Assembly: GCA_013141505.1 (NCBI GenBank)
Contig: JABFQX010000011.1
Span: forward strand, 3,631 to 67,630
Origin: Methyloglobulus sp.
GTDB taxonomy: Bacteria; Pseudomonadota; Gammaproteobacteria; Methylococcales; Methylomonadaceae
Direction: 5' to 3'
Length of the DNA: 64,000 nt
Shown here: piece by piece, positions 1-64,000 of the stretch
Layout of the letters: every line of letters begins with the position of its first letter
Numbering within the stretch: position 1 is the stretch's first letter
Program-made: the position numbers and the translations under genes
Notes under the pieces: model-generated
What the model saw: the letters and a program-made list of their open reading frames with translations, nothing else
Told to the model about the DNA's origin: nothing
The model's database searches: none

Positions 1-737
1 ATGGCATTGCCTTGCATGGCGGTTTTATTCCCTTCGGTGCTACATTTTTGATGTTCTCAGAGTATGCCCGCAATGCGTTACGCATGGCATCTTTGATGAA
101 AATTCGTTCAATTTTTGTCTATACACATGATTCTATCGGCTTAGGAGAAGATGGGCCAACCCATCAACCCGTAGAGCAGACTGCCACGTTGCGGATGATT
201 CCGAATATCCAAGTCTGGCGTCCCTGTGACGCAGTTGAAACAGCCGCTTCTTGGCGGGCGGCGATAGAGCGCAAAGATGGCCCAAGCATCTTGGTATTCT
301 CTCGGCAGAACTTGCCTCATGTTTCTCGTACAGCTGAGCAAATTAAAGCCATTTATCGTGGCGGCTATATCCTGAAAGATTGTAATGGGACACCTGATGC
401 GATCATTATTGCTACAGGTTCGGAAGTTGAGTTGGCATTAAAAGCAGCAGATGAGTTGGCGGCAAAAGGCAAAAAAATCCGTGTTGTTTCTATGCCTTCT
501 ACTAACATATTCGACTCTCAGGATGAGGCCTATCGTGAATCGGTATTGCCTTCAGCCGTCACTCAGCGCGTAGCTGTAGAAGCCGGTGTTACTGGTGGTT
601 GGTGGAAGTACGTCGGTACCAAAGGCAAGATTGTTGGAATGGATACCTTTGGCGAGTCTGCACCTGCAGGAGCGCTCTTCAAGGAGTTTGGCTTTACTGT
701 GGAAAATGTCGTTAACCATGTGGAACAAGTTCTTTAA
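1..737 (+). CDS. tkt: Transketolase, C-terminal part (5' truncated by window edge)
   Basis: Motifs YGGTF-like [41 protein letters not shown] and VVSMPS; the frame is open back to the window start (GIALHGGF). Confidence 0.97.
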
Positions 738-778
738 TCACACGTTAATAAGGCAATATCAATAACTAAATAATTCAG

Positions 779-828
779 GACAGAGTCCCTTATAGTGTTG
801 ATTAATTTAACATACTGGGACTACTGTC
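779..828 (+). promoter_or_regulatory. Long imperfect intergenic hairpin between tkt and the next gene
   Basis: gacagagtccc (779-789) pairs with gggactactgtc (817-828) with one bulge; inner agt/act and gttga/ttaac pairing; no U-tract. Confidence 0.35.
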
Positions 829-856
829 TATTAATTACGACTCATAGGTGAACAGC

Positions 857-1561
857 GTGAATAATGATAATTTGACCAAAGGTGTATTCGCAGCATTATT
901 GCTGGTTAGTACTGTGGCAAGTGCGGAAGACAAATACCCCGCCTCTGATTTTCAACCCAAAGTGGTTTATCAGGATGAGGCTGTAGCAAAGAGTGCTGAA
1001 GCTAGCGGTTCCACAACTAAATCGGCTTCAACAGCATCCAGCAGCGATTCACAATTTCCAGCGGCTGACTTTGAACCTAAAGTTGTCTTTTCGGATCCTG
1101 ATTATAAGCATACTGCATCAAGTCCAAACCCTAATGCGGGTTCTAGCTCTTCCTCATCAATGAGCGATACCACGCCATCAGGTGCGGCTGATAGTTCTGC
1201 TGCGGTAGCAACTAAAGATGAATCTTCTATGGGTTACATACTTGGTTTGGTTGTACTCGCCGCCGCCGGTTTTGTGTTGTTTAAACGCGGCGCTGGCGCT
1301 AAAACGCCAACAGCTAAAAGCAATGCACCTAGAAATCAAGGCGGACTTACCGGGGTAGCAAAATACGTGTCTCGTATCTCCGGTACTGGGGTGTCCAGAT
1401 ATTTGGAAAAAAACTCTAAGATTGCTTTATCTGCGGCAGCAAGTGCAAAATCTTCCGCAACCGGTGTTGATAAGTATCTGGCTAGTCAAGATTCTTCTGT
1501 AAGCGCGACTTCAAATAAAGGTGCTACCGGGGTTGAGAAGTATATGCGTAAAAAGGGGTAA
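857..1561 (+). CDS. Uncharacterised single-pass membrane protein with 2 periplasmic repeats and 4 cytoplasmic TGVx[KR]Y motifs
   Basis: Signal peptide (GVFAALLLVSTVASA), two repeats YPASDFQPKVVYQD and FPAADFEPKVVFSD, Ser-rich linker, TM helix YILGLVVLAAAGFVLF followed by KR, then LTGVAKYV, GTGVSRYL, ATGVDKYL, ATGVEKYM. GTG at 857 is preferred over 848 because aggtg lies 6 nt upstream. Confidence 0.85.
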   Translation: MNNDNLTKGVFAALLLVSTVASAEDKYPASDFQPKVVYQDEAVAKSAEASGSTTKSASTASSSDSQFPAADFEPKVVFSDPDYKHTASSPNPNAGSSSSSSMSDTTPSGAADSSAAVATKDESSMGYILGLVVLAAAGFVLFKRGAGAKTPTAKSNAPRNQGGLTGVAKYVSRISGTGVSRYLEKNSKIALSAAASAKSSATGVDKYLASQDSSVSATSNKGATGVEKYMRKKG

Positions 1562-1564
1562 TTG

Positions 1565-2818
1565 ATGAATCAAGAAAACTTTGGCGGGACAGTTATTCCT
1601 GCGATGGCTGGCTTTTTTTTATTTGGAAAACGAGCCAAAGTTCAGGAGATTCAAGGTGAAAAACCAAAGCAATTACCTGCGGTAATAAAAGCTGATATGG
1701 CTGGGTTGACCGGTGTTGCAAAGTATTTGATTTCGGTGCCTTTGGTGACAGGTGTCGCCAAGTATCTGAAAAAAAATGACAATCAGCCTATTTCGAGCGT
1801 CCAAAAGTACGTATTGAAGCAAATGATTGCCGAGCGAAACGCGCCATCGGTCACCGGTGTTGCCAAATATCTGGATAAAGCCGGTAAACAAATACCGGCG
1901 AGAAAAAAATCAGGTGTTGATCGATATATTACTAAACAAGAATTAGCGTCAAGAAGTATTGTTACTTTGACAGGAGTCGCAAGGTACGAGGCGGAACAAA
2001 CCCTAATCGAAAAGAGACAGGCTGCTGCCGCTATGATAAAAAAATATCGAGATGAAGAAGATGCCGCGCGGGAAGCAAAGAATATTGCACAAGCAACTTC
2101 TTTGGCATCGGCAGATGTGTCTACTCAAAATGGTGAAGCAATAGAAGCGGTATCTGCAACGCGTGTTGGAAGATATTTACAAGAACAAAATAAATTGGCA
2201 AAAAGCCAGCCCAAGGTAACGGGGGTATGTCGGTATTTAGCTAAACAAATAATTCTAGAGAGTCAAAAGCCGACGTTGAGCAAAGTTGAAAAATATTTAA
2301 GAGGGCAAGCGGTTACTTTAAAGAAAAAACCCAATCTTACGGGTGTTGCTAGATATTTATCTAAACAACATACCGAAGTAACGCCTAAAGCTAAAACAAA
2401 ACTGCTTCCAGCAAGTGGCGTAGCTCGATATCTGCAAACCCAGTCGATAGGTGATAGCAAAAAAACCGTGCTGTCCGGGGTAGCAAAGTATATGGAAAAG
2501 TTAGCTGATTTAGATGTCAGTGACAAAAATATATTGGCAATTGCTATTGAGGCTGAAATTGACGAAGCTAACGATCACATTCCAACGGCTGTGGTTGAAG
2601 AGTGTCTGGAAGGTGAATTTATTCCGGCACACTCATTTCCATCTTTATCAGGAGTTGAAAAATACCTCGATAAACAAACTGTTAGAGAAGAAAATGTTGT
2701 GGAGGAAGTCTTAACTGGTGTTTCCAGATACCTTAAACAACAGTTACAACCACTAAAACAAACACAGGCGTTGCCATTAAGAACCGGTGTCGACAAATAT
2801 CTATCAAATAGAGCCTGA
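1565..2818 (+). CDS. Uncharacterised low-complexity protein with ~15 [TS]GVx[KR]Y[LIVM] motifs
   Basis: 12 clear motif copies (e.g. LTGVAKYL, VTGVARYL-type, LSGVEKYL, RTGVDKYL) and 3 degenerate ones (ISSVQKYV, ATRVGRYL, LSKVEKYL), separated by K/Q/P-rich spacers. RBS aagggg overlaps the end of the upstream gene; ATG at 1565. Confidence 0.85.
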   Translation: MNQENFGGTVIPAMAGFFLFGKRAKVQEIQGEKPKQLPAVIKADMAGLTGVAKYLISVPLVTGVAKYLKKNDNQPISSVQKYVLKQMIAERNAPSVTGVAKYLDKAGKQIPARKKSGVDRYITKQELASRSIVTLTGVARYEAEQTLIEKRQAAAAMIKKYRDEEDAAREAKNIAQATSLASADVSTQNGEAIEAVSATRVGRYLQEQNKLAKSQPKVTGVCRYLAKQIILESQKPTLSKVEKYLRGQAVTLKKKPNLTGVARYLSKQHTEVTPKAKTKLLPASGVARYLQTQSIGDSKKTVLSGVAKYMEKLADLDVSDKNILAIAIEAEIDEANDHIPTAVVEECLEGEFIPAHSFPSLSGVEKYLDKQTVREENVVEEVLTGVSRYLKQQLQPLKQTQALPLRTGVDKYLSNRA

Positions 2819-2971
2819 TAAATTAATTACAAATGCTACAGGTTATTTTTAACATAAGGCATTGATAATATGGAATAACTAATCTAGGTAACGCCATGCG
2901 TCCTTCACTTTTAAGCGGATTTGTGGTAGTATCTGGCTCCCTAAAATTCTAACTTTTCTAAAGGTACTAAT

Positions 2972-3976
2972 ATGGCTAAGAATTTACTTGAACAACTCAG
3001 AGAAATGACTGTTGTTGTTGCTGATACCGGCGACATACAGGCCATCGAAACTTTCAAACCACAGGATGCAACAACAAATCCTTCCTTGATTACCGCTGCG
3101 GCGCAAATGCCCCAGTACCAAGGTATCGTTGATGACACATTGAAAGCTGCCAGAAATTATTTGGGAAATGATGCAACTGCCGCGCAAGTCGCTTCGTTGG
3201 CATTTGACCGATTGGCAGTTTCGTTTGGCTTGAAAATACTTGAAATTATTCCTGGTCGCGTATCAACAGAAGTTGATGCCAGACTTTCGTATGATACAGA
3301 GGCGACCATTGCTAAAGGTCGTGAGATTATAGCCCAATATGAAGCAAAAGGTATTTCCAAAAACCGCGTATTGATTAAAATTGCTTCTACCTGGGAAGGT
3401 ATACAAGCTGCGGCAGTGCTAGAAAAAGAAGGTATTCACTGTAACCTGACGTTACTGTTTGGTTTGCATCAAGCCATTGCTTGTGCTGAGAACGGTATTA
3501 CCTTGATCTCACCTTTTGTCGGTAGAATTCTCGATTGGTACAAAAAGGACACTGGACGTGAGTCTTATCCTGCGAATGAAGATCCAGGGGTCTTGTCGGT
3601 GACTGATGTTTACAATTACTACAAAAAATTTGGTTATAAAACCGAAGTCATGGGCGCAAGTTTCCGTAATATCGGCGAAATCACCGAATTAGCGGGCTGT
3701 GATTTATTGACGATTGCACCCTCCTTGTTAGCTGAATTGCAAGCTGCGACTGCTGAGTTGCCACGGAAGTTAGATCCAGCGAAAGCGACCAATGCAGATA
3801 TCCAAAAAATTACTATGGATAAGGCCACCTTTGATCGTATGCACCAAGAAAACCGGATGGCTAATGACAAGTTGGCGGAAGGTATTCTGGGCTTTGAGAA
3901 AGCATTGGAATCTTTAGAAGAGTTGCTATCCGCAAGACTGGCTAAGCTGGAACATAAAGAATCCCAACCTGCATAA
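2972..3976 (+). CDS. tal: Transaldolase
   Basis: [39 protein letters not shown] (catalytic Lys), [15 protein letters not shown]. Confidence 0.98.
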
Positions 3977-4025
3977 TAATCAATGTAGGCACTCACAAGA
4001 GCCTGTTTATTTTAACAAACACTAT

Positions 4026-4055
4026 CGCCCCGACACCCTGTGCCGGGGCGTTTTT
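4026..4055 (+). terminator. Intrinsic terminator between tal and fbaA
   Basis: cgccccgacac-cct-gtgccggggcg GC-rich stem followed by TTTTT. Confidence 0.6.
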
Positions 4056-4081
4056 ATTATTTACCTAGACGATTTAGTGAT

Positions 4082-5161
4082 ATGACACAAAAAATTTTAG
4101 ATGCCGTTAAACCCGGTGTGGTAACTGGTGCAGATGTCCAAAAAGTTTTTGCAATTTGTAAAGAAAATAGCTTTGCTTTACCTGCTGTCAATGTAATCAA
4201 TACCGATTCCATAAATGCTGTTTTAGAAGCGGCCGCAAAAGTTAAGTCTGCTGTTATCGTACAATTCTCAAATGGTGGCGCGTCATTCTATGCTGGCAAA
4301 GGCTTAAAACTTGAAGGACAACAAACTGCGATTTTAGGCGCTATTTCAGGTGCACATCATGTTCACACCATGGCTGAATACTATGGTGTGCCGGTCATTT
4401 TACACACTGACCATGCCGCAAAGAAACTGCTTCCTTGGATTGACGGTTTGTTGGATGCTGGTGAAAAACAGTTTGCTAGCACTGGCAAACCGCTATTCAG
4501 CTCCCACATGCTTGATCTATCTGAAGAGAGCTTGAAAGAAAATATTGAAATATGTGGTCAGTACCTGAAGCGTATGGCTAAGATGGACATGACGCTGGAA
4601 ATTGAATTAGGTGTCACGGGTGGTGAAGAAGATGGCGTTGACAATAGCGGCATGGATCATTCTTTGTTGTATACCCAGCCGGAAGATGTCGCATATGCCT
4701 ACGAAGAACTCAACAAAATCAGCCCTCGGTTTACCATCGCAGCTTCTTTCGGAAACGTACATGGCGTGTACTCGCCCGGAAATGTAAAACTAACCCCAAG
4801 TATCTTAGCGAATTCACAAAAGTATGTATCCGATAAATACGGTGTGCCAAAAAACACATTGAATTTTGTTTTTCATGGTGGTTCAGGTTCAAGTCCGCAA
4901 GAAATCAAAGAATCTATCAGCTACGGTGTAGTGAAGATGAATATTGATACCGACACCCAATGGGCAACTTGGGCGGGCATCATGGATTTTTACAAGAAAA
5001 ACGAAGGTTATTTGCAAGGTCAAATCGGCAATCCAGATGGTGCCGATAAGCCGAACAAAAAATTCTACGATCCTCGCGTTTGGCAACGTGCAGGCGAGGC
5101 CGGAATGGTTGCCCGTTTGGAACAGGCGTTCCAAGAGTTAAATGCTGTAAATTCACTGTAG
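4082..5161 (+). CDS. fbaA: Fructose-bisphosphate aldolase class II (type A)
   Basis: FALPAVNV, VILHTDHAAKKLLPW, FSSHMLDLSEE, GNVHGVY, FVFHGGSGS, KMNIDTD. Start taken at ATG 4082 rather than GTG 4040, which lies inside the terminator. Confidence 0.98.
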   Translation: MTQKILDAVKPGVVTGADVQKVFAICKENSFALPAVNVINTDSINAVLEAAAKVKSAVIVQFSNGGASFYAGKGLKLEGQQTAILGAISGAHHVHTMAEYYGVPVILHTDHAAKKLLPWIDGLLDAGEKQFASTGKPLFSSHMLDLSEESLKENIEICGQYLKRMAKMDMTLEIELGVTGGEEDGVDNSGMDHSLLYTQPEDVAYAYEELNKISPRFTIAASFGNVHGVYSPGNVKLTPSILANSQKYVSDKYGVPKNTLNFVFHGGSGSSPQEIKESISYGVVKMNIDTDTQWATWAGIMDFYKKNEGYLQGQIGNPDGADKPNKKFYDPRVWQRAGEAGMVARLEQAFQELNAVNSL

Positions 5162-5178
5162 TACATTTATAGGCTCAT

Positions 5179-5216
5179 AAAAAGCTGGCGCATTGGTTAT
5201 ATGCGTCGGCTTTTTT
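5179..5216 (+). terminator. Intrinsic (likely bidirectional) terminator after fbaA
   Basis: aaaaagctggcgcat...atgcgtcggctttttt stem-loop flanked by A and T tracts. Confidence 0.7.
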
Positions 5217-5242
5217 GGGAACAACACTCAAACCGTCTTGAA

Positions 5243-5264
5243 GTCATTTCTATTTCGAAATGAC
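5243..5264. repeat. Short palindrome with the same ends as the REP-like element at 55101
   Basis: gtcatttc-N6-gaaatgac; the ends match gtcatttcg...cgaaatgac of the element at 55101-55218. Confidence 0.35.
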
Positions 5265-5578
5265 TGCCCTTTTAGTTCTTCTCTAAAGGCTATTCAAACA
5301 ATAAAGCAACTAACTTCGGCATTACAGCTATGTTGTCATGCATATTTTTATGCAGTCTTTATTTAAGTACTGCCGACAAGGTTTTGTTTTTTGCAGTGCA
5401 AACGCCTGACATACACGTCGTGTCTTAGATTTTGGCATGGGGCATGGTCAATTTTACTAATAATGTAGAAAATTTTGTGACGTAGTTCTCAAACTTTAAT
5501 ATTGTTTCCATCTCCGCTACATTTAGTGGCTATGTTTAATCCTGACAAAACATACATATTACAGTCAGGATTAATCCC

Positions 5579-8185
5579 ATGAAAAATTGTTTAAAAGTGT
5601 TTGGTGCGCTATTTGTTATGTTACTTGTGACAAATGCTAACGCGTTTGACAAGATTATGCTGAATCACAAGTCTGTTTTATTTACGGCATTTGAGCAAAC
5701 CGTGCCTTTGGTAAAGACTGGCTATGTGGGGTGGAATGCGAATTGGAAATGGGCAGGGGAAAAAGTGACCCCTACCTTTCTGGGTACTGTAAATGATGTC
5801 ACTGGAAATTTTGTCGGTAAAGTCGCTAAGCTAGGCATATCTTTTACGGGTTCAGTAACGCAACCTGTTGTTCCTCAAGAAATGGTTTGGACATATGATT
5901 GGAGCTTGGCGCAAAACCATCCAAATGCAATCGGTTTCGGAATAGAATTTGATTTTAAATTGAAAACTCCGGTTTTTCCGTTGCCAGCCACGCCACCGAT
6001 CATCCTCCCGGATAATGAGGGGTGGCGTTGGAATACGCCCGATGGACAGTCAATAACAGTAAAATTTAAACCTGCTTTGGCATCAGTGAATTTTTCGTCG
6101 AAAGGGCTGGATAAGGTACGGGCATTGTTTTTTACCAAGATTAACCCAGGTATAAAACAAACAATAATGACAGTGACGGTTGATCCGCAACAGGTACTTT
6201 CTGGGCCAACCTATATGAGATACAAAGGTGTAAATGCCGATGCCTGGGATAGGAATATATTATCGGATACGGCATCGCCTATCGACTTATCTTTTTTGAA
6301 CGCCGACGAGCTGCCTGCCGGAAAACATGGCTTTTTAAGTGCAAAAGGCGATAAACTGGTGTTTAAGAGTCCGGGTAATCCAGATATTCCTGCCAAGTTT
6401 TGGGGCACTAATTTATTGGCTTACGCCCTATTTAGTACCCAGAATGACGATATAAGGGTTCATGCGAAGCGAATTGCCCAGCTTGGGTATAATTTGGTAA
6501 GAATTCATCACCATGATTCAAAATGGGTTCACCCCAGTATATTCAAGCACGTCAACGATACGCTGGTGCTTTCAGAAAAATCTTTACAAAAGCTCGATCT
6601 GTGGATTAAGGCTTTAAAAAACCACGGCGTTTATGTTTGGCTTGATTTACACGTTGGGCGGACATTTACCGTCCATGATGGTATAGATAACTTTAAAGAC
6701 GCCTCAAAAAACAAAAAAAGTGCCGAGTTAAAAGGGTTTAATTATTACAACACAAGCATTCAAGATAAGATGATGAAATTTAATGAAGATTATCTGAATC
6801 ATGTAAATCCTTATACGGGACTGGCGTATAAAAATGACCCGGCGATTGTCAGTGTGTTGATGACCAACGAAAATGATTTAACCAGGCATTTTGGCAACGC
6901 ATTACTAAAAAGAGGTGGTGCCCTTCAGCATCACGCCATTTTCAAGAAAGATGCCGTTCAATTTGCCAAGACACATCGTCTTCCAGTTAGTGAAACTTTG
7001 GCGACTTGGACTTACGGCGCGGCAAAGATCTACCTTAACGATGTAGAGCACAGGTTCAATCAGAAAATGATAAGCCACCTGGAAAATATAGGCGTACAAG
7101 TGCCTATTGTAACCACAAGTAGCTGGGGTTATATGGGGCTGTACGGGTTGCCTTCATTGACGGATGGTGGAATTATTGATGCCCATTCTTATGGCCATGC
7201 AGAAGAGTTTAGCTATAACCCAAGATACAACCCAGGGTTCCTAAGTTGGGTTGCAGCGGCTCAGGTTTCCGGCAAGCCATTGTCAGTCACTGAGTGGAAT
7301 ATGGGGCCTTTTCCTGTGATCGATAGGTATACAGCGCCTATTTTTACGGCCAGCGTGGCCAATCTGCAGGGCTGGGACGCAATGATGGGGTATGGATACA
7401 ATTTTAAAAGCCTTAGCGTCCCCGACACGACTGGCGATAATTATTCTACGTACAATGATCCGGCCATGATTGGGCTGATGCCAGCTGCGGCATTACTTTA
7501 TAGGCAGAATCATGTTTCTCAAGCGAAACAAGCCTATGAGCTGACGCTTCCGGCAAAAGATTTTTTTAATGACAATGATCCAACCAATTCAAAAACCATC
7601 AGGACATTGTTAGAAACAAGCAAATTGTCGATTGCCATGCCTGGTACGCGCGAGTTGCCTTGGTTGCAGAACAATACCCAGCCTGATGGGGTGATAAGCG
7701 TATTCGATGCAAATAGAGATTTTATTCCGCCTGATCAGAATTATGTTGAATCGGATACGCATGAATTAAAGCGAGATTGGGTTGAGGGTATTCAAACCAT
7801 CAATACCAAAAAATCCCAGATTGCTTCGGGTTATATAGGTGGCAAGCCAATTGGCTTGGACAATGTGTCGTTTAATATTGTAACAACCAGTGCTGTTGTT
7901 GCCGTACAGAGCCTTGAGGACAAGCCGATAGCCGATTCTACAAAAATTTTCATCACCGCCATGGCGCGGTCTCAGCCGATTGATTCGGCCAACAGCCTAC
8001 CGTTTTTGTCAGAGCCGATTGAAGGCATTATCATTGTTAAAGCACCGAAAAATTTAACGTTGTACCGTGTTGACAGGGATGGTGCAAAAATTGAAACAGT
8101 TGCTGCCGCCCTATACGATGAGTTGGCAGGCAGCTACACGATTGATTTAAGTGCGGCAAAGGGGCATTGGCTTATTTTGCAATAA
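5579..8185 (+). CDS. Secreted glycoside hydrolase, GH5-like (clan GH-A) with accessory beta domains
   Basis: Signal peptide; FWGTN, GYNLVRIHHHD, DLWIKALKNHGVY, HVNPYTGLAYKNDPAI, acid/base motif TNEND, nucleophile motif VTEWN. Confidence 0.75.
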   Translation: MKNCLKVFGALFVMLLVTNANAFDKIMLNHKSVLFTAFEQTVPLVKTGYVGWNANWKWAGEKVTPTFLGTVNDVTGNFVGKVAKLGISFTGSVTQPVVPQEMVWTYDWSLAQNHPNAIGFGIEFDFKLKTPVFPLPATPPIILPDNEGWRWNTPDGQSITVKFKPALASVNFSSKGLDKVRALFFTKINPGIKQTIMTVTVDPQQVLSGPTYMRYKGVNADAWDRNILSDTASPIDLSFLNADELPAGKHGFLSAKGDKLVFKSPGNPDIPAKFWGTNLLAYALFSTQNDDIRVHAKRIAQLGYNLVRIHHHDSKWVHPSIFKHVNDTLVLSEKSLQKLDLWIKALKNHGVYVWLDLHVGRTFTVHDGIDNFKDASKNKKSAELKGFNYYNTSIQDKMMKFNEDYLNHVNPYTGLAYKNDPAIVSVLMTNENDLTRHFGNALLKRGGALQHHAIFKKDAVQFAKTHRLPVSETLATWTYGAAKIYLNDVEHRFNQKMISHLENIGVQVPIVTTSSWGYMGLYGLPSLTDGGIIDAHSYGHAEEFSYNPRYNPGFLSWVAAAQVSGKPLSVTEWNMGPFPVIDRYTAPIFTASVANLQGWDAMMGYGYNFKSLSVPDTTGDNYSTYNDPAMIGLMPAAALLYRQNHVSQAKQAYELTLPAKDFFNDNDPTNSKTIRTLLETSKLSIAMPGTRELPWLQNNTQPDGVISVFDANRDFIPPDQNYVESDTHELKRDWVEGIQTINTKKSQIASGYIGGKPIGLDNVSFNIVTTSAVVAVQSLEDKPIADSTKIFITAMARSQPIDSANSLPFLSEPIEGIIIVKAPKNLTLYRVDRDGAKIETVAAALYDELAGSYTIDLSAAKGHWLILQ

Positions 8186-8319
8186 ACTGAAGGACGAGGT
8201 TTTGTAAGGTGGGCTTTTGGGGCTTACATTATCGGAAACTGACGGAAAACGGGTTAAACGCCGGTTCCGTCAGCGTCAGCCACTATAGCAATACAAAACT
8301 TCTTCAATAAAAACAGAAA

Positions 8320-8895
8320 TCAAAAATCATGGTCTTGTCCATCTACAAGTTCCGCATCCGCGTCAAAATCGAATAACACCTTCAAATAACGGTATAGCAG
8401 ACGTGATGATTTTGGTGGGTTGCCCGTTGTAGCTTCTTTTTTGATGTTGCGTAACAATTGCCTTATATGTTGTAAATCCGCGTTGGGTTGTTCATCAAAC
8501 AAGTCTGTCAATGTATCATTGCCTTCGCTAATCAGCCTGTCACGCCAACTCTCAATAATATGATGTTCCCTGACCGAATGGGCGCTCTTGTTTTGAAAAC
8601 GTGCCAATTTTTCCTGGATGGGCGTTACGTCAATTTTATGAAACTGGGCGGCGATGTATTTCAGCAGGCGTTTGCGTGCGCCAGTATGGGGCATGCCGGA
8701 AACTTCGCCGACAGCCTTGTGGATATTTTCCGGCAATTCCAGCGTGTTAAGTTGTGGCTGGGTCAGTTTCGATAGCGTTTCAGCAAGATCGAACAATGCG
8801 GCAATTTCTTTTTTTAACTGAGTTTTATTGGGGCGAACCGCATAGTACTCAACATCATCGCCAAGCTCTTCGTAGTCATCATGTTCCTTCATCAT
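8320..8895 (-). CDS. darP: Ribosome biogenesis factor DarP/YjgA (DUF615)
   Basis: PNKTQLKKE...LAETL, ARKRLLKYI, HHIIESWRDRLI, QHIRQLLRN, PPKSSRLLY match the YjgA pattern. Confidence 0.85.
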   Translation of the reverse strand: MMKEHDDYEELGDDVEYYAVRPNKTQLKKEIAALFDLAETLSKLTQPQLNTLELPENIHKAVGEVSGMPHTGARKRLLKYIAAQFHKIDVTPIQEKLARFQNKSAHSVREHHIIESWRDRLISEGNDTLTDLFDEQPNADLQHIRQLLRNIKKEATTGNPPKSSRLLYRYLKVLFDFDADAELVDGQDHDF

Positions 8896-9086
8896 GGCTT
8901 TACCATCGCAATAAGCACCAGAACAAACACGACGACCAAGGCCAATGGGATGAGTGCTCCGGGCCAGTCGGCTTGTGCCGTTTTACTTTTTTCGATTGAT
9001 GCCTTAATGCCAGGCTTCATCCAGAAAATAACCAGCAAAGCCAGTGCGCCTAATAATACGTTTTCCCAGGTTGATAAGGGTTGCAT
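8892..9086 (-). CDS. Small two-TM membrane protein
   Basis: 64 aa with two hydrophobic segments around a KASIEKSK..DWPG linker; overlaps the darP start by 4 nt, suggesting coupling. Confidence 0.7.
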   Translation of the reverse strand: MQPLSTWENVLLGALALLVIFWMKPGIKASIEKSKTAQADWPGALIPLALVVVFVLVLIAMVKP

Positions 9087-9233
9087 CGCTCATTCTCGAC
9101 AAATAATATCTACTTTATCACAGACTGTATCTTGGTAAACCATGCGTTTCTTAGTTATGGCGTTAAATGTTCAAAGTGGTGCTATCTATTGATGATCTCG
9201 CAGATTTCATTGCAGGTTAGTTGTGCAGGGCAG

Positions 9234-10577
9234 TTACTCCAAAAACTCAACAATTACTGCCGCTCCACCTAATAGGCTCTGCTCTATATGCAAGCAACCA
9301 TTATAAGTATCTATAATGTCGGCGGCGACTGTCAGGCCAATGCCATGCCCGGGCGTGAATTCATCGGCTCGACCGCCGCGTTGCAGGATGTGATCAAGAT
9401 GCTCAGGTTTGATGCCTGGGCCATCGTCGTCTATCCGCAAAATGACGATGCCTGATTTTTCTTGGTAGCCTGAAAGTTGTATTTTGCCCTTGCTCCATTT
9501 AAATGAATTATCAAGAAGGTTTCCGAGGATTTCGATGATGTCTGACTCATCACAGCGTAACGTCAAGGTAGGGCTTAATTGATTGTCCACAATGATGTGT
9601 TTATCGCCATAAACTTTGTTTAAAGAGGCAATGATCCGTTCTGCGACTCCATAAACTGCAAGGCTCTGTGTAGTAACCAAGCTCCCGGCAGCGCCGGCAC
9701 GTTGCAATTGCCGTTCAACGATCCGCATCATGCGCGTGCTTTGTTCGCCGACAACAGCAGGTAAATTGTCAGGTTGGTCTTGTGCGCCCGACAACACGGT
9801 TAAGGGTGTTTTAAGGCTGTGGGCCAGATCAGCCAAGGCATTTCGATAGCGGATTTGCCGGTTATGCTCTTTTGCCAACAGGGTATTGATATTATCGGTC
9901 AGCTTTTTTATTTCTCTTGGGTATGGGCCATTGATTTGCTTTTGCCCGCCCACGTCGATGGCATTCAGTTCTTTGCTGACTATCCTGAGAGGAGCCAATC
10001 CCCAGCGTAACAGTAACACTTGCGTGATAAGTAACAGAACGCCTACGCCAACCAAGCCGCCCCATAATTGGTATCGGTAAAGATAAATCTGTTTATGTAG
10101 GGGAGCCAATTCATTCATCAGATAAAAGTTGTAAGAATAGACCCCGGATTTAACGGTGCGTTGAAAACCAAAACCGAGCAGATAATAATCCTTGCCGTCA
10201 TCCATTTGTACCTGAGTCCAGCGTTTTTCGCCTACCTGTAAGGTAAAGGTCTGTGGTATTGGTCGACCATATAAGGAAGGTGAACGCCAGAGCAGACTAT
10301 TATTGTCGTTGCGACCAATAAATGCATAAGAACCTGAATTGGGCAGGGCAAGCTGCGGATAAGGCAAGTTCAACGGTAACGGCATGGTCAGTTTACCGTG
10401 GGTGTCGATATCAGAAACCGCGAGCAGTTGATAAATCTGCTCCAGCATACGTTCTCTTAATGACATTTCGGTGCTTTTCCAAAAAGCATTGTCCAAGACC
10501 ATACCCGTTGCGGTTAAAAAAATGATTAACACCACTATGACCGTGATGTTGAGTCTAAAGTACAGCGAATTGATCAC
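9234..10577 (-). CDS. Sensor histidine kinase, PhoQ/CarS-like
   Basis: Two TM helices, HAMP (YPREIKKL), H-box LAHSLKTPL, N-box GNLLDNSFK, DDDGPGI, GHGIGL. Confidence 0.93.
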   Translation of the reverse strand: MINSLYFRLNITVIVVLIIFLTATGMVLDNAFWKSTEMSLRERMLEQIYQLLAVSDIDTHGKLTMPLPLNLPYPQLALPNSGSYAFIGRNDNNSLLWRSPSLYGRPIPQTFTLQVGEKRWTQVQMDDGKDYYLLGFGFQRTVKSGVYSYNFYLMNELAPLHKQIYLYRYQLWGGLVGVGVLLLITQVLLLRWGLAPLRIVSKELNAIDVGGQKQINGPYPREIKKLTDNINTLLAKEHNRQIRYRNALADLAHSLKTPLTVLSGAQDQPDNLPAVVGEQSTRMMRIVERQLQRAGAAGSLVTTQSLAVYGVAERIIASLNKVYGDKHIIVDNQLSPTLTLRCDESDIIEILGNLLDNSFKWSKGKIQLSGYQEKSGIVILRIDDDGPGIKPEHLDHILQRGGRADEFTPGHGIGLTVAADIIDTYNGCLHIEQSLLGGAAVIVEFLE

Positions 10578-10590
10578 GCGTAGTTATCGC

Positions 10591-11256
10591 TTAATTCAGC
10601 CTATAACCCCGACCGTGCAAGGTTTCAATAGGTTGTCGAATACCTTCCGGGTCAAGCTTACGTCGTAAGCGTCCAACCAGTACGGTCAGTACGTTGCTTT
10701 CAGGGTCAGCGTCGTGTGGGTATAGGTAGCTTCGCAGTTCGTCTTTTGAAACAACCTTGCCTTGTTTTTTTGCTAGATATTCCAACATTCTATATTCAAA
10801 GCCGGTGAGTTCTATTTTTATCTCGTCAACCATAGCCTGTTGAGTCTCTAAATTGAGCGTCAGGCATCCGCAGGTGATGAGTGCCTGATGAGTGCCAATC
10901 ACCCTACGTATCAAGGCTTTTAAGCGTGCAGATAATTCTTCCATCTGGAAAGGTTTTGCCAAATAATCATCCGCTCCAGTTTCCAGTCCTACAACGCGCT
11001 CTTGCCAGCGTCCGCGAGCCGTAAGGACGAGTATGGGCAGACAGCTGCCTTGTTCGCGCAGGCGTTTGATGATGTCTAGACCAGAGATACCGGGCAAGCC
11101 TAGGTCGATAATGGCGGCATCGAGCGGGTACTCGGTTGCAAAATACAAACCTTCCGAGCCATTTCCGGTTTCATCAACGTGATAGCCGTCTTTTTCCAGT
11201 TGTCGGCGAACCTGAGAGCGGATGTCGATATCATCCTCAATAATAAGAACACGCAT
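10591..11256 (-). CDS. OmpR/PhoP-family response regulator
   Basis: IIEDD, IIDLGLPG, LVLTAR, GADDYLAKPF, winged helix ETLHGRGY. Confidence 0.95.
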   Translation of the reverse strand: MRVLIIEDDIDIRSQVRRQLEKDGYHVDETGNGSEGLYFATEYPLDAAIIDLGLPGISGLDIIKRLREQGSCLPILVLTARGRWQERVVGLETGADDYLAKPFQMEELSARLKALIRRVIGTHQALITCGCLTLNLETQQAMVDEIKIELTGFEYRMLEYLAKKQGKVVSKDELRSYLYPHDADPESNVLTVLVGRLRRKLDPEGIRQPIETLHGRGYRLN

Positions 11257-11549
11257 GCTTGTTATTTTTTGCCTGTATCCTGCACAGATCTTTTTAGATC
11301 TTGAAGTTTATCTTCTTACATTTAAAAATATCAAACTCCGATTCTACCTTAAATCCGTACAAGCGAGACGTTTCCATTCGCATAGCAAAAAATTAATAAT
11401 TACATTGGAAATTATTGCTCCAGTACGGGTATTTTTTTAAAAAATAGGTAGTGGTAGCTATGCTCCAGATATTGGGGTTTTGATAAGGAAGGGCAGGCTT
11501 TCCATTAAGTGCTCATCGCTATAATCTGGAGCATAATAAATAATCCTTT

Positions 11550-11990
11550 TTAGAGACAAGCCGCAAATTGGCAAGATGGCGCTATGCGACCGACAAACGA
11601 ACCGTTCGGGCATCGTTTGACATCCTGAGTGCAAAATGCGGTAGCTTGTGGGCACGCTGTTGTCAGGTGCAATGAATAGGCAGTCGTGTTGAGGTTAGGT
11701 TTAATCGTCCGCAATTGTTGCACAAAGGCAGGAAAACTTTTGGTGAACGGGGAGGCTTGGGCGCAAGCCGAATAACCGCCTTCTTTGCCGTAACCCGAAA
11801 CATTAAAGTTGTCTATGATGCCATTGGTGATCGCATTGCCAATCGTTCGTTGAACCATACGAAACGCCAGTGCATCAACGGCGGGGCCTTTGCCGCCGAT
11901 GGTAATTTCAACTGCATTGTTTACTGCCATTGCGGATGTTGACAGTGACACCAAGAGCATAAAAAACAAATGTAACTTTGATTTGTTCAT
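11550..11990 (-). CDS. Exported hypothetical protein with C-terminal 4-Cys module
   Basis: Signal peptide MNKSKLHLFFMLLVSLSTSAMA (RBS ggag before ATG 11990); ends in CTQDVKRCPNGSFVGRIAPSCQFAAC. Confidence 0.75.
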   Translation of the reverse strand: MNKSKLHLFFMLLVSLSTSAMAVNNAVEITIGGKGPAVDALAFRMVQRTIGNAITNGIIDNFNVSGYGKEGGYSACAQASPFTKSFPAFVQQLRTIKPNLNTTAYSLHLTTACPQATAFCTQDVKRCPNGSFVGRIAPSCQFAACL

Positions 11991-12255
11991 ATCGATCTCC
12001 ATTTTTACTTTTTGGTTGATTAATTAGGGTTTTGAATGCTGTCCGTAGTGGCGATATGCTTAAAAACACGAAACAGGCGATTGAAACCTAATGGATGTCA
12101 AAAGCGGGTGAATAAAATAGCTGTCCTAGGCTACTAGATAATACCAGTATACAAAACGAATGGTGAATGAATTGTTAACGAAAAAACTCACTCGCAGAAG
12201 CAGGTTTTGTTCGTTATTATATTTGCTAATCGTGACTTTCCCATAGAGTTCAACT

Positions 12256-13203
12256 ATGAGTATAAACTATTGCTTCGCTTTTATTGGAGGCTACTTTAAG
12301 CATCTAAATTGGCTGCTGTTGAGTGTATTAATCAGCCTAATTTGGGCTGGCGAGGCGGTGGCGTTTACATTGGATGTTAAGGTGATTGGTGGGGTCGGCG
12401 GTCATGTTGCCAGTGATCAAGGCATTAAAGAATGTTTTAGCAACTGTACTCTTCATACGACACCGGGTACATTTGTGAATTTGCTTGCCATACCCGACAA
12501 GGGCTATCGCTTTCTAAGCTGGCAAGATGCATGCGCCAATACCACAGGGTCATTGTGTACGCTTCGTTCTGTTGATAACGCCAAACTATCTGCCCGTTTT
12601 GCCAAAATAGACAAGCCACAACCGCAAACCAAAGTCCTATTGCTGCTTCATGATGAAGGTGAAAGGCACTGGGTTTGGAATGAATTTGTCGCCCAATATT
12701 TTGACAATCAATGTCCGACAATTTATGGAGGCGTTGTGTTGGGCGAAGATTCAGCCAATTCCCATAATCATGTGCATTGTTACCGTATTAAGTTTGGTTA
12801 TTACAGGCTGCTAAATCTCGGTCAACAAAACACTTATGACAACAATATTGTTCAAGTGAATGAGTTGGCTTCAACCGAGCAATTAGCAGATGAAGTCAAA
12901 GCCGCTGTAATCGGCATATTAAATCGACATAATAATCTCAATTTGATGCTGATTGGGCATGAGGGCGCAGCAATAGTTGCGGAATCTTTTTTAACAAGCA
13001 ATATTGCAAAGTCCAGTGCGATCATAGGCTTGTTAAAACTTAAATCGACAGGGCAAGATAACCTCTACACAGACTTAAACTCAACGCCAACGTCCTTTGA
13101 CGATACTACTGTTTTTAAACTCAACGCAGGCCCGCAGCAAGTCGGAAAAATTAGCGCAGCACTCGCGCAGATGGATGATTTCTGGTGGCTGAGTCGGTGG
13201 TAA
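12256..13203 (+). CDS. Exported protein: InlB B-repeat-like domain plus degenerate alpha/beta-hydrolase-like domain
   Basis: Signal peptide; VNLLAIPDKGYRFLSWQDAC...CTL is typical of bacterial B-repeat domains; VLLLLH and LIGHEG resemble hydrolase strands but lack the nucleophile Ser. Confidence 0.55.
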   Translation: MSINYCFAFIGGYFKHLNWLLLSVLISLIWAGEAVAFTLDVKVIGGVGGHVASDQGIKECFSNCTLHTTPGTFVNLLAIPDKGYRFLSWQDACANTTGSLCTLRSVDNAKLSARFAKIDKPQPQTKVLLLLHDEGERHWVWNEFVAQYFDNQCPTIYGGVVLGEDSANSHNHVHCYRIKFGYYRLLNLGQQNTYDNNIVQVNELASTEQLADEVKAAVIGILNRHNNLNLMLIGHEGAAIVAESFLTSNIAKSSAIIGLLKLKSTGQDNLYTDLNSTPTSFDDTTVFKLNAGPQQVGKISAALAQMDDFWWLSRW

Positions 13204-14402
13204 AACGCTATGTCATGATGATTGCTTGTGGGGTATTAACCATTACGTTATGGTTTTGGTGGGATCAAGGATTGCAGTCTTCGGGTGTATCGAGCAAAAA
13301 AACGAAAAAACGCCATCAGCCCAGTATTCCCCTCGAACAAAGGCCCGTAAGCAATTTTTCAAATATGCCTTTAATCGATTCATCTGTTGTCGCAAACTCA
13401 GAAACTCAACCGTATCTGTACAGCGATCGTGTCAACGTAACCCCCCAATCAATCGCAAAACAACGCAAGTTGGATAATGCTGATAACGCGAGAATGCATA
13501 AGCAAACCCCAGCGCAACTGTGGCAAAACTGGAAAAAACAGCTTGAGCGCGGTGAATTTCAACGCATTCCAATTCTCGGGACATTGCTTTCCGAAAGGCT
13601 ACGCAAATACCCTGACCTGAGCGTTTACGAAAGTATTGCTAACATACTAAGCCAGCCAGACGTGCCAATAGAAAACAAGGTGCTTTTGCTCGATTTATTA
13701 ACGGAGATTGCGACACCGCAAGCACTTGCCCAGCTAATTGAATTAGCGGAAACTGAAATAAACTCTTCAATGTACATGCTAATTGTACAAGCCATTTCGC
13801 GTATTGGCGATAACCGCTGGGATGGTAAATTTCATGATGAACTCTCCCCCGTTCTGGAAGCTGCCTGGGCAGATCCGCCTGCCAATACCGATCAGATCTT
13901 CATCCGCGCAGTGGGTAAAGCCATTGCCGAAGTGGGTGCGGCTGATGGAGTCAATGCCTTATTGCTTACCGTGTCCGGTAAAAATAACACCAAAAAGACA
14001 GAAGAATATGAACGAATCAAGCAAGAAGTGGCGCTTAAAGCCATCCCTCGTGTTCGTAATCCTCACGCTATTGAAGTACTCAATACTCAGCTAGTAAAAG
14101 CACCTATCGGAACTGCCGCCTTTGAAGTCAGCGGCAGTGCTCTATCGGCTATGAGTACGCCCAAAGCGACACAAAAAATCGTGGCTTGGGCACAAAAAGC
14201 ACCGGATGAAGGTGCTAGAAATCTACAATATTGGTTAACCAAGGTGAGCGATGCAAGCTCAGTGCAACTGGTCACGGCGGCACAAAAACTACCCATCAAT
14301 AGTACGAAAATAACTGCCGTACTTAATGATTTTGTCTCAAGCAGTTCTACCAGCATGGTATTGCCCAAGGCTATTTCGAGCGCTGATGTTCCGCGACGAT
14401 GA
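13185..14402 (+). CDS. Membrane-anchored HEAT-repeat-like protein
   Basis: N-terminal TM (IACGVLTITLWFWW), then repeated helical units (LTEIATPQALAQL, AIAEVGAADGVNALL, ALSAMSTPKATQKI). Confidence 0.55.
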   Translation: MAESVVKRYVMMIACGVLTITLWFWWDQGLQSSGVSSKKTKKRHQPSIPLEQRPVSNFSNMPLIDSSVVANSETQPYLYSDRVNVTPQSIAKQRKLDNADNARMHKQTPAQLWQNWKKQLERGEFQRIPILGTLLSERLRKYPDLSVYESIANILSQPDVPIENKVLLLDLLTEIATPQALAQLIELAETEINSSMYMLIVQAISRIGDNRWDGKFHDELSPVLEAAWADPPANTDQIFIRAVGKAIAEVGAADGVNALLLTVSGKNNTKKTEEYERIKQEVALKAIPRVRNPHAIEVLNTQLVKAPIGTAAFEVSGSALSAMSTPKATQKIVAWAQKAPDEGARNLQYWLTKVSDASSVQLVTAAQKLPINSTKITAVLNDFVSSSSTSMVLPKAISSADVPRR

Positions 14403-14696
14403 TTTAACCAGGAAAATTACGTCACCGAGAGGTTTAATGCATTTATTCTAGGGTATTCGCATTACCGTGTGGAAAATACCTGAAAAACCATACTGAAATC
14501 TGATGTCATAATCGCAAAACTGTGTGGAAACGTAAATAAACCAACATTTTTATAAAAACGCAGTCTATTTCAAACATCCCGTATTCTTGCATGAACTGGG
14601 AAAGCTGTTACCTCATTGATTAAACCCAAATTATTAGCGTTGGTTGGCGATTCATAAGATTATGCTTATAAAACCTAGCATTACCTATATAGCGCA

Positions 14697-15227
14697 TTGA
14701 CAATGACAGCAATCTCCTCACTCGATATGGCTTCATATTGGAACCAAGCTCTGGCTGATGAGTTGTTGCGCTTTCTGACCGGGCGGCTCAAATGTCCGGA
14801 GGTCGCCGCTGACCTGACCCAAGAAACCTACCTGCGGTTTCACCAATTTATCCAAACCACACCGCCCAATAACGCCCGCGCTTTGGCGTACCGTATCGCC
14901 GTCAATCTGGCAAATGATTACCAGCGCAAAGTGAAAGTCAGGGGCACCTATAATGCGGATACTGACTTCACCATTCTTGAAGATATACATCCAAGCGCAA
15001 TGCCAGGGCCAGAACAGGTCGTCATGGCGCAACAACAGCTCCAATGCCTACAGGATGCGCTCGATGAACTCAGCGAAGAATGCCGCACCGCCTTCCTGCT
15101 GCATAGCGTCCACGGCCTAACCTATCCGGAAATCGCCGCCGAACTGGGTATTTCACGGTCTTTGGTAGGCAGGCATTTGGTAAAAGCCTTAGCCCACAGT
15201 AAGCAGCGGCTGAAAGCCTCAGAGTGA
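14697..15227 (+). CDS. ECF sigma factor, FecI-like
   Basis: AADLTQETYLR, AYRIAVNLAND, CRTAFLLHSVHGLTYPEIAAELGIS; directly upstream of fecR. Confidence 0.9.
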   Translation: MTMTAISSLDMASYWNQALADELLRFLTGRLKCPEVAADLTQETYLRFHQFIQTTPPNNARALAYRIAVNLANDYQRKVKVRGTYNADTDFTILEDIHPSAMPGPEQVVMAQQQLQCLQDALDELSEECRTAFLLHSVHGLTYPEIAAELGISRSLVGRHLVKALAHSKQRLKASE

Positions 15228-15315
15228 CAACCTTGAAATTTATTCAAAGGAATGGCGATCAATTTCGGGTCTCAAACGTCTTATCAAGTACCACCCCTGG
15301 TAAGCTTGAAACGTA

Positions 15316-16497
15316 ATGGCCTTGCAATCTGACCAAGCCGAACTGCCCGAATTGACGCTACAGGCCATTGAATGGCTGGTAAGGCTGCGTTCCGATGATA
15401 TGGATGAAGCGGAAACCCATGCCTTTGCCGATTGGTTGTCGGAAGATATTCACAATGCCGAAGCCTTTGCCGATGCGGAAAATTTGTTCCAAAATTTGAC
15501 CATTGCCGCACAAAGCCCCAAGGTGATCTCACCGAGCCTTGCCGAACCTAACACAACACAAATCAGCACACTGCCTGTCCCCAGCCCGATAAACAAGCCG
15601 AAGGAATCCCTGAGCAAGTTGACTCCGATCATGGTTCGACGACCAACGGAAGTGCCTGTGGTGCAAGCTCACCACGAACGGAATCAACCACTTGCCGTTC
15701 GTCCTGAGCCTGTCGAAGGACTTGTTCAGAGATTCCTAAATAAAGGCTGGCTTGCGTTACCTTTGGCTTTGGCGGCGGCCTGGCTGTTCGCAGTGGTATT
15801 GATAATGCCCAAACAAGCACACCTGTTCGACGACTACCTCAGCGATTACCACACCAACACCGGCGAGGTGCGGGAAGTGCAACTTGCCGATGGCAGCCAA
15901 CTCCTGCTTAACACCAATACAGCGGTTTCGGTGGAATACCAGACTTCTTTACGGAAAATCGTATTGCATCACGGTCAAGCGCGGTTTACGGTTGCCAAAG
16001 ATAACCAACGTCCGTTTGAAGTCAAGACTAGCGGGCTATTAGTCCGTGCCTTGGGTACGGTTTTTGAAGTTTACAACCCAGAATCGAGCGAAACCCGCGT
16101 GACTGTCCAGGAACATGCCGTTGCAGTCCGGCTTCAACCGGAAACCTTCATGACTGGAAGCGAGCAACCAACAACAAAAATCGTGCAGGAAGGGCAACAG
16201 CTAAGCTATGTCGGCAATGGCATGCTTAACCCGCCAGAACCGACTGATCTGGCACAAACCAGTGCTTGGCAACAGCGCAAACTGTCCATCAACGACCGCC
16301 CGTTAGGGGAATTGATCGCCGAACTCGATCGTTACCGCGTGGGCCGTATCTTCCTTTCCGATGCCAAGTTCCTTAACCTGCGTGTGGTCGGCGTATTTTC
16401 CTTGGCTGACCCTGATGCGGTACTAAAAAAAGTCTGTAAAGTGCTGGCCTTAGAACAAACCCACCTAGGCCCGTATTGGATAGTGCTGCATCGTTGA
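15316..16497 (+). CDS. FecR-family anti-sigma factor with ~46-aa insertion
   Basis: AIEWLVRL...FADWL N-domain, TM helix, YHTNTGEVREVQLADGSQLLLNTNT, VRALGTVFEV, AWQQRKL, VVGVFSL. Confidence 0.92.
   Translation: MALQSDQAELPELTLQAIEWLVRLRSDDMDEAETHAFADWLSEDIHNAEAFADAENLFQNLTIAAQSPKVISPSLAEPNTTQISTLPVPSPINKPKESLSKLTPIMVRRPTEVPVVQAHHERNQPLAVRPEPVEGLVQRFLNKGWLALPLALAAAWLFAVVLIMPKQAHLFDDYLSDYHTNTGEVREVQLADGSQLLLNTNTAVSVEYQTSLRKIVLHHGQARFTVAKDNQRPFEVKTSGLLVRALGTVFEVYNPESSETRVTVQEHAVAVRLQPETFMTGSEQPTTKIVQEGQQLSYVGNGMLNPPEPTDLAQTSAWQQRKLSINDRPLGELIAELDRYRVGRIFLSDAKFLNLRVVGVFSLADPDAVLKKVCKVLALEQTHLGPYWIVLHR
15601..15738. repeat. Palindromic (REP/MITE-like) element inserted in frame in fecR
   Basis: Terminal IR aggaatccctgagcaagt (15602-15619) / acttgttcagagattcct (15720-15737), 16/18 match; inner IR ...aagctcaccacgaacgg / ccgttcgtcctgagcctgtcgaa; 138 nt = 46 codons. 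Confidence 0.75.
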
Positions 16498-16545
16498 CAT
16501 AGCGAAGATTGATGCCAAAGCTGCTATATCTAATCAGAAAGCTAC

Positions 16546-16932
16546 CTAACCGCCCCCTTTTTTGGAGAAATAAACAACCTCGGGTAAATCCTGAAAATGG
16601 TCGTCAGCCGTTATCAACAGCACACCAAGCTGGCTGGCGGTAGCATAAATAATCGCATCGGCAAACGAAAACCGATATTGCAAAGCCAAGTCTGCCGCAT
16701 ACAAGGACAGTCCTGTATTTAGCGGTATAACCCGGCCTTCTTCGGTCAAAGCGATCACTTCCAGTGCTTTGACTTCGCCTTTTTCCCGCTTTGCCCATTT
16801 GTAAAGCTCAAACTGCAAGGTGGTAGGAATAACCAGTTCAGCCGGGTTTTCCATATAAGGCGCAAAGTCATCAGCCAAAACTCCATCGGTCAGCCACTCT
16901 ATCCAGCCGCAAGTATCAACCAAACACGCCAT
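16546..16932 (-). CDS. vapC: PIN-domain toxin (VapC family)
   Basis: LVDTCGWIE, LQFELY, FSFADAIIYATA, LITADDHF PIN acidic residues. Confidence 0.88.
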   Translation of the reverse strand: MACLVDTCGWIEWLTDGVLADDFAPYMENPAELVIPTTLQFELYKWAKREKGEVKALEVIALTEEGRVIPLNTGLSLYAADLALQYRFSFADAIIYATASQLGVLLITADDHFQDLPEVVYFSKKGGG

Positions 16933-17147
16933 TAGATACGGTCTTGGTGATCCCTGTAATTATCAGGATTGCACCCCGAAAAGCTGCCTTTGGCCGCTTT
17001 TAATGAACGCACAGGAACCAACTCAATAATATTGCCTTTGGCGATTAACGTAAACTGCTGCCCCGCTTTCAGGTCAAGCTGGTCACGTAATGCTTTAGGG
17101 ATTGCCAATTGAAATTTACTGGATAACTTGACTGAAATCACACACAC
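16932..17147 (-). CDS. vapB: AbrB/MazE-fold antitoxin (VapB)
   Basis: KLSSKFQLAIPKALRDQLDLKAGQ AbrB signature; stop overlaps the toxin start. The true start may be GTG at 17141. Confidence 0.85.
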   Translation of the reverse strand: MCVISVKLSSKFQLAIPKALRDQLDLKAGQQFTLIAKGNIIELVPVRSLKAAKGSFSGCNPDNYRDHQDRI

Positions 17148-17352
17148 CTCTTTTATTTAATCGATAGCATAAAAGTAAAATAATAAGTCCTGCGCGTTTA
17201 TTAAGCAAGGGCACAGCGGGTTTTCTGGGCAAAATGGGATGACAGTAAAATTCCCGAAATTTAATCCAGCCTAAAACAAATTTCACAAATTGTGAGTCAC
17301 TTTTTTTCTGAAACGTCATATAGGGAAAGAACTATATTTTCTAGGAGAAAAC

Positions 17353-19740
17353 ATGACAATCCGTTTCAATCGCCATCACCTGATAATGGCGTTTATCACC
17401 TTCATACTTTGCGGAAAGGTTAGCGCAGAGAGTACCACGCAGCAATACCACATCCCGGCGCAGCCTCTCAACAGCGCCTTGATGCGGTTTGCGTCCGATT
17501 CCAACCTGGAACTGTTGTACACCGCCGATAAACTGCGGGCGTTCAAAACGGGTGGACTAGACGGCAGCATGACCCCGGCGCAAGCTTTGTCGCAATTGCT
17601 GCAAGACAGCGGGATGACCTATCGATTTGTCGATGCTAATACTGTCACGATTGAACCGCCGCCAAGCAATTTCATAAAAACAGCTAATGTCGAAGAAAAA
17701 CCCGAGCCACAATCGAGCAGCGAAACGACCTTGCCGAAAGTGACGGTAGAAGCGGATGCCGGTTACGATTCCGAAAGCCCCAGCCTAACGACTCCATCGA
17801 TAATGGAGTCGCAACAAAAATTAAACCGTGTACCCGGTGGGACAACCGTGATTGATGGCGAACGAATCAAAGAAGGTAGTGCATTATCAGTGAGCGATGC
17901 GTTGGCGACAGCACCCGGCGTTTATGTCGGTGATAACAGTACGGGAGCCACCGCCGGATCACGCATATCCATGCGAGGCTCCGATGTCAATTCGTTCGTT
18001 TCGCCTATTCGTGGCTTGAAGATTCTTCGCAACGGCATGCCTCTCACAAATGCAAACGGCGACTCCGATACCGAATCCATTAACCTTTATGCGATTGATC
18101 ATATCGATGTTTATCGGGGAGCAAATGCGTTGGAATATGGCGGCAGCAATCTGGGTGGTGCAATTAACTTCATCACCCCGACCGGCTATACTGCTGATCC
18201 GTTAAAAATTGGCATGACTTGGGGTACCAATGGCTATGTCAAGCCCTCGATTAGTGCGGGTAAGGTTTTCGGCAACGGCTTTGATGCCTATGGGGCGTTT
18301 TATTACCTCGATACCAATACGACCCGGGAGAACAACGAACAAGAACAGCTTTTGGGGCACGGCAATATCGGTTATCGCTGGAACGAAAATCAGGAAACCC
18401 GGCTGTACTTTGATATTCAAAATCATGGATTTTTATGGCCATCGACATTAACCAAACAACAAATCGACGAGAACCCCAAGCAAAATCCAAACGACTGGTC
18501 GTTGCCAAATGGTTTCCCTGTGTACCGCGTCGATTTGAAACATTCAGTGAAACTGGCTGATGGTGACCGCTTTGATGTCGGAGCTTATTATTCCAATCAT
18601 CAGTATAGGTATGATTACACAGGCGGCAGTAATCATGATACCTGGGAAAATGTCGGTTTCAATTGGCGACACGAAATCAACGGCAATCTGTTCGGCTTGA
18701 AAAACAGGGTCGTTTGGGGCGGACTCACGCAAGGAATGTTTATTGATGACCGGAACTATGACACCGTTAACCGGCATCTTGGCCCTTTAAGGAACGCCGA
18801 GCGCGACCACTGGCTCAATGTTGAAGGCTATCTGGAAGATCAGCTTAGCCTGTCAGATACTTTCACCTTGGTTGCCGGTCTGCAACTTAACTATCGCAAA
18901 GTTGACTATGAACGCACTGAAGGTTATGTTGCCAGTGCATCAATGCCCAGTAGCCAGGGCGATCAGGATTTTTTTAACGCAAACCCCAAACTGGGTTTTA
19001 CTTGGCAAGCCACAAAAGAGGCACAGATATACGGTAATTTAAGCCGCAGTTCAGAACCCGCCCCGCTGTGGAATTTGGAGCATATATTTGTTAAACCAAC
19101 GCTAAATGCCCAGACGGGCAGTACAGTTGAAATCGGTACTCGTGGGCAAACGGATCATTTGAAATGGGATTTGGCGTTTTACCAGTCCTGGCTGAATAAT
19201 GAATATCTGATAATTGGGGATCCTTTTAACCCAACTGTTTCTACCTCTACAAACGCCAATGGTACAACCTTGCATAGCGGTGTCGAATTAGGCCTTGAAA
19301 CCACAATACCGTTAAATCTTGTTTCTGCTGACGACCAAATTCGCTTCAGTGGAAATTACACCTGGAATAATTTCCACTTCGACAAAGATCCTCTTTTAGG
19401 CGATAACCGTATGCCAGGCATACCGGAACACAATGCCCGCTTGGAAGCAATCTATCAACATCCCAGCGGGTTTTATATCGGGCCGAATGCACAAATTGTC
19501 AGTTCCAATTGGGTGGATTTTGCCAATACACTGGCCGCCAGACCTTATGCTTTGCTCGGTGCCCGTATTGGTTGGGATGACGGCGAACACTGGAAGCTAT
19601 TTATTGACGGTCGTAATTTGACTAATGAACATTATGCGTCGTCTGTTTGGGTAATGAGCAATGCGGGCGGTGCTGACCAGTATCAGTCCAACCCAGGAGC
19701 AACACGCTCGATATTTGGTGGCTTTGAATACCGATTTTAG
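17353..19740 (+). CDS. TonB-dependent receptor with N-terminal STN signalling domain (FecA-type transducer)
   Basis: YHIPAQPLNSALMRFA...GLDGSMTPAQALSQLL STN domain, TonB box LPKVTVEA, plug IDVYRGANALEYG, C-terminal GFEYRF. Confidence 0.92.
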   Translation: MTIRFNRHHLIMAFITFILCGKVSAESTTQQYHIPAQPLNSALMRFASDSNLELLYTADKLRAFKTGGLDGSMTPAQALSQLLQDSGMTYRFVDANTVTIEPPPSNFIKTANVEEKPEPQSSSETTLPKVTVEADAGYDSESPSLTTPSIMESQQKLNRVPGGTTVIDGERIKEGSALSVSDALATAPGVYVGDNSTGATAGSRISMRGSDVNSFVSPIRGLKILRNGMPLTNANGDSDTESINLYAIDHIDVYRGANALEYGGSNLGGAINFITPTGYTADPLKIGMTWGTNGYVKPSISAGKVFGNGFDAYGAFYYLDTNTTRENNEQEQLLGHGNIGYRWNENQETRLYFDIQNHGFLWPSTLTKQQIDENPKQNPNDWSLPNGFPVYRVDLKHSVKLADGDRFDVGAYYSNHQYRYDYTGGSNHDTWENVGFNWRHEINGNLFGLKNRVVWGGLTQGMFIDDRNYDTVNRHLGPLRNAERDHWLNVEGYLEDQLSLSDTFTLVAGLQLNYRKVDYERTEGYVASASMPSSQGDQDFFNANPKLGFTWQATKEAQIYGNLSRSSEPAPLWNLEHIFVKPTLNAQTGSTVEIGTRGQTDHLKWDLAFYQSWLNNEYLIIGDPFNPTVSTSTNANGTTLHSGVELGLETTIPLNLVSADDQIRFSGNYTWNNFHFDKDPLLGDNRMPGIPEHNARLEAIYQHPSGFYIGPNAQIVSSNWVDFANTLAARPYALLGARIGWDDGEHWKLFIDGRNLTNEHYASSVWVMSNAGGADQYQSNPGATRSIFGGFEYRF

Positions 19741-19866
19741 CTAATTCGGGTTTCACTTTTTTTGGGATAGAGATTAGCTCTGCCCTTTTTTATAAAGCCA
19801 TAAATTGATTGAGCCGCAGTGTAAGGTAAATTTATGGATAGGCAGGCTACAAAACAAAAGTATTTA

Positions 19867-21028
19867 ATGAACTTGAAAGCGCGCCGCAAATTTTGGCTGG
19901 AGATACACTTATGGCTAGGATTGGCACTTGGCTTGTTTCTGTCTATTTTTGGCATTACTGGCAGTATTTTAGTGTTTTATCCTGAAATTGAGGAGTTGTT
20001 AAACCCTGGCATGTTAGTAGTAGCTCAGCCACTGGATGCTCACGCTTATAGACCATTATCCGAAATATTTAAAAGCGGCAGTGCCGTCATGCCGCCGCAA
20101 GCCAAGCATACCTTTGCGACTTATCCCCGCAACAGCGAAGCCGCCTTTATACTGCGGTATGCTTTGCCTTTGGCTTCTGGGGTGACAGAACAGTGGCAGG
20201 TTGCGGTAAACCCTTACACGGCGGAAGTCACGGGCAAACAATTAGGGGTAGCTAGCGATTCCATTTTGCCTAAAACCCTTATCGGCTTTGTTTTTGAGCT
20301 GCATTACGCCTTATTGTTGGACGAAGACCCTGATTATTGGGTTGTTGGCATTATAGGTGCATTTTCGGTCATTTCAGTGCTTACCGGTTTGATCCTCTGG
20401 TGGCCTTTTACCGGAAAATGGTTGCAGGCGGTCACGATAAAACGCAAGGCCAGTATTGAACGCTTAAATTTTGATTTGCATAAGACTTTTGGCTTTTATT
20501 CAACCGTTATTCTTATACCTGTGTTATTTTCAGGGGTGTACATGAATGTGCCAGAACACGTCGTACCGGTAATTGAGTGTAACTTATCGCTATTGGTTTA
20601 AGTCTGCGCCACCGATTAGCGATACCCAAGCTATCGGCATGGACGAGGCTGTTGCCATCGCCATGCAGCATTATCCAACAGGTCGGCCTCACTTTATTTA
20701 CGGCGCTCCAAGCCAAACCGACTCCTTTACGGTATGTCAAAATGGGGTAGATACGCCCAATAGTCTATTACAACGGCGTTGTCTGGTAATGGATCGCTAT
20801 AGCGGCAAGATTCTGGACGTAGACGACCCTGCTATTGGCACAGTGGGAGAGGTATTTACGCACTGGCAATGGCCGTTGCATTCCGGGCAAGCCTTCGGCT
20901 GGACGGGTCGCATTCTGGTATTTCTGTCTGGTCTTGCCTGCCCGGTGCTGTTTGTAACTGGGGTGATCCGGTGGCTGCAAAAACGCAAAGCCAAGCGTTT
21001 GCACAAAATCCAGCAGACTGCAAACTGA
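19867..21028 (+). pseudogene. PepSY-associated TM protein split by a frameshift near 20578
   Basis: N part (HLWLGL...ITGSILVF, ELHYALL, FDLHKTFG) in ORF 19834-20601 and C part (WPLHSGQAFGWTGRILVFLSGL...TGVIRW) in ORF 20573-21028 together make one PepSY-TM protein. Confidence 0.8.
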
Positions 21029-21121
21029 ATGTTACAACGGCCTTAAATACTTCTCCCTGGCTTATTTAATCAATTGCCCAATATGTAAAAAGTATGTTTT
21101 GTTGGATGATAAAACAAGGAA

Positions 21122-21760
21122 ATGCCACTAAATCTACCCTCAGTCACGGTTTCCCGCATTGAGGAGAAAAATGACTGGGATTGCCCTATGTATGCCGTCC
21201 CTGCCCAAGTTACGATGTTCTGATTGGGTTGCGTAAACGCCGCCTTATACGGTCACGGCCCTTTATATGGCCCCCTATGCACAGTCGCTGCGTGGGTATC
21301 TTGTTAAGGCCGTAATCCGCCGCATGGTAAGGGGTTCACCACACATTCGGCGGATTATACCCACGGGGGACAAGCGCCGCGCCCAAACGAAAGTGGCAAA
21401 TCAAAACCCAGTCAATTTGCGCGGCTAATCCGCCCTAAGGTACTTCGACCGTAAAATCACCAATGTTTACACCGAATCCGCCAACAACCACATCAAATCA
21501 ATTGCCCGACAAGACCGTGGTCACAGTTTTGGTGCGCCAAGGGCAAGGACGCTGTACACCAACGCGAAACACAAGGTAAAACGGAAATCCTTTAAGGCTG
21601 GAGCCCGTGAGGATACTATCGGCTATGGCTTGCCAAATAGTGATGAAATTACCCATTTTGATGAACCATTTAATCAAGAATTTTTCAACTTTGGTGTCAT
21701 ATTTCCACACGACCCTGAAAAATGATTATTTTAGAATTCCCACACGATATTGCGAATCCC
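21122..21760 (+). mobile_element. Internally deleted, degenerate ISL3-family transposase remnant
   Basis: RBS+ATG 21122 reads MPLNLPSVTVSRIEE, then a broken Zn-finger region (RCSD.GCVNAALYGHG). Frame 21435-21725 reads YFDRKITNVYTESANNHIKSIARQDRGHSFGAPRARTLY, like the ISL3 C-terminus; probable right end near 21740-21760. Confidence 0.65.
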
Positions 21761-21910
21761 CTTATTCTATTAGGTTTTTTTAAAATTATATTGATAAAAT
21801 CAAGTAACACGATGATGAAGCAGATATTGTTGGCTATCGCACCAAAGCGCAAGATTTGCTAAAAAGGAATTGTTACCACCAACTGGAAAGACCTTTATGG
21901 GATTTTAAGT

Positions 21911-22684
21911 ATGATTAAAAACAATAGTTTTCTGTTAAGCATTTTTTTTCTAACCATAATTGCGGCAAACGCTTATGCCCTAGAATGCGGCGCATTACGC
22001 CTTGAAAAAGCGAGAAGTCCGGGCGTGGACATTTCAGGTAACACCTGCGGTCACCCGCAAAATATTGCCGTCGAGTCAATGTTGCTGTTACAACCCGCTT
22101 CCCGTGCGTGGTTGGAGTCAGTTGCAGACAATGGCAAGGCTTCCGAATTTAAAATAATCTGCCAGAATGAATCGGCTTCGCCCATAAAAATCAAAATTGC
22201 CAGCAATGCCTTACCTTGGATAAAACCGGAAAGCCTGCTCAATTGTGGCGCTTGGGTTGATAAGCGTTTGGAATGTAAAGAGCCTGAAAATAATAAGGTC
22301 GCATTGATTTGTGCCATCGCCTTGCGGAATAAATTAGTAATGACGCATGAAATTCAAACCAGCGCTTCTATCAATATGAGAGGAACACCGGGTCAGGGTA
22401 AGGTTCAACCTTTAACTGCTCGGCAAATACAGCAACTACAGTCGATTATGGACAACAAGGTCAGCAAGAAGATTAAGCTGTGCAAAAGTTTATTTGCCGA
22501 GGAGTTAACAATTAATTGGACAATCGACCCGTCAGGTCGGGCGACGAATTTTTCCGTCACACAAAGCACCAGCACACAAACAACCGCTAAAGATCCATTT
22601 GCGGATTGCGTTATCAATCACATTAAAGCCTGCCCGTTCCCGGTGTTTTCCAGCGGCATTAAGGTGTCCAGCGCATTCAAGTAG
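21911..22684 (+). CDS. Exported Cys-rich protein with C-terminal TonB-C/AgmX-like domain
   Basis: Signal peptide; C-terminal LTINWTIDPSGRATN...FADCVINHIKACPFP resembles TonB_C-like folds. Confidence 0.55.
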   Translation: MIKNNSFLLSIFFLTIIAANAYALECGALRLEKARSPGVDISGNTCGHPQNIAVESMLLLQPASRAWLESVADNGKASEFKIICQNESASPIKIKIASNALPWIKPESLLNCGAWVDKRLECKEPENNKVALICAIALRNKLVMTHEIQTSASINMRGTPGQGKVQPLTARQIQQLQSIMDNKVSKKIKLCKSLFAEELTINWTIDPSGRATNFSVTQSTSTQTTAKDPFADCVINHIKACPFPVFSSGIKVSSAFK

Positions 22685-22705
22685 CAGCAATTATTTTATT
22701 CAAAC

Positions 22706-24829
22706 ATGAGGGTATTGCCGTGGCTTGCAAAAAAATGGCTGGTTTTATGTGTGATTATTGCCGCGTTGTTGGGTGCTGTAGTTGATGTCACACTGGGTAC
22801 TAAAATAGATTACTGGATCCATGATGCCGCACTGGTTTTCCAAGCCAGAACAGAATGGAAATCCACTGCCATCATCGTTTTGGATGACGATGTCCCTATT
22901 CAGGTAAGTCGTAAACAAGCGTTACCTTTATTTGCGAAAGCCGCCGAAAATGCACTTGCCGCCGGGGCAAAAGGGGTTTTTCTGGATGCTCGGATACCCA
23001 AAGAGATTGAAGGCATTATGCCTTACGCGCTGTGTATCGAGACAAACGGGACAGTACGTTGGTCTAATCCCGGTTGTGAGATAACCGAGCACAACCAATG
23101 CGAATTGCGTAACAGTGCCGTAGGCCATGCGCCTTTAGCCATGAAAGGCTCAGTTTTTTCGCATTTTAAGATCGCACCTTATCTTGCTGATTCAAGCAAA
23201 CTACCTGATTTTTTATTGTTTGGTGTCGCAGCGGAAACCTATATCCCTGACACCGGGCTTGTTGCTTCGGATCGGATAATCGCAAAAAACTCCCCCATTA
23301 ACCGATGGTTTGAACTCAGAGAAAATCACGCAATTATTTCGCTGGCAAAGTTTATAGATCCCCAAAAAGTAAGTGAATCATTAAAGTCTGAAGATAAAGA
23401 AGTCTGTGATAAAGGTGTATTTTGTCGACGTATCAGGCTAAGCCGTCCGTATTACAATCTCCAGCCTTCACCTAAACAACCAATTATCCCAGTGAGTCAT
23501 TTGGCCGCCTGTGATAATCGAATTACCGAACAAGAAGCCTTGGTATTAAAAGATAGGGTCGTGATTTTGCAGTTAACCGCGCCTTCAGAGTCAACTGATA
23601 TGTTAGTCACCCCGATGACATCAGCTTTACTGGGGTCGCATTTATTAACGCCAGGCGCACAATATTTGGCAGATGCGGTTGAGACGGTTTTAAATAACGA
23701 TCATCCTCGTGCACCACCTGAAATAGTTAAGCTGGCATTGTTTTTAATTGTAGCTTTATTAAGTGTTTATGTCGGTGCTTACATGAAGCAATGGGTACTC
23801 TGGAGTGTCGGCGCAACGCTGTTTATTTTGCTGAGTGCGCTATGTTTTCTTTTTCCGGTACAGCAACTTTGGCCAGTAACGGCCACCTTGTTAACTTTTA
23901 TGACAGGTGCAGCGCAGGCCATAGGTATTCATTTGGTTATCGGTTTTAGGGAAGGAAAACTGATTACTCAGTATATGCCCAAGCAAGTCCATCATTTGTT
24001 GCTGTCCCTAAAAGAAGATGAGGTTTTCCAAGGTCAACGCTATCAGGTTATTGTGCTGATGAGCGATATGACCGGTTACACTACCATCACCGATATCCTT
24101 AAAGAACCCGGGCATGTGTTAGAGCTGATGAACGATTATCTGGAAACCGCATTCGTCCTGCAAAAGAAATATGATGCTTGGCTGGAAAACTATATGGCCG
24201 ATATGGTGTGTTATTACTGGCCTAAAAAAAACCGGCATCAACAGGATGATTTTCGCAATGCCCTGCAAGGCGCGATTGAATTATCCCAGCTACAAAAGCA
24301 ATTTTTTTCGGGCATTAAAGATCGGTATAAGCATAAGTTTAATCCCAACGCACTAAACAATATCAGCCAACTTATTGATGCCGGTATAGGTCTTGCGTGT
24401 GGCACGGTGGTAATGGGGGATTTAGGTCCTAAACAAGGTGTCAGAAAGTTTGGGATTTTGGGTGACCCTTTAAATTTGGCCACCAGAATTGAAAGTCTTA
24501 CCCGCTATTTTAATTCCGAAATCGTCGTGACCGCTGATTTTTTAGAATCAGCAAAGCAATTAGGCTATGGAATCAGGCGATTAGGGTCGTTTACAGTAAA
24601 AGGACGGCTGCATCCTGAGCATCTGTATACAATTGGCACTTTCGATGATCCACGCTTTCAGCAAGCCAATGTCGAATTGTGGGAAAATTGGTTGGCAATC
24701 GAAGAGAATGATAGAGATACAAACAATGCGGAATGCCCCGAGATTTACGATAAAGACCGATTGTCACTGCGTAACTGGAAAGCCAAAGGCTTATTAATAA
24801 AGGGCGTTTGGCACTTGGATGAAAAATAA
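22706..24829 (+). CDS. CHASE2-domain class III nucleotide cyclase
   Basis: N-terminal TM, CHASE2 (IIVLDDD, AGAKGVFLD, PGAQYLADAVETVL), three TM helices, cyclase motifs VLMSDMTGYT, YMADM, GTVVMGDLG, LGDPLNLATRIE, TVKGR. Confidence 0.85.
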   Translation: MRVLPWLAKKWLVLCVIIAALLGAVVDVTLGTKIDYWIHDAALVFQARTEWKSTAIIVLDDDVPIQVSRKQALPLFAKAAENALAAGAKGVFLDARIPKEIEGIMPYALCIETNGTVRWSNPGCEITEHNQCELRNSAVGHAPLAMKGSVFSHFKIAPYLADSSKLPDFLLFGVAAETYIPDTGLVASDRIIAKNSPINRWFELRENHAIISLAKFIDPQKVSESLKSEDKEVCDKGVFCRRIRLSRPYYNLQPSPKQPIIPVSHLAACDNRITEQEALVLKDRVVILQLTAPSESTDMLVTPMTSALLGSHLLTPGAQYLADAVETVLNNDHPRAPPEIVKLALFLIVALLSVYVGAYMKQWVLWSVGATLFILLSALCFLFPVQQLWPVTATLLTFMTGAAQAIGIHLVIGFREGKLITQYMPKQVHHLLLSLKEDEVFQGQRYQVIVLMSDMTGYTTITDILKEPGHVLELMNDYLETAFVLQKKYDAWLENYMADMVCYYWPKKNRHQQDDFRNALQGAIELSQLQKQFFSGIKDRYKHKFNPNALNNISQLIDAGIGLACGTVVMGDLGPKQGVRKFGILGDPLNLATRIESLTRYFNSEIVVTADFLESAKQLGYGIRRLGSFTVKGRLHPEHLYTIGTFDDPRFQQANVELWENWLAIEENDRDTNNAECPEIYDKDRLSLRNWKAKGLLIKGVWHLDEK

Positions 24830-24878
24830 CGGTTGTGACTGGTTTAGATAAAGTACGACCTAAATTAAAATGAAAAAT

Positions 24879-25592
24879 TTAAAACCCATTCGGCAGCTTC
24901 TTTTTGAGCGTGATAATTTTTTTGTCAATCGCCAGGTATTCGCCAGTTTCCAACTGTTTTAAAATCCGGCTGATGACCTCCCGGCCTGAGCCGACACGCG
25001 AAGCGATTTCCTTATGTGTCAATGGGATAGCCACAGTTCCCTCGCCGCCTTCTTCTACGGGTGTCGCCAAGGTATACAAATAATCCCTTAATCGGGCGTA
25101 CACATCCATCAAAGCCAGGCTCTGGGCAATGCTGTTGGTAAAGCGGATTTTCAGGCATAAATACCGGATTACGTGCATGGCGACTTTTGGATTTTGTTCG
25201 AGCAGTTGCAAGAAAACAGCCTTATGCAGCACAACTAGGGAGCACTGTTCCAGTGCGACAACACTGGCAGATCGAGGTTTGTCATCCAGCAGGGAAAGTT
25301 CCCCGAAACAATCGCCCGCTTTTAGGATGGCTAAAATCAATTCCTTGCCGTCTTCGTTACTGACCGTGACTTTCAGCGACCCTGATTCGATGAGGTACAT
25401 CGAACTGGAGTCATCGCCGACATTAATCACTATCGTGTTTTTGGGATAAGTCCTTTTTGAAACCTTTTCTGCAAGACTTTTTAAGTCGCTCTCGTCCAGA
25501 TTACTAAAAAATTCGTTGTTCTTGAGAAGATCGGTCGTATCCATAGGTTTAGGAATGTTGGCTTTATGGAAATAAACGTACGAAGCATACAC
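24879..25592 (-). CDS. Crp/Fnr-family cNMP-binding transcriptional regulator
   Basis: cNMP pocket FGELSLLDDKPRSASV; HTH LTHKEIASRVGSGREVISRIL. Real start may be MDTTDLL. Confidence 0.93.
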   Translation of the reverse strand: MYASYVYFHKANIPKPMDTTDLLKNNEFFSNLDESDLKSLAEKVSKRTYPKNTIVINVGDDSSSMYLIESGSLKVTVSNEDGKELILAILKAGDCFGELSLLDDKPRSASVVALEQCSLVVLHKAVFLQLLEQNPKVAMHVIRYLCLKIRFTNSIAQSLALMDVYARLRDYLYTLATPVEEGGEGTVAIPLTHKEIASRVGSGREVISRILKQLETGEYLAIDKKIITLKKKLPNGF

Positions 25593-25724
25593 CGAAACTC
25601 TTGTGCTATGTAGCTTATTTTAATGCTATTCAATTGAAAATTATCAATAAATAGCTTTTTCAATCACCTTCTGATCAGTACGGCACTCATCAATAATAAG
25701 GCTCAAAACAGGTCATTTCTGACT

Positions 25725-25845
25725 TTTTGTGCATAAGTCACAAAATTAGTGTTCTTAAGTCACTGATTCAGATTTTGGCGTTTCATACACTGTATCTGCC
25801 GATTGAGAAAGCCACTTGAACGGCAAAAACGGTGATTTAGTCACC
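25725..25845. promoter_or_regulatory. Two GTG[AC]-N5-TCAC palindromes in the divergent crp / repeat-protein promoter region
   Basis: ttttgtgc-ataag-tcacaaaa (25725-25745) and ggtga-tttag-tcacc (25831-25845). Confidence 0.35.
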
Positions 25846-25903
25846 TAAATGAATGGCGGTCATGTTGGCCGTTATTAATTTCAAAACTTTAGAGGATATT
25901 AAA

Positions 25904-26314
25904 ATGAAAACATTTATTACAACAACGGCATTGGTACTTAGTTTTGGTGTAGCCGGATTAGCGTTGGCGGAGGGCACTAGGATAGAGCAAAACTCCACTA
26001 TCCATAATAAAGGAAAAAATAATAAAACCCAAAATTATAGTGAAGGTAAAAATTCAGTTGCGAATACAGGCTCAATTTTTATAAATCAAGCAAAGATTAG
26101 TAACTCAACAATAGATAATAAATCTGAAAATAAAAATACTTTGAACTCCTCTACTGGTGTTGGATCGACCGCCAATACGGGTTCTATCGCTATTAATAAA
26201 GGCGTAGAAATTAAGGGGTCTAAAGTATTCAACGATACTAACAATACAGATACCAACAACATATCGGGAGGAGAGAACTCAATAGCTAATACAGGTTCTG
26301 TTGACATTAGATGA
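25904..26314 (+). CDS. Secreted Asn/Ser/Thr-rich protein with three ~38-aa imperfect repeats (curlin/Fap-like candidate)
   Basis: RBS agagga + ATG 25904; signal peptide ending ALA; repeats end ANTGSIFI, ANTGSIAI, ANTGSVDI; mature part has no Pro or Cys. Confidence 0.8.
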   Translation: MKTFITTTALVLSFGVAGLALAEGTRIEQNSTIHNKGKNNKTQNYSEGKNSVANTGSIFINQAKISNSTIDNKSENKNTLNSSTGVGSTANTGSIAINKGVEIKGSKVFNDTNNTDTNNISGGENSIANTGSVDIR

Positions 26315-26320
26315 TATTTA

Positions 26321-26368
26321 GCGGGGAGGCAGTTGGGTCAATTTCCCAATTACCACCCCGCCTTTTTT
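26321..26368 (+). terminator. Intrinsic terminator after the repeat-protein gene
   Basis: gcgggg..ttggg-tcaattt-cccaa..ccccgc followed by TTTTTT. Confidence 0.65.
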
Positions 26369-26379
26369 AAAATGAGGGT

Positions 26380-26694
26380 ATGAGAATGTATAAAAAATTC
26401 TTAGTTTGTCTGTTGGTGGGTAAATTATTCAGCAATCCTTTATTTGCAAATGACCTTGATGATGGGATAGGTCTTGATGAGGTAGCTAAAGACGATTTAG
26501 AAAAATCTATCAACATCCAATATTTTATTCGCAGTGCCAAAGCTAAAGCGGCTCAAGGAATTTATGAAATACCAGACTGTTTAGGCGCAGGTAACCAAAT
26601 CTTCGGGCCGGGCGCTAATTTGAAGAATGCAACCATCATCAATCTTTCCAATAATAAAGGTACAAGCAGTGTTTGTACCAAAAACCTTAGATAA
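26380..26694 (+). CDS. Small exported protein with one degenerate copy of the Asn-rich repeat
   Basis: Signal peptide; C-terminal ANLKNATIINLSNNKGT resembles AKISNSTIDNKSENKNT of the upstream protein; two Cys. Confidence 0.65.
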   Translation: MRMYKKFLVCLLVGKLFSNPLFANDLDDGIGLDEVAKDDLEKSINIQYFIRSAKAKAAQGIYEIPDCLGAGNQIFGPGANLKNATIINLSNNKGTSSVCTKNLR

Positions 26695-26727
26695 AAAACC
26701 CATTACTGATTATGGGAAGGGGCTGAC

Positions 26728-28293
26728 ATGAACTATTTAAAGGTACCAAAAAACGTCTTGAGTGTTATTGGCTTGCCGTTTCTGCTAGTAGGCTGCAGCC
26801 TGAACCCTCAGAATGCGGACATCGGATTGAATGAGACACTACCGGAAGCAAAAGTGACCATCTACCAGCAAGCCATCGACCAATTAGGGTTGATGACAGC
26901 GGTATACGGATCTGCGCCGCTTAAGATTATGACCAAAGACATACTGGATAATACTGGTACGTCGGTAGCCACCAATGCAGAAATACCCCGTGACATCACC
27001 GAAATGGTGAAAAGCACCTTAAACGGTATTGGCGGCAATGTTTTGTATATCCCTTACGAACCCCTGTTTATGCAGAATACGGCAGGTACGGGTTATTCCG
27101 ATTATGGTGACAAGATTTTGCCGCAAATTATCCTATCAGGGGGCATTACCGAATTTGACCGGGGTTTGGTCACGGATGGTGATTCCCTGGATTTGGATTT
27201 TGAAATAGGCAAGGAATACGGTATTAATTTTGCTGACCAGGTTAAGGCATCGTTATCAAGTGTAACTCTGGACTTCAATTTAATTGATTTCAAAACCTTT
27301 ACCGGAATCCCACGGATACAAGCAATCAACGGGATCAAACTCCATAAAGCTGTTCGGGAAGATAGTATAGGGTTTACCGTTAAAAGCGCTACGTTCGGCT
27401 CTAGGGGTGAAATCAAGAAGGTACAGGGTCGCCATGCGGCAGTGCGCTTACTGGTGCAGCTGAGTATGTTGCAATTGATAGGCCGTTACGAAAAAATCCC
27501 TTATTGGCGGTTAATTCCGGGAGCGGCTCGGGATGAGGTAGTGATTGATCAAGTGTTGGCTGATTACTACGCAATGAGCCAAAAACAACAGATACAAAAT
27601 ACCCAAGCACTTTTATATCTGCATGGTTACAGCGTTGTACCTAGCGGCAGAATGGATACCAATACCCAACTTGCATTGCAAGGCTTTGCAAAAACCCAGA
27701 ATATGAACGCGGAAGTCTTGGATCAAAATTTATATCTGGCACTTTATGAGAATGTGCCTATCAATGCCGCGACAAGACAACGGCGGAGCAGTTTAGAGAG
27801 TGGAATTGTTAATGTGGTTAACCAAGGCAATTTGATCTCAGGCCGTAAACCAGCCGCGAAGAAGTCAAGAGAACGGGCACAACGTGCCGAAACAACGGCG
27901 CAAACGTTGGTTGATTCAGGCCAATTAACCTTGGCGACCAATAAATCCGAATATCGGATTGGCGAAAAGTTAAACGTACATTTTTCGGTCAATAAGCCAA
28001 TGTATGTGCGGGTTGCTTTAATTAACTCTCAAGGGAAAGTCGATACTGTTTTTCCGAATGTGTATCAAAGCAATAATTATTGTGTGCCAGGTAAAAAATA
28101 CAGCATCCCGGCAGTCGGGGCTGATTTTTCCCTGGATATTAGCGGCCCTGTAGGCATCGATAAATTAAGGGCAGTAGCAAGCGAAAAACCCGTGCCTGCT
28201 GAAGCCCTGTTTTTTACCAAAGAAGGTCAGTTTGATGCCAGCCGAATGGCGAGTTACAAAGTCAGGGCTGCAGCTGATTATGTCATTCGTTGA
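26728..28293 (+). CDS. Lipoprotein: CsgG/HfaB-like domain + peptidoglycan-binding domain + DUF4384
   Basis: Lipobox LLVGC; IILSGGITEFD and SSVTLDFNLID resemble CsgG-family strands; LYLHGY..PSGRMDTNTQLALQGF is PG-binding-like; YRIGEKLNVHFSVNKPMYV...TVFPN...GPVGIDKL is DUF4384-like. Confidence 0.65.
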   Translation: MNYLKVPKNVLSVIGLPFLLVGCSLNPQNADIGLNETLPEAKVTIYQQAIDQLGLMTAVYGSAPLKIMTKDILDNTGTSVATNAEIPRDITEMVKSTLNGIGGNVLYIPYEPLFMQNTAGTGYSDYGDKILPQIILSGGITEFDRGLVTDGDSLDLDFEIGKEYGINFADQVKASLSSVTLDFNLIDFKTFTGIPRIQAINGIKLHKAVREDSIGFTVKSATFGSRGEIKKVQGRHAAVRLLVQLSMLQLIGRYEKIPYWRLIPGAARDEVVIDQVLADYYAMSQKQQIQNTQALLYLHGYSVVPSGRMDTNTQLALQGFAKTQNMNAEVLDQNLYLALYENVPINAATRQRRSSLESGIVNVVNQGNLISGRKPAAKKSRERAQRAETTAQTLVDSGQLTLATNKSEYRIGEKLNVHFSVNKPMYVRVALINSQGKVDTVFPNVYQSNNYCVPGKKYSIPAVGADFSLDISGPVGIDKLRAVASEKPVPAEALFFTKEGQFDASRMASYKVRAAADYVIR

Positions 28294-28310
28294 AAATGGA
28301 GGATTGAGAT

Positions 28311-28616
28311 ATGAAACCGATAATTGTATTGATTATGTCTAGTGGAATAATGTTGCAGGCGTGTGAGCAAGCACCCGTGCGACGCACAGAAATGCTGGCA
28401 GAACATTCAGGCTGGGGAAATGAAGCCGCCCAGTTGATCAAAGCAGGCTATTTGACGCAAGGGATGGATCAGGAACAAGTTGAAGCCGCATGGGGCAAAC
28501 CTTGCTGGAGTTGCACAGGCACTACACAAGGCGACTGGGGCGCAGCATGGCAATATGCGACACAAACGGTATTTTTCGATAAAGATGGCAAAGTAACCCG
28601 ATGGGAAGCCAATTAA
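28311..28616 (+). CDS. Small lipoprotein, SmpA/BamE-like fold
   Basis: Lipobox LQAC; GMDQEQVEAAWGKP...WQY...VFFDKDGKV. Confidence 0.6.
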   Translation: MKPIIVLIMSSGIMLQACEQAPVRRTEMLAEHSGWGNEAAQLIKAGYLTQGMDQEQVEAAWGKPCWSCTGTTQGDWGAAWQYATQTVFFDKDGKVTRWEAN

Positions 28617-28667
28617 AATTAAAGGTTAATGTTTCCTAAACACAGCTAAAAATATGAGGATAAGGCA

Positions 28668-29246
28668 ATGAAATTAAATAGATTATTGGCAATGGGTGGC
28701 AGCATTTTATTAATTGTCCTACAAAGTGCTTTGGCTACAGCAGAACAAGTCGAGCTATATGAACGACCACCCAGTGCAGCAGAATTGGGACAAGTCCTGT
28801 TCGGCCATCAGGCCAAAGAAAGCGGCAACGTAACTACCCGTTCGATCAATATCAACCCCAAGTCTAAAAGCCCCATTGCAACCGCGCAACGTGTCGAAGC
28901 GGAACGGAAAAGCGTCGGCTTGCCGATTGAATTCGCCTACAACTCTACCCAGATATTGCCGGACTCCAAGCCATTCCTGGATGAAGTCGGCAAGATGCTG
29001 AATATGCCCGAATATGCCATTAATAGGCTGATTATTGAAGGCCACACCGATGCGGCTGGCTCCGATGCCTACAATTTGGCCTTGTCAAAACGTCGTGCCC
29101 GTGCGGTCAGCGACTATTTGGTGGAGAACTTTAGAATTCCCCGTACCCGCTTGCAAAGCCAGGGCTTAGGGGAAACCAAGCCCATTGCAGGTCGCGATTC
29201 TTACGACGAAGTCAATCGCCGGGTACAGTTTTACAGCGCTAACTGA
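28668..29246 (+). CDS. OmpA-family peptidoglycan-binding periplasmic protein
   Basis: IEFAYNS, LIIEGHTDAAGSDAYNLALSKRRARAV, GLGETKP, NRRVQF. Confidence 0.9.
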   Translation: MKLNRLLAMGGSILLIVLQSALATAEQVELYERPPSAAELGQVLFGHQAKESGNVTTRSININPKSKSPIATAQRVEAERKSVGLPIEFAYNSTQILPDSKPFLDEVGKMLNMPEYAINRLIIEGHTDAAGSDAYNLALSKRRARAVSDYLVENFRIPRTRLQSQGLGETKPIAGRDSYDEVNRRVQFYSAN

Positions 29247-29286
29247 ACGTAATTTGAAGTACTGTTTTTTTAAACGGAGGTGGCAA

Positions 29287-30027
29287 ATGAATAGCATAAT
29301 TAACCTGCGATTCATAAGACAAGTCAACGCGGTGCTGTTTTTGACTGCAACCGTCATCCATTCGGCCTGGGCGGGTCAAGTCGTCACCGGCAAGATAATC
29401 ATCGACGGTGTAATCGTTGGCGATGGCAATAATCAGGTCGTCAATGGGTCAGCCATAATGGCTCACGAAAAACGCCAAGTTGGAGCGTTTGATCGCGTGA
29501 TAACCGAAGGCAGTATTGATATTCGCTATCAGCAAAGTGCAGTCACGAATGTAGAAATTTCGGGTGACCAAACTATATTGCCGCTTATCAAGATTGAAGC
29601 CAATGCGGGATTATTAAGGATCAGTTCGACTGAAAGTTACCAAAGCCGATTACCTATTGTTGTTACTATGAGTGCGCCGCATATCAAACAACTGACGATG
29701 AACGGCGCGGGCGATGCTGAACTTAACGATCTTGACGAGGATGAATTTAAGCTGGAACTCAACGGCAGCGGCAATGTAGTCGCAAATGGCAGGGCAGGTG
29801 AGGTAATCGTCAAGATTGATGGCTCCGGTGACGTAAACGCAAAAAACCTGATTAGCCAGAAGGCAGATGTCAGTATTAATGGCTCTGGAAACCTGGCACT
29901 TACCACAAGCCAATATCTAAAAACCAATCTGGTAGGAAGTGGCGATGTCACTTACTACGGACATCCCAAACAGGTAGAGAAACAAATGAATGGTAGCGGT
30001 GAAATTAAGTCAGGGGACGCATTGTGA
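29287..30027 (+). CDS. Exported GIN/DUF2807 beta-helix (adhesin head-like) protein
   Basis: RBS ggagg + ATG 29287; repeats of NGAGD / NGSGN / DGSGD / VGSGDVTYYGHP. Confidence 0.8.
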   Translation: MNSIINLRFIRQVNAVLFLTATVIHSAWAGQVVTGKIIIDGVIVGDGNNQVVNGSAIMAHEKRQVGAFDRVITEGSIDIRYQQSAVTNVEISGDQTILPLIKIEANAGLLRISSTESYQSRLPIVVTMSAPHIKQLTMNGAGDAELNDLDEDEFKLELNGSGNVVANGRAGEVIVKIDGSGDVNAKNLISQKADVSINGSGNLALTTSQYLKTNLVGSGDVTYYGHPKQVEKQMNGSGEIKSGDAL

Positions 30028-30368
30028 GCCATTTTAGCGTTAAGGAAGCACTTGTTTTGGTCTGTTTTTTTGGGATTTTTGCTTTGAAAAGTCAGGCTGA
30101 TGGGGAGTTATTGCCGACGAATATCACTATTTCTAAACACGATAAAACGCCGCTTGCCGTTAACCAGAAACCTTGGATTGAGTTGCACGGAAGCGTAAAC
30201 GGAAAACCTGTTTACTTGATGGTCGAAAAAACCGATGACCAGCATATTGCCGGGTATTTGTTCGATGCAAGCGGTAATAAGCACTATGTTTACGGAGAAT
30301 GGTTTAATAACCAATTACAGGTTTATGATCAAGCCAACAAGAGGCTAACCGTCCTTTTATACGAATGA
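30024..30368 (+). CDS. Exported hypothetical protein
   Basis: Signal-peptide-like N terminus; GTG overlaps the stop of the upstream gene. Confidence 0.6.
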   Translation: MSHFSVKEALVLVCFFGIFALKSQADGELLPTNITISKHDKTPLAVNQKPWIELHGSVNGKPVYLMVEKTDDQHIAGYLFDASGNKHYVYGEWFNNQLQVYDQANKRLTVLLYE

Positions 30369-30546
30369 TTGAGGTGTTTCTGCTGGAACCCCTCAAAAGT
30401 TAATATTAGCTGAAAAATTTATAATATACCTAGCAAATACAAAATGTTAGGATTAGTAAGTCATTAGTAGCCAGACAAGTATAGGCTTTTCAAGAACAGA
30501 TTCACATATAAAGCGCTTTACATCAGATTAATTAAAAGAGGCCATC

Positions 30547-33500
30547 ATGCATACCATTGTCAATTTTCAATTGTTAATCCGCGCGGCAGTCGTGGCTTTT
30601 GTTTTAGGCTTCGCAACGATTGCCGCTAGTGAACCTCAAGTCCTCGATGATCCGCAGCAATTAGACAGCCCGGATAAATGGCGGCAGCTCTTGCTCAAAG
30701 ATTCGTCAGTTAATAGTGCCCAGACGAGAAGTATCGGAATTGGAATTGGAGGCAGCGCAACTGCGATGCCGTCACCCGTTATCGACCTGCGTATTTTGTT
30801 TGCCCTGAATTCCAGCGATATAGAGGCACGTTGGCATGATGCCTTGCAAGCCCTATCTACCTTATTGCAGCAAGAACCGAATTTGGCATTGTTGATTGAA
30901 GGGCATACTGATGCTTACGGTAGTCAGGCAACCAATGAGCGTCTGTCCAGCGAACGGGCTATCGCGGTGAAATATTTTCTTGCCGGGAAAGATGCGGCGA
31001 CCAGTCCCCGGCTATCTGCAGTCGGACGCGGCGCTAATGCACCACTTTATGCTGATCGTTTTGACCCCAGAAATCGCAGGGTAAGTTTTAGCGTGGTAAC
31101 GGCAAATGCGGCTGATAGCCAAACTGATTCAAGTGATAGCGCAAAACCCCAACTATCAACACCGCCCAATGCATTGCCTGAATTGCCTGTCCCCCCAGCA
31201 CCCAGCCCAAAAAATAAAATGAGTGCAGAGGATGTACAAGCCTTATTAAAACAGCTTCAGGGCGGCCTAAAAAAAGGCAAAGATATAAAATCACTCAGTA
31301 CGCAATTAGCTAAGCAATTAAAGCAACAACAGGAGACATTTGCAGTCATTGGGCAACAAGCCGCCCGTGTTATGGAAGATCTTGCGCTGTTGCGGCGGGC
31401 AGCTACAGACGATGAGGCGCTGCGGATTGCCGAAGATTTGCTGGAAAACAAGCGAAAGGCATTAGGGACTCAGCACAGAGAGGTACAAGATTTTTTGCTA
31501 TCCCTTGCTGGCGTATACATGCAGCGTGGCAATGCCGATAAGTTGTTAGCGTTATACCAGCGCAATTATGAAATACTTCGTCAAATTCTGGGTTCTGACA
31601 AACAGGAAACGCTCAAGGCACTATTAGACCTGGCGCAATGTAACATTGTTATGGTGTCTAAACTCAAAGTTGACCGCGAGGCGTTCGGTAAAGCACAGCT
31701 CTATCAAGCAACAAATGCGTACGAAAAGTTTTCGGATTCGGCTAAACGTGAGGATATTGCAACTAATGTTTACGGTTCTCTTATCTATGAGATTGCCATG
31801 ACATATAAGCGGATAGGTGATTACCCGACCTCTCGCTATTATTTTGCAAAATTGTTATCGCTTGTTGAGTCTGCCAAAGGTGTCGATGCCATTGAAACCA
31901 AGGGCGCTGAATCCCTGTTAGCGGATGCATATGCCTTGATTCCCGCTGAAGCCATCAGTAAAGCAATTCCACTGTATCAGAATAAGTTGTCTGAATTCGA
32001 TGAGCGGATTGCCGCCGCTAAGGTAAGTAACACTAATTTAAATGGTGAGCAATCGTTGCTGCCCGTTAAAATGGAACGAGCCATGCTTTTAGGTAAAATG
32101 GCTGGTGTCTACGCGAAAGATCAACAATATGCTAAGGCTCTGGATTTTTACCGCAAGGCTTTGACAGGAGATATTCCGCTTTCATTGATGCAATCTGATC
32201 AACAGTTTCTTATCTCGGCTGCGATAATGCCAAAGGGAACGGAATCTGTTATGAGCATGTCAGTGGTCAAAGATGCCGCTTTGTCATTTATTGCCAAACA
32301 TTTCTCGAAAGATGAAACTGCAGTCCGCTTTGCTTATGAATTGGTCCTTAAAGACAAAGGATCGGTACTTGAAAAAGAACGTGTGAGCCACTTGGACGGC
32401 GAAGGCAAGCCGGCACTTGGGCAAAAGTATGCAAATGACACGGGCGGCGATCATTCTATTGAGAGTCAATTAAAAATGGTGGACAAGCAAATTAAGCAAT
32501 TGATGCCCGTAACTATAAGTAAAGGAGAGACACAGGTAATAACGATAGAAAATGTCGCCAAGGCACTGCCCAAAGACAGTGTTTTCGTAGACTTCGTCAC
32601 ATTAAACAACCTTGATGAATTAAGCAGCCATTACAAAAAGCATAATCCTTTTACCGGCAAGGATCGTGGAGTGCGGTTTGATGCCTACTATTTGGTATTT
32701 GTTCTAACTTCCGGCAATCAAATCACGCTGACCGACCTGGGCTATGGGGTACAGTTAAACGCTAAAATCGAAAAGATGATGACGGCTATTACCGATCCGA
32801 AGGCGCAGCAAGATCCTGCATCAGAAAATACCATCAAGACATTGTTGGCAGAAATTTATAGTCTTGTCCTTAAGCCACTGGAATCCAGGTTTGCTCCCGA
32901 CAAAAACTTGATCATCAGTCCTGATGGTGACCTTAATAGGCTGCCTTTTGCGGCGATGATAACCGGTGAAGGAAACTATCTGATCGAAAAACACAAGTTA
33001 AATTATGTTTCCAGTGCCAGGGATCTATTGCACACATCTTCGGCCAAGCCGCCAGCGCTTGAGTTGGCGCTCCTTGCCGCACCCGCCTATGACGAAAAGC
33101 TGCAACAAACCGGGGGCGGGAATTATTCTGCGGTACGGGCGCGGGATTTTTCCAAGATGTTTCAGCCACTTCCCGGAACACTCAATGAGATGCAAGATAT
33201 TCCGCCGCTTGTAAAAGGTAAGCAGCTGGTTTTGCAGGGTTCAGAGGCGACGGAGTCGGCTTTACGCCAATTGAATTCGCCCCGTATATTGCATTTGGCA
33301 ACCCACGGTTTCTTCTTGAGCGATGAGATTGCCCGTGGAATAGGTTTGGACAATGATCCGGCATTATTTGCCTTGTCAGGGTTAGATCAAACCGTAGCAC
33401 GTGCGCGAGCCAAGCATTCAGCAGCCGAATTTAGCCCCATGGTGCGATCCGGTTTAGCGTTCGCTGGCGCGAACCATGCCAAAGAGGTCTCATCCGGAGA

Positions 33501-33882
33501 TGACGGAATTCTTACAGCATTAGAAGCTTCTGAGCTCAACCTCCAAGGAACTGATTTGGTGGTTTTGTCGGCATGCGAAACGGGTGTTGGTTTAGCTCGA
33601 ATGGGAGAAGGCATTTACGGTTTAAGACGGGCGTTTGTGTTGGCAGGGGCAAAAAATCTGGTCATGAGTCTTTGGGTAGTCGAAGATGACATTACTGCCG
33701 CGCAAATGCGCGAGTTTTACCGCCATTATGCGTCGGGTGAGTTGCCTGCCGATGCACTAAGAGTCGCGCAATTACAAACTATTGCGAAACTGCGTGAAAA
33801 AGCGGGCGGAGTGGCTGACGATTCCTTTATGCCAAGCGTCAGGCGTTGGGCACCCTTTATTGCACAAACATCGGTGTTTTAG
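30547..33882 (+). CDS. Exported OmpA-like + TPR-like + CHAT (caspase-HetF) protease
   Basis: Signal peptide; LIEGHTDAYGSQATNERLSSERAIAVK...NRRVSF; helical repeats; CHAT motifs IISPDGDLNRLPF, LPGTLNE, ILHLATHGF (His) and VVLSACETG (Cys), WAPF. Confidence 0.85.
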   Translation: MHTIVNFQLLIRAAVVAFVLGFATIAASEPQVLDDPQQLDSPDKWRQLLLKDSSVNSAQTRSIGIGIGGSATAMPSPVIDLRILFALNSSDIEARWHDALQALSTLLQQEPNLALLIEGHTDAYGSQATNERLSSERAIAVKYFLAGKDAATSPRLSAVGRGANAPLYADRFDPRNRRVSFSVVTANAADSQTDSSDSAKPQLSTPPNALPELPVPPAPSPKNKMSAEDVQALLKQLQGGLKKGKDIKSLSTQLAKQLKQQQETFAVIGQQAARVMEDLALLRRAATDDEALRIAEDLLENKRKALGTQHREVQDFLLSLAGVYMQRGNADKLLALYQRNYEILRQILGSDKQETLKALLDLAQCNIVMVSKLKVDREAFGKAQLYQATNAYEKFSDSAKREDIATNVYGSLIYEIAMTYKRIGDYPTSRYYFAKLLSLVESAKGVDAIETKGAESLLADAYALIPAEAISKAIPLYQNKLSEFDERIAAAKVSNTNLNGEQSLLPVKMERAMLLGKMAGVYAKDQQYAKALDFYRKALTGDIPLSLMQSDQQFLISAAIMPKGTESVMSMSVVKDAALSFIAKHFSKDETAVRFAYELVLKDKGSVLEKERVSHLDGEGKPALGQKYANDTGGDHSIESQLKMVDKQIKQLMPVTISKGETQVITIENVAKALPKDSVFVDFVTLNNLDELSSHYKKHNPFTGKDRGVRFDAYYLVFVLTSGNQITLTDLGYGVQLNAKIEKMMTAITDPKAQQDPASENTIKTLLAEIYSLVLKPLESRFAPDKNLIISPDGDLNRLPFAAMITGEGNYLIEKHKLNYVSSARDLLHTSSAKPPALELALLAAPAYDEKLQQTGGGNYSAVRARDFSKMFQPLPGTLNEMQDIPPLVKGKQLVLQGSEATESALRQLNSPRILHLATHGFFLSDEIARGIGLDNDPALFALSGLDQTVARARAKHSAAEFSPMVRSGLAFAGANHAKEVSSGDDGILTALEASELNLQGTDLVVLSACETGVGLARMGEGIYGLRRAFVLAGAKNLVMSLWVVEDDITAAQMREFYRHYASGELPADALRVAQLQTIAKLREKAGGVADDSFMPSVRRWAPFIAQTSVF

Positions 33883-33967
33883 ATGTTATGGGGTAAGCCG
33901 CGCTTTAAATTATTAATGACCAAAACGCCATAATCCCGTAAAATTTACTTTAATTTGTAATTTCAAT

Positions 33968-34000
33968 AACGGGATGTAGCCGTCAGGTTCATCCCGTTTT
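33968..34000 (+). promoter_or_regulatory. Hairpin + T-tract in the carA leader (terminator or attenuator candidate)
   Basis: aacgggatg...catcccgtt followed by tt, about 11 nt before the carA start; candidate atgacc-N17-taaaat promoter at 33916-33944. Confidence 0.4.
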
Positions 34001-34011
34001 GCACATTTAAG

Positions 34012-35154
34012 GTGACGTGTTTGGCTAAGTCCGCAGTATTGGTATTAGAAGATGGCACAGTATTCAATGGGATAGCGATAGGTGCTGAGGGCTATTCTGT
34101 AGGGGAAGTCGTGTTCAATACGGCGATGACGGGTTATCAAGAAATTCTCAGTGACCCTTCTTACGCCCAGCAGATTGTGACATTGACCTATCCACATGTA
34201 GGCAATGTGGGTACGACCAGCGAAGACGATGAGTCAGAAAAAGTATTTGCCAGCGGCTTGGTTATCCGAGATTTGCCTTTATTGGCAAGCAACTGGCGCA
34301 ACGAAAAAACTTTAGGGCAATATTTGCTGGATAATCAAGTTGTCGCGATTGCCGACATTGATACCCGCAAATTGACCCGCTTGCTACGCGATAAAGGCGC
34401 ACAACGCGGATGTATTGCGGCTGGCGAAACTGTTGATGTCGAAAAAGCCAAACTTATGATTGAGGGTTTTCCTGGCTTGAAGGGTATGGATTTGGCGAAA
34501 GTGGTCACTACCGATAAGCCTTATGAATGGACGGAAAATACCTGGGATTTACAAGAAGGCCATACCCAAGGTAAAAATTTGACCAAGCATGTTGTCGCGT
34601 ATGATTTCGGCATTAAGCGCAACATATTAAGGTTGTTGGTCAATCGTGGTTGCAAAGTGACGGTAGTGCCCGCACAAACGCCAGCCGATCAAGTTTTGGC
34701 GATGAATCCCGACGGTGTTTTTTTATCGAATGGCCCTGGCGATCCCGAGCCTTGCACCTACGCAACTGAGGCGATTAAAACGATCTTAACCACGAAGATT
34801 CCGGTGTTTGGTATTTGTTTAGGCCATCAACTATTGGCGTTGGCGAGCGGGGCTAAAACGGAGAAAATGAAGTTCGGTCATCATGGCGCTAATCATCCGG
34901 TTCAGCATAAAGCCAGTGGCCGCGTGCTAATTAGCAGTCAAAATCATGGTTTTGCGGTTGATGCAGCCAGCCTTCCTGCGAATGTCGAAGCGACCTATCA
35001 TTCCTTATTTGACGGCAGTTTGCAGGGGATTAAACGGACGGACTGTCCGGCATTCAGTTTCCAAGGTCATCCTGAAGCAAGCCCTGGGCCGCACGATGTC
35101 GAAGGTTTGTTCGATGAATTCGTCGACATGATGAACCAGGCCAGCAAAAACTAA
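34012..35154 (+). CDS. carA: Carbamoyl-phosphate synthase small subunit
   Basis: [43 protein letters not shown]. Confidence 0.99.
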
Positions 35155-35173
35155 TTAATGATTTGTAACTAAA

Positions 35174-38100
35174 ATGCCGAAAAGAACTGACATAAAATCG
35201 ATATTATTATTGGGCGCGGGGCCGATTGTCATCGGGCAGGCGTGCGAGTTTGACTATTCCGGTACCCAAGCTTGCAAAGCATTAAGGGAAGAAGGTTATC
35301 GAGTCATTCTGGTGAATTCCAATCCTGCCACCATCATGACCGATCCCGATATGGCTGATGCCATTTATATCGAGCCTATCGACTGGCAAACGGTCGAAAA
35401 AATTATCGAAAAAGAACGCCCTGATGCCATTTTGCCGACAATGGGTGGACAAACCGCGTTGAACTGCGCTTTGGCACTCGATGAGCATGGCGTTCTGGAA
35501 AAATACGGCGTGGAGATGATCGGCGCCACCAAAGAGGCGATCAACAAGGCCGAAGACCGCGAATTGTTTAACCAAGCCATGCGGAAAATTGGTTATGAAG
35601 TCGCCAAGTCCAAAACTGCCCATTCCATTGAAGAGGCGCTTGCTGCTCAGAAGGAAGTCGGTTATCCAACGGTTATTAGGCCTTCGTTCACTATGGGCGG
35701 TAGCGGCGGCGGTATTGCTTACAACAAAGAAGAGTTCCTGGAAATCTGCGAACGTGGTCTGTATTTATCGCCGACCAACGAACTGTTGATTGAAGAATCC
35801 GTCTTGGGCTGGAAAGAGTTTGAAATGGAAGTCGTGCGTGATTCCAAAGATAATTGCATCATCGTGTGCTCGATTGAGAACTTTGATCCGATGGGGGTGC
35901 ACACTGGTGATTCAATTACTGTCGCGCCAGCACAGACTTTGACCGATAAGGAATACCAAATTCTGCGTAATGTTTCTATTGCGGTGCTGCGAGAGATAGG
36001 GGTGGATACCGGTGGTTCTAACGTTCAGATGGCGATCAATCCGGTAGACGGGCGCATGATAGTGATCGAGATGAATCCCAGGGTGTCGCGCTCTTCAGCG
36101 TTGGCCTCTAAAGCGACCGGATTCCCAATCGCAAAAGTGGCGGCAAAATTGGCAGTCGGTTATACACTTGATGAGTTGAAAAATGAGATTACCGGCGGTG
36201 CTACACCAGCCTCATTTGAGCCGACGATTGATTATGTGGTGACTAAAATACCTCGGTTTACTTTCGAAAAATTTCCCCAGGCCGATGACCGTTTAACTAC
36301 GCAAATGAAGTCCGTCGGTGAAGTGATGGCGATAGGCCGTACTTTCCAGGAATCCTTGCAAAAAGCCTTGCGTGGGTTAGAGATTGGCATTAGCGGTCTG
36401 GATGAAATCATCGATTTGCAAGCCGATGATACCCGCGACCTTATTCAGCGCGAATTGCGTCACCCTGGGCCTGATCGGTTGCGTTATGTGGCGGATGGTT
36501 TTCGTAGTGCTATGTCCTTGGAAGAAGTCCATGATTCCAGCAAAATTGATCCTTGGTTTTTGGCGCAAGTGCAGGATTTAGTTGCTACTGAGCAATCTTT
36601 GGCGACCAAGACTTTGGCTACCTTGAAAGAAGGCGAGTTGTACCAGTTAAAACGCAAAGGTTTTTCTGATATACGACTAGCAAAATTGTTGGATACCTCT
36701 GAACATGAAGTACGTAACGTACGTCATAAGCAAAACATTCGTCCGGTTTATAAGCGAATTGATTCATGCGCGGCAGAGTTTTCCTCTGACACGGCGTATT
36801 TGTATTCAACTTATGAAGAAGAATGCGAGGCGCGGGTTACTGGCAGGGAAAAAATCATTATTCTAGGTGGCGGCCCAAACCGGATAGGGCAGGGCATCGA
36901 ATTCGATTATTGCTGCGTCCATGCCGCTTTGGCGCTGCGTGAAGATGGTTATGAAACCATCATGATTAATTGTAACCCTGAAACGGTATCAACCGATTTC
37001 GATACCTCCGACCGCTTGTATTTCGAATCCTTAACGTTGGAAGATGTGCTGGAAATCGTACATCTGGAAAAGCCAAAAGGTGTGATTGTGCAATACGGTG
37101 GGCAAACACCATTGAAACTGGCTCGTGCTTTGGAAGCGGCAGGTGTGCCTATTATAGGCACTTCGCCTGATTCGATTGATCTGGCCGAAGACCGTGAGCG
37201 TTTCCAGAAACTACTGGAACGGTTGGGGTTGAAACAACCGCCTAATGCCACTGCACGTTCGGTTGAACAGGCTATTAATGCCGCAAAGGAACTCGGTTAC
37301 CCTTTGGTTGTGCGTCCGTCTTATGTTTTAGGCGGACGGGCGATGGAAATTGTCGTCAATGAAGAAGGTTTGCAGCGCTACATGAAAGAAGCGGTGAGCG
37401 TGTCGAACGATTCGCCTGTGTTGCTGGACCGCTTCCTAGATGATGCGGTAGAAATGGATGTCGATGCCATTTACGATGGCGAACGAGTGTTGATTGGCGG
37501 CTTGATGGAACATATCGAACAGGCTGGAGTGCATTCCGGCGATTCCGCCTGTTCCTTGCCGCCTTATGAACTGGCACAGGATCTTCAAGACCAACTACGA
37601 AAACAAGTTGGCAGGATGGCAGAAGCCTTGGGCGTACGCGGGTTGATGAACGTCCAGTTTGCCATCCAAGGCCAGGATATTTACGTGCTGGAAGTCAACC
37701 CCCGCGCTTCGCGTACCGCGCCGTTTGTGTCGAAAGCCACGGGTTATCCACTGGCGAAAATTGCCGCACGGGTCATGGTTGGCCTTACGCTAGCAGAGCA
37801 GGGTATCACCAAAGAACGTATCCCTAGTTACTACTCCGTCAAGGAAGCCGTATTCCCGTTTGTCAAATTTCCTGGCGTTGATCCTTTGTTAGGGCCGGAA
37901 ATGAAATCGACGGGCGAGGTCATGGGCATAGGCAAAACTTTTGGTGAAGCCTTTGCAAAATCACAACGGGCGACAGGCATTAACTTGAATGCAAGTGGTA
38001 AGGTATTGATAAGCATAAGGGATAAAGATAAAGCCAAAGCACCGGAGATTGCCAAAATGCTGGTCAGTAAAAATTACCAGATAGTTGCCACAGGCGGTAC

Positions 38101-38392
38101 AGCGAGATTCCTGCAGCAAGAAGGCATTCCTTGTGAAGTGGTTTATAAGGTCAACGAAGGTCGCCCCAATACTGTTGATATGATTAAAAATGATCAAATA
38201 CAATTAATCATCAATACGACGGAAGGCAAAAAAGCCATTTCGGATTCGTTCACCATGCGTCGTGAAGCATTACAACATCGCGTGACTTATTACACCACAA
38301 TGGCTGGGGCAAAGGCCGCTTGCTACGCGTTGGGTGAACTGGACGCGGGCGATGTCAACTGTTTGCAGGATTTGCATAACAGCCTGAGCTAA
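35174..38392 (+). CDS. carB: Carbamoyl-phosphate synthase large subunit
   Basis: [30 protein letters not shown], duplicated ATP-grasp domains, C-terminal MGS domain. Confidence 0.99.
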
Positions 38393-38418
38393 AAATCACA
38401 ATTGGAGCAGTAAATTTA

Positions 38419-38895
38419 ATGAATAAAGTACCTTTAACCGTAAAAGGCGCGGAAAAACTACGGGCTGAACTGGAAGAACTGAAATCCGTCGTGCGTCCGC
38501 GTATTATCAATGCGATTGCTACGGCAAGGGCGCATGGCGACTTAAAAGAAAATGCCGAATACCACGCTGCGAAAGAGCAACAAAGCTTTGCCGAAGGCCG
38601 TATTGCTGAAATCGAGGGCAAACTATCCAACGCGCAAATAATTGACGTTACCAGGGTGGATGCCAATGGTAAGGTGGTATTCGGGGCAACGGTTGAAATT
38701 GAAGATGTTGATAATGAAAAAAGAGTCACTTATCAAATCGTGGGTGAAGATGAAGCGAATATCAAAGACGGTCGTATTTCAATAGGTTCGCCAATTGCGC
38801 GGGCGTTAATTGGTAAAGAGGTAGAAGACATCGTTACCGTAAAAGCGCCGGGCGGCAATGTCGAGTATGAGATTATTTCGATAGAATATATTTAA
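38419..38895 (+). CDS. greA: Transcription elongation factor GreA
   Basis: [34 protein letters not shown]. Confidence 0.98.
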
Positions 38896-38924
38896 AACAG
38901 GCTGAAGGCACAAGGTAAAAAAAC

Positions 38925-39191
38925 CTATTTCTTCGGGTTTAATCGGTAGATGACGGCGATTTGGCCGATGCTTTGAATTAAGGTTGCGCCTGTAGTTGCA
39001 CACATTTTGTCTCTTATTAGATTGCGTTCATCCCGTTCTGCCCGGATTTTTATTTTGATCAGCTCGTGGGTATTCAGGGCGATCTCAGTTTCTGCCAGCA
39101 CGGCATCCGTACATCCAGCCTGTCCGACGATAATCACCGGTTTTAAGCTGTGAGCTTGGGACTTTAGTTTTTTCTTGCTTGCGGTGTCCAT
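38925..39191 (-). CDS. yhbY: RNA-binding protein YhbY (CRM domain)
   Basis: LKSQAHSLKPVIIVG, HELIKIKI, IGQIAVIYR. Confidence 0.93.
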   Translation of the reverse strand: MDTASKKKLKSQAHSLKPVIIVGQAGCTDAVLAETEIALNTHELIKIKIRAERDERNLIRDKMCATTGATLIQSIGQIAVIYRLNPKK

Positions 39192-39251
39192 AATGTTATA
39201 TCAGAAATGTTATATCTTGTTTGAAAGCACAAATTTTACACCATATGTACA

Positions 39252-39872
39252 GTGATGAACCGAACTAAAAGCAGTGGTCAATGGATGCAGGAACATTTCG
39301 ATGACGAATATGTCAAATTAGCTCAGAAGCAAGGCTATCGTTCCAGAGCAATTTTTAAGTTAAAAGAAATACAGGAAAAAGACAGGTTCATCAAGCCCGG
39401 CATGAATGTCGTCGATTTGGGAGCCGCACCGGGCGGGTGGTCACAGTTTGTCAGGCCTCTTTTAGGTAAAAAAAGTAAACTGATTGCGTTGGATATATTG
39501 CCGATAGAACCGATTGATGGCGTAGTCTTTATTCAGGGTGATTTTCGTGAAGCCGCTGTTTTTGATCAGTTAACAGCAGTCTTAGATTCCTCGCCTGTCC
39601 ACATAGTCCTGTCTGATATGGCACCTAATATGAGCGGAAACAAAGGTATCGACCAACCCAATAGTATGTATCTTGCTGAACTGGCATTAGATACGGCAAA
39701 AACGGTGTTGGTCAAAGGCGGCAGTTTTTTGGTTAAGGTTTTTCAGGGTGAAGGTTTTGATATTTTTAATCGTGATGTACAACAGCACTTTGAAAAAGTT
39801 GTCATCAGGAAACCCAAGGCCTCCCGCCCCAGGAGTAACGAAGTGTATATTTTAGGCGCAGGCTTTAAATAA
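39252..39872 (+). CDS. rlmE: 23S rRNA (U2552-2'-O)-methyltransferase
   Basis: [46 protein letters not shown]. Confidence 0.98.
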
Positions 39873-39997
39873 TTAGATGTAGCCCCCATAACCGCAAGGG
39901 AGATTGTCAAGAAAAATGACCAGTGATATTGAAGAGTCAGGCTGTGTTCAACCTGATATAATTAAAGCAATTTTTAACCGTACCGTTCAGGTCTGGG

Positions 39998-41941
39998 GTG
40001 TTTACATTGAATGACATGATGAAAAATATAATGCTGTGGGTCGTGATCGCAGTAGTTTTGATGTTCGTTTTTAATAATTTTGGTTCACAGGGCGAACGGG
40101 GCGGTGATACGGCATTATCTTATTCCCAGTTTATGGATGTAGTAAAAGCTGGGCAGGTTCAGCAGGTCGTGATTGACGAACATATCGTCAAAGGAAAGTT
40201 GCAGGGTGGTCAGTTATTTAAAACCTATGCACCCACCGATGCCCACATGATTGATGACTTGCTCGCCAACGGCGTTGATATTAAGGCCGTGCCGCCTGAG
40301 CAACCTTCCATGCTGATGCAATTATTGGTGTCTTTTGGGCCGATGTTGTTATTGATTGCAGTCTGGGTTTTCTTCATGCGACAGATGCAGGGCGGTGGTG
40401 CTGGTGGTCGTGGTGCGATGAGCTTTGGTAAAAGTAAAGCCCGGATGCTGGGAGAAGATCAAATTAAAGTGACCTTTGCCGATGTTGCAGGTTGCGATGA
40501 AGCCAAAGAAGAAGTGGTCGAGATGGTTGATTTCCTTAGGGATCCTGCCAAATATCAAAGGCTGGGTGGGAAAATTCCTCGCGGTGCGTTGATGATTGGC
40601 CCCCCAGGAACCGGTAAAACATTGCTGGCGCGGGCCATTGCTGGCGAAGCTAAAGTACCGTTCTTCACCATTTCCGGTTCAGATTTCGTTGAGATGTTTG
40701 TTGGTGTCGGTGCGTCCCGCGTCAGGGATATGTTTGAACAGGCCAAAAAACATGCGCCGTGCATCATATTTATCGACGAAATAGATGCCGTAGGTCGTCA
40801 ACGCGGTGCAGGTTTGGGCGGAGGTAATGACGAACGCGAACAAACCCTAAACCAGTTGCTGGTCGAAATGGACGGCTTTGAAGGCAACGAAGGCATTATT
40901 GTCATAGCCGCGACCAACCGGCCTGATGTCCTCGACAAAGCATTATTGAGACCTGGACGATTTGACCGTCAGGTGACGGTTGGGCTACCTGATGTTAAAG
41001 GGCGTGAGCAGATACTTAAGGTTCACATGAAAAAAGTGCCTGCCGATCCGAATGTTGAAGTCAAATTTATCGCACAGGGAACCCCCGGTTTTTCCGGCGC
41101 GGATTTAGCCAATTTAATCAATGAAGCGGCTCTGTTGGCTGCCAGGACTAACAAGCGTGTCGTTAATATGGCTGATTTGGAAAAAGCCAAAGATAAATTA
41201 ATCATGGGTGCTGAAAGGCATTCCATGGTGATGGACGACAAAGAAAAGAAAATGACGGCCTACCATGAAGCTGGGCATGCGATTGTCGGCAAACTGGTTC
41301 CAGAGCATGACCCGGTTTATAAGGTTAGCATCATGCCGAGAGGTCGTGCCTTGGGTGTGACTATGTTCTTGCCTGAAAGGGATCAGTACAGTGCTAGCAA
41401 ACAGAAATTGGATAGTATGATTTCAAGTTTGTACGGTGGTCGTATCGCCGAAGAGTTGATTTTTGGCTGGGAACAGGTCAGTACTGGCGCTTCAAATGAT
41501 ATAGAGCGTGCGACCGAATTGGCTCGGAATATGGTAACCAAATGGGGTTTGTCACAACGCTTGGGGCCTTTGGCGTATAGCGAAGAAGAAGGCGAGGTTT
41601 TTCTTGGTCGTTCAGTTACGCAACACAAGACCGTTGCAGAAGAAACCTCGCATACTATTGACGAAGAGATACGCTGCATTATCGACAGAAATTACGAGCG
41701 GGCGGAAAATATACTTAAAGAAAATACCGATATTCTTCACACAATGGCAGATGCGTTGATGAAGTATGAGACCATCGACAAAGTGCAAATTGATGATTTG
41801 ATGGCGCGCAGACCCGTAAAAAGCCCAGAGGGCTGGGATGATAATCCGCCGCGCGGTGGGGTCGTGGTTGATGAAGTCAGCGGTAAAAAGGATGATATTA
41901 AATCAGGTAAAACAATTGGCGGCACTGCTGAACAAAGTTGA
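39998..41941 (+). CDS. ftsH: ATP-dependent zinc metalloprotease FtsH
   Basis: Two TM helices, Walker [17 protein letters not shown] zinc motif. The true start is probably a few codons downstream (NDMMKN). Confidence 0.99.
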
Positions 41942-41961
41942 CAGCATAGTGACTTGATTAT

Positions 41962-41992
41962 AAAGGGAGAGGCTCAGGTCTCTCCTTTTTTT
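41962..41992 (+). terminator. Intrinsic terminator after ftsH
   Basis: aaagggagag-gctcaggt-ctctccttt followed by a T run. Confidence 0.7.
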
Positions 41993-42041
41993 GTGTCCGG
42001 ATCTCTAAAGGCTTCGTTGAGTTGATAACAGACTAAACACT

Positions 42042-43391
42042 ATGGCAAAAAATATGGCAAAAAAATATTTTGGTACTGATGGTATTAGAGGCAAAGTTGG
42101 CGAATATCCTATAACGGCTGACTTTTTTCTAAGATTGGGCTGGGCGGCCGGGCAGGTTTTTGCCAATGAAGGTCACGGCGTTGTTTTGGTCGGTAAAGAT
42201 ACCCGTATTTCTGGGTATATGTTTGAATCGGCATTAGAAGCGGGTTTAACTGCCGCAGGCGTTGATACCCGATTGCTGGGGCCAATGCCTACACCTGGCG
42301 TTGCCTATCTTACCCGCACATTAAGGGCGCAAGCAGGCATTGTTATCAGTGCCTCACACAACCCCTATTATGACAATGGTGTCAAGTTTTTCTCCGTTCA
42401 AGGCACCAAACTTCCTGATGAAATAGAGGAAAAAATCGAACTTTACCTTGATACCCCTATGACGACTGTTGAGTCTTCCAGTCTGGGCAAGGCCAAGCGG
42501 ATTGCTGACGCGGCAGGCAGATATATAGAGTTTTGCAAAGCCAGTGTGCCCACCAAACTTGATTTTGACGGTTTGCGAATTGTTGTTGATTGCGCGCACG
42601 GTGCGACTTACCACATTGCTCCGCATGTATTTAGCGAGATTGGTGCTGAGGTTGTTTCGATTGGCGTGGAACCCAATGGTCTCAACATCAACGATAAATG
42701 CGGTGCCACCAAGCCACAAAAACTAGCTGAAGAAGTCCTGAATTACCGGGCAGATTTAGGCATAGCCCTGGATGGTGATGGTGACCGCCTGATTATGGTC
42801 GATCATAAAGGCGAAATAGTCGATGGCGATGAACTTATCTACATCATCGCCAAATCAAGGCTTGAGGCTAATGAATTGTCGGGGCCGGTGATTGGCACGT
42901 TGATGACTAATCTGGGTATGGAACACGCGCTAAAAGCCCTGGGCATCAATCTTCTGCGGGCAAAAGTCGGGGATAGATATGTCATGGAATTATTGGCTGA
43001 ACATAATGGCATGTTAGGCGGGGAAAATTCTGGTCATATCATTTGTCTTGATAAAACGACCACGGGTGATGGCATAATTGCGGCGTTACAAGTTATGGCA
43101 GAAATGCAAAATAGTGGCAAAAACCTGCATGAGTTAAAGAAAGGAATGACTAAATACCCGCAAGTTTTGCTCAATGTTAAAACAAAATCAAAGCTGGATA
43201 TTGATCTTGACGAAAAACTACAGAAAACAGTAAAAGATATTGAAAAGAAGCTTGGTGATAGTGGGCGGGTGTTGCTAAGGTCATCGGGTACCGAACCCTT
43301 AATTCGAGTCATGGTTGAAGGTCAAAATGAAGACAAAGTCAATGAATATGCCAATCAATTGGCAGAACAAGTCACCAGAAGTGTTACATAA
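42042..43391 (+). CDS. glmM: Phosphoglucosamine mutase
   Basis: [39 protein letters not shown]. Confidence 0.98.
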
Positions 43392-43455
43392 TGCAATGGA
43401 TACTTGAATTAGGCACTATTAAACTATATCATTAACAGTTTGATTATTTCGGGGA

Positions 43456-44208
43456 ATGAGGATGCGTCGGTCGCTGGTTTTAGGCAATTGGAAAATGAAT
43501 GGGACTCGTGCTAGTGCAGAGACGTTGGCAAAAGGTATCATAGCTGGGTTAGGAGATGATGTTGCCGAAATAGGTATCTGTGTTCCTTATGTATATCTGC
43601 CCGAGATCGGTCAAATTGTTAAAAATACCCGTTTGGCATTAGGTGCCCAAAATGTAGCGGATAAACCATCCGGTGCGTATACCGGAGAAATTTCTGCCGG
43701 AATGCTTAAGGAGTTTGCCTGTCATTATGCCTTGGTCGGTCATTCCGAACGCCGTACTTATTATGGCGATACCGATCAATCGGTAGCCGCCCGGTTTTGT
43801 CAAGCGCAAGAACAAGGCATTACCCCAGTGTTATGCATCGGTGAAACCTTGGAACAACGTCAGCAAGAGCAAACTTTCGATGTAATTACAGCCCAACTTG
43901 ATGCGGTGGTTGAGTTGGCGGGCATTGCTGCGTTCAGCAAATCAGTGATTGCTTATGAGCCAGTCTGGGCGATTGGTACGGGTCTTACGGCTACTGACGA
44001 ACAAGCACAAGAAGCGCATCAATTCATCAGGAATTATCTTGCTGCCAAAGATCAGGCAGTAGCGGAAAAAATACAAATTTTATACGGCGGTAGTGCCAAG
44101 CCAGACAATGCCAAAGGTTTATTTGCCATGCCGGATATTGATGGCGGCTTAATTGGAGGGGCTTCGTTGGATGCTGAGTCCTTCTTAAAGATTTATCACT
44201 CTGTTTAA
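43456..44208 (+). CDS. tpiA: Triosephosphate isomerase
   Basis: GNWKMN, VGHSERR, IAYEPVWAIGTG, LYGGS, GGLIGGASL. Confidence 0.99.
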   Translation: MRMRRSLVLGNWKMNGTRASAETLAKGIIAGLGDDVAEIGICVPYVYLPEIGQIVKNTRLALGAQNVADKPSGAYTGEISAGMLKEFACHYALVGHSERRTYYGDTDQSVAARFCQAQEQGITPVLCIGETLEQRQQEQTFDVITAQLDAVVELAGIAAFSKSVIAYEPVWAIGTGLTATDEQAQEAHQFIRNYLAAKDQAVAEKIQILYGGSAKPDNAKGLFAMPDIDGGLIGGASLDAESFLKIYHSV

Positions 44209-44225
44209 AAGTAGTTAAACAATTT

Positions 44226-44789
44226 ATGTATCAGGTAATCATTGTAATTCATATACTGCTGGGCTTAAGCATCATCGGTTTAATATTAATGCAGCAAGGC
44301 AAAGGCGCTGATGCCGGTGCAGGATTTGGTGGCGGCGCTTCCGGTTCAGTCTTTGGCGCTCAAGGCGCAGCATCATTCCTCTCCCGTAGCACGGCCATTA
44401 TGGCGACGTTATTCTTTATTACTAGCTTAGGGCTTGCTTGGCTTAATGGTAACAAAAGCGGTGCTGCGGCTGATTTCATGAATAGCAGCGTCCCAGCTGT
44501 TGAGAAAGAAGCCTTGGATTTGGGCTTGCCTAATGTAGATGGTGCCAATAACCAACCCGTCGTTCCATCAGCCGCGCCAGAAAGCAAAGCCGATGTTGCA
44601 ACGCCTACTTTGCCAGCGGTTGTCGAACAACCGGCTGCCACGGTGACGGTGTCGCCAACACCCGTTGAACCAGCTAGTCCGGTTGTAGAAGTACCTAAAG
44701 CGGCTGATGTGCCTGCCGTTGAAGAAAAAGAGACAGAACTAAAACCAGAGCCGCCGGTTAAACACAAAAAATCAGCAAAAAAGAAGTAA
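44226..44789 (+). CDS. secG: Preprotein translocase subunit SecG with long C-terminal extension
   Basis: LILMQQGKGADAGAGFGGGASGSVFGAQG..FLSRSTA; followed by a ~110-aa P/A/V/E-rich tail. Confidence 0.95.
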   Translation: MYQVIIVIHILLGLSIIGLILMQQGKGADAGAGFGGGASGSVFGAQGAASFLSRSTAIMATLFFITSLGLAWLNGNKSGAAADFMNSSVPAVEKEALDLGLPNVDGANNQPVVPSAAPESKADVATPTLPAVVEQPAATVTVSPTPVEPASPVVEVPKAADVPAVEEKETELKPEPPVKHKKSAKKK

Positions 44790-44805
44790 GCGAACAAAAA
44801 ATAAT

Positions 44806-44890
44806 GCCGATGTGGTGAAATTGGTAGACACGCCATCTTGAGGGGGTGGTGACGCAAGTCATGCCGGTTCAAGTCCGGCCATCGGTACCA
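44806..44890 (+). tRNA. tRNA-Leu(GAG)
   Basis: GCCGATG...CATCGGT-ACCA acceptor stem, D-loop TTGGTAGAC, anticodon arm CCATC-TTGAGGG-GGTGG, long variable arm, T-loop GGTTCAAGTCC. Confidence 0.97.
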
Positions 44891-44892
44891 AA
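44868..44892 (+). repeat. att core in the tRNA 3' end
   Basis: ttcaagtccggccatcggtaccaaa, repeated at 52100. Confidence 0.85.
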
Positions 44893-44923
44893 CAAGCGTT
44901 TCAAGAAGTCCCACAACATCCAC

Positions 44924-44957
44924 AAACCCGCATGTTTACTGGCATAGCGGGTTTTTT
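44924..44957 (+). terminator. Terminator supplied by the element downstream of tRNA-Leu
   Basis: aaacccgc-atgtttactggcata-gcgggttttt. Confidence 0.55.
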
Positions 44958-45041
44958 ATTGCCCACAACGTCCCACAACATCCATTGACATACCGCCACG
45001 ATTGGGGGTACTTTCTCCCACCACAAAAAAAGTACCCCCAA

Positions 45042-46286
45042 ATGTTGTCAGACACTGCCATCAAAAACGCCAAACCAGCCGCAAAGCCCTACAAATTAGC
45101 CGATTCTGGCGGCCTTTACCTATTCGTACAACCTAACGGCGGCAAATACTTTCGGCTGAATTACCGCTTCGAAGGCAAGCACAAGACCTTGGCTATCGGG
45201 ACATACCCCGCTACCAGTTTGGCAAAGGCACGTACCGCCAGAGATACCGCCAAAATACAGGTTGCCGACGGTATCGATCCGGCGGCGCACAAACAGGGAG
45301 CCAAGGCCGACAAGAAAGCGGCCATTGAATTGCAAGCCCGTATCGACAGCGGCGAGCCGTTGCCCAACTCATTCAAGGAAGTGGCCTTGCAATGGCTTGG
45401 CTCGTTAAGCGACAAAAACAGCCAAGCCACCAAATACAAAAAGCTCAGGCGTTTTGAGAACCATATTTTCCCGACGCTGGGCAATATCGGAATAGCCGCC
45501 ATCAAGGCCAGTGACGTTTACCAAACCATCAAGCCCGCCATCGACAAGGGTGAGATAGAGACCGCACAACGGCTCAGGGCGGAAATAGCGGCGGTGCTGG
45601 ATTATGCCATTGTCCACGAACTCGCAGAATACAACCAAGCGCAACCCGTGTTGAAACAAATACCGGCCAAGAAGGTTAAAAACAGGGCGGCGATAACCGA
45701 CCCGAAAGCCGTGGGGCGGCTGCTCAGGGACATTTCAAACTATCAGGGGACATTCACCGTGCAATGCGCGTTCAGGTTTTCGCCTTTGGTGTTCCAACGC
45801 CCCGGCGAAATCAGGCAGATGCTCTGGGCGGACGTTGACCTGGACGCTGGCGAATGGCGGCCTTACATCAGCAAGACCGACTTTATCCATTTTGTCCCGT
45901 TGTCCAGCCAAGCAATCGCCATACTCAAGGAAATATGGCCGCACACCGGGCGTGGGAAGTATGTGTTCCCGTCAGTCCGTGGCGACGGGCGGCCTATGTC
46001 TGACAACACCATCAGGACGGCCTTGAGGACGCTGGGTTACGGTAGTGATGTTATGGTTCCGCACGGGTTCAGAAGCACGGCTTCGACGTTGCTCAACGAG
46101 CAGGGTTGGACACCGGACGCGATAGAGCGGCAACTGGGGCACATGCCAAAGGACAAGATACGGGCGGCTTACAACCGCGCCGAATACCTGAAAGAACGCA
46201 AGACCATGATGCAAGCCTGGGCGGATTACCTTGACGGCCTGAAGGCTGGCGCGGACGTTATTTCAATCAACAGCAGACGGGCTTAG
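45042..46286 (+). CDS. P4-like tyrosine integrase (IntA/Arm-DNA-binding type)
   Basis: MLSDTAIKNAKP..KPYKLADSGGLYL, RPGEIR, HGFRSTASTLL, QLGH, AAYNRAEY; ATG 45042 follows the tgggggtac...gtaccccca palindrome. Confidence 0.96.
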   Translation: MLSDTAIKNAKPAAKPYKLADSGGLYLFVQPNGGKYFRLNYRFEGKHKTLAIGTYPATSLAKARTARDTAKIQVADGIDPAAHKQGAKADKKAAIELQARIDSGEPLPNSFKEVALQWLGSLSDKNSQATKYKKLRRFENHIFPTLGNIGIAAIKASDVYQTIKPAIDKGEIETAQRLRAEIAAVLDYAIVHELAEYNQAQPVLKQIPAKKVKNRAAITDPKAVGRLLRDISNYQGTFTVQCAFRFSPLVFQRPGEIRQMLWADVDLDAGEWRPYISKTDFIHFVPLSSQAIAILKEIWPHTGRGKYVFPSVRGDGRPMSDNTIRTALRTLGYGSDVMVPHGFRSTASTLLNEQGWTPDAIERQLGHMPKDKIRAAYNRAEYLKERKTMMQAWADYLDGLKAGADVISINSRRA

Positions 46287-46375
46287 GCTGCATTTCTGAT
46301 AAAATTGCATTGACCGGATAGCTTTAGCGGGCAACAAGCAGGAGTCATTAACCTGTTTCCGGTTAACCATTCTTA

Positions 46376-46990
46376 ATGATTGCGCTTAATGGGGTGCGTG
46401 TGGGAAAAAAAACACCAAGTGAAGTAGCGGCAATAATCGATATATTCAAGTCATTGGATTGGGCAAGGCCGGAAAACAGCCTATTTTTTCATCCTCTTAG
46501 GATTTACGGAACCGGTCGCACGCCAGAAGGCTTTAAGAATTGGGAATGGCACGCGATAACGCTATATCTTGATTATTCAACAAAAGCAAAGCCAGTAACC
46601 AATAAAATCTGTCAGATTTTATGTTCCGATGTTGAGATGTCACCTAATTTTAGGGGGGTTGTCGCGCTTATCGTAGAAGGGCGTTTATCACGTGGCAAGC
46701 AATCCAAAGTAACGACAAAAGACCGCGACCTCTGGGTTTATTTAGCCATAAGTTACATCGAAGAAAACAGTGCTGCAAAATACCCTAGGGAGCGACTGTA
46801 TGAGGCTATGATTGAGCATATCGAACGGGAGAGGACAGCCGTTATGGAGGCGTTCACCAACGGCCAGGGCATTTTTAAATCATTCGACGCAAGGACTCAA
46901 GAGCTGTTTAAGTTCCAGTTTGTCCCCCAATATTGGGAATCTCCCGAACATGGTCAGTTTGATGCTATATCAAACAGGCTAGTTTATTGA
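46376..46990 (+). CDS. Hypothetical protein in the satellite between int and alpA
   Basis: 204-aa ORF co-oriented with the element; no motif recognised. Confidence 0.6.
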   Translation: MIALNGVRVGKKTPSEVAAIIDIFKSLDWARPENSLFFHPLRIYGTGRTPEGFKNWEWHAITLYLDYSTKAKPVTNKICQILCSDVEMSPNFRGVVALIVEGRLSRGKQSKVTTKDRDLWVYLAISYIEENSAAKYPRERLYEAMIEHIERERTAVMEAFTNGQGIFKSFDARTQELFKFQFVPQYWESPEHGQFDAISNRLVY

Positions 46991-47045
46991 TTTTAAAAGT
47001 TTATTATGCACCGCCATGTTTAACAAAACCCGAAAAGGAAATAAC

Positions 47046-47294
47046 ATGGCCCGTACGCTTCACTTCAACCAATCAAACCCAATCCCCGGCACTGGCTTTT
47101 TGCGGTTAGCCCAAATTGTCGGCGACGTTAAGCAGGAGATCCCCCCGCTGTTGCCTATCAGTAAAACGGCTTGGTACAACGGCGTTAAATCGGGGATTTA
47201 CCCGAAACCAATCCAATTAAACCCAAGGACAACCGTCTACAAGGTCGAAGACATCAAGGCGTTAATCGAACGGTTGTCTTCCCAACAGGCATAA
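47046..47294 (+). CDS. alpA: AlpA-family excisionase/regulator
   Basis: FLRLAQIVG...PISKTAWYNGVKSGIYPKPIQL..RTTVYKVEDI. Confidence 0.88.
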   Translation: MARTLHFNQSNPIPGTGFLRLAQIVGDVKQEIPPLLPISKTAWYNGVKSGIYPKPIQLNPRTTVYKVEDIKALIERLSSQQA

Positions 47295-47424
47295 AAAAGC
47301 CGCACCACCTGACGGGATGGGTGCGGCTTTGTGGGGTTGCTTTTGAATTGGAAGCGATTCAATTATACCCCAAAAGCCAGCACCTTCCCAATTCAATAAA
47401 CAATTCAACGAATTGGAGGGCAAC

Positions 47425-48357
47425 ATGCCCACATTAAAAAAACTCACTGCACCCGAAATCCGGGCTATAGCAGAAACCATCAAGCGTACCTATTCCCCGT
47501 CGGCATTTTTTACAAAGGAACTTGGCGACCTTCGGGGCGGCCTGTGGCGCGGCGGCGTTGATTGTCCGTTTTGTGACGGCAAGCGCGACAAGTTCCATAT
47601 CAATTCTGACGATGGCGGCTGGAATTGTTCAAAATGCAAGGCCGCAGGCAGCGACATTATTAGCTTCACCCGGCAGCGGTACGGCCTGAAATTCTTCGAG
47701 GCCGTCGAAAAGATTACCGGCGGGAAGGTTATCCAGCCAGACCCTGAGATTGCTCAAAAGCGCGGTGCCGAATTGCTGGAAGCGCGACGGAAACACATCG
47801 AAGGTCAGGCCGCAGCCGCCGTTAAAGCCCGTGAAATCTGGGATAGGGCGACACCAATAACTGAGCGGTCACAGCACCATTATCTGATGAAAAAGCGCGT
47901 CCAGGCGCACGGGGCGCGGTTATTGGGTTGTGTCCTAATCATCCCGTTAGTTGATGCTGACGGGAGAATATCCACCGTGCAGCGCATTTATCCCGACGGC
48001 CAAAAACGGTTGCTGTCCGGCGGCAAGAAATCGGGCTGTTATTTCATTTTGGGCAAGCCTACCGACACAATCTTGATAGCAGAGGGCTTTGCGACTGCGG
48101 CCAGCCTGTTTGAACACACAGAAAAATACGCCGTCATGACAGGCGATGCCGGGAATCTCTTGCCCGTCAGCAAAATTATCAGAGCAAAACATCCAGGGGC
48201 AAACATCATCATTTGCGGTGACAACGATGCTTCGGGCGTTGGTCAGGCTGCGGCAAGGGAAGCGGCATTGGCTTGTGGCGGCAAGTTTATTTTTCCGCCA
48301 ATTGAAGGGCAGGACTTTAACGACTTCATCAATGCTGGCGGGTTGGTTTATGGCTGA
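47425..48357 (+). CDS. Primase: Zn-finger + Toprim domain
   Basis: RBS ggagg; CPFC...WNCSKC Zn finger; IAEGFATAAS and ICGDND Toprim motifs; DFND. Confidence 0.88.
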   Translation: MPTLKKLTAPEIRAIAETIKRTYSPSAFFTKELGDLRGGLWRGGVDCPFCDGKRDKFHINSDDGGWNCSKCKAAGSDIISFTRQRYGLKFFEAVEKITGGKVIQPDPEIAQKRGAELLEARRKHIEGQAAAAVKAREIWDRATPITERSQHHYLMKKRVQAHGARLLGCVLIIPLVDADGRISTVQRIYPDGQKRLLSGGKKSGCYFILGKPTDTILIAEGFATAASLFEHTEKYAVMTGDAGNLLPVSKIIRAKHPGANIIICGDNDASGVGQAAAREAALACGGKFIFPPIEGQDFNDFINAGGLVYG

Positions 48358-49848
48358 GTCAGTTAATTTCAATGATGCACAAAACCCGCGCGATAAACTG
48401 GAAATCCAACCCTTAAGACGGGCAGTAAGGGCGGCTGAACCTTACCCGGTAGGCGCACTAGGCGAGATTTTATCCGGCGCGGTCAATGCCGTTAATGTGG
48501 CGATACAAGCGCCACATGCATTGTGCGCCCAATCATTTTTGGCTGGCGCGGCCTTGGGGTTCAAGGCGCGGCTAATTTGAAGCTGCACGGCGACATTAAG
48601 CCACTGTCTGAATATTTCATAACGATAGCGGGGAGCGGTGAGCGCAAATCCGCCACCGACGGGCAAGCGTTAAGGCCGCATCGGGCATGGCAAAAAGAAG
48701 CCATTAAACTTCATGATGAGGAAGTCAAAGACTACGCGATAAAAAAGGCGGTCTACGACAAACAAAAGGCCAAAATCCTTGGCGGCAACAAAAAGGACGC
48801 TATCGACATTGGCGCGTTAAATAAACTTGTTGAGCCGATACCGCCACGGTTGCCCGTGCTGACAACAGAAGAACCCACTTTTGAGGGATTGTTCAAGCAA
48901 CTGCAATACGGTTTGCCGTCCATTGGCGTGTTTTCCGACGAGGGCGGGCGTTTAGTTGGAGGCCATGCCATGAACGCGGATAACCGACTTAAGACAATGG
49001 CGGGGCTTTCCAAACTATGGGATGGCGTGCCTATTGACAGGGTGCGCGGCGGCGATGGCAGCTCAATCCTTTATCACAGGCGCTGCAGTATGCACTTGAT
49101 GATCCAGCCTTTGGCGGCTGATGGCTTCATTAACGACGATGCCGCCATAGACCAGGGGATCTTGAGCCGTATGCTGATGGTAAAGCCTGATTCCACCAAA
49201 GGCACACGCCTATTCAAGAATGTGGACTATCAAAACAGCACCGAGGTAAACCGCTACAACAGGCGAGTAACGGAACTGATTAATTCCTGGCGATGGGACA
49301 AAGAAACAGGCGAACTTAACCTGAAATCTATCGAATTATCCAGCGATGCCTTCAAGCTTTGGATTGAATATCATGATCACGTAGAACATCAGCATGGAGA
49401 AAGCGGCGCGTACCATCCTATTTCAGGTTTTGCGAGCAAAGCAGCCGAACACACGGCGCGGCTGGCGGGGATTATCCAATTATTCAGCGACCCAAACGCC
49501 AAGGAAATATCAGCGGAATATGTTAAAAAAGGTATTGTCCTCATGGACTTTTACCTAGGGGAAACATTGCGAATTAAGGAATCGACGGAATCAAGGGAAA
49601 TAGCCGAAGCTGAAAAGCTGTTGGCATGGCTCAAAGCCGAAAGGTTGCGGCATATCTATCCGGTCAAAGTGTACCAATCAGCACCGAACGCCATAAGGAG
49701 CAAAGACAAGGCATTACCAATCTTGATGCTTTTGGAGAACCACGGCTATCTATCCCCAATTAACCCGGACCAAGCCATTGAGATTGACGGGAAGGTGAGG
49801 AAACAAGCATGGCGCGTCATTGCTTATTCACCTGATGAGGTGCTGTGA
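48350..49848 (+). pseudogene. DUF3987 (YfjI-like) replication ATPase, frameshifted in a G4 run at 48556-48559
   Basis: N part (YPVGALGEIL..AVNAV..AIQAP..LCAQSFLA) is in the frame of ORF 48146-48580; C part (VQG.., GSGERKSATD, TFEGL, SDEGG, GILSRML) is in ORF 48523-49848. One extra G restores a single gene. Confidence 0.8.
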
Positions 49849-50231
49849 TGGCAGAACCTATCAAATTTTCATTTCAAGATAACACCGTTGCTATTCCTGC
49901 TATTCCCGCTATTCGAGAGGGTAAAAAGGGTGGAAACGGGTATGGAATAGCAGGAATAGCAGGAATAGCAGGAATAGCAGGAATAGCAGGAATAGCAGGG
50001 GGTAACTCTCAACCGTTAAATTGTGAAAAAACCGAAAACAACAGTCAATCGGCAATCACCGCCTGGGTGCATTCATTGGGCGGCAGTCCCGCCAATGTCG
50101 CAGAAGAACTGGCAGATTGTTTGCAGCAGTGCCGCAACAGCCCCGATGCCCTGGCTTATTACTTGAAGCGTTCTACCGAGTGCTTACCGCCAAACCCTGA
50201 TTCCACCCCGTTGGCAACATGCGGCACATAA
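49845..50231 (+). CDS. Hypothetical protein carrying (GIA)6, encoded over a repeat array
   Basis: ATG overlaps the DUF3987 stop; coding status uncertain because the repeats may act at DNA level. Confidence 0.45.
   Translation: MMAEPIKFSFQDNTVAIPAIPAIREGKKGGNGYGIAGIAGIAGIAGIAGIAGGNSQPLNCEKTENNSQSAITAWVHSLGGSPANVAEELADCLQQCRNSPDALAYYLKRSTECLPPNPDSTPLATCGT
49889..49997. repeat. Iteron-like 9-bp repeats: 3 inverted plus 6 tandem copies
   Basis: tgctattcc x2 + cgctattcg (49889-49915) face ggaatagca x6 (49944-49997). Confidence 0.9.
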
Positions 50232-50244
50232 CCACGCTATCGAG

Positions 50245-50520
50245 GTGTGGCAGCCGGTGGGCGGTGAAAGCCTTGCCGGGGTGATTATGGGTAGCCAAAA
50301 GGCTTCGGGTGCTTACGGGCAAGGCACACAGGCGATTGTCAAAGATGCCGACGGCAAGACGTGGGCGGTTTGGCTGACCACATGGTTGAGCGAAAACTTC
50401 AAAGCACAAGGGGCGGAAATAGGCGACCTATGCTGCATCACCTTCCTTGGCAAGAAGGTGGGCGGCTTCGGGAAAACCTATAATGCCTATTCGCTGGTGG
50501 TCGAAAAATATGGAATATAA
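50245..50520 (+). CDS. Hypothetical, possible OB-fold ssDNA-binding protein
   Basis: Beta-rich small domain (AIVKDADGKTWAVWL...IGDLCCITFLGKK...YNAYSLVV); the frame is open upstream of the called start. Confidence 0.45.
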   Translation: MWQPVGGESLAGVIMGSQKASGAYGQGTQAIVKDADGKTWAVWLTTWLSENFKAQGAEIGDLCCITFLGKKVGGFGKTYNAYSLVVEKYGI

Positions 50521-50638
50521 TCAATGGCTAAACTATAGGTTGAGGGGCGTTAAATTTTAAAACTTTGGCTTGCCGGGGCTGTTTATTGGGGTTAATAGCG
50601 GTAAATAACCCCTGAATGCCGTTTGAAAGGAGAAAACC

Positions 50639-51049
50639 ATGACTACAGACACTATGACACCCGCACTATCGGGCATTTGCTTTGATTGCGGACAACCCAT
50701 GAAGCCACTGTCCGAAGCCGAATATGCAGAGCATGTTGCAGAATTCGATGACGAAACGCCTGTATGTTGCGACAGTTGCCACGTCGATGTGCTTATTGGC
50801 GCGGGTTGGGACGTTGAAGACTTCGAGCATTACACGCCGGGATGGCTTGATAGCCCCGATAAACGGCGGTATGTCGAACACGAGGCAAAAATCCAGCAAG
50901 AGTGCATCACTAGGCGGGACTTATGGCACAGGGGCAAAATCACCCGCGAACAATGTTTTGCGGCACAGGCTGAAATCAGGAAGGCATTGCCACCCGTGGG
51001 CAATCCATTTAAATCTGCTAAAGCAGGGGGGCAACAGATTGGCCGATAA
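50639..51049 (+). CDS. Hypothetical protein with two CxxC motifs
   Basis: RBS ggag + ATG; CFDC and CDSC pairs suggest metal binding. Confidence 0.6.
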   Translation: MTTDTMTPALSGICFDCGQPMKPLSEAEYAEHVAEFDDETPVCCDSCHVDVLIGAGWDVEDFEHYTPGWLDSPDKRRYVEHEAKIQQECITRRDLWHRGKITREQCFAAQAEIRKALPPVGNPFKSAKAGGQQIGR

Positions 51050-51440
51050 TCCGCATTTATTCAAAAAGGGGCAATCAGGAAACCCTAACGGCAGGAAAAA
51101 AGCGATAGCGACTTCTCAAGCGTTGAGGGACGAGCTTATGCCGGATATGCCTGAAATCATCGGCATACTCAAAGAACAGGCGAAAGCTGGCGACCAAGGC
51201 GCGATAAAATTGCTAATGGACAAATGCTATCCTTCACTAAAACCCCAAACCTTGCCAGTAACGGTAGACCCTGGCGCAACCCTAAACGACACCGCCAAAA
51301 ACCTGATAACAGCGGCCACGTCGGGCAACCTTGCGCCTGATGTGGCGGCGATGCTCACCCATGCTATAACCGGGCTTGCCAAGCTCACCGAGTTGGAAGA
51401 ACTGAGCCAACGTATCGCCAGACTGGAGGAAAAGAAATGA
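51039..51440 (+). CDS. DUF5681-motif protein (small terminase-like candidate)
   Basis: RBS ggggg + TTG 51039; FKKGQSGNPNGRKK motif, AKAGDQGAIKLLMDK, C-terminal coiled coil ELSQRIARLEEK. Confidence 0.65.
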   Translation: MADNPHLFKKGQSGNPNGRKKAIATSQALRDELMPDMPEIIGILKEQAKAGDQGAIKLLMDKCYPSLKPQTLPVTVDPGATLNDTAKNLITAATSGNLAPDVAAMLTHAITGLAKLTELEELSQRIARLEEKK

Positions 51441-51652
51441 CACTGCTACAACAAATCAAAGCCCGCCTAACCGTCATTGAGGAAGGCTTGATGCCGAAGT
51501 ACGGCTGTATTATGCTACTGGACGGCGAAACCAAGGACGAAGCCATTGCCCGCGCTTGGCCTGACGAAACCACGCGGCCTGTTCAGGTTATCTGCATTCG
51601 TGAAACTATCGTCGACCCACCGAGCGGGGCAAACCATGACCGAATCCATTAA
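51437..51652 (+). CDS. Small hypothetical protein
   Basis: RBS ggagga; ATG overlaps the upstream stop; paralogous to the interrupted gene at 51636. Confidence 0.6.
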   Translation: MTLLQQIKARLTVIEEGLMPKYGCIMLLDGETKDEAIARAWPDETTRPVQVICIRETIVDPPSGANHDRIH

Positions 51653-51909
51653 CGGCCTGAGACATTATAAAACTAATCAGCCCAACCTGATTAGTTTTAT
51701 AACTAGTAGGGGCACTCCCACCAGTTATTGCTGGCGGCCTGAGACAACGGCTTGAATCTCTGGAGATAGCCTTGCAACCGCAGCATGGCGTAATATTCAG
51801 GATAGATGATAGCGAATCCGACGAGGAAGCCATTGCACGACCCTACCCCGACGGGAAGGGCAAGCCACAAACCATCATCGTCCTAAATCCGAACGACAGG
51901 TATTTGTGA
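51636..51909 (+). pseudogene. Small gene interrupted by a 70-nt hairpin-containing insertion with 12-bp duplication
   Basis: Removing 51665-51746 restores MTESINGLRQRLESLEIALQPQHGVIFRIDDSESDEEAIARPYPDGKGKPQTIIVLNPNDRYL*. Confidence 0.75.
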
Positions 51910-52099
51910 CCGGCGGCATATAATCCCGAACTATAAGCCAGGTTGATTCCTGGGCAACCATTACCCCGTTGGCAAATGTCGCTTTAAAGTTACATTTGCC
52001 GGAAAACAGGGGCAGCCTTGCATTCTTGGGGGTACATTTGGGGGTATCTTGAAAAGAATAAAAACATTAAGTCTTTGTAGCCTATGGGTGTAGACATTA

Positions 52100-52123
52100 T
52101 TCAAGTCCGGCCATCGTACCAAA
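52100..52123 (+). repeat. att core duplicate at the distal end of the element
   Basis: ttcaagtccggccatcg-taccaaa, the tRNA 3' end with a 1-nt deletion; preceded by ttgggggtac/ttgggggtat arm-type repeats near 52027-52050. Confidence 0.85.
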
Positions 52124-52150
52124 TTGACAGCCTTTAATTACCAACAAAAT

Positions 52151-52187
52151 AAAAAACCCGCAAGCCGTAAGGCTTCGCGGTTTTTTT
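52151..52187. terminator. Bidirectional terminator (probably the original tRNA-Leu terminator)
   Basis: aaaaaacccgc-aagcc-gtaa-ggctt-cgcggttttttt. Confidence 0.7.
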
Positions 52188-52213
52188 GTTGTGATCTTTA
52201 GTTTGGCTTAACT

Positions 52214-52633
52214 TTATTTTTCAGGTGCTAACTCAAAAATAATTAATTCCGCCGTCCCTGAATCTACATTTTCAACGGCCATTAACTTCCCGGTTTCCCA
52301 AAATACTTCGCCAATTCCGTACGTGTTGACTTTGCCGTCTTCAGTCACTTTTAATTTGCCTTTGACGACATAGCGCGGCCCCGGCCCTTCGTGGGTGTGC
52401 ATGGGGGTTTTAAAAGCGGGCGGGAAGGTGACGCGTATCACTTTGGTATTGATGCTTTTGCTGGTGAGTTCAACCGGATTTTCCATCAAGGTAGTCCTAA
52501 TTAACCCCGGGTTTTCATCCGCAGAAACTGATGCGGCTACAAAAAACAACGGCAATATCAGTGGTGAGGCAATAAACAATCGAGCCGGATTGCCTAAAAT
52601 TATGCTTCTTAGGTAAAAGTTTTGGAAAGTCAT
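52214..52633 (-). CDS. Cupin-domain protein, probably exported or membrane-anchored
   Basis: RBS ggag + ATG 52633; TPMHTHEGPGPRYVVKG...GEVFWE..H-like cupin motif; hydrophobic segment ending ASVSA. Confidence 0.75.
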   Translation of the reverse strand: MTFQNFYLRSIILGNPARLFIASPLILPLFFVAASVSADENPGLIRTTLMENPVELTSKSINTKVIRVTFPPAFKTPMHTHEGPGPRYVVKGKLKVTEDGKVNTYGIGEVFWETGKLMAVENVDSGTAELIIFELAPEK

Positions 52634-52670
52634 TGGTTTTACTCCTTTATTGAATGCCAAAATGCTTCGC

Positions 52671-53852
52671 TTAGATCGCTTTCTTAATCCGCTCCAACGC
52701 ATTTTGCAGATTAGCCATGCTGGTGGCAATGGATATACGGATATGCCCTGGGCTACCAAAAGCAGAACCCGGCACCAAGGCAACCCCCGCTTTTTCAATC
52801 AAATACTCAGAAAACGCAAGATCGTCGTCAATGCCGTCCAGCCTTGCTATTAATTTTTTGACATCTGGGAACACATAAAAAGTGCCATCCGTTGGGATGC
52901 AGTCTATGCCGTCCATCGAGTTTAATTCAGCGACTACGAAATCATGGCGTTTTTTAAATTCAATGCACATTCGGTCGATAAAGCCCTGATCGCCAGTCAG
53001 TGCGGCTTCGGCGGCAACTTGCGAGATAGACGTTGGGTTAGATGTGCTTTGCGATTGGATGGTACACATCGCCTCAATCAAATCCGCAGGGCCGCCGGCA
53101 TAGCCGATACGCCAGCCAGTCATCGAATAGGCTTTCGATACGCCGTTCATCACGACGGTGCGGTCGTAAAGGTCAGGATGCGCGTTCAGGATATTGACGA
53201 ACGTACCTTTTTCCCAAAGGATGTGTTCATACATATCGTCCGTAGCAATGATGATGTTAGGAAAGTCTTTCAGCACATCGCCCAGCGCTTTCAGTTCATC
53301 CAGTGAATACGCAATACCCGATGGATTGGACGGGCTGTTGATGAAAATCAGCCGCGTTTTAGGGGTAATCGCCTTGCGAAGTTGTTCTGGCGTTATCTTA
53401 AAGCGTTGCTCTTGGGTTGTTTCGATGATGACCGGCACACCGTCCGCCAGCAATACCATATCAGGGTATGACACCCAGAAAGGCGCAGGGATAATGACTT
53501 CATCGCCCGAATTCAGCAATGCCTGGGTCAAGTTATAAGAGCTTTGCTTGCCGCCGCAGGACACCAGAATTTGCTTAGGCGTATAGTCCAGTCCGTTGTC
53601 GTTTTTGAATTTGGCGATCACCGCTTTTTTTAAGCCAGCCGTGCCGTCAACCGCCGTGTATTTGGTAAAGCCGTTATCTATGGCTTTAACCGCTGCGGCT
53701 TTAATGTGGTCTGGTGTATCCATATCCGGCTCGCCAGCACCTAGGCCGATTATATCTTTACCCGCAGCACGCATAGCGGCAGCCCTGGCAGTAATGGCGA
53801 GGGTAGGGGATGGTTTTACTGATTTGACTCTATCTGAAAGTTTAATGCTCAT
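52671..53852 (-). CDS. Aspartate/PLP-dependent aminotransferase class I/II
   Basis: LGAGEPDMDTP, KYTAVDG, NSPSNPSG, DDMYE, NGVSKAYSMTGWRIGY (PLP Lys), VALVPGSAFG. Confidence 0.95.
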   Translation of the reverse strand: MSIKLSDRVKSVKPSPTLAITARAAAMRAAGKDIIGLGAGEPDMDTPDHIKAAAVKAIDNGFTKYTAVDGTAGLKKAVIAKFKNDNGLDYTPKQILVSCGGKQSSYNLTQALLNSGDEVIIPAPFWVSYPDMVLLADGVPVIIETTQEQRFKITPEQLRKAITPKTRLIFINSPSNPSGIAYSLDELKALGDVLKDFPNIIIATDDMYEHILWEKGTFVNILNAHPDLYDRTVVMNGVSKAYSMTGWRIGYAGGPADLIEAMCTIQSQSTSNPTSISQVAAEAALTGDQGFIDRMCIEFKKRHDFVVAELNSMDGIDCIPTDGTFYVFPDVKKLIARLDGIDDDLAFSEYLIEKAGVALVPGSAFGSPGHIRISIATSMANLQNALERIKKAI

Positions 53853-53940
53853 GTTCCGCCGTGAAAGTGCTGTGTTCTAGTGGGTTGCAATTATAACCCA
53901 GCTAAAGGGGAACGATAAGCCAACTTAACGGCATTGGCTG

Positions 53941-55045
53941 CTAAGCCCGCATGATCTTCCTGGAATTGTCCAAATTTAACAACAGCGGCAACAATTCCCC
54001 GCGGTGACCAATGTCCAGCTTGTCAAAAATGTTGCTGACATGTTCTTTCACTGTAGACAGCTTGATATGCAAATGTTCACCGATATGCTCATTTGGCAAG
54101 CCCTGTGCCAGCAAAGAGGCGACTTGTTTTTGCACGGGTGACAGTGGCAAATCTTTCAAGGCGCGGAGAATTTTTAGCACCAGCGGTTCCTGATGTTCAA
54201 TAGTCATGCTGACCAGCCTATCCGACGTGTTGTTTAAGCCGTTTAACCAGGACGCACGAAAAGTAAAGCGGCCACGACCATTAGTATGGCACGAGGATGG
54301 CGGCGCGGCTTGTTTACCTTGAAATATCGCATGCAGATTTCTACACAGTTGGGCCAATTTGGCTACTATCTCGGCTTCTTGATTGCGTGCATCCAGCGAC
54401 AATATCGGGTGGCAAGCGTTTGCCAGCAAACGCTTGGCCTCGTCGGTCAAATACAGGATTGCGCCTTGCACATCCATCACCATCATACCCGGTAATCCAG
54501 GATCGCCATATTGATTGGCTTTATCCCCCCCCCGCAAGGGCATGAGCCAGGTAAGGTAACAATTGCTTACACAGCGTTTGTTCGCGGGTATTGAAGGGCT
54601 GATGTGTGCGTGGGCGAAATAAGTTTAGCAAACCAACCGGCTTGCCGCGTTGAGTCACAACTCCCCAAAGTCCATAATGCTGATCGTAGGGGCGGTAGAG
54701 CATATTGTACATATCAGATTGGTAGAACTTCTTATCAAGTAGGGTTGCATCCGCTAAAACTGTGTGTTGCCTAAGCAAACCATAGAAACGGCTTTTGCAC
54801 TCCGGCGTAAAAAAGCCGGAAAGAATTTCAGGAGTGCTTTCAGCTAAATCAGGAATGGAAAACTCAAGCATATACGATAAGTTTTCGAATTGTTCATCAA
54901 ATCCAGTAAATACGTTGCTGCCCGATGGAATCACTGCTTGTACCGTCCGCAAAAATTCTGGGATTACCGTTTCCTTATCCAAGCCAGAACAGCACAATTG
55001 GCGAAGATACGCCATAGCATGGCTGTGTTTCGGGTTTTGCTTCAT
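53941..55045 (-). pseudogene. GAF/PAS-like sensor + LuxR HTH regulator split at a 9-bp homopolymer
   Basis: N half 54521-55045 ends AGGG*; C half 53941-54543 has LSPVQKQVASLLAQGLPNEHIGEHLHIKLSTVKEHVSNIFDKL. The C9 run at 54525-54533 sets the frame; 8 C fuses the halves. Confidence 0.82.
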
Positions 55046-55100
55046 GGAATTCGCCCCCGTTATCTAGTGTGGTGCTCTGTACATGACATAAAACAGTTAG

Positions 55101-55218
55101 TGTCATTTCGACCAACGGGAGAAATCTTAACCCGCTGAAATTTAAGATTTCTCGGTAACTGCTCCTGCGTTACCCTACCTCCTGCTTCCCTGCGGTCGCC
55201 CCGTTGGTCGAAATGACA
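55101..55218. repeat. REP-like element with nested insertion
   Basis: Perfect 19-bp IR tgtcatttcgaccaacggg / cccgttggtcgaaatgaca; inner gagaaatctt/aagatttctc IR; extra ~45-nt unit ggtaactgctcctgcgttaccctacctcctgc... in the right arm. Confidence 0.8.
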
Positions 55219-55614
55219 GAAAACTATCGATTTATTGTTTCTTAAATTTTTGTCATGTACAGAGAGCGTGGTGAACTACAACCTCCTTGGACTCTATCAA
55301 TAGTGGGCTTGTAAGAAAAGGTAATATTCCACACTTTTCGAGTGCAATAGTTCACAGACAGCCACAGCTAAGCTGTGATAGCGACCCCGTATTGACGCTC
55401 CCGCGTTTTGGGAACTTATGCCCTTTGGTCAGGGCAGAAAACAGCAAACAACAAAAATATAAGTAAAAAGGGGGTTAAATACCCTACTCGGGTAGGGTGT
55501 TTTCACCCAAGTTAACTGTTAGGCTTAAACCGTCGAAACGAAGGGCGGTTTTAGCGGAAAGCCAAGGCCGATTTTCATTCGGCGAATTTTTTAAACCACA
55601 TTACGGAGAATAAC

Positions 55615-55959
55615 ATGAATAAAATTAAAGCAATACTGTTCGCGGTAGTTCTTTCAGCTGGAGCGATTTTTTCGGTTCCGGCAAATGCTCTGGGAACAAC
55701 CCCTTGGGCAACTGTCGCGGCTATTCAAGACGGATGGGTGGTGGATCGAATGCTGGTATTCCCCAATACACCTACCCTGACGAATCCGGATGGTTGTCCA
55801 TTAGTTACTAACGGATACATTATTAAAGAAACAGACCCTGTTCACAAAACATCCTACGATATGTTGATAGCCGCAAAAGTCAACAATAGGCAAGTGGCCT
55901 TTGTACTTGATGGCTGCTTTGAAGGACGCCCAAGGATTATTAGCGTTAGCCTCCGTTAA
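55615..55959 (+). CDS. Small secreted protein (2 Cys)
   Basis: RBS ggag; signal peptide ending PANA; NPDGC...DGC. Confidence 0.75.
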   Translation: MNKIKAILFAVVLSAGAIFSVPANALGTTPWATVAAIQDGWVVDRMLVFPNTPTLTNPDGCPLVTNGYIIKETDPVHKTSYDMLIAAKVNNRQVAFVLDGCFEGRPRIISVSLR

Positions 55960-56099
55960 CGCGCATGGTTGGTGTTATAACAAGACGTGGAGGTTGGGCA
56001 CATGCTGTTCGTGCCCACACGGAACAAATCAATGATGCAAACGGTGGGCAAAAAAACCAGCCCACTCTATCCGACTAATACTACGTATGAGGCAATAAC

Positions 56100-56168
56100 A
56101 TGAAATCATTATCAAAATTTGGCATTACCCTGTTATTTTTATCGTTATCAATGTTAATTAGCGAGTAG
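56100..56168 (+). pseudogene. Signal-peptide-only gene stub truncated at a REP element
   Basis: RBS gagg + ATG; MKSLSKFGITLLFLSLSMLISE*, with the stop inside the repeat starting at 56157. Confidence 0.5.
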
Positions 56169-56249
56169 CCTGGATGGAGCTTGCGGAATCCAGGGATTCG
56201 TGACTTCGATGCCCCGTATTCCGTTGCACTTCATACGGGCTACCTTAAT
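56157..56249. repeat. GTAG-type paired REP (REPIN-like), copy 1
   Basis: gtagcctggatggag...cttcatacgggctac; 93-nt unit repeated at 58156 with 3 mismatches. Confidence 0.85.
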
Positions 56250-56271
56250 GCTGAAATATGATTACTAAGCT

Positions 56272-56440
56272 CGCAGGTTGGGTTAGTCCCGCACACCTCG
56301 GATTTTGGAGTTCACCGAAAGATTGGGCGGGGCGTAAGTAACCCAACATTGGAGGTAACACACCGGATGTTGGGTTACGGCGCACGGCCACCTAAGCAGA
56401 CATTTAGCTTACGTGACAAGTGCGCCTAACCCAACCTACG
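56272..56440. repeat. GTAG-type paired REP of a second family
   Basis: cgcaggttgggttag / ctaacccaacctacg IR (1 mismatch) enclosing inner gtaacccaacat / atgttgggttac IR. Confidence 0.75.
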
Positions 56441-56540
56441 TGCTACGAGACTCAATGAACGATGGTAAGGTTTTATCAAACCATCTGGAACAAATGAGAG
56501 ACCATTTTTTATTTCAAATTTTATTACTTGGAGAAAATCA

Positions 56541-57362
56541 ATGAAAACATCATTAAAACTGTTAACCCTTGCTGCAACGATAGGCGTTAGCCAATTAGCA
56601 CCGGCGGCAACTCCCATCTACGTCATTAGGGGTAATGGTGACTTGTCTTTTTACAAGCACGCTGGCACTTATGGCGGTACTGTTGATTGGCCTATCCAGA
56701 ATTCAAAAATTGGGACAGGCTGGACTACTAACGCGAAAAAAGTCTTTGCTGGTCCAAACGGTTCAATTTACGTTATTAGACTAAATGGAACACTTTCTTT
56801 TTACAAGCATACCGGCACTGACAATGGCGCAGCAAGCTGGGCAGTGCAAAATGTGACGATCGGCAGTGGCTGGCAAAATTTCACTAAGGTATTTGCTGGC
56901 GATAACGACAACATTTATGCCGTCACAACGACCGGTGATTTGCTCTTGTACAAGTTTACCAGCACATTCAATGGCGTTAACAATGCGCCAAACAGCGTGC
57001 CAATCAATGGCTTAAAAATAGGCACTTTTTGGAATGTTTTCAGCACGGTTTTTGCTGGCGAAAATAACACTATTTATGGCATCAAACCAACAGGTGAGTT
57101 GCTTTATTACCGTCACACCGAACCATTCAAAAACGCAGTTAATTATATTGTTGAGGCGAAACAAATTGGAATTGGCTGGAATGTTTTTAGCAAAGTTTTC
57201 CCCGGCGAAGACGGTAATATCTACGGTGTCGAGAGCAATGGCAATCTACGTTTCTATAAATTTACGGGAACCTATAATGGCGCATTCAAATGGGCTGTCC
57301 AAAATAAGCTGATCGGCTCTGGCTGGAATACTCCTGTCAATGTATTTACTTCGACGGATTAA
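56541..57362 (+). CDS. Secreted tachylectin-2-like five-bladed beta-propeller lectin
   Basis: Signal peptide; five ~48-aa repeats IY.I..NG.L.FYK...IG.GW..F..VFAG. Confidence 0.85.
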   Translation: MKTSLKLLTLAATIGVSQLAPAATPIYVIRGNGDLSFYKHAGTYGGTVDWPIQNSKIGTGWTTNAKKVFAGPNGSIYVIRLNGTLSFYKHTGTDNGAASWAVQNVTIGSGWQNFTKVFAGDNDNIYAVTTTGDLLLYKFTSTFNGVNNAPNSVPINGLKIGTFWNVFSTVFAGENNTIYGIKPTGELLYYRHTEPFKNAVNYIVEAKQIGIGWNVFSKVFPGEDGNIYGVESNGNLRFYKFTGTYNGAFKWAVQNKLIGSGWNTPVNVFTSTD

Positions 57363-57542
57363 TTGCAAAACGACAAACACTCATAGTTTGTAGCAAAAAA
57401 GCAGAACCTAATGTTACGGACTCTGCCATTCGTTTTTTGATATGTTAAGCAATATGCTTGGATATCCAATTTTTACTCGTTGCCACGCTCCCGCGTTGGG
57501 AACGCATATCATTATTAAGTGATTTAACTTGAGGATAATTAT

Positions 57543-58151
57543 ATGTTTTCAAAATATTTAATCAGGAATATCAGTTTAGGGGTATTTTTTTTTATGCTAT
57601 TCCCCTTGGCTTCAGCGCTCGCCGCCGATAGGTACCGCATTGAAATAACAAATGTCAAAAGCAGGTTAAAGGCTGATGTTATTTGGGCATCAACCAACCC
57701 TTACCAAGGTGTTTTTCTTTGGCCGGACAATGGCAGTGCATCTCAGGAGTTTGACCTTTTGGATAGTGGAAATGGCTACTTCCGTATTCAGGCTCGTCAT
57801 TCAGGCCAATGCCTAATGTTGGATTGGCGGCAAGGCAGTCACAACGGCACAAATATCATTCAATACCCTTACTGCGGAACGGGTTACAGTCCAGCCGAGT
57901 GGCGAAGAGGGTGGGTAAATGATCCTGTTATATGTAATGGCAACATCTGTACTTCGACAAGCGGTTCACTTCCAGTGTTAGTCAATCGCTTTAGCGGAAA
58001 ATGTTTGGATGCCAGAAACCAATACGGTGGCGCACCTGGACAACAGGCCATATTACAACAATGGGACTGCGTAAGGACAACGAGAGACTGGAATATTGGT
58101 AACCAGGCTTGGGGTATTGCGATACCTGGACAGATTGAACGTTACCTATAA
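57543..58151 (+). CDS. Secreted ricin-B (beta-trefoil) lectin-domain protein
   Basis: Signal peptide; SQEF, GYFRIQARHSGQCL, NRFSGKCLDA, LQQWDC, NQAW (QxW repeats). Confidence 0.82.
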   Translation: MFSKYLIRNISLGVFFFMLFPLASALAADRYRIEITNVKSRLKADVIWASTNPYQGVFLWPDNGSASQEFDLLDSGNGYFRIQARHSGQCLMLDWRQGSHNGTNIIQYPYCGTGYSPAEWRRGWVNDPVICNGNICTSTSGSLPVLVNRFSGKCLDARNQYGGAPGQQAILQQWDCVRTTRDWNIGNQAWGIAIPGQIERYL

Positions 58152-58155
58152 GACC

Positions 58156-58248
58156 ATTAGCGAGTAGCCTGGATGGAGCTTGCGGAATCCGGGGATTCGT
58201 GGCTTCGATGCCCCGTATTCTGTTGCACTTCATACGGGCTACCTTAAT
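58156..58248. repeat. GTAG-type paired REP (REPIN-like), copy 2
   Basis: Near-identical to 56157-56249. Confidence 0.85.
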
Positions 58249-58302
58249 CCCATTCGTTATCGGATTTGAATGCTTTTCTATTAATTTTTTTGGAGTTTTG
58301 TC

Positions 58303-58356
58303 ATGAAAAACACTCACACTATCGCACTTACTTTAAGCCTATTGTTACCCCTCTAA
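58303..58356 (+). pseudogene. Second signal-peptide-only stub ending at a REP-like element
   Basis: RBS ggag + ATG; MKNTHTIALTLSLLLPL*, immediately followed by the palindrome at 58357. Confidence 0.45.
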
Positions 58357-58490
58357 GTCGGACGGGTTATGTTAACCCGTCCGCAACGGTTTTGCTGATT
58401 GAGCCATTAGGTTTAAACATTAAGGTCGGGGTTACAAACCCCGACCTGCTCAAGCGATAATGATGGATGCGCTACGCTTATCCATCCTAC
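58357..58490. repeat. Cluster of REP-like palindromes
   Basis: cggacgggtt-atgtt-aacccgtccg, gtcggggtt-aca-aaccccgac and a half GTAG-type unit ...ttatccatcctac. Confidence 0.6.
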
Positions 58491-58533
58491 ATTCTGACGA
58501 TCTTAATTTTGGGCAACAATTCAGGAGAAAACA

Positions 58534-59304
58534 ATGCGTAACGTATTAATTAAATTATTATTTATGGCCTTGTTCTGCGTGTCATATAACACAAAAGCGG
58601 GGGCTTTTGACAACACACTTTGGCTGGGGAATAACAAAGGTGCTAGCCTTGGCGTATTGAATGTCAATCGAGCAGGGAAGATACTCCGCACAATACGGGA
58701 TACCGAAGCAACGGGTATTGCGATTGATACCAAGAAAAACTTGATATTTTTCGGCGGTGATACTGGGCAAATCACAGCACGGGATTTAAATAGCCCTGCC
58801 TTGCCCATCAGGACGATTAATCCGCCGGTGGTTAACGGTAGGGACATGGCGTTCGATGGCTCTTTTCTTTGGCGAACCGACACAGGGAATAGGACAGTCC
58901 AAAAAATTAACCCTATCACCGGTGCTGTGGTTTTCAAGTTTGTGCCTGCATTTTATGTTGTTGGAATTGCCTGGGACGGGCAAAATTTATGGTTGAGCGA
59001 ATACAACGGTTGGAAGGGAAATGAAAGGATTGCCCAATTCACGCCCAAAGGTGTACCAACGGGCGTTTCTTTTCGGACGCATTTGATTGATCCTTATTAT
59101 GGCGGGTTTGATTTGGTTGGCGGACTGGCGTTTGATTCGACGGACAACACCTTATGGCTTGGCTCACGCTACAGCCGCCTGATTCACTACACGACCAAAG
59201 GTGTCTTACTCGGTGCGGTCAAGGTGGCAGGCCCTGCAACTGAAACTGCTCGCTTTATCGATGGCCTCGAGTTTCAAGGGGTTGCGGCGTGTTTGAAGCC
59301 TTGA
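58534..59304 (+). CDS. Secreted beta-propeller protein (glutaminyl-cyclase/YncE-like repeats)
   Basis: Signal peptide; repeats GIAID, DMAFDGSFLW, GIAWDGQNLW, GLAFDSTDNTLW. Confidence 0.7.
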   Translation: MRNVLIKLLFMALFCVSYNTKAGAFDNTLWLGNNKGASLGVLNVNRAGKILRTIRDTEATGIAIDTKKNLIFFGGDTGQITARDLNSPALPIRTINPPVVNGRDMAFDGSFLWRTDTGNRTVQKINPITGAVVFKFVPAFYVVGIAWDGQNLWLSEYNGWKGNERIAQFTPKGVPTGVSFRTHLIDPYYGGFDLVGGLAFDSTDNTLWLGSRYSRLIHYTTKGVLLGAVKVAGPATETARFIDGLEFQGVAACLKP

Positions 59305-59434
59305 AAAATTGGTTTTATTGAAACGAAGGAAGTGGAAAAAATGAAATCGAGGAATAAAATGCCCATGTTAATCCTCGATTTCAATAGTGATATGTTCGAT
59401 CCTGTTACGCAAGAATCATTAGCACTGAAGGTTC

Positions 59435-60976
59435 TTAATTGACGTTTACGGCAGTCCAAGCACTCGCAGTAGCGGCTTGCTCTGGGCTTCCTGCGCCATA
59501 CAGGTCGTTTGCTGCATTGAGGGTCGCCACGCGTGCGCCCGCAAAATTAGTGGAAGAGGTCATGTATACCGTAAGGGCGCGATACCAAATTTTCTCCGCT
59601 TTGTCCCGTCCGATACCCGTGACTACAGAGCTATCGCAAGTGGGGCTTGCAGGCCCTGTTACCGGGGTGCTGCCCTCAGCGAGAAGATAAAAGAAATGGT
59701 TCGCCACACCCGAGGAAAGGTGTACGTCAAGGCTACCCACCGTGGGTGACCAGCAGCTGGCCGATCTTCCGTCAAGGCTTGGGTTATACATATAGCGTAA
59801 TGCTTGAGTGCCGCTCTTATAAAGTTTTTCACCAATTAAATAATCGGGCGTATCGGAGGCATTATTTGCATAATACTCGACCATAGTGCCGAAAATATCG
59901 GAGGTTGCTTCATTTAGCCCACCCGATTCCCCTGAATAAATCAGGTTTGCGGTGCGTGAAGTCACGCCGTGGCTCATTTCATGTCCGGCAACATCCAATG
60001 AATCAAACGGATTAAAGGTAACGCCGTCGCCATCGCCGTATGTCATACAAAAACAGGAATCAGACCAGAATGCGTTGTTATACCTGTTTCCATAATGGAC
60101 GCGATTGAAAGCGCCGCCGCCATTGCCGGCAATGCCTAGCCGACCATGCACATTTTTATAATAATCCCAAGTCACTGCCGTGCCGTATTGTGCATCGACC
60201 GCAACTGTTTGTCGATCCGTTAACGTACTGTTACCCCATATGTTATTAGCATCAGTGAACAAGGAGCCTGAACCACTTTGCTTATTCTTCATGTCGGTGG
60301 TGTATTGATTGCCACGTGTTGGATCACGTAATGCGAAATTGCTCGTTAAATCGGTAACAAGCCCTACGCTGCCATTGAAAAAAGAATTCCCCGTCCCAGG
60401 TGCGGCGGCGGTTTCAATATCATCCCATTGGTCAATTATCTGCGCGGTACTGGCATCAATGATGTAATGCATTTCGGATGGCGTTCCGTTGTCATGGTCT
60501 CCGGCTACCTTAACTTCCCAGGCGAGTATCGGTTCTTCATCGTGTGCGTAGACCACAAGTTTGCTGACAGAAGGGGCATTCCTGGACGCGCTTGCGGCAA
60601 ATGCGCGTTCTGCCAAGTCTACCGCTTTGTCCTCATCGACATGGGCAGTGGTGTCGATTTTGATTGGATGGTGTGATGTATGGGAAGCGGAGCGGAACTT
60701 GCCGTCGCCCTTGCTATGTATGATGATGTCGCCGCCAATCACGGGAAGTCCCTTGTAAGTCCGGTCAAAGCGCACATGCTCGCTGCCGTCCCGATCAGTT
60801 TTTACATTGCGGACAAAAAACTGGTCGCTGGACGATTTCTGGATGTCTCGACCATGGCCTTCAATGTGGCCCAAAGCACGTTTAACAGGGTCGTCGTTAG
60901 CGGCGGCTGAGGAGCCGGTACTATACGCTATCGTTAACCCCATAATTATGGGTGTGATTAAAAAATTTATTTTCAT
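59435..60976 (-). CDS. M4-family (thermolysin-like) zinc metalloprotease with FTP/PepSY propeptide
   Basis: Signal peptide from MKINFL (RBS gagg); NNAFW, LDVAGHEMSHGVT, GGLNEATSDIFG, DVHLSSGVANHFFYLLAEG. Confidence 0.95.
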   Translation of the reverse strand: MKINFLITPIIMGLTIAYSTGSSAAANDDPVKRALGHIEGHGRDIQKSSSDQFFVRNVKTDRDGSEHVRFDRTYKGLPVIGGDIIIHSKGDGKFRSASHTSHHPIKIDTTAHVDEDKAVDLAERAFAASASRNAPSVSKLVVYAHDEEPILAWEVKVAGDHDNGTPSEMHYIIDASTAQIIDQWDDIETAAAPGTGNSFFNGSVGLVTDLTSNFALRDPTRGNQYTTDMKNKQSGSGSLFTDANNIWGNSTLTDRQTVAVDAQYGTAVTWDYYKNVHGRLGIAGNGGGAFNRVHYGNRYNNAFWSDSCFCMTYGDGDGVTFNPFDSLDVAGHEMSHGVTSRTANLIYSGESGGLNEATSDIFGTMVEYYANNASDTPDYLIGEKLYKSGTQALRYMYNPSLDGRSASCWSPTVGSLDVHLSSGVANHFFYLLAEGSTPVTGPASPTCDSSVVTGIGRDKAEKIWYRALTVYMTSSTNFAGARVATLNAANDLYGAGSPEQAATASAWTAVNVN

Positions 60977-61255
60977 AATGTGCCTCAATTAAGTATTGAC
61001 GGGAACAGACAGGCCGAATGGATTGCCAGTTAATTCCACTTATTTGCTTGAAAAATAAAATCTGCTGGTTTCAAGATAGGTGCAGGGTTCTAAAATAACA
61101 ATACAACCCTAACGTACCGAGTCTAGAACAAATCAAGGTATTGTCAATTAGGACGACTTTATGCTTATGCTGTTATAGGTGAAAAAGTGGCTAAAATTTT
61201 TTGATTGGGTTCGATAAAGCATGAATTATTGATCCGGTCTTATGAAGTATTAATT

Positions 61256-61314
61256 ACCCTTCGGCTTCGCTCAGGGAACGTTACCGCTGCGTTCTCTGAG
61301 CGAAGCCGAAGGGT
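61256..61314. repeat. REP-like hairpin
   Basis: acccttcggcttcgctcagggaacg / cgttctctgagcgaagccgaagggt, 25-bp IR with 1 mismatch; related in style to the fecR insertion. Confidence 0.8.
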
Positions 61315-61499
61315 ATCGCAATTACTTCAATCATTAAAAGGCCGGATCTTTAGTTTAAAAACACTATTTTTACTGAACTCACTCACAGTTTCCAAAATTG
61401 GGTCTAACGAATATCGTCTATACTTGGTAAATTGAAAGGTAATGTAATTATTTAGTAAGTGACGGAGTTTGAGTTATCAAATTAGCAAACAAAATATTA

Positions 61500-63479
61500 A
61501 TGCTCAGGTCGATTAATACTTTATTGCTTTGTGCAATGATGAGTTGTATGTATCCACTTTGGGCGGAAGAACCCAGTAAAGTTTTTGATTTGCCCTTAGA
61601 CCAACTGGTCAACGTGGAAGTCCAATCCGCTTCGCGGTTTAAACAAAAGTCCTCCCAGGCACCCTCCGCCGTGGAGGTATTGACGGCTGACAATATCCGT
61701 CAATACGGTTGGCGTACTTTAGCCGATGCGCTGAATTCAATCCGGGGAATTTATGTTCGCACTGATCGCAACTATACTTATCTAGGCAATCGGGGCTTTA
61801 CCCACAGCGGTGATTATAATTCCCGCGTGTTGATTATGATTGATGGCCGCCGGATGAATGAAACTATTTTCGACTCCGGGTTCGTCGGAGAAGAGTTTCT
61901 GTTAGATATGAACTTGATTGACCGTATCGAATATATCCCTGGTTCCGGCTCTTCGGTGTATGGTGCCAATGCCTTGCTTGGCGTTGTTAATGTAATAACC
62001 AAAAGTGGCAAGGATATTGCGGGGTTAAAGCTAAGCGGCGAAGCCGGAAGCCTGGATACTTACCGGGGCCGGGCGACCTTCGGTAAAAAATGGAGCAATG
62101 GCGCTGAACTGTTGCTCAATGGTTCGCGGTTTTTCAGCCATGGCGCAGATAAATTGTTCTTTCCTGGGTTCTCGAATATTAACGGCAGTATTGCTCAAGA
62201 TATGGATATCGAACGCAACAGTCGCGCCTTTGGTAAGTTTAGTTATGGCGATTTTACTTTGCGGGGCGGTTTTGTAGATCGCTACAAACGGATTCCAACC
62301 GCGGCTTATGATGTAATTTTTAACGATAAAGATAACTATTCAGTCGACAGCCAGGGTTATATCGATCTGGATTACCTCACGCAAATCAATCCGAATTTAG
62401 GTTTGGAAGTGAGAGGCTTTCATCACTGGTACGATTATCATTCAATCACACCTTATGAAGGTACTGTATGGGATTTACCTGATTCCCGTGTGTTATTCTT
62501 TGAGGGAGCGGATTCGCGCTGGTGGGGTGGTGAAGCCAAGTTAACAAGTACTCAATTTGACCATCATAAATTGATTGTCGGCCTAGAAGCGCAGTATGAC
62601 CAGCGTCAATATTTCACTGGTTATGTGATTAACCCAGCAGTGCCCAATTATAACGCTAAGAATGATGGTTGGCGGGCAGGCATATATTTGCAAGACGAAT
62701 ACCGCATTACTGATAGTTTATTGATCAATGCCGGTGTCCGCCTGGATTATCATCACATGATTAACAGTTTACAACTAAACCCTCGCGTCGGTTTGATTTG
62801 GGATGTTATGCCTACGCTGACGGCAAAATTGCTCTACAGTTCGGCTTTTCGCGCACCCAATATTTTAGAGCATGATATAAACAAAGGGCCGTCCCCCAGT
62901 GAAGAGTTGGTCAAAAGTTATGAAGCAATTACCGAATGGTATCCTGGAAACGGCGTAAAGTTGTTGGGTACGTTGTTCTATAACAATCTAAGCCATGTTA
63001 TAGAGACACAGGATCACTTGCCTTATGATTACGTAAATACTGGAAAATTCCAAAGCTTTGGCTTTGAATTCGGAGGTGAGAAGCGGTGGGATAACGGCCG
63101 GATGTTGAAATTGACCTGGACACACAACAGTACGCGTGACAAAAGTAATAATGAAAACGTATGGCTAATGGATTCACCCAAAAACATGGTCAAATTTCAT
63201 TATTCCGAACCGTTGTTTAACAATAAGTTAAGTTTGGGTTTTGAAGAAATCTTTGTGGACGGGCGTAGGACAAAATCCAATCAGATAGCGCCAGGGTATC
63301 ATTTATTCAATATTAGCTTGGCGATGGTTAAACCGCTTTATGGTGTGCAAGCCTCGCTGGGAATCTATAATGTGCTTGACCAACATTTTAAAGCGGTAGC
63401 CGCCCCAGACAGCAGCACGCTTGATACATTTGCTATGGACGGGCGTACCGTGCGTTTTAGGCTGGAGTACGGCTTCTAA
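61500..63479 (+). CDS. TonB-dependent receptor (signal-associated type)
   Basis: FDLPLDQLVNVEVQSASRFKQ, APSAVEVLT, RIEYIPGSGSSVYGANA, C-terminal RLEYGF. Confidence 0.92.
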   Translation: MLRSINTLLLCAMMSCMYPLWAEEPSKVFDLPLDQLVNVEVQSASRFKQKSSQAPSAVEVLTADNIRQYGWRTLADALNSIRGIYVRTDRNYTYLGNRGFTHSGDYNSRVLIMIDGRRMNETIFDSGFVGEEFLLDMNLIDRIEYIPGSGSSVYGANALLGVVNVITKSGKDIAGLKLSGEAGSLDTYRGRATFGKKWSNGAELLLNGSRFFSHGADKLFFPGFSNINGSIAQDMDIERNSRAFGKFSYGDFTLRGGFVDRYKRIPTAAYDVIFNDKDNYSVDSQGYIDLDYLTQINPNLGLEVRGFHHWYDYHSITPYEGTVWDLPDSRVLFFEGADSRWWGGEAKLTSTQFDHHKLIVGLEAQYDQRQYFTGYVINPAVPNYNAKNDGWRAGIYLQDEYRITDSLLINAGVRLDYHHMINSLQLNPRVGLIWDVMPTLTAKLLYSSAFRAPNILEHDINKGPSPSEELVKSYEAITEWYPGNGVKLLGTLFYNNLSHVIETQDHLPYDYVNTGKFQSFGFEFGGEKRWDNGRMLKLTWTHNSTRDKSNNENVWLMDSPKNMVKFHYSEPLFNNKLSLGFEEIFVDGRRTKSNQIAPGYHLFNISLAMVKPLYGVQASLGIYNVLDQHFKAVAAPDSSTLDTFAMDGRTVRFRLEYGF

Positions 63480-63481
63480 GC

Positions 63482-64000
63482 ATGAAAACGTTTTTGCTAA
63501 AAGCTAGGCATTTTTTTCGCTTGTGTGCCACTTTATTGCTGGTCGTGGTGGTAAACACTAAATTTTGCTTGGCGGTGCCAGCAAGTGACGAGTTACAGAC
63601 GTTAACGGTAGCGTTTCTCTATAATTTTTTGAAGTTGAGCGAATGGCCGACAAAAGCGGCACTTACTGAATTTACGGTGTGTGTTGGTCAAGCCAGTGAT
63701 TTTGGCAGTACGCTGGAGACTTCGATTTCAGGCAAACAAATTCAAGATAAACCATTAAAAGTTAAACATCTGCTGCCAGGAGATGACGCTAGTGTGTGCC
63801 AATTAGTATTTATTTCGAGTGAAGAAAAACCGATAAATAGAGAAAAATGGTTGAAGGATATTGATAACAAGCCAATACTGTCTGTCAGCGACAGCAGTGA
63901 CTTTCTTGATCATGGCGGGATGATCATGTTAGTTAATGATGGTAGCCATCTGCAATTTGAGGTTAACTTGGTGCAGGCTGAGCAGCAAGGGATCAATATG
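63482..64000 (+). CDS. YfiR/DUF4154-family periplasmic protein (3' truncated by window edge)
   Basis: Read manually (absent from ORF track): MKTFLL...LTVAFLYNFLKLSEWP...FTVCVG...CQLVFIS...ILSVSD...GGMIML...FEVNLVQAEQQG. Confidence 0.8.
   Translation, partial: MKTFLLKARHFFRLCATLLLVVVVNTKFCLAVPASDELQTLTVAFLYNFLKLSEWPTKAALTEFTVCVGQASDFGSTLETSISGKQIQDKPLKVKHLLPGDDASVCQLVFISSEEKPINREKWLKDIDNKPILSVSDSSDFLDHGGMIMLVNDGSHLQFEVNLVQAEQQGINM

Follow-up and report, generated by a model that had tools for sequence, protein, structure and literature searches.

In the Chlamydomonas pyrenoid, a short helical sticker is repeated along the unfolded linker EPYC1, and the same sticker is found on the membrane proteins RBMP1, RBMP2 and SAGA1/2. 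CsoS2 of the alpha-carboxysome and CcmM of the beta-carboxysome are disordered or repeat scaffolds encoded within the carbon-fixation operon; in CsoS2, repeated short helical peptides bind Rubisco and [VI][ST]G triplets bind the shell. In synthetic methylotrophy, Price and colleagues reportedly engineered an Mdh-Hps-Phi assembly in 2016. Engineered Mdh-Hps-Phi assemblies and scaffolds have been reviewed (PMC10771841). These are man-made fusions or adaptor domains that place Hps near the formaldehyde source, where the toxic intermediate can be captured.

Here we describe two proteins, P1 and P2, that are encoded in the RuMP operon of a Methyloglobulus genome and resemble these systems in design. 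P2 and P1 correspond to EPYC1 and its membrane partners in carrying one short helical sticker on an unfolded linker and on a membrane protein; as in the pyrenoid, the genes belong to the main route of carbon fixation, and an arrangement of this kind would both gather an oligomeric enzyme and hold it in place. Unlike the pyrenoid proteins, P1 and P2 are bacterial, belong to RuMP rather than Rubisco and both appear to be attached to the membrane, and many genomes encode only a tether with three to five motifs. P1 also adds a periplasmic motif, which would make it a two-sided adaptor. Like CsoS2 and CcmM, the two proteins are encoded inside the operon that they would serve, and their [LV][ST]GV resembles the CsoS2 triplets, but their anchor is a lipid membrane instead of a protein shell. 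They share with sticker-linker scaffolds the repetition of a short motif on a protein without a stable fold, the enzyme client being proposed here. Compared with the engineered Mdh-Hps-Phi assemblies, they would serve the same purpose but would be natural, membrane-based and built on a short linear motif.

Searches with Pfam and NCBIfam, and a profile search against PDB sequences, gave no homology to EPYC1, CsoS2 or CcmM. The microcompartment shell gene PF00936 is absent from the genome (controls were positive), and we therefore rejected CsoS2-like shell binding by [VI][ST]G.

Two unnamed genes inside the RuMP operon

No carbon-assimilation locus of type I methanotrophs has been studied more than the RuMP operon, which is also a main target for engineering methane and methanol conversion; even so, two conserved genes in its middle lack a name, a domain and, so far as our search went, any paper. 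We analysed a window of 64,000 nucleotides (contig C96, positions 3631-67630). The gene order at the locus is hps-phi-tkt-P1-P2-tal-fba. Open reading frames and gene order confirm a reading made from the sequence alone, which had placed two proteins between tkt and tal in the RuMP operon. According to a genome-wide search, the hps, phi, tkt, tal and fba of this operon are the only ones in the genome. The features of the locus are listed below, with positions in the window unless the contig is named.

C96:1050-1691, hps, upstream of the window
C96:1704-2237, phi, upstream of the window
C96:2373-4367, complete tkt, running into the start of the window
3..737, + strand, 3' end of tkt (transketolase) from ORF translation; the full gene lies upstream on the same contig
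857..1561, + strand, P1, a 234-aa type I single-pass membrane protein and core family member
857..925, + strand, P1 signal peptide (aa 1-23, ...VASA|ED; Ala at -1 invariant)
935..976, + strand, P1 periplasmic motif copy 1, YPASDFQPKVVYQD, 3 residues past the predicted cleavage site
1055..1096, + strand, P1 periplasmic motif copy 2, FPAADFEPKVVFSD
1229..1282, + strand, P1 transmembrane helix MGYILGLVVLAAAGFVLF (hydropathy 2.4; AlphaFold helix 123-145, pLDDT about 82)
1346..1558, + strand, P1 cytoplasmic tail with four motifs (1346-1369, 1382-1405, 1457-1480, 1523-1546)
1565..2818, + strand, P2, a 417-aa protein with 15 motifs
1580..1633, + strand, P2 N-terminal hydrophobic head FGGTVIPAMAGFFLFGKR, resembling the end of the P1 transmembrane helix
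1706..2803, + strand, P2 array of 15 motif copies, spaced mostly by 20 residues with Pro-containing linkers; each copy starts a predicted helix
1967..2092, + strand, P2 central conserved segment, a motif at its start followed by one long helix (aa 138-186, pLDDT about 90)
2603..2629, + strand, P2 second conserved short motif, CLEGEFIPA, restricted to the closer P2 clade (32/96)
2972..3976, + strand, tal (transaldolase), directly 3' of P2
4026..4058, + strand, GC-rich 11-bp hairpin followed by TTTTTATT, between tal and fba
4082..5161, + strand, fbaA (class II fructose-bisphosphate aldolase)

The P1 reading frame runs from 848/857 to 1561 on the forward strand, with a GTG at 857 that is preceded by AGGTG (database copy P0121, 234 aa). 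That of P2 runs from 1562/1565 to 2818 on the same strand (database copy P0001, 417 aa). P2, tal and fba lie in one common reading frame. The P2 ATG at 1565 is 3 nt past the P1 stop codon and 7 nt after an AAGGGG Shine-Dalgarno sequence within the 3' end of P1, and translation of P2 appears to be coupled to that of P1, just after it. Stop-codon read-through that would fuse P1 and P2, which are in the same frame here, was rejected because orthologues overlap in different frames (locus L015). A simple scan predicted no terminator in the intervals between tkt, P1, P2 and tal; the hairpin between tal and fba could be a terminator or attenuator that closes an hps-to-tal unit.

Architecture of P1 and P2 and their shared motif

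Pfam and NCBIfam gave nothing credible for either protein. The match of PF12220 (U1snRNP70_N) to P2 residues 89-167 scored 26.6 bits against a cut-off of 23, lies in the charged long-helix region of a bacterial protein without an RRM, and we read it as compositional. The LPXTG and NPXTG sortase-anchor models of NCBIfam scored 14.1 and 11.6 bits, below their cut-offs of 23.5 and 15.9, and matched the transmembrane helix only. AlphaFold gave pTM values of 0.17 for P1, where only a signal helix, a transmembrane helix and four motif helices were modelled, and 0.23 for P2, where no fold was obtained. The expectation that neither protein has a recognisable folded domain was thus upheld, and neither is modelled as a solenoid or as a globular protein.

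P1, for which we found 618 homologues, is predicted to have an unfolded periplasmic N-terminal part, one membrane crossing and a basic cytoplasmic tail. The transmembrane helix is followed by KR and then by a tail with a net charge of +12; the predicted signal peptide, helix and tail agree with the initial description of a single-pass membrane protein with four cytoplasmic motifs. A second conserved motif, YPAADFxPKVVYQD, occurs in two copies on the periplasmic side; its matches in the genome are the two in P1 and one loose match in a 75-aa ORF. The last cytoplasmic motif is the fixed C-terminal TGVEKYMxxxG-COOH of the family, and in 101 of 105 P1 proteins its start lies 11 residues before the end.

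P2 has a pI of 9.5, and its residues 9-108 align with the transmembrane helix and tail of P1. P2 is not a free linker, as it has a conserved N-terminal head. Across the family such heads are hydrophobic or amphipathic, with a full transmembrane helix in one member, and the P2 head is probably a membrane anchor. The long central helix, as modelled, may form a coiled coil. P1 and P2 both bear the marks of the family: at least three motif copies, the last of them 11-12 residues from the C-terminus (TGV[ED]KY[LM]xxxx), a gene inside the hps/phi/tkt/tal/fba cluster and a membrane anchor, that of P2 being judged from its sequence only.

The motif common to both proteins is [ST]GVx[KR]Y[LMV], with four copies in the cytoplasmic tail of P1 and 15 in P2. 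An exact recount agreed with the numbers given at the outset, including the division of the P2 set into 12 clear and three degenerate copies (SSVQKY, TRVGRY and SKVEKY). When the whole genome was translated in six frames (7.7 million residues), [TS][GK]Vx[KR]Y[LIVM] matched 18 times, and 16 of these 18 matches fell in P1 and P2. Between them, the copies draw on all four codons for Val, four for Gly, both codon families for Ser and both codons for Tyr. This tally bears out the claim that the DNA copies differ at synonymous positions, and it indicates that the peptide is conserved rather than the DNA. Among 41 orthologues, conservation was 0.80 in motif columns versus 0.49 elsewhere, every one of the 140 indel columns lay outside the motifs, and Val and Tyr were invariant at each of the 15 motif positions. 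Selection targets the motif rather than the linkers.

In a logo of 1267 motif instances, conservation reaches to a Pro at -3 (present in 46% of copies) and a Gln at +9, so that the extended motif reads P-x-hydrophobic-[ST]-G-V-x-[KR]-Y-[LMV]-x-[KR]-Q; Arg takes the place of Lys in 28% of copies. Every motif begins a helix at its G/V in the AlphaFold models of P1 and P2, in line with the earlier proposal of a short S/T-capped helix. The predicted helix has two to four turns and a Ser/Thr cap and would place Val, Tyr, Leu and Gln on one face; in these models, made without a partner protein, motif helices had pLDDT values of 60-90. These data support the view of the motif as a multivalent short sticker on non-globular proteins.

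Spread of the family and its candidate client

Of 301 Methylococcales genomes, 278 matched a P1 profile, among them all those of the family to which Methyloglobulus belongs; in some other families of the order the match covers the N-terminal part only. All named homologue matches were to Methylococcales. Linkage to RuMP genes, which the sequence-only reading had set as a point to check, is kept in about 100 loci in five families of the order, and the arrangement hps-phi-tkt-P1-P2-tal-fba is found in about 100 loci. In Methylococcaceae, P1 and hps are adjacent in eight genera, seven of which show P1-hps-phi with the other genes rearranged. Many genomes encode P1 without P2, with three to five motifs. 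This suits a tether better than a condensate, and P1 is the core component to which P2 is an add-on. Several RuMP methanotrophs are without P1, and in genus g52 P1 comes from one genome only, on a 4.8-kb contig that could have been binned wrongly. We found no published description of the family, including in the methane-assimilation literature, which matches the initial statement that no such system was known. P1 and P2 belong to a so far undescribed family of proteins from the Methylococcales, an order of methanotrophs.

Of the operon enzymes, we favour Hps as the leading client candidate, on indirect evidence. Hps from P1-less Methylococcaceae is 66.5% identical to that of P1-bearing members, versus 84.9% among P1-bearing genomes. 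The same two comparisons gave 76.5 versus 77.7 for Phi, 82.5 versus 85.1 for Tkt and 81.9 versus 80.3 for Tal. Trees place the Phi of P1-less genomes in a normal position inside the family but their Hps outside it; no tandem motif was found anywhere in these genomes. The co-variation is partly confounded by linkage, because P1 adjoins hps in Methylococcaceae and one deletion or replacement could remove both.

We derived 24 Hps positions as conserved in P1-bearing genomes, presumably located on helices alpha-3, alpha-4 and alpha-6 of the fold. This residue-level check failed in G050, the single out-of-sample P1-bearing genome available, whose sole assembled Hps keeps 8 of the 24 positions compared with 9 and 5 in P1-less congeners. 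The operon contig of G050 ends inside tkt, and the hps belonging to that operon may therefore be absent from the assembly. FbaA, which had been listed among the possible clients, is an unlikely one, since several Methylococcaceae with P1 have a non-orthologous aldolase in the cluster. Ferenci, Strom and Quayle are said to have described Hps of M. capsulatus as membrane-bound (particulate) in 1974.

The reading that we prefer, though tentatively, is that the repeated helix of P1 and P2 docks on an oligomeric cytoplasmic client, most likely a RuMP enzyme with Hps as the first candidate, and tethers it to the membrane. The analysis shows the anatomy of the two proteins, the statistics of the motif, the absence of a fold, the signals of topology, the synteny and the spread among taxa; from these we infer that the motif binds a protein, which protein that is and how flux might be affected. 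Members of the family would present one short helix, many times repeated, at the cytoplasmic side of the membrane, and the Val-Tyr-Leu-Gln face of that helix would dock on a folded oligomeric protein. P1 would tether the client, P2 would raise the valency and cross-link the client into a layer, and formaldehyde produced in the periplasm would be fixed at its point of entry into the cytoplasm.

If Hps or another enzyme of the cycle is tethered in this way, the RuMP pathway would have its first natural scaffold in P1 and P2, and the linkers of the pyrenoid and the carboxysome would have a bacterial counterpart based on a membrane. The old question of how toxic, periplasm-made formaldehyde is captured efficiently would become directly testable, and a 13-residue tag with its client surface would offer a ready part for synthetic methylotrophy.

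A more elaborate form of the preferred reading, which we regard as quite improbable, makes P1 a two-sided adaptor, with its periplasmic motifs on PmoB of pMMO or on methanol dehydrogenase, Hps on the opposite side and P2 cross-linking a two-dimensional Hps layer on the intracytoplasmic membrane, thereby coupling methane oxidation to carbon fixation. In maps of M. capsulatus pMMO in native membranes, a transmembrane helix and a periplasmic (edge-)strand density are unassigned (PMC11725843). Contact with the oxidation machinery of the periplasm would be made by the strand-like YPAADFxPKVVYQD motifs, the first of which lies 3 residues from the N-terminus of the mature protein. A two-sided adaptor could explain the extra helix in the maps, the edge-strand density and the reportedly particulate Hps together. 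The periplasmic motif of P1 and its paralogues may also indicate that bacteria with copper monooxygenases have a broader family of adaptors.

Competing readings of the motif

We consider it unlikely that the motif binds a protein outside the RuMP pathway, such as pMMO on its cytoplasmic face, some other protein of the intracytoplasmic membrane or a component of the cytoskeleton or the ribosome, with the operon reflecting only strong co-expression with C1 assimilation. This reading draws on relatives that bear pMMO and lack Hps, where the only paralogue has the P1 periplasmic module joined to another tail, linking that module to something other than RuMP. It also draws on the family member P0301, which lies between glutathione peroxidase and chromate transporter genes in a viewed stretch of 4.5 kb that contains no RuMP gene, and on the unassigned helix and periplasmic strand of the pMMO maps (PMC11725843). 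However, the cytoplasmic motif was found only in genomes with Hps and is missing from the paralogues of Hps-less genomes. Furthermore, the linkage to RuMP genes survives two gene orders and five families, and co-expression alone rarely keeps a gene in an operon across a whole order.

It is rather improbable that the helices bind lipid or bridge membranes, with P1 and P2 shaping or stacking the disc-like intracytoplasmic membranes of type I methanotrophs, although this alternative was raised together with the scaffold at the outset. What stands of it is that both proteins appear membrane-attached and are basic (the +12 tail of P1, the pI of P2), that some motif helices are amphipathic with a hydrophobic moment of up to 0.7, and that the family occurs solely in an order whose members have stacked membranes. 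The helices themselves weaken it: their mean hydrophobicity is mostly below zero, with a conserved hydrophobic face of only Val-Tyr-Leu, which would make them poor lipid binders. Alpha-synuclein and the apolipoproteins, with their 11-residue repeats, resemble P1 and P2 in that they are linked to membranes and carry numerous short helical repeats, rich in Lys, on a chain that is unfolded elsewhere. In contrast to these and to the perilipin 11-mers, the P1 and P2 helices are separated by Pro, are low in hydrophobicity and have invariant key residues. Spacing modes of 20, 16 and 15 residues, no 11-residue periodicity and a helix-breaking Pro at -3 in nearly half of the copies led us to reject the 11-mer amphipathic class. 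The invariant Thr/Ser-Gly-Val and Tyr suggest specific recognition rather than bulk lipid affinity, and relatives that carry Pmo but lack Hps have no cytoplasmic motif.

Lys-Tyr pairs are classical formaldehyde cross-link partners, the same motif is present on P1 and P2 and the long P2 helix could be a coiled coil, but we find it very improbable that the motifs bind each other or other parts of the two proteins in a self-associating membrane layer without an enzyme client, for example a diffusion barrier or a Lys/Tyr-rich formaldehyde buffer, given that AlphaFold packs no motif helices together (pTM 0.17-0.23), that Arg so often replaces Lys and that a chemical sponge would need neither an invariant Thr-Gly-Val cap nor fixed motif positions.

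The P1 copies of M. capsulatus are encoded by what we take to be locus tags MCA3042 and MCA3048, of which we found no mention in the literature searched. The P1 sequence of this organism contains a transmembrane helix and YPPDFEPSVIYQD.

Operon and anatomy of P1 and P2

The genes encoding P1, a single-pass membrane protein, and P2, which carries repeats of the cytoplasmic motif of P1, lie between tkt and tal.

RuMP genes and a possible transcript signal near the window start
3-737, 3' end of tkt, at the start of the window
848/857-1561 (+), P1 open reading frame, same frame as P2
1562/1565-2818 (+), P2 open reading frame, same frame as P1
2972-3976, tal, 3' of P2
4026-4058 (+), GC-rich 11-bp hairpin followed by a T-run, TTTTTATT, between tal and fba, found by a simple scan
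4082-5161, fba, class II aldolase gene, 3' of tal

Since hps, phi and the remainder of tkt are located directly upstream of the window on the same contig, the complete unit is hps-phi-tkt-P1-P2-tal-fba. A tblastn search of the whole assembly found no second hps, phi, tal or fba, and the sole other match to tkt was distant (30% identical); thus, this operon is the organism's sole RuMP gene set. The nearest named relatives are Methyloglobulus species, and P1 of M. morosus KoM1, for example, is 57% identical. Translation of P1 most likely begins at GTG 857, which is preceded by AGGTG (the database copy has 234 aa), and that of P2 at ATG 1565, 3 nt past the P1 stop with AAGGGG ahead. This spacing and arrangement suggest that the two genes are translationally coupled. 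A simple scan found no terminators between tkt, P1, P2 and tal. The hairpin at 4026-4058 may represent the end or an attenuator of an hps-to-tal transcript, which would leave fba partly on its own expression.

P1 begins with a signal peptide in which Ala at -1 is invariant. An acidic periplasmic part rich in Ser and Ala follows, then a single clear transmembrane helix (hydropathy 2.4) and a tail of net charge +12. Of 105 P1 proteins, 101 have their final motif at a distance of 11 residues from the C-terminal end. The periplasmic part also contains a second conserved motif, Y-P-A-x-[DN]-F-x-P-x-V-x-Y-x-D, which the sequence-only reading had overlooked.

Copies of the periplasmic motif in P1
935-976, first copy, 3 residues past the predicted cleavage site (3-4 in homologues inspected)
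1055-1096, second copy

Homologues of P1 carry one to three copies, and elsewhere in the genome the motif was absent save for one loose match in a 75-aa open reading frame.

The numbers of cytoplasmic motifs first counted from the sequence alone, four in P1 and 15 in P2 (12 clear, 3 degenerate), proved exact. When the genome was translated in six frames (7.7 million residues), 18 matches to [TS][GK]Vx[KR]Y[LIVM] appeared, 16 of them in P1 and P2. The copies do differ at synonymous DNA positions, as first noted, with every Val and Gly codon and Ser codons of both families in use. Across 41 P2 orthologues, Val and Tyr were invariant at all 15 motif positions, conservation was 0.80 in motif columns versus 0.49 in the remaining columns, and all 140 indel columns fell between motifs. 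A logo of 96 P2 proteins, built on 1267 motif instances, gave the longer form P(-3)-x-[LVAI]-[ST]-G-V-[ASE]-[KR]-Y-[LMV]-x-[KR]-Q(+9).

P2 has no signal peptide. Its N-terminal residues form a hydrophobic segment, with Lys-Arg right behind, that lines up with the last part of the P1 transmembrane helix. Heads in the P2 family are strongly hydrophobic (LFLPAVAGLFFFMKR), short amphipathic peptides of the MAGLFGFLLG type or, in homologue P0303, a complete transmembrane helix. Judging by sequence, P2 is therefore probably membrane-attached as well. AlphaFold models from deep alignments gave pTM values of 0.23 (P2) and 0.17 (P1), so the modeled proteins lack tertiary packing; neither the globular nor the solenoid fold that would argue against an unfolded scaffold was seen. 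Each motif opens a helix at Gly/Val with Ser/Thr left as the N-cap, and residues 138-186 of P2 form a long, confidently modeled helix.

Distribution and modular architecture

In a large protein collection we found 203 relatives of P2 and 618 of P1, all named ones from Methylococcales, and the P1 profile matched only 536 clusters among 1.84 billion representative proteins. It matched 278 of 301 sampled Methylococcales genomes, among them all those of the window's own family, a count that takes in some matches from other families spanning only the N-terminal part. We mapped hps, phi, tkt, tal, fba and motif-bearing open reading frames on 121 loci. The order hps-phi-tkt-P1-P2-tal-fba was present in all 80 of 80 named loci and in loci of four families, as far as contigs extend. 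P1 almost always had four cytoplasmic and two periplasmic motifs, and P2 had 8-18 motifs; some genomes carry P1 without P2, and others pair P1 with a 142-aa P2. At locus L014 (genome G018) the operon carries its front half twice, giving hps-phi-tkt-(18-motif protein)-hps-phi-tkt-P1-(5-motif protein)-tal-fba.

Gene order differs in Methylococcaceae: eight genera have P1 immediately 5' of hps, with tal, tkt and fba in altered arrangements. A Methylococcus-like genome carries two copies of the complete unit tkt-fba-P1-hps-phi flanking tal, in agreement with the 5.3-kb repeat described in strain Bath (PMC517821). The link to RuMP genes is thus kept across two gene orders, and the unlinked homologues that would have counted against a RuMP role were not found, with one exception. 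This protein, P0301 (L123 917-1510, L124 2442-3035; 197 aa, six TGVxKY-type motifs), is encoded on two short metagenome contigs between genes for a glutathione peroxidase and a chromate transporter, and is the only family member seen without a RuMP gene in view.

In several Methylococcales families PmoB is present and Hps undetectable, and there the sole P1-profile match spans the signal peptide, periplasmic motifs and transmembrane helix. A paralogue that we inspected in an Hps-bearing genome of family f7 (L029, 8031-8654 (-), genome G030) adjoins mutS, away from RuMP genes. It has a P1-like signal peptide, two periplasmic YPAA.F.P.VIYQ motifs, a transmembrane helix and an acidic, Ala/Glu-rich tail without TGVxKY. 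The periplasmic module thus occurs in copper-monooxygenase bacteria with or without Hps. The cytoplasmic motif was found in Hps-bearing genomes only. P1 appears to be an adaptor with two sides, of which the cytoplasmic one is specific to RuMP.

Candidate partners of the motifs

FbaA is an unlikely client, because the cluster aldolase in several P1-bearing Methylococcaceae is of a non-orthologous type (24-27% identical). Gene neighborhood and co-variation in Methylococcaceae favor Hps. P1 and any tandem motif are absent from five hps-bearing Methylococcaceae genomes, which represent four genera. Their loci (L024-L028; G105, G068, G076, G117, G098) encode a divergent Hps, about 60-69% identical to that of the window and sometimes in two copies flanking phi (tal-hps-phi-hps), with ordinary Phi, Tkt and Tal. 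In trees, Phi of the P1-less genomes nests within Methylococcaceae and their Hps falls outside the P1-linked Hps clade. Hps has 24 positions with conservation of 90% or more in P1-bearing genomes that are altered in most P1-less ones.

Identity of P1-less versus P1-bearing Methylococcaceae; identity among P1-bearing; positions of this kind per 100 residues
Hps: 66.5%; 84.9%; 11.3
Phi: 76.5%; 77.7%; 4.0
Tkt: 82.5%; 85.1%; 1.7
Tal: 81.9%; 80.3%; 0

This co-variation is confounded, as P1 abuts hps in Methylococcaceae and a single event could remove or replace both. Moreover, in an out-of-sample genus, P1-bearing G050 keeps only 8 of the 24 positions, in the range of its P1-less congeners (9 and 5). 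The G050 Hps comes from a stand-alone hps-phi pair. As the contig with P1 ends within tkt, an hps belonging to the operon may simply be missing from the assembly. Hps is therefore no more than the leading candidate. Ferenci, Strom and Quayle (1974) reportedly found Hps of M. capsulatus to be particulate.

We consider it unlikely that the motifs instead bind a protein outside the RuMP cycle. In native-membrane maps of pMMO from M. capsulatus, a transmembrane helix between protomers and a periplasmic density pairing with the PmoB edge strand are both unassigned (PMC11725843). By its transmembrane helix and strand-like N-terminal motif, P1 is a candidate for these densities, a lead rather than evidence. 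Lipid binding or membrane stacking by the motif helices would agree with the basic tails and membrane anchors, but we regard it as improbable: the helices mostly have negative mean hydrophobicity, their conserved hydrophobic face is merely Val-Tyr-Leu, the motifs are spaced by 20, 16 and 15 residues, and the cap residues are invariant. Self-association of the motifs, without support in the AlphaFold models, is very improbable.

Relation to known systems and neighboring genes

The design of P1 and P2 agrees with that known for EPYC1, for pyrenoid membrane proteins bearing the Rubisco-binding motif, and for CsoS2 and CcmM: in each, an unfolded protein encoded alongside carbon-fixing genes carries repeats of a short sticker. 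No homology to any of these was found, nor any microcompartment shell gene in the genome. A Pfam match of P2 to U1snRNP70_N (26.6 bits against a gathering cut-off of 23; window 1829-2065, residues 89-167) was rejected as compositional, on a charged helix region. P1 and P2 are therefore outside every described family, and literature searches found no published description of theirs. The U1snRNP70_N tag is precomputed for many homologues, and automatic annotation could mislabel the family.

Overall, the observation behind the sequence-only reading was confirmed: P1 and P2 belong to a real, undescribed family with strong conservation. The interpretation of the pair as a multivalent scaffold or membrane tether for RuMP enzymes was only partly supported, the biochemical role being one that we infer. 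If the mechanism is right, this would be a new, membrane-based sticker-and-linker system serving formaldehyde rather than CO2 fixation.

Directly downstream of the operon, 5579-8185 (+) encodes a protein of 868 aa that has a signal-like segment at its N-terminus and matches no Pfam family at E 1e-5. Farther along, a three-gene run (22706-33882) looks like a CHAT-protease signaling or defense-type cluster.

Genes of the run at 22706-33882
22706-24829 (+), cyclase-like protein, first gene
26728-28293 (+), DUF4384 protein, second gene
30547-33882 (+), OmpA-TPR-CHAT protein of 1111 aa, third gene

Follow-up and report, generated by a model that had tools for sequence, protein, structure and literature searches.

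The FecR-like gene at positions 15316 to 16497 (forward strand) of a 64,000-nt stretch of Methyloglobulus sp. DNA, hereafter the window, carries within its coding sequence a palindromic block that encodes 46 residues. This raises the questions of what the block is, how it came to lie in frame in a signalling gene and whether it is of any consequence to the protein. The reading that we consider very probable is that a MITE derived from an IS5-family insertion sequence (IS) was inserted in frame in the linker of FecR, where it is read through as 46 residues and is carried as a tolerated passenger. This kind of event is already known.

The host locus

Three genes of a cell-surface signalling locus, all on the forward strand, were found in the window and all three are full-length and open. 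The first gene encodes a FecI-like ECF sigma factor (14697..15227; Pfam Sigma70_r2 and Sigma70_r4_2), and the same gene lies ahead of fecR in the orthologous loci. It is followed by the gene for the FecR-like anti-sigma factor or sigma regulator, with an intact reading frame of 393 aa that contains the Pfam domains DUF4880 (residues 16-57) and FecR (residues 177-269), and by the gene for a FecA-like TonB-dependent receptor with an STN signalling domain (17353..19740; Pfam STN, Plug and TonB_dep_Rec_b-barrel), the partner of the sigma/anti-sigma pair. A vapBC-like pair is inserted between fecR and the receptor gene.

The features of a FecR protein were all observed, namely the DUF4880 and FecR domains, a single membrane helix, and an ECF sigma factor and an STN-bearing TonB receptor as neighbours. 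The Gly-Thr self-cleavage motif (RALGTVFEV) and the conserved domains are intact. Since the protein scores 157 bits on the NCBIfam model of E. coli FecR, under the equivalog cut-off of 385 bits, we classify it by sequence as a member of the family and not as a ferric-citrate orthologue.

An AlphaFold model of the protein, built on 21 homologues, contains confident helices at residues 12-66 (the anti-sigma domain) and 147-175 (the membrane helix), with pLDDT below 50 and no secondary structure at residues 67-136. The transmembrane helix WLALPLALAAAWLFAVVLIMP (15748..15810, forward strand; predicted at residues 145-165/175) begins just past the insert. The 46-residue insert is thus predicted by the model to lie in a disordered cytoplasmic linker that joins the anti-sigma domain to the membrane helix. 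The region of E. coli FecR that precedes the membrane helix is described as a flexible loop, and FecI is activated there by the N-terminal fragment that RseP releases (PMC9249621).

Anatomy of the inserted element

The net insertion of 138 nt (15601..15738, forward strand) consists of a MITE core and the probable remnants of a TTAA duplication, and its 46 codons are residues 96-141 (KESLSK...VQRFL) of the 393-aa frame, with LTPIMVR and NQPLAVRPEPVEGLVQR among the peptides encoded. It is absent from the alleles L002 and L014 and occupies the same site in L013. The first-pass annotation had described a palindromic block of 138 nt, in frame, adding 46 residues to the linker before the transmembrane helix, and this description was borne out. 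The repeat search returned terminal arms of 18 nt at 15602-15619 and 15720-15737 with 16 of the 18 positions paired, and inner arms at 15664-15681 and 15695-15712 with 15 of 18 paired. The RNA of the block folds as a single long hairpin (-60.6 kcal/mol, z = -6.1), and none of 200 shuffles folds as well. Because this genome has related copies at about 60 loci, the block is by its sequence no chance palindrome.

The MITE core of 134 nt (15603..15736) was delimited by the census of cores in the genome and by the family consensus, and it comprises the 110-nt core of the family and a 24-nt subfamily unit. Its left terminal inverted repeat, GGAATCCCTGAGCAAGT (15603..15619; consensus GGAATCTCTGAACAAGT), matches the ends of IS5-family IS, and its right one, ACTTGTTCAGAGATTCC (15720..15736), was placed by the repeat search, the consensus and the ends of the parent IS. 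The left inner REP-like arm, GGTTCGAC ... AAGCTCACCACGAACGG (15633..15681), is split by the 24-nt nested unit GACCAACGGAAGTGCCTGTGGTGC (= gaccaacggaagtgcctgtggtgc; 15641..15664), which is the subfamily hallmark and encodes RPTEVPVV. The right inner REP-like arm, CCGTTCGTCCTGAGCCTGTCGAAGG (15695..15719), encodes VRPEPVEG, and 62 matches to the arm were found in the genome. All of these features lie on the forward strand, as do both junctions.

At the left junction (15600..15602), alignments to L013 and to the empty alleles show that the left TTAA is reduced to its AA; the TT is missing, as are 27 nt (9 codons) of the native linker on that side of the element. The right copy of the target duplication (15737..15740) reads TAAA, as it does in the occupied metagenomic allele, against TTAA in the family. 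The departure from the consensus is A15738 in place of T, a synonymous change from CTT to CTA. In the window, the duplication is therefore intact on neither side, and its reading as TTAA draws on the family and on the left side of L013. A duplication of 2 or 3 nt was rejected, as it misfits a gain of exactly 138 nt with neither a stop nor a frameshift, and a duplication of 4 nt with one substitution was kept. The element and its surroundings contain neither a promoter-like nor a terminator-like site by our search, the element matches no Rfam family, and the 46-aa peptide has no Pfam family.

The repeat family and its subfamily

Copies of the block were sought by BLASTN and iterated nhmmer over the whole genome (3.87 Mb in 99 contigs). 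About 64 loci were found, of which about 30 have both ends and about 30 are partial, mostly the inner palindrome alone. The 118-nt consensus, TTAA-GGAATCTCTGAACAAGTTGATTCC...GGTTCGACAAGCTCACCACGAACGG...CCGTTCGTCCTGAGCTTGTCGAAGGACTTAATCAGAGGTTCC-TTAA, represents a 110-nt core between two TTAA. The consensus ends are TTAA-GGAATCTCTGAACAAGT...ACTTAATCAGAGrTTCC-TTAA, the family left end being TTAAGGAA, and the 17-nt terminal-repeat consensus is common to about 30 copies. Core lengths of 110, 128 and 134 nt and longer were observed (range 110-186), the longer cores being explained by short modules nested inside. None of the cores has an ORF of its own or a transposase gene. Among 16 cleanly delimited copies, TTAA is found on the left in nine, on the right in ten and on both sides in six; the copy in the window has AA and TAAA, and the L013 copy has TTAA and TAAA.

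The element had been expected to be repeated in the genome, and apart from its many copies there the repeat family occurs in each of the 17 genomes of the genus. Beyond the genus, full-length matches were found in several genera of the same taxonomic family, the inner arm has a wider distribution still, and more than 300 translated matches were found in metagenomes. We found no published description of the family in methanotrophs.

Neither the family consensus nor the majority of copies contains the 24-nt unit. Where it occurs, it always lies at TTCGAC^AAGCTC, which is the case at seven places in the same genome. The subfamily that carries it has at least twelve full-length copies in the sister genome G011 and further copies in G003, G005, G007, G008, G010 and G012, and the unit is also found within insertions in CobT. 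On these sequences the unit is the mark of an abundant MITE subfamily. The inner pair is split by 24 nt as had been described; the interruption is a subfamily marker and not one private to this copy.

The parent insertion sequence

Several intact copies of a 1.16-kb IS with the ends GGAATCTCTGATTAAGT and GGAATCTCTGAACAACT were found in the sister species G013, flanked by TTAA at both of two different loci. Its 318-aa product scores 352 bits on the NCBIfam model NF033581, 'IS5 family transposase' (cut-off 140), and shares 48% identity with E. coli InsH across 314 aa; the end of the MITE and that of E. coli IS5 are identical at 13 of 17 positions. In the genome of the window itself, a 5'-truncated IS5-like transposase gene (C85:477-1025) lies ahead of ...GTTGTTCAGGGTTTCC-TTAA, the right end of the MITE. 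No intact cognate IS or transposase was found in this draft genome when matches to the ends were paired at 300-4000 nt and the contig ends were checked. An IS at C67:35787-36795 with a PF01609 match was rejected as the parent, as it has different ends (TAAGACCTTACCCGTGGTGCA...) and is IS982-like.

By its sequence, the element is a non-autonomous MITE derived from an IS5-family IS. From the identical ends and the same TTAA duplication in the sister species, we infer that it would have been mobilised in trans by an IS5-type transposase. A RAYT link was absent at the seven Y1-transposase-like genes checked (out of eight PF01797 matches; E <1e-4), none of which has a REP arm within 800 nt, and the inner arms are called REP-like by resemblance only.

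Empty and occupied alleles

The FecR of the window had been said to be longer than usual, which the orthologues confirm. The orthologue in the sister species G006 has 356 aa, is 86-89% identical and is without the element, as is the metagenomic orthologue P0003, also of 356 aa. Other close orthologues have 352-359 aa, and the whole range of orthologues is 342-359 aa. The named relatives of the host protein belong to Methyloglobulus sp. and other Methylococcales. In both G006 and P0003 the empty site reads ...AAC AAG CCA CCC ACC TGC CGA TCC GCA TTC GCC TTG|AAT AAG....

Only two FecR alleles were found to carry the insert peptide when the region of the insert plus helix was searched against 5.8 billion proteins. 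The second of them is the metagenomic orthologue P0002 (locus L013), of 402 aa and 77% identical to the FecR of the window, in which the same 138 nt are found at the same site, in the same orientation and with the same 24-nt unit. Its occupied site reads ...ACA TTT AAG GAA TCG...AGA TTC CTA AAT AAA..., a gain of exactly 138 nt. The clean gap of about 46 residues that the first-pass annotation had expected is therefore seen only against P0002; elsewhere the loss of 27 nt leaves the window with a net gain of 37 aa (356 + 46 - 9 = 393). When the FecR protein was scanned against metagenomes, matches to the MITE-encoded word QAHHERNQ dominated; five hits that seemed to run on from the element into FecR were chance open frames, and the scan provided no further orthologues.

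The FecR genes of the window and of P0002 fall into separate orthologue clades, and the closest relatives of each are empty. The two copies of the element are identical at 131 of 138 positions (94.9%; third positions 93.5%), against 77-83% for the flanking coding DNA (third positions 63-72%), and the changes between them are five non-synonymous and two synonymous. The right flank of L013 is identical at 22 of 22 nt to the empty P0007 allele of its own clade, and that of the window is no nearer to L013 than to its own clade. The flanks, which are native to each clade, give no support to a co-transfer of the element with them or to a recombination tract. The right junction TAAA is common to both occupied alleles.

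With the element at 94.9%, the flanks at 77-83% and empty closest relatives on both sides, simple vertical descent does not account for the pattern of occupancy. A single old insertion inherited by the window and by P0002, with precise loss in all the other lineages, would account for the same site, orientation and subfamily and for the odd right junction, and palindromes flanked by short direct repeats are prone to precise deletion. It is nevertheless an improbable history, as at least four independent precise losses would be required and third-position identity is 93.5% in the element against 63-72% in the flanks. Independent hits on the single in-phase TTAA of the short linker are possible, and the shared change at the junction would then be a coincidence.

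A further proposal is that the TTAA at the Leu-Asn/Lys codon junction, right ahead of the membrane helix in FecR-type regulators, is a recurrent landing site and that the same 138-nt element has recently entered, or passed between, two diverged alleles. We consider this doubtful. If it were true, either the insertion would be strongly targeted or selection would be retaining an insert that tunes the pro-sigma fragment released by RseP, and the locus would exemplify in nature how a MITE can remodel a signalling protein.

Other translated copies

The first-pass annotation had suggested a search for other insertions into coding sequences, and such insertions were found. A copy of the MITE lies between the two halves of a 570-aa nitroreductase-family protein (C46:63926-65635) in the same genome; the orthologues in G006 and G003 have a clean gap of 38 residues with contiguous DNA, and the one in G007 has the insert. 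The search against 5.8 billion proteins also returned the insert peptide from four CobT clusters of Methyloglobulus, from a YgiF-like protein and from a receptor call, where it is N-terminal. Half-arms are translated as VRPE(P/L)VEG in RibD and in two restriction/methylase-like ORFs.

Among the homologues of FecR, the MITE family was found at the homologous L|KK junction of the same linker in P0018 and further upstream in the linker of P0028, and repeats of other types are inserted in frame in the linkers of P0047, P0061, P0023 and P0024. About two of the approximately 30 full copies in the genome of the window lie within genes. This pattern of locations is the usual MITE picture of purging with a few in-phase survivors and is far from the frequency of the Rickettsia palindromic elements (RPEs). 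In-frame MITE insertions have been documented for RPEs, ERIC, Coxiella QMITEs and Anabaena MITEs (PMC10969869, PMC5896051).

These copies bear on annotation, as peptides of the MVRQAHHERNQ..VRPEPVEG type in Methylococcales proteins are MITE/REP read-through and not conserved motifs.

Reading frame and proposed course of the insertion

In a six-frame translation of the consensus, only frames +2 (KESLNKLIPFMVRQAHHERNQPLTVRPELVEGLNQRFL) and -2 (KEPLIKSFDKLRTNGKWLIPFVVSLSNHEWNQLVQRFL) are open and the other four contain stops. The length of core plus duplication is divisible by three, both in the form found in the window (134 + 4 = 138 nt) and in the basic form (110 + 4 = 114 nt). A copy that enters TTAA in the phase nTT|AAn therefore lengthens the frame by 38 codons (44 or 46 where modules are nested in it) and brings no stop in either orientation.

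The course of events that we propose begins with a MITE made up of IS terminal repeats of about 17 nt around a REP-like palindrome pair, here in the subfamily form with the 24-nt unit. An IS5-family transposase acting in trans would have moved this MITE into a TTAA straddling Leu-Asn codons (nTT|AAn) upstream of the membrane helix. Because core and duplication together are a multiple of three and there is no stop in phase, the gene stayed open, and 46 residues would have been gained in a naturally disordered linker. Later, 27 nt of native linker and the outer half of the left TTAA would have been lost, and a synonymous T-to-A change would have arisen in the right TTAA. Since the copy in the window has no intact duplication and the only copy of the parent IS in the genome is truncated, this copy is probably frozen in place.

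Effect of the insert on FecR

The insert is most likely a neutral, tolerated passenger. From the intact domains and the open frames, FecR is probably still functional. The insert would give it a longer cytoplasmic tether and would remain part of the N-terminal fragment once RseP releases it. If FecR is functional, the tether before the membrane tolerates at least 46 extra residues.

The strong mRNA hairpin could lower expression, and a harmful insert is one alternative reading. The hairpin or the extra peptide may impair the expression, membrane insertion or signalling of FecR in a locus that is decaying, as might be suspected from a hairpin of -60.6 kcal/mol within a coding region, from the further 27-nt deletion adjoining the element and from the vapBC pair that is also inserted between fecR and fecA. 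Such damage is unlikely, however, as the sigma factor, FecR and the receptor are all full-length and open, the conserved domains and the RALGTVFEV motif are intact and the second occupied allele is fully open too, while the same MITE family persists in frame in CobT in four protein clusters.

Another suggestion, an acquired function, is that the insert lengthens or alters the tether, tunes the pro-sigma fragment released by RseP and was for this reason retained or spread between lineages. It could draw on the same element and junction in two diverged alleles with native flanks and a far less diverged element, on the presence of the MITE family in the same linker of P0018 and P0028, and on the open frame in both occupied alleles. 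We give it little credence. The five non-synonymous against two synonymous changes are roughly neutral, and this pattern argues against selection on the insert at the protein level. The insert is also predicted to be disordered, most orthologues are without the element, only two alleles carry it among 5.8 billion proteins, and the copy in the window has tolerated a further deletion of nine codons alongside. The substitutions and the predicted disorder likewise give no support to the domesticated insertion proposed in the first-pass annotation.

The tolerated passenger remains our preferred reading, and it required no repair of a stop codon. For the inverted repeat of this one copy to be a pair longer, T would be needed at 15601, and it had been proposed that the element brought an in-frame TAG at its left end, that mutation or selection removed this stop by a change from T to A at 15601 and that the consensus would begin with taggaatc. 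A T at 15601 would literally pair with A15738 and make TAG, but the conclusion drawn from it fails since 15738 is the mutated base. The genome-derived consensus, like the parent IS, reads TTAA|GGAATC...GATTCC|TTAA, and because TTAA lies outside GGAATC in both, A15601 is the consensus base. No stop needed repair because the consensus is free of stops in the frame of FecR in both orientations. The removal of a stop is almost certainly wrong, as the left end that it needs (TAGGAATC) differs from the TTAA|GGAA of the family and of the parent IS, the mismatched partner A15738 is derived and synonymous, the consensus is open in this frame and the other occupied allele (P0002) reads TTT AAG at its left end.

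Comparison with known systems

The element shares with the IS5 group (E. coli IS5/InsH) the terminal repeats GGAA...GAACAAGT and, at the level of its family, a 4-bp duplication of the YTAR type (TTAA, with TTAG in one copy). It differs from IS of this family in being a MITE without a transposase, and its interior is not the remnant of a deleted IS but a REP-like pair with optional modules of 18 nt and 24 nt. The inner arms (GTTCGTCCTGAGCCTGTCGAAGG and its partner) resemble REP pairs, occur alone and are far more widespread than the full MITE, as in REP/BIME; unlike REP/BIME mobilised by RAYT, they had no RAYT association at the seven genes checked. ERIC/IRU, Coxiella QMITE1/2, the Anabaena MITEs and the pneumococcal BOX elements are likewise small non-autonomous repeats with occasional in-frame fusions to, or extensions of, host ORFs, but the present element belongs to a different sequence family and its host group is the methanotrophs of the Methylococcales.

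The first-pass annotation had named the RPEs as a precedent for insertion into coding sequences, and rightly so, as their in-frame read-through is documented (PMC10969869). Both are palindromes of about 100-150 nt with a frame-compatible length that are found in frame in unrelated genes, at positions tolerated by the fold (PMC10969869). The hosts of the present MITE are FecR, the nitroreductase-family protein, CobT and the YgiF-like protein, and these copies are a small minority, whereas a large share of RPE copies lies in genes. The RPEs have no recognised transposase partner and no clear anatomy of inverted repeats plus duplication, in contrast to the IS5-type ends, the TTAA duplication and the identified parent IS of the present MITE family, and the likeness is one of behaviour, with no relationship in sequence expected.

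The locus is a resolved example from outside Rickettsia of a palindromic mobile element that is read through in proteins, with its parent IS, its target site and both empty and occupied alleles at hand. It also offers an account of why such events survive: element and duplication together have a length divisible by three, there is a phase that is free of stops whichever way the element lies, and the sites at which insertions survive are disordered linkers.

Translated copies of the MITE family in other proteins

Besides the copy in fecR, a second in-frame copy of the MITE family was found in the same draft genome (C46:63926-65635, minus strand), where it forms residues 304-341 of a 570-aa nitroreductase-family protein. 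This insert is also present in genome G007 of the genus, and the orthologues in G006 and G003 show a clean gap of 38 codons in its place. The subfamily bearing the nested 24-nt unit, to which the fecR copy belongs, is translated within CobT in four protein clusters of 389-402 aa and within a YgiF-like CYTH/CHAD protein (together P0122-P0126, from Methyloglobulus and metagenomes, and G014:C6:62838-62955). In the draft genome, RibD and two restriction/methylase-like ORFs also contain the peptide VRPE(P/L)VEG, each by read-through of a single REP-like half-arm (C34:37190-37230, C46:109564-109603 and C80:9229-9263).

MITE copies also hold a nested 18-nt hairpin unit, TTTATGCCC-N3-5-GGGTAC, at several differing positions. 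It occurs 69 times in the draft genome against about 4 expected, the latter figure being an extrapolation from a 2-Mb shuffle, and is found in frame in an IS982-like transposase where GDKGY becomes GD[LCPRGY]KGY. Examples of the unit lie at C67:36446-36463, C25:8212-8342 and C88:7796, outside the 15601-15738 interval of the window.

The parent IS5-family element is represented by a sole copy in the draft genome (C85:477-1160), which retains its right inverted repeat and TTAA. Since this copy is truncated at its 5' end, with 183 of about 320 codons left, the MITEs of this genome may be immobile.

Insertions in and around fecR

In the alignment of FecR homologues, P0047, P0061, P0023, P0024 and P0017 carry repeat-derived peptides of other types in the same pre-membrane linker, such as ...SPLPEGEG... 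and ...HPHPNLLPQGR..., which suggests that this linker serves as a sink for repeats inserted in frame in general. A vapBC-like toxin-antitoxin pair is located on the minus strand of the window between fecR and the receptor gene (16546-17147), comprising a PIN domain (16546-16932) and a MazE/AbrB-type antitoxin (16932-17147). Because the orthologous loci of G006 and one metagenome have only about 255 nt between these two genes, the pair is a second insertion in the fec locus besides the MITE.

Further MITE copies were observed just downstream of two fecR paralogues in the draft genome, at C74:20148-20270 (paralogue C74:19307-20140) and C6:1225-1335 (paralogue C6:1884-2633).
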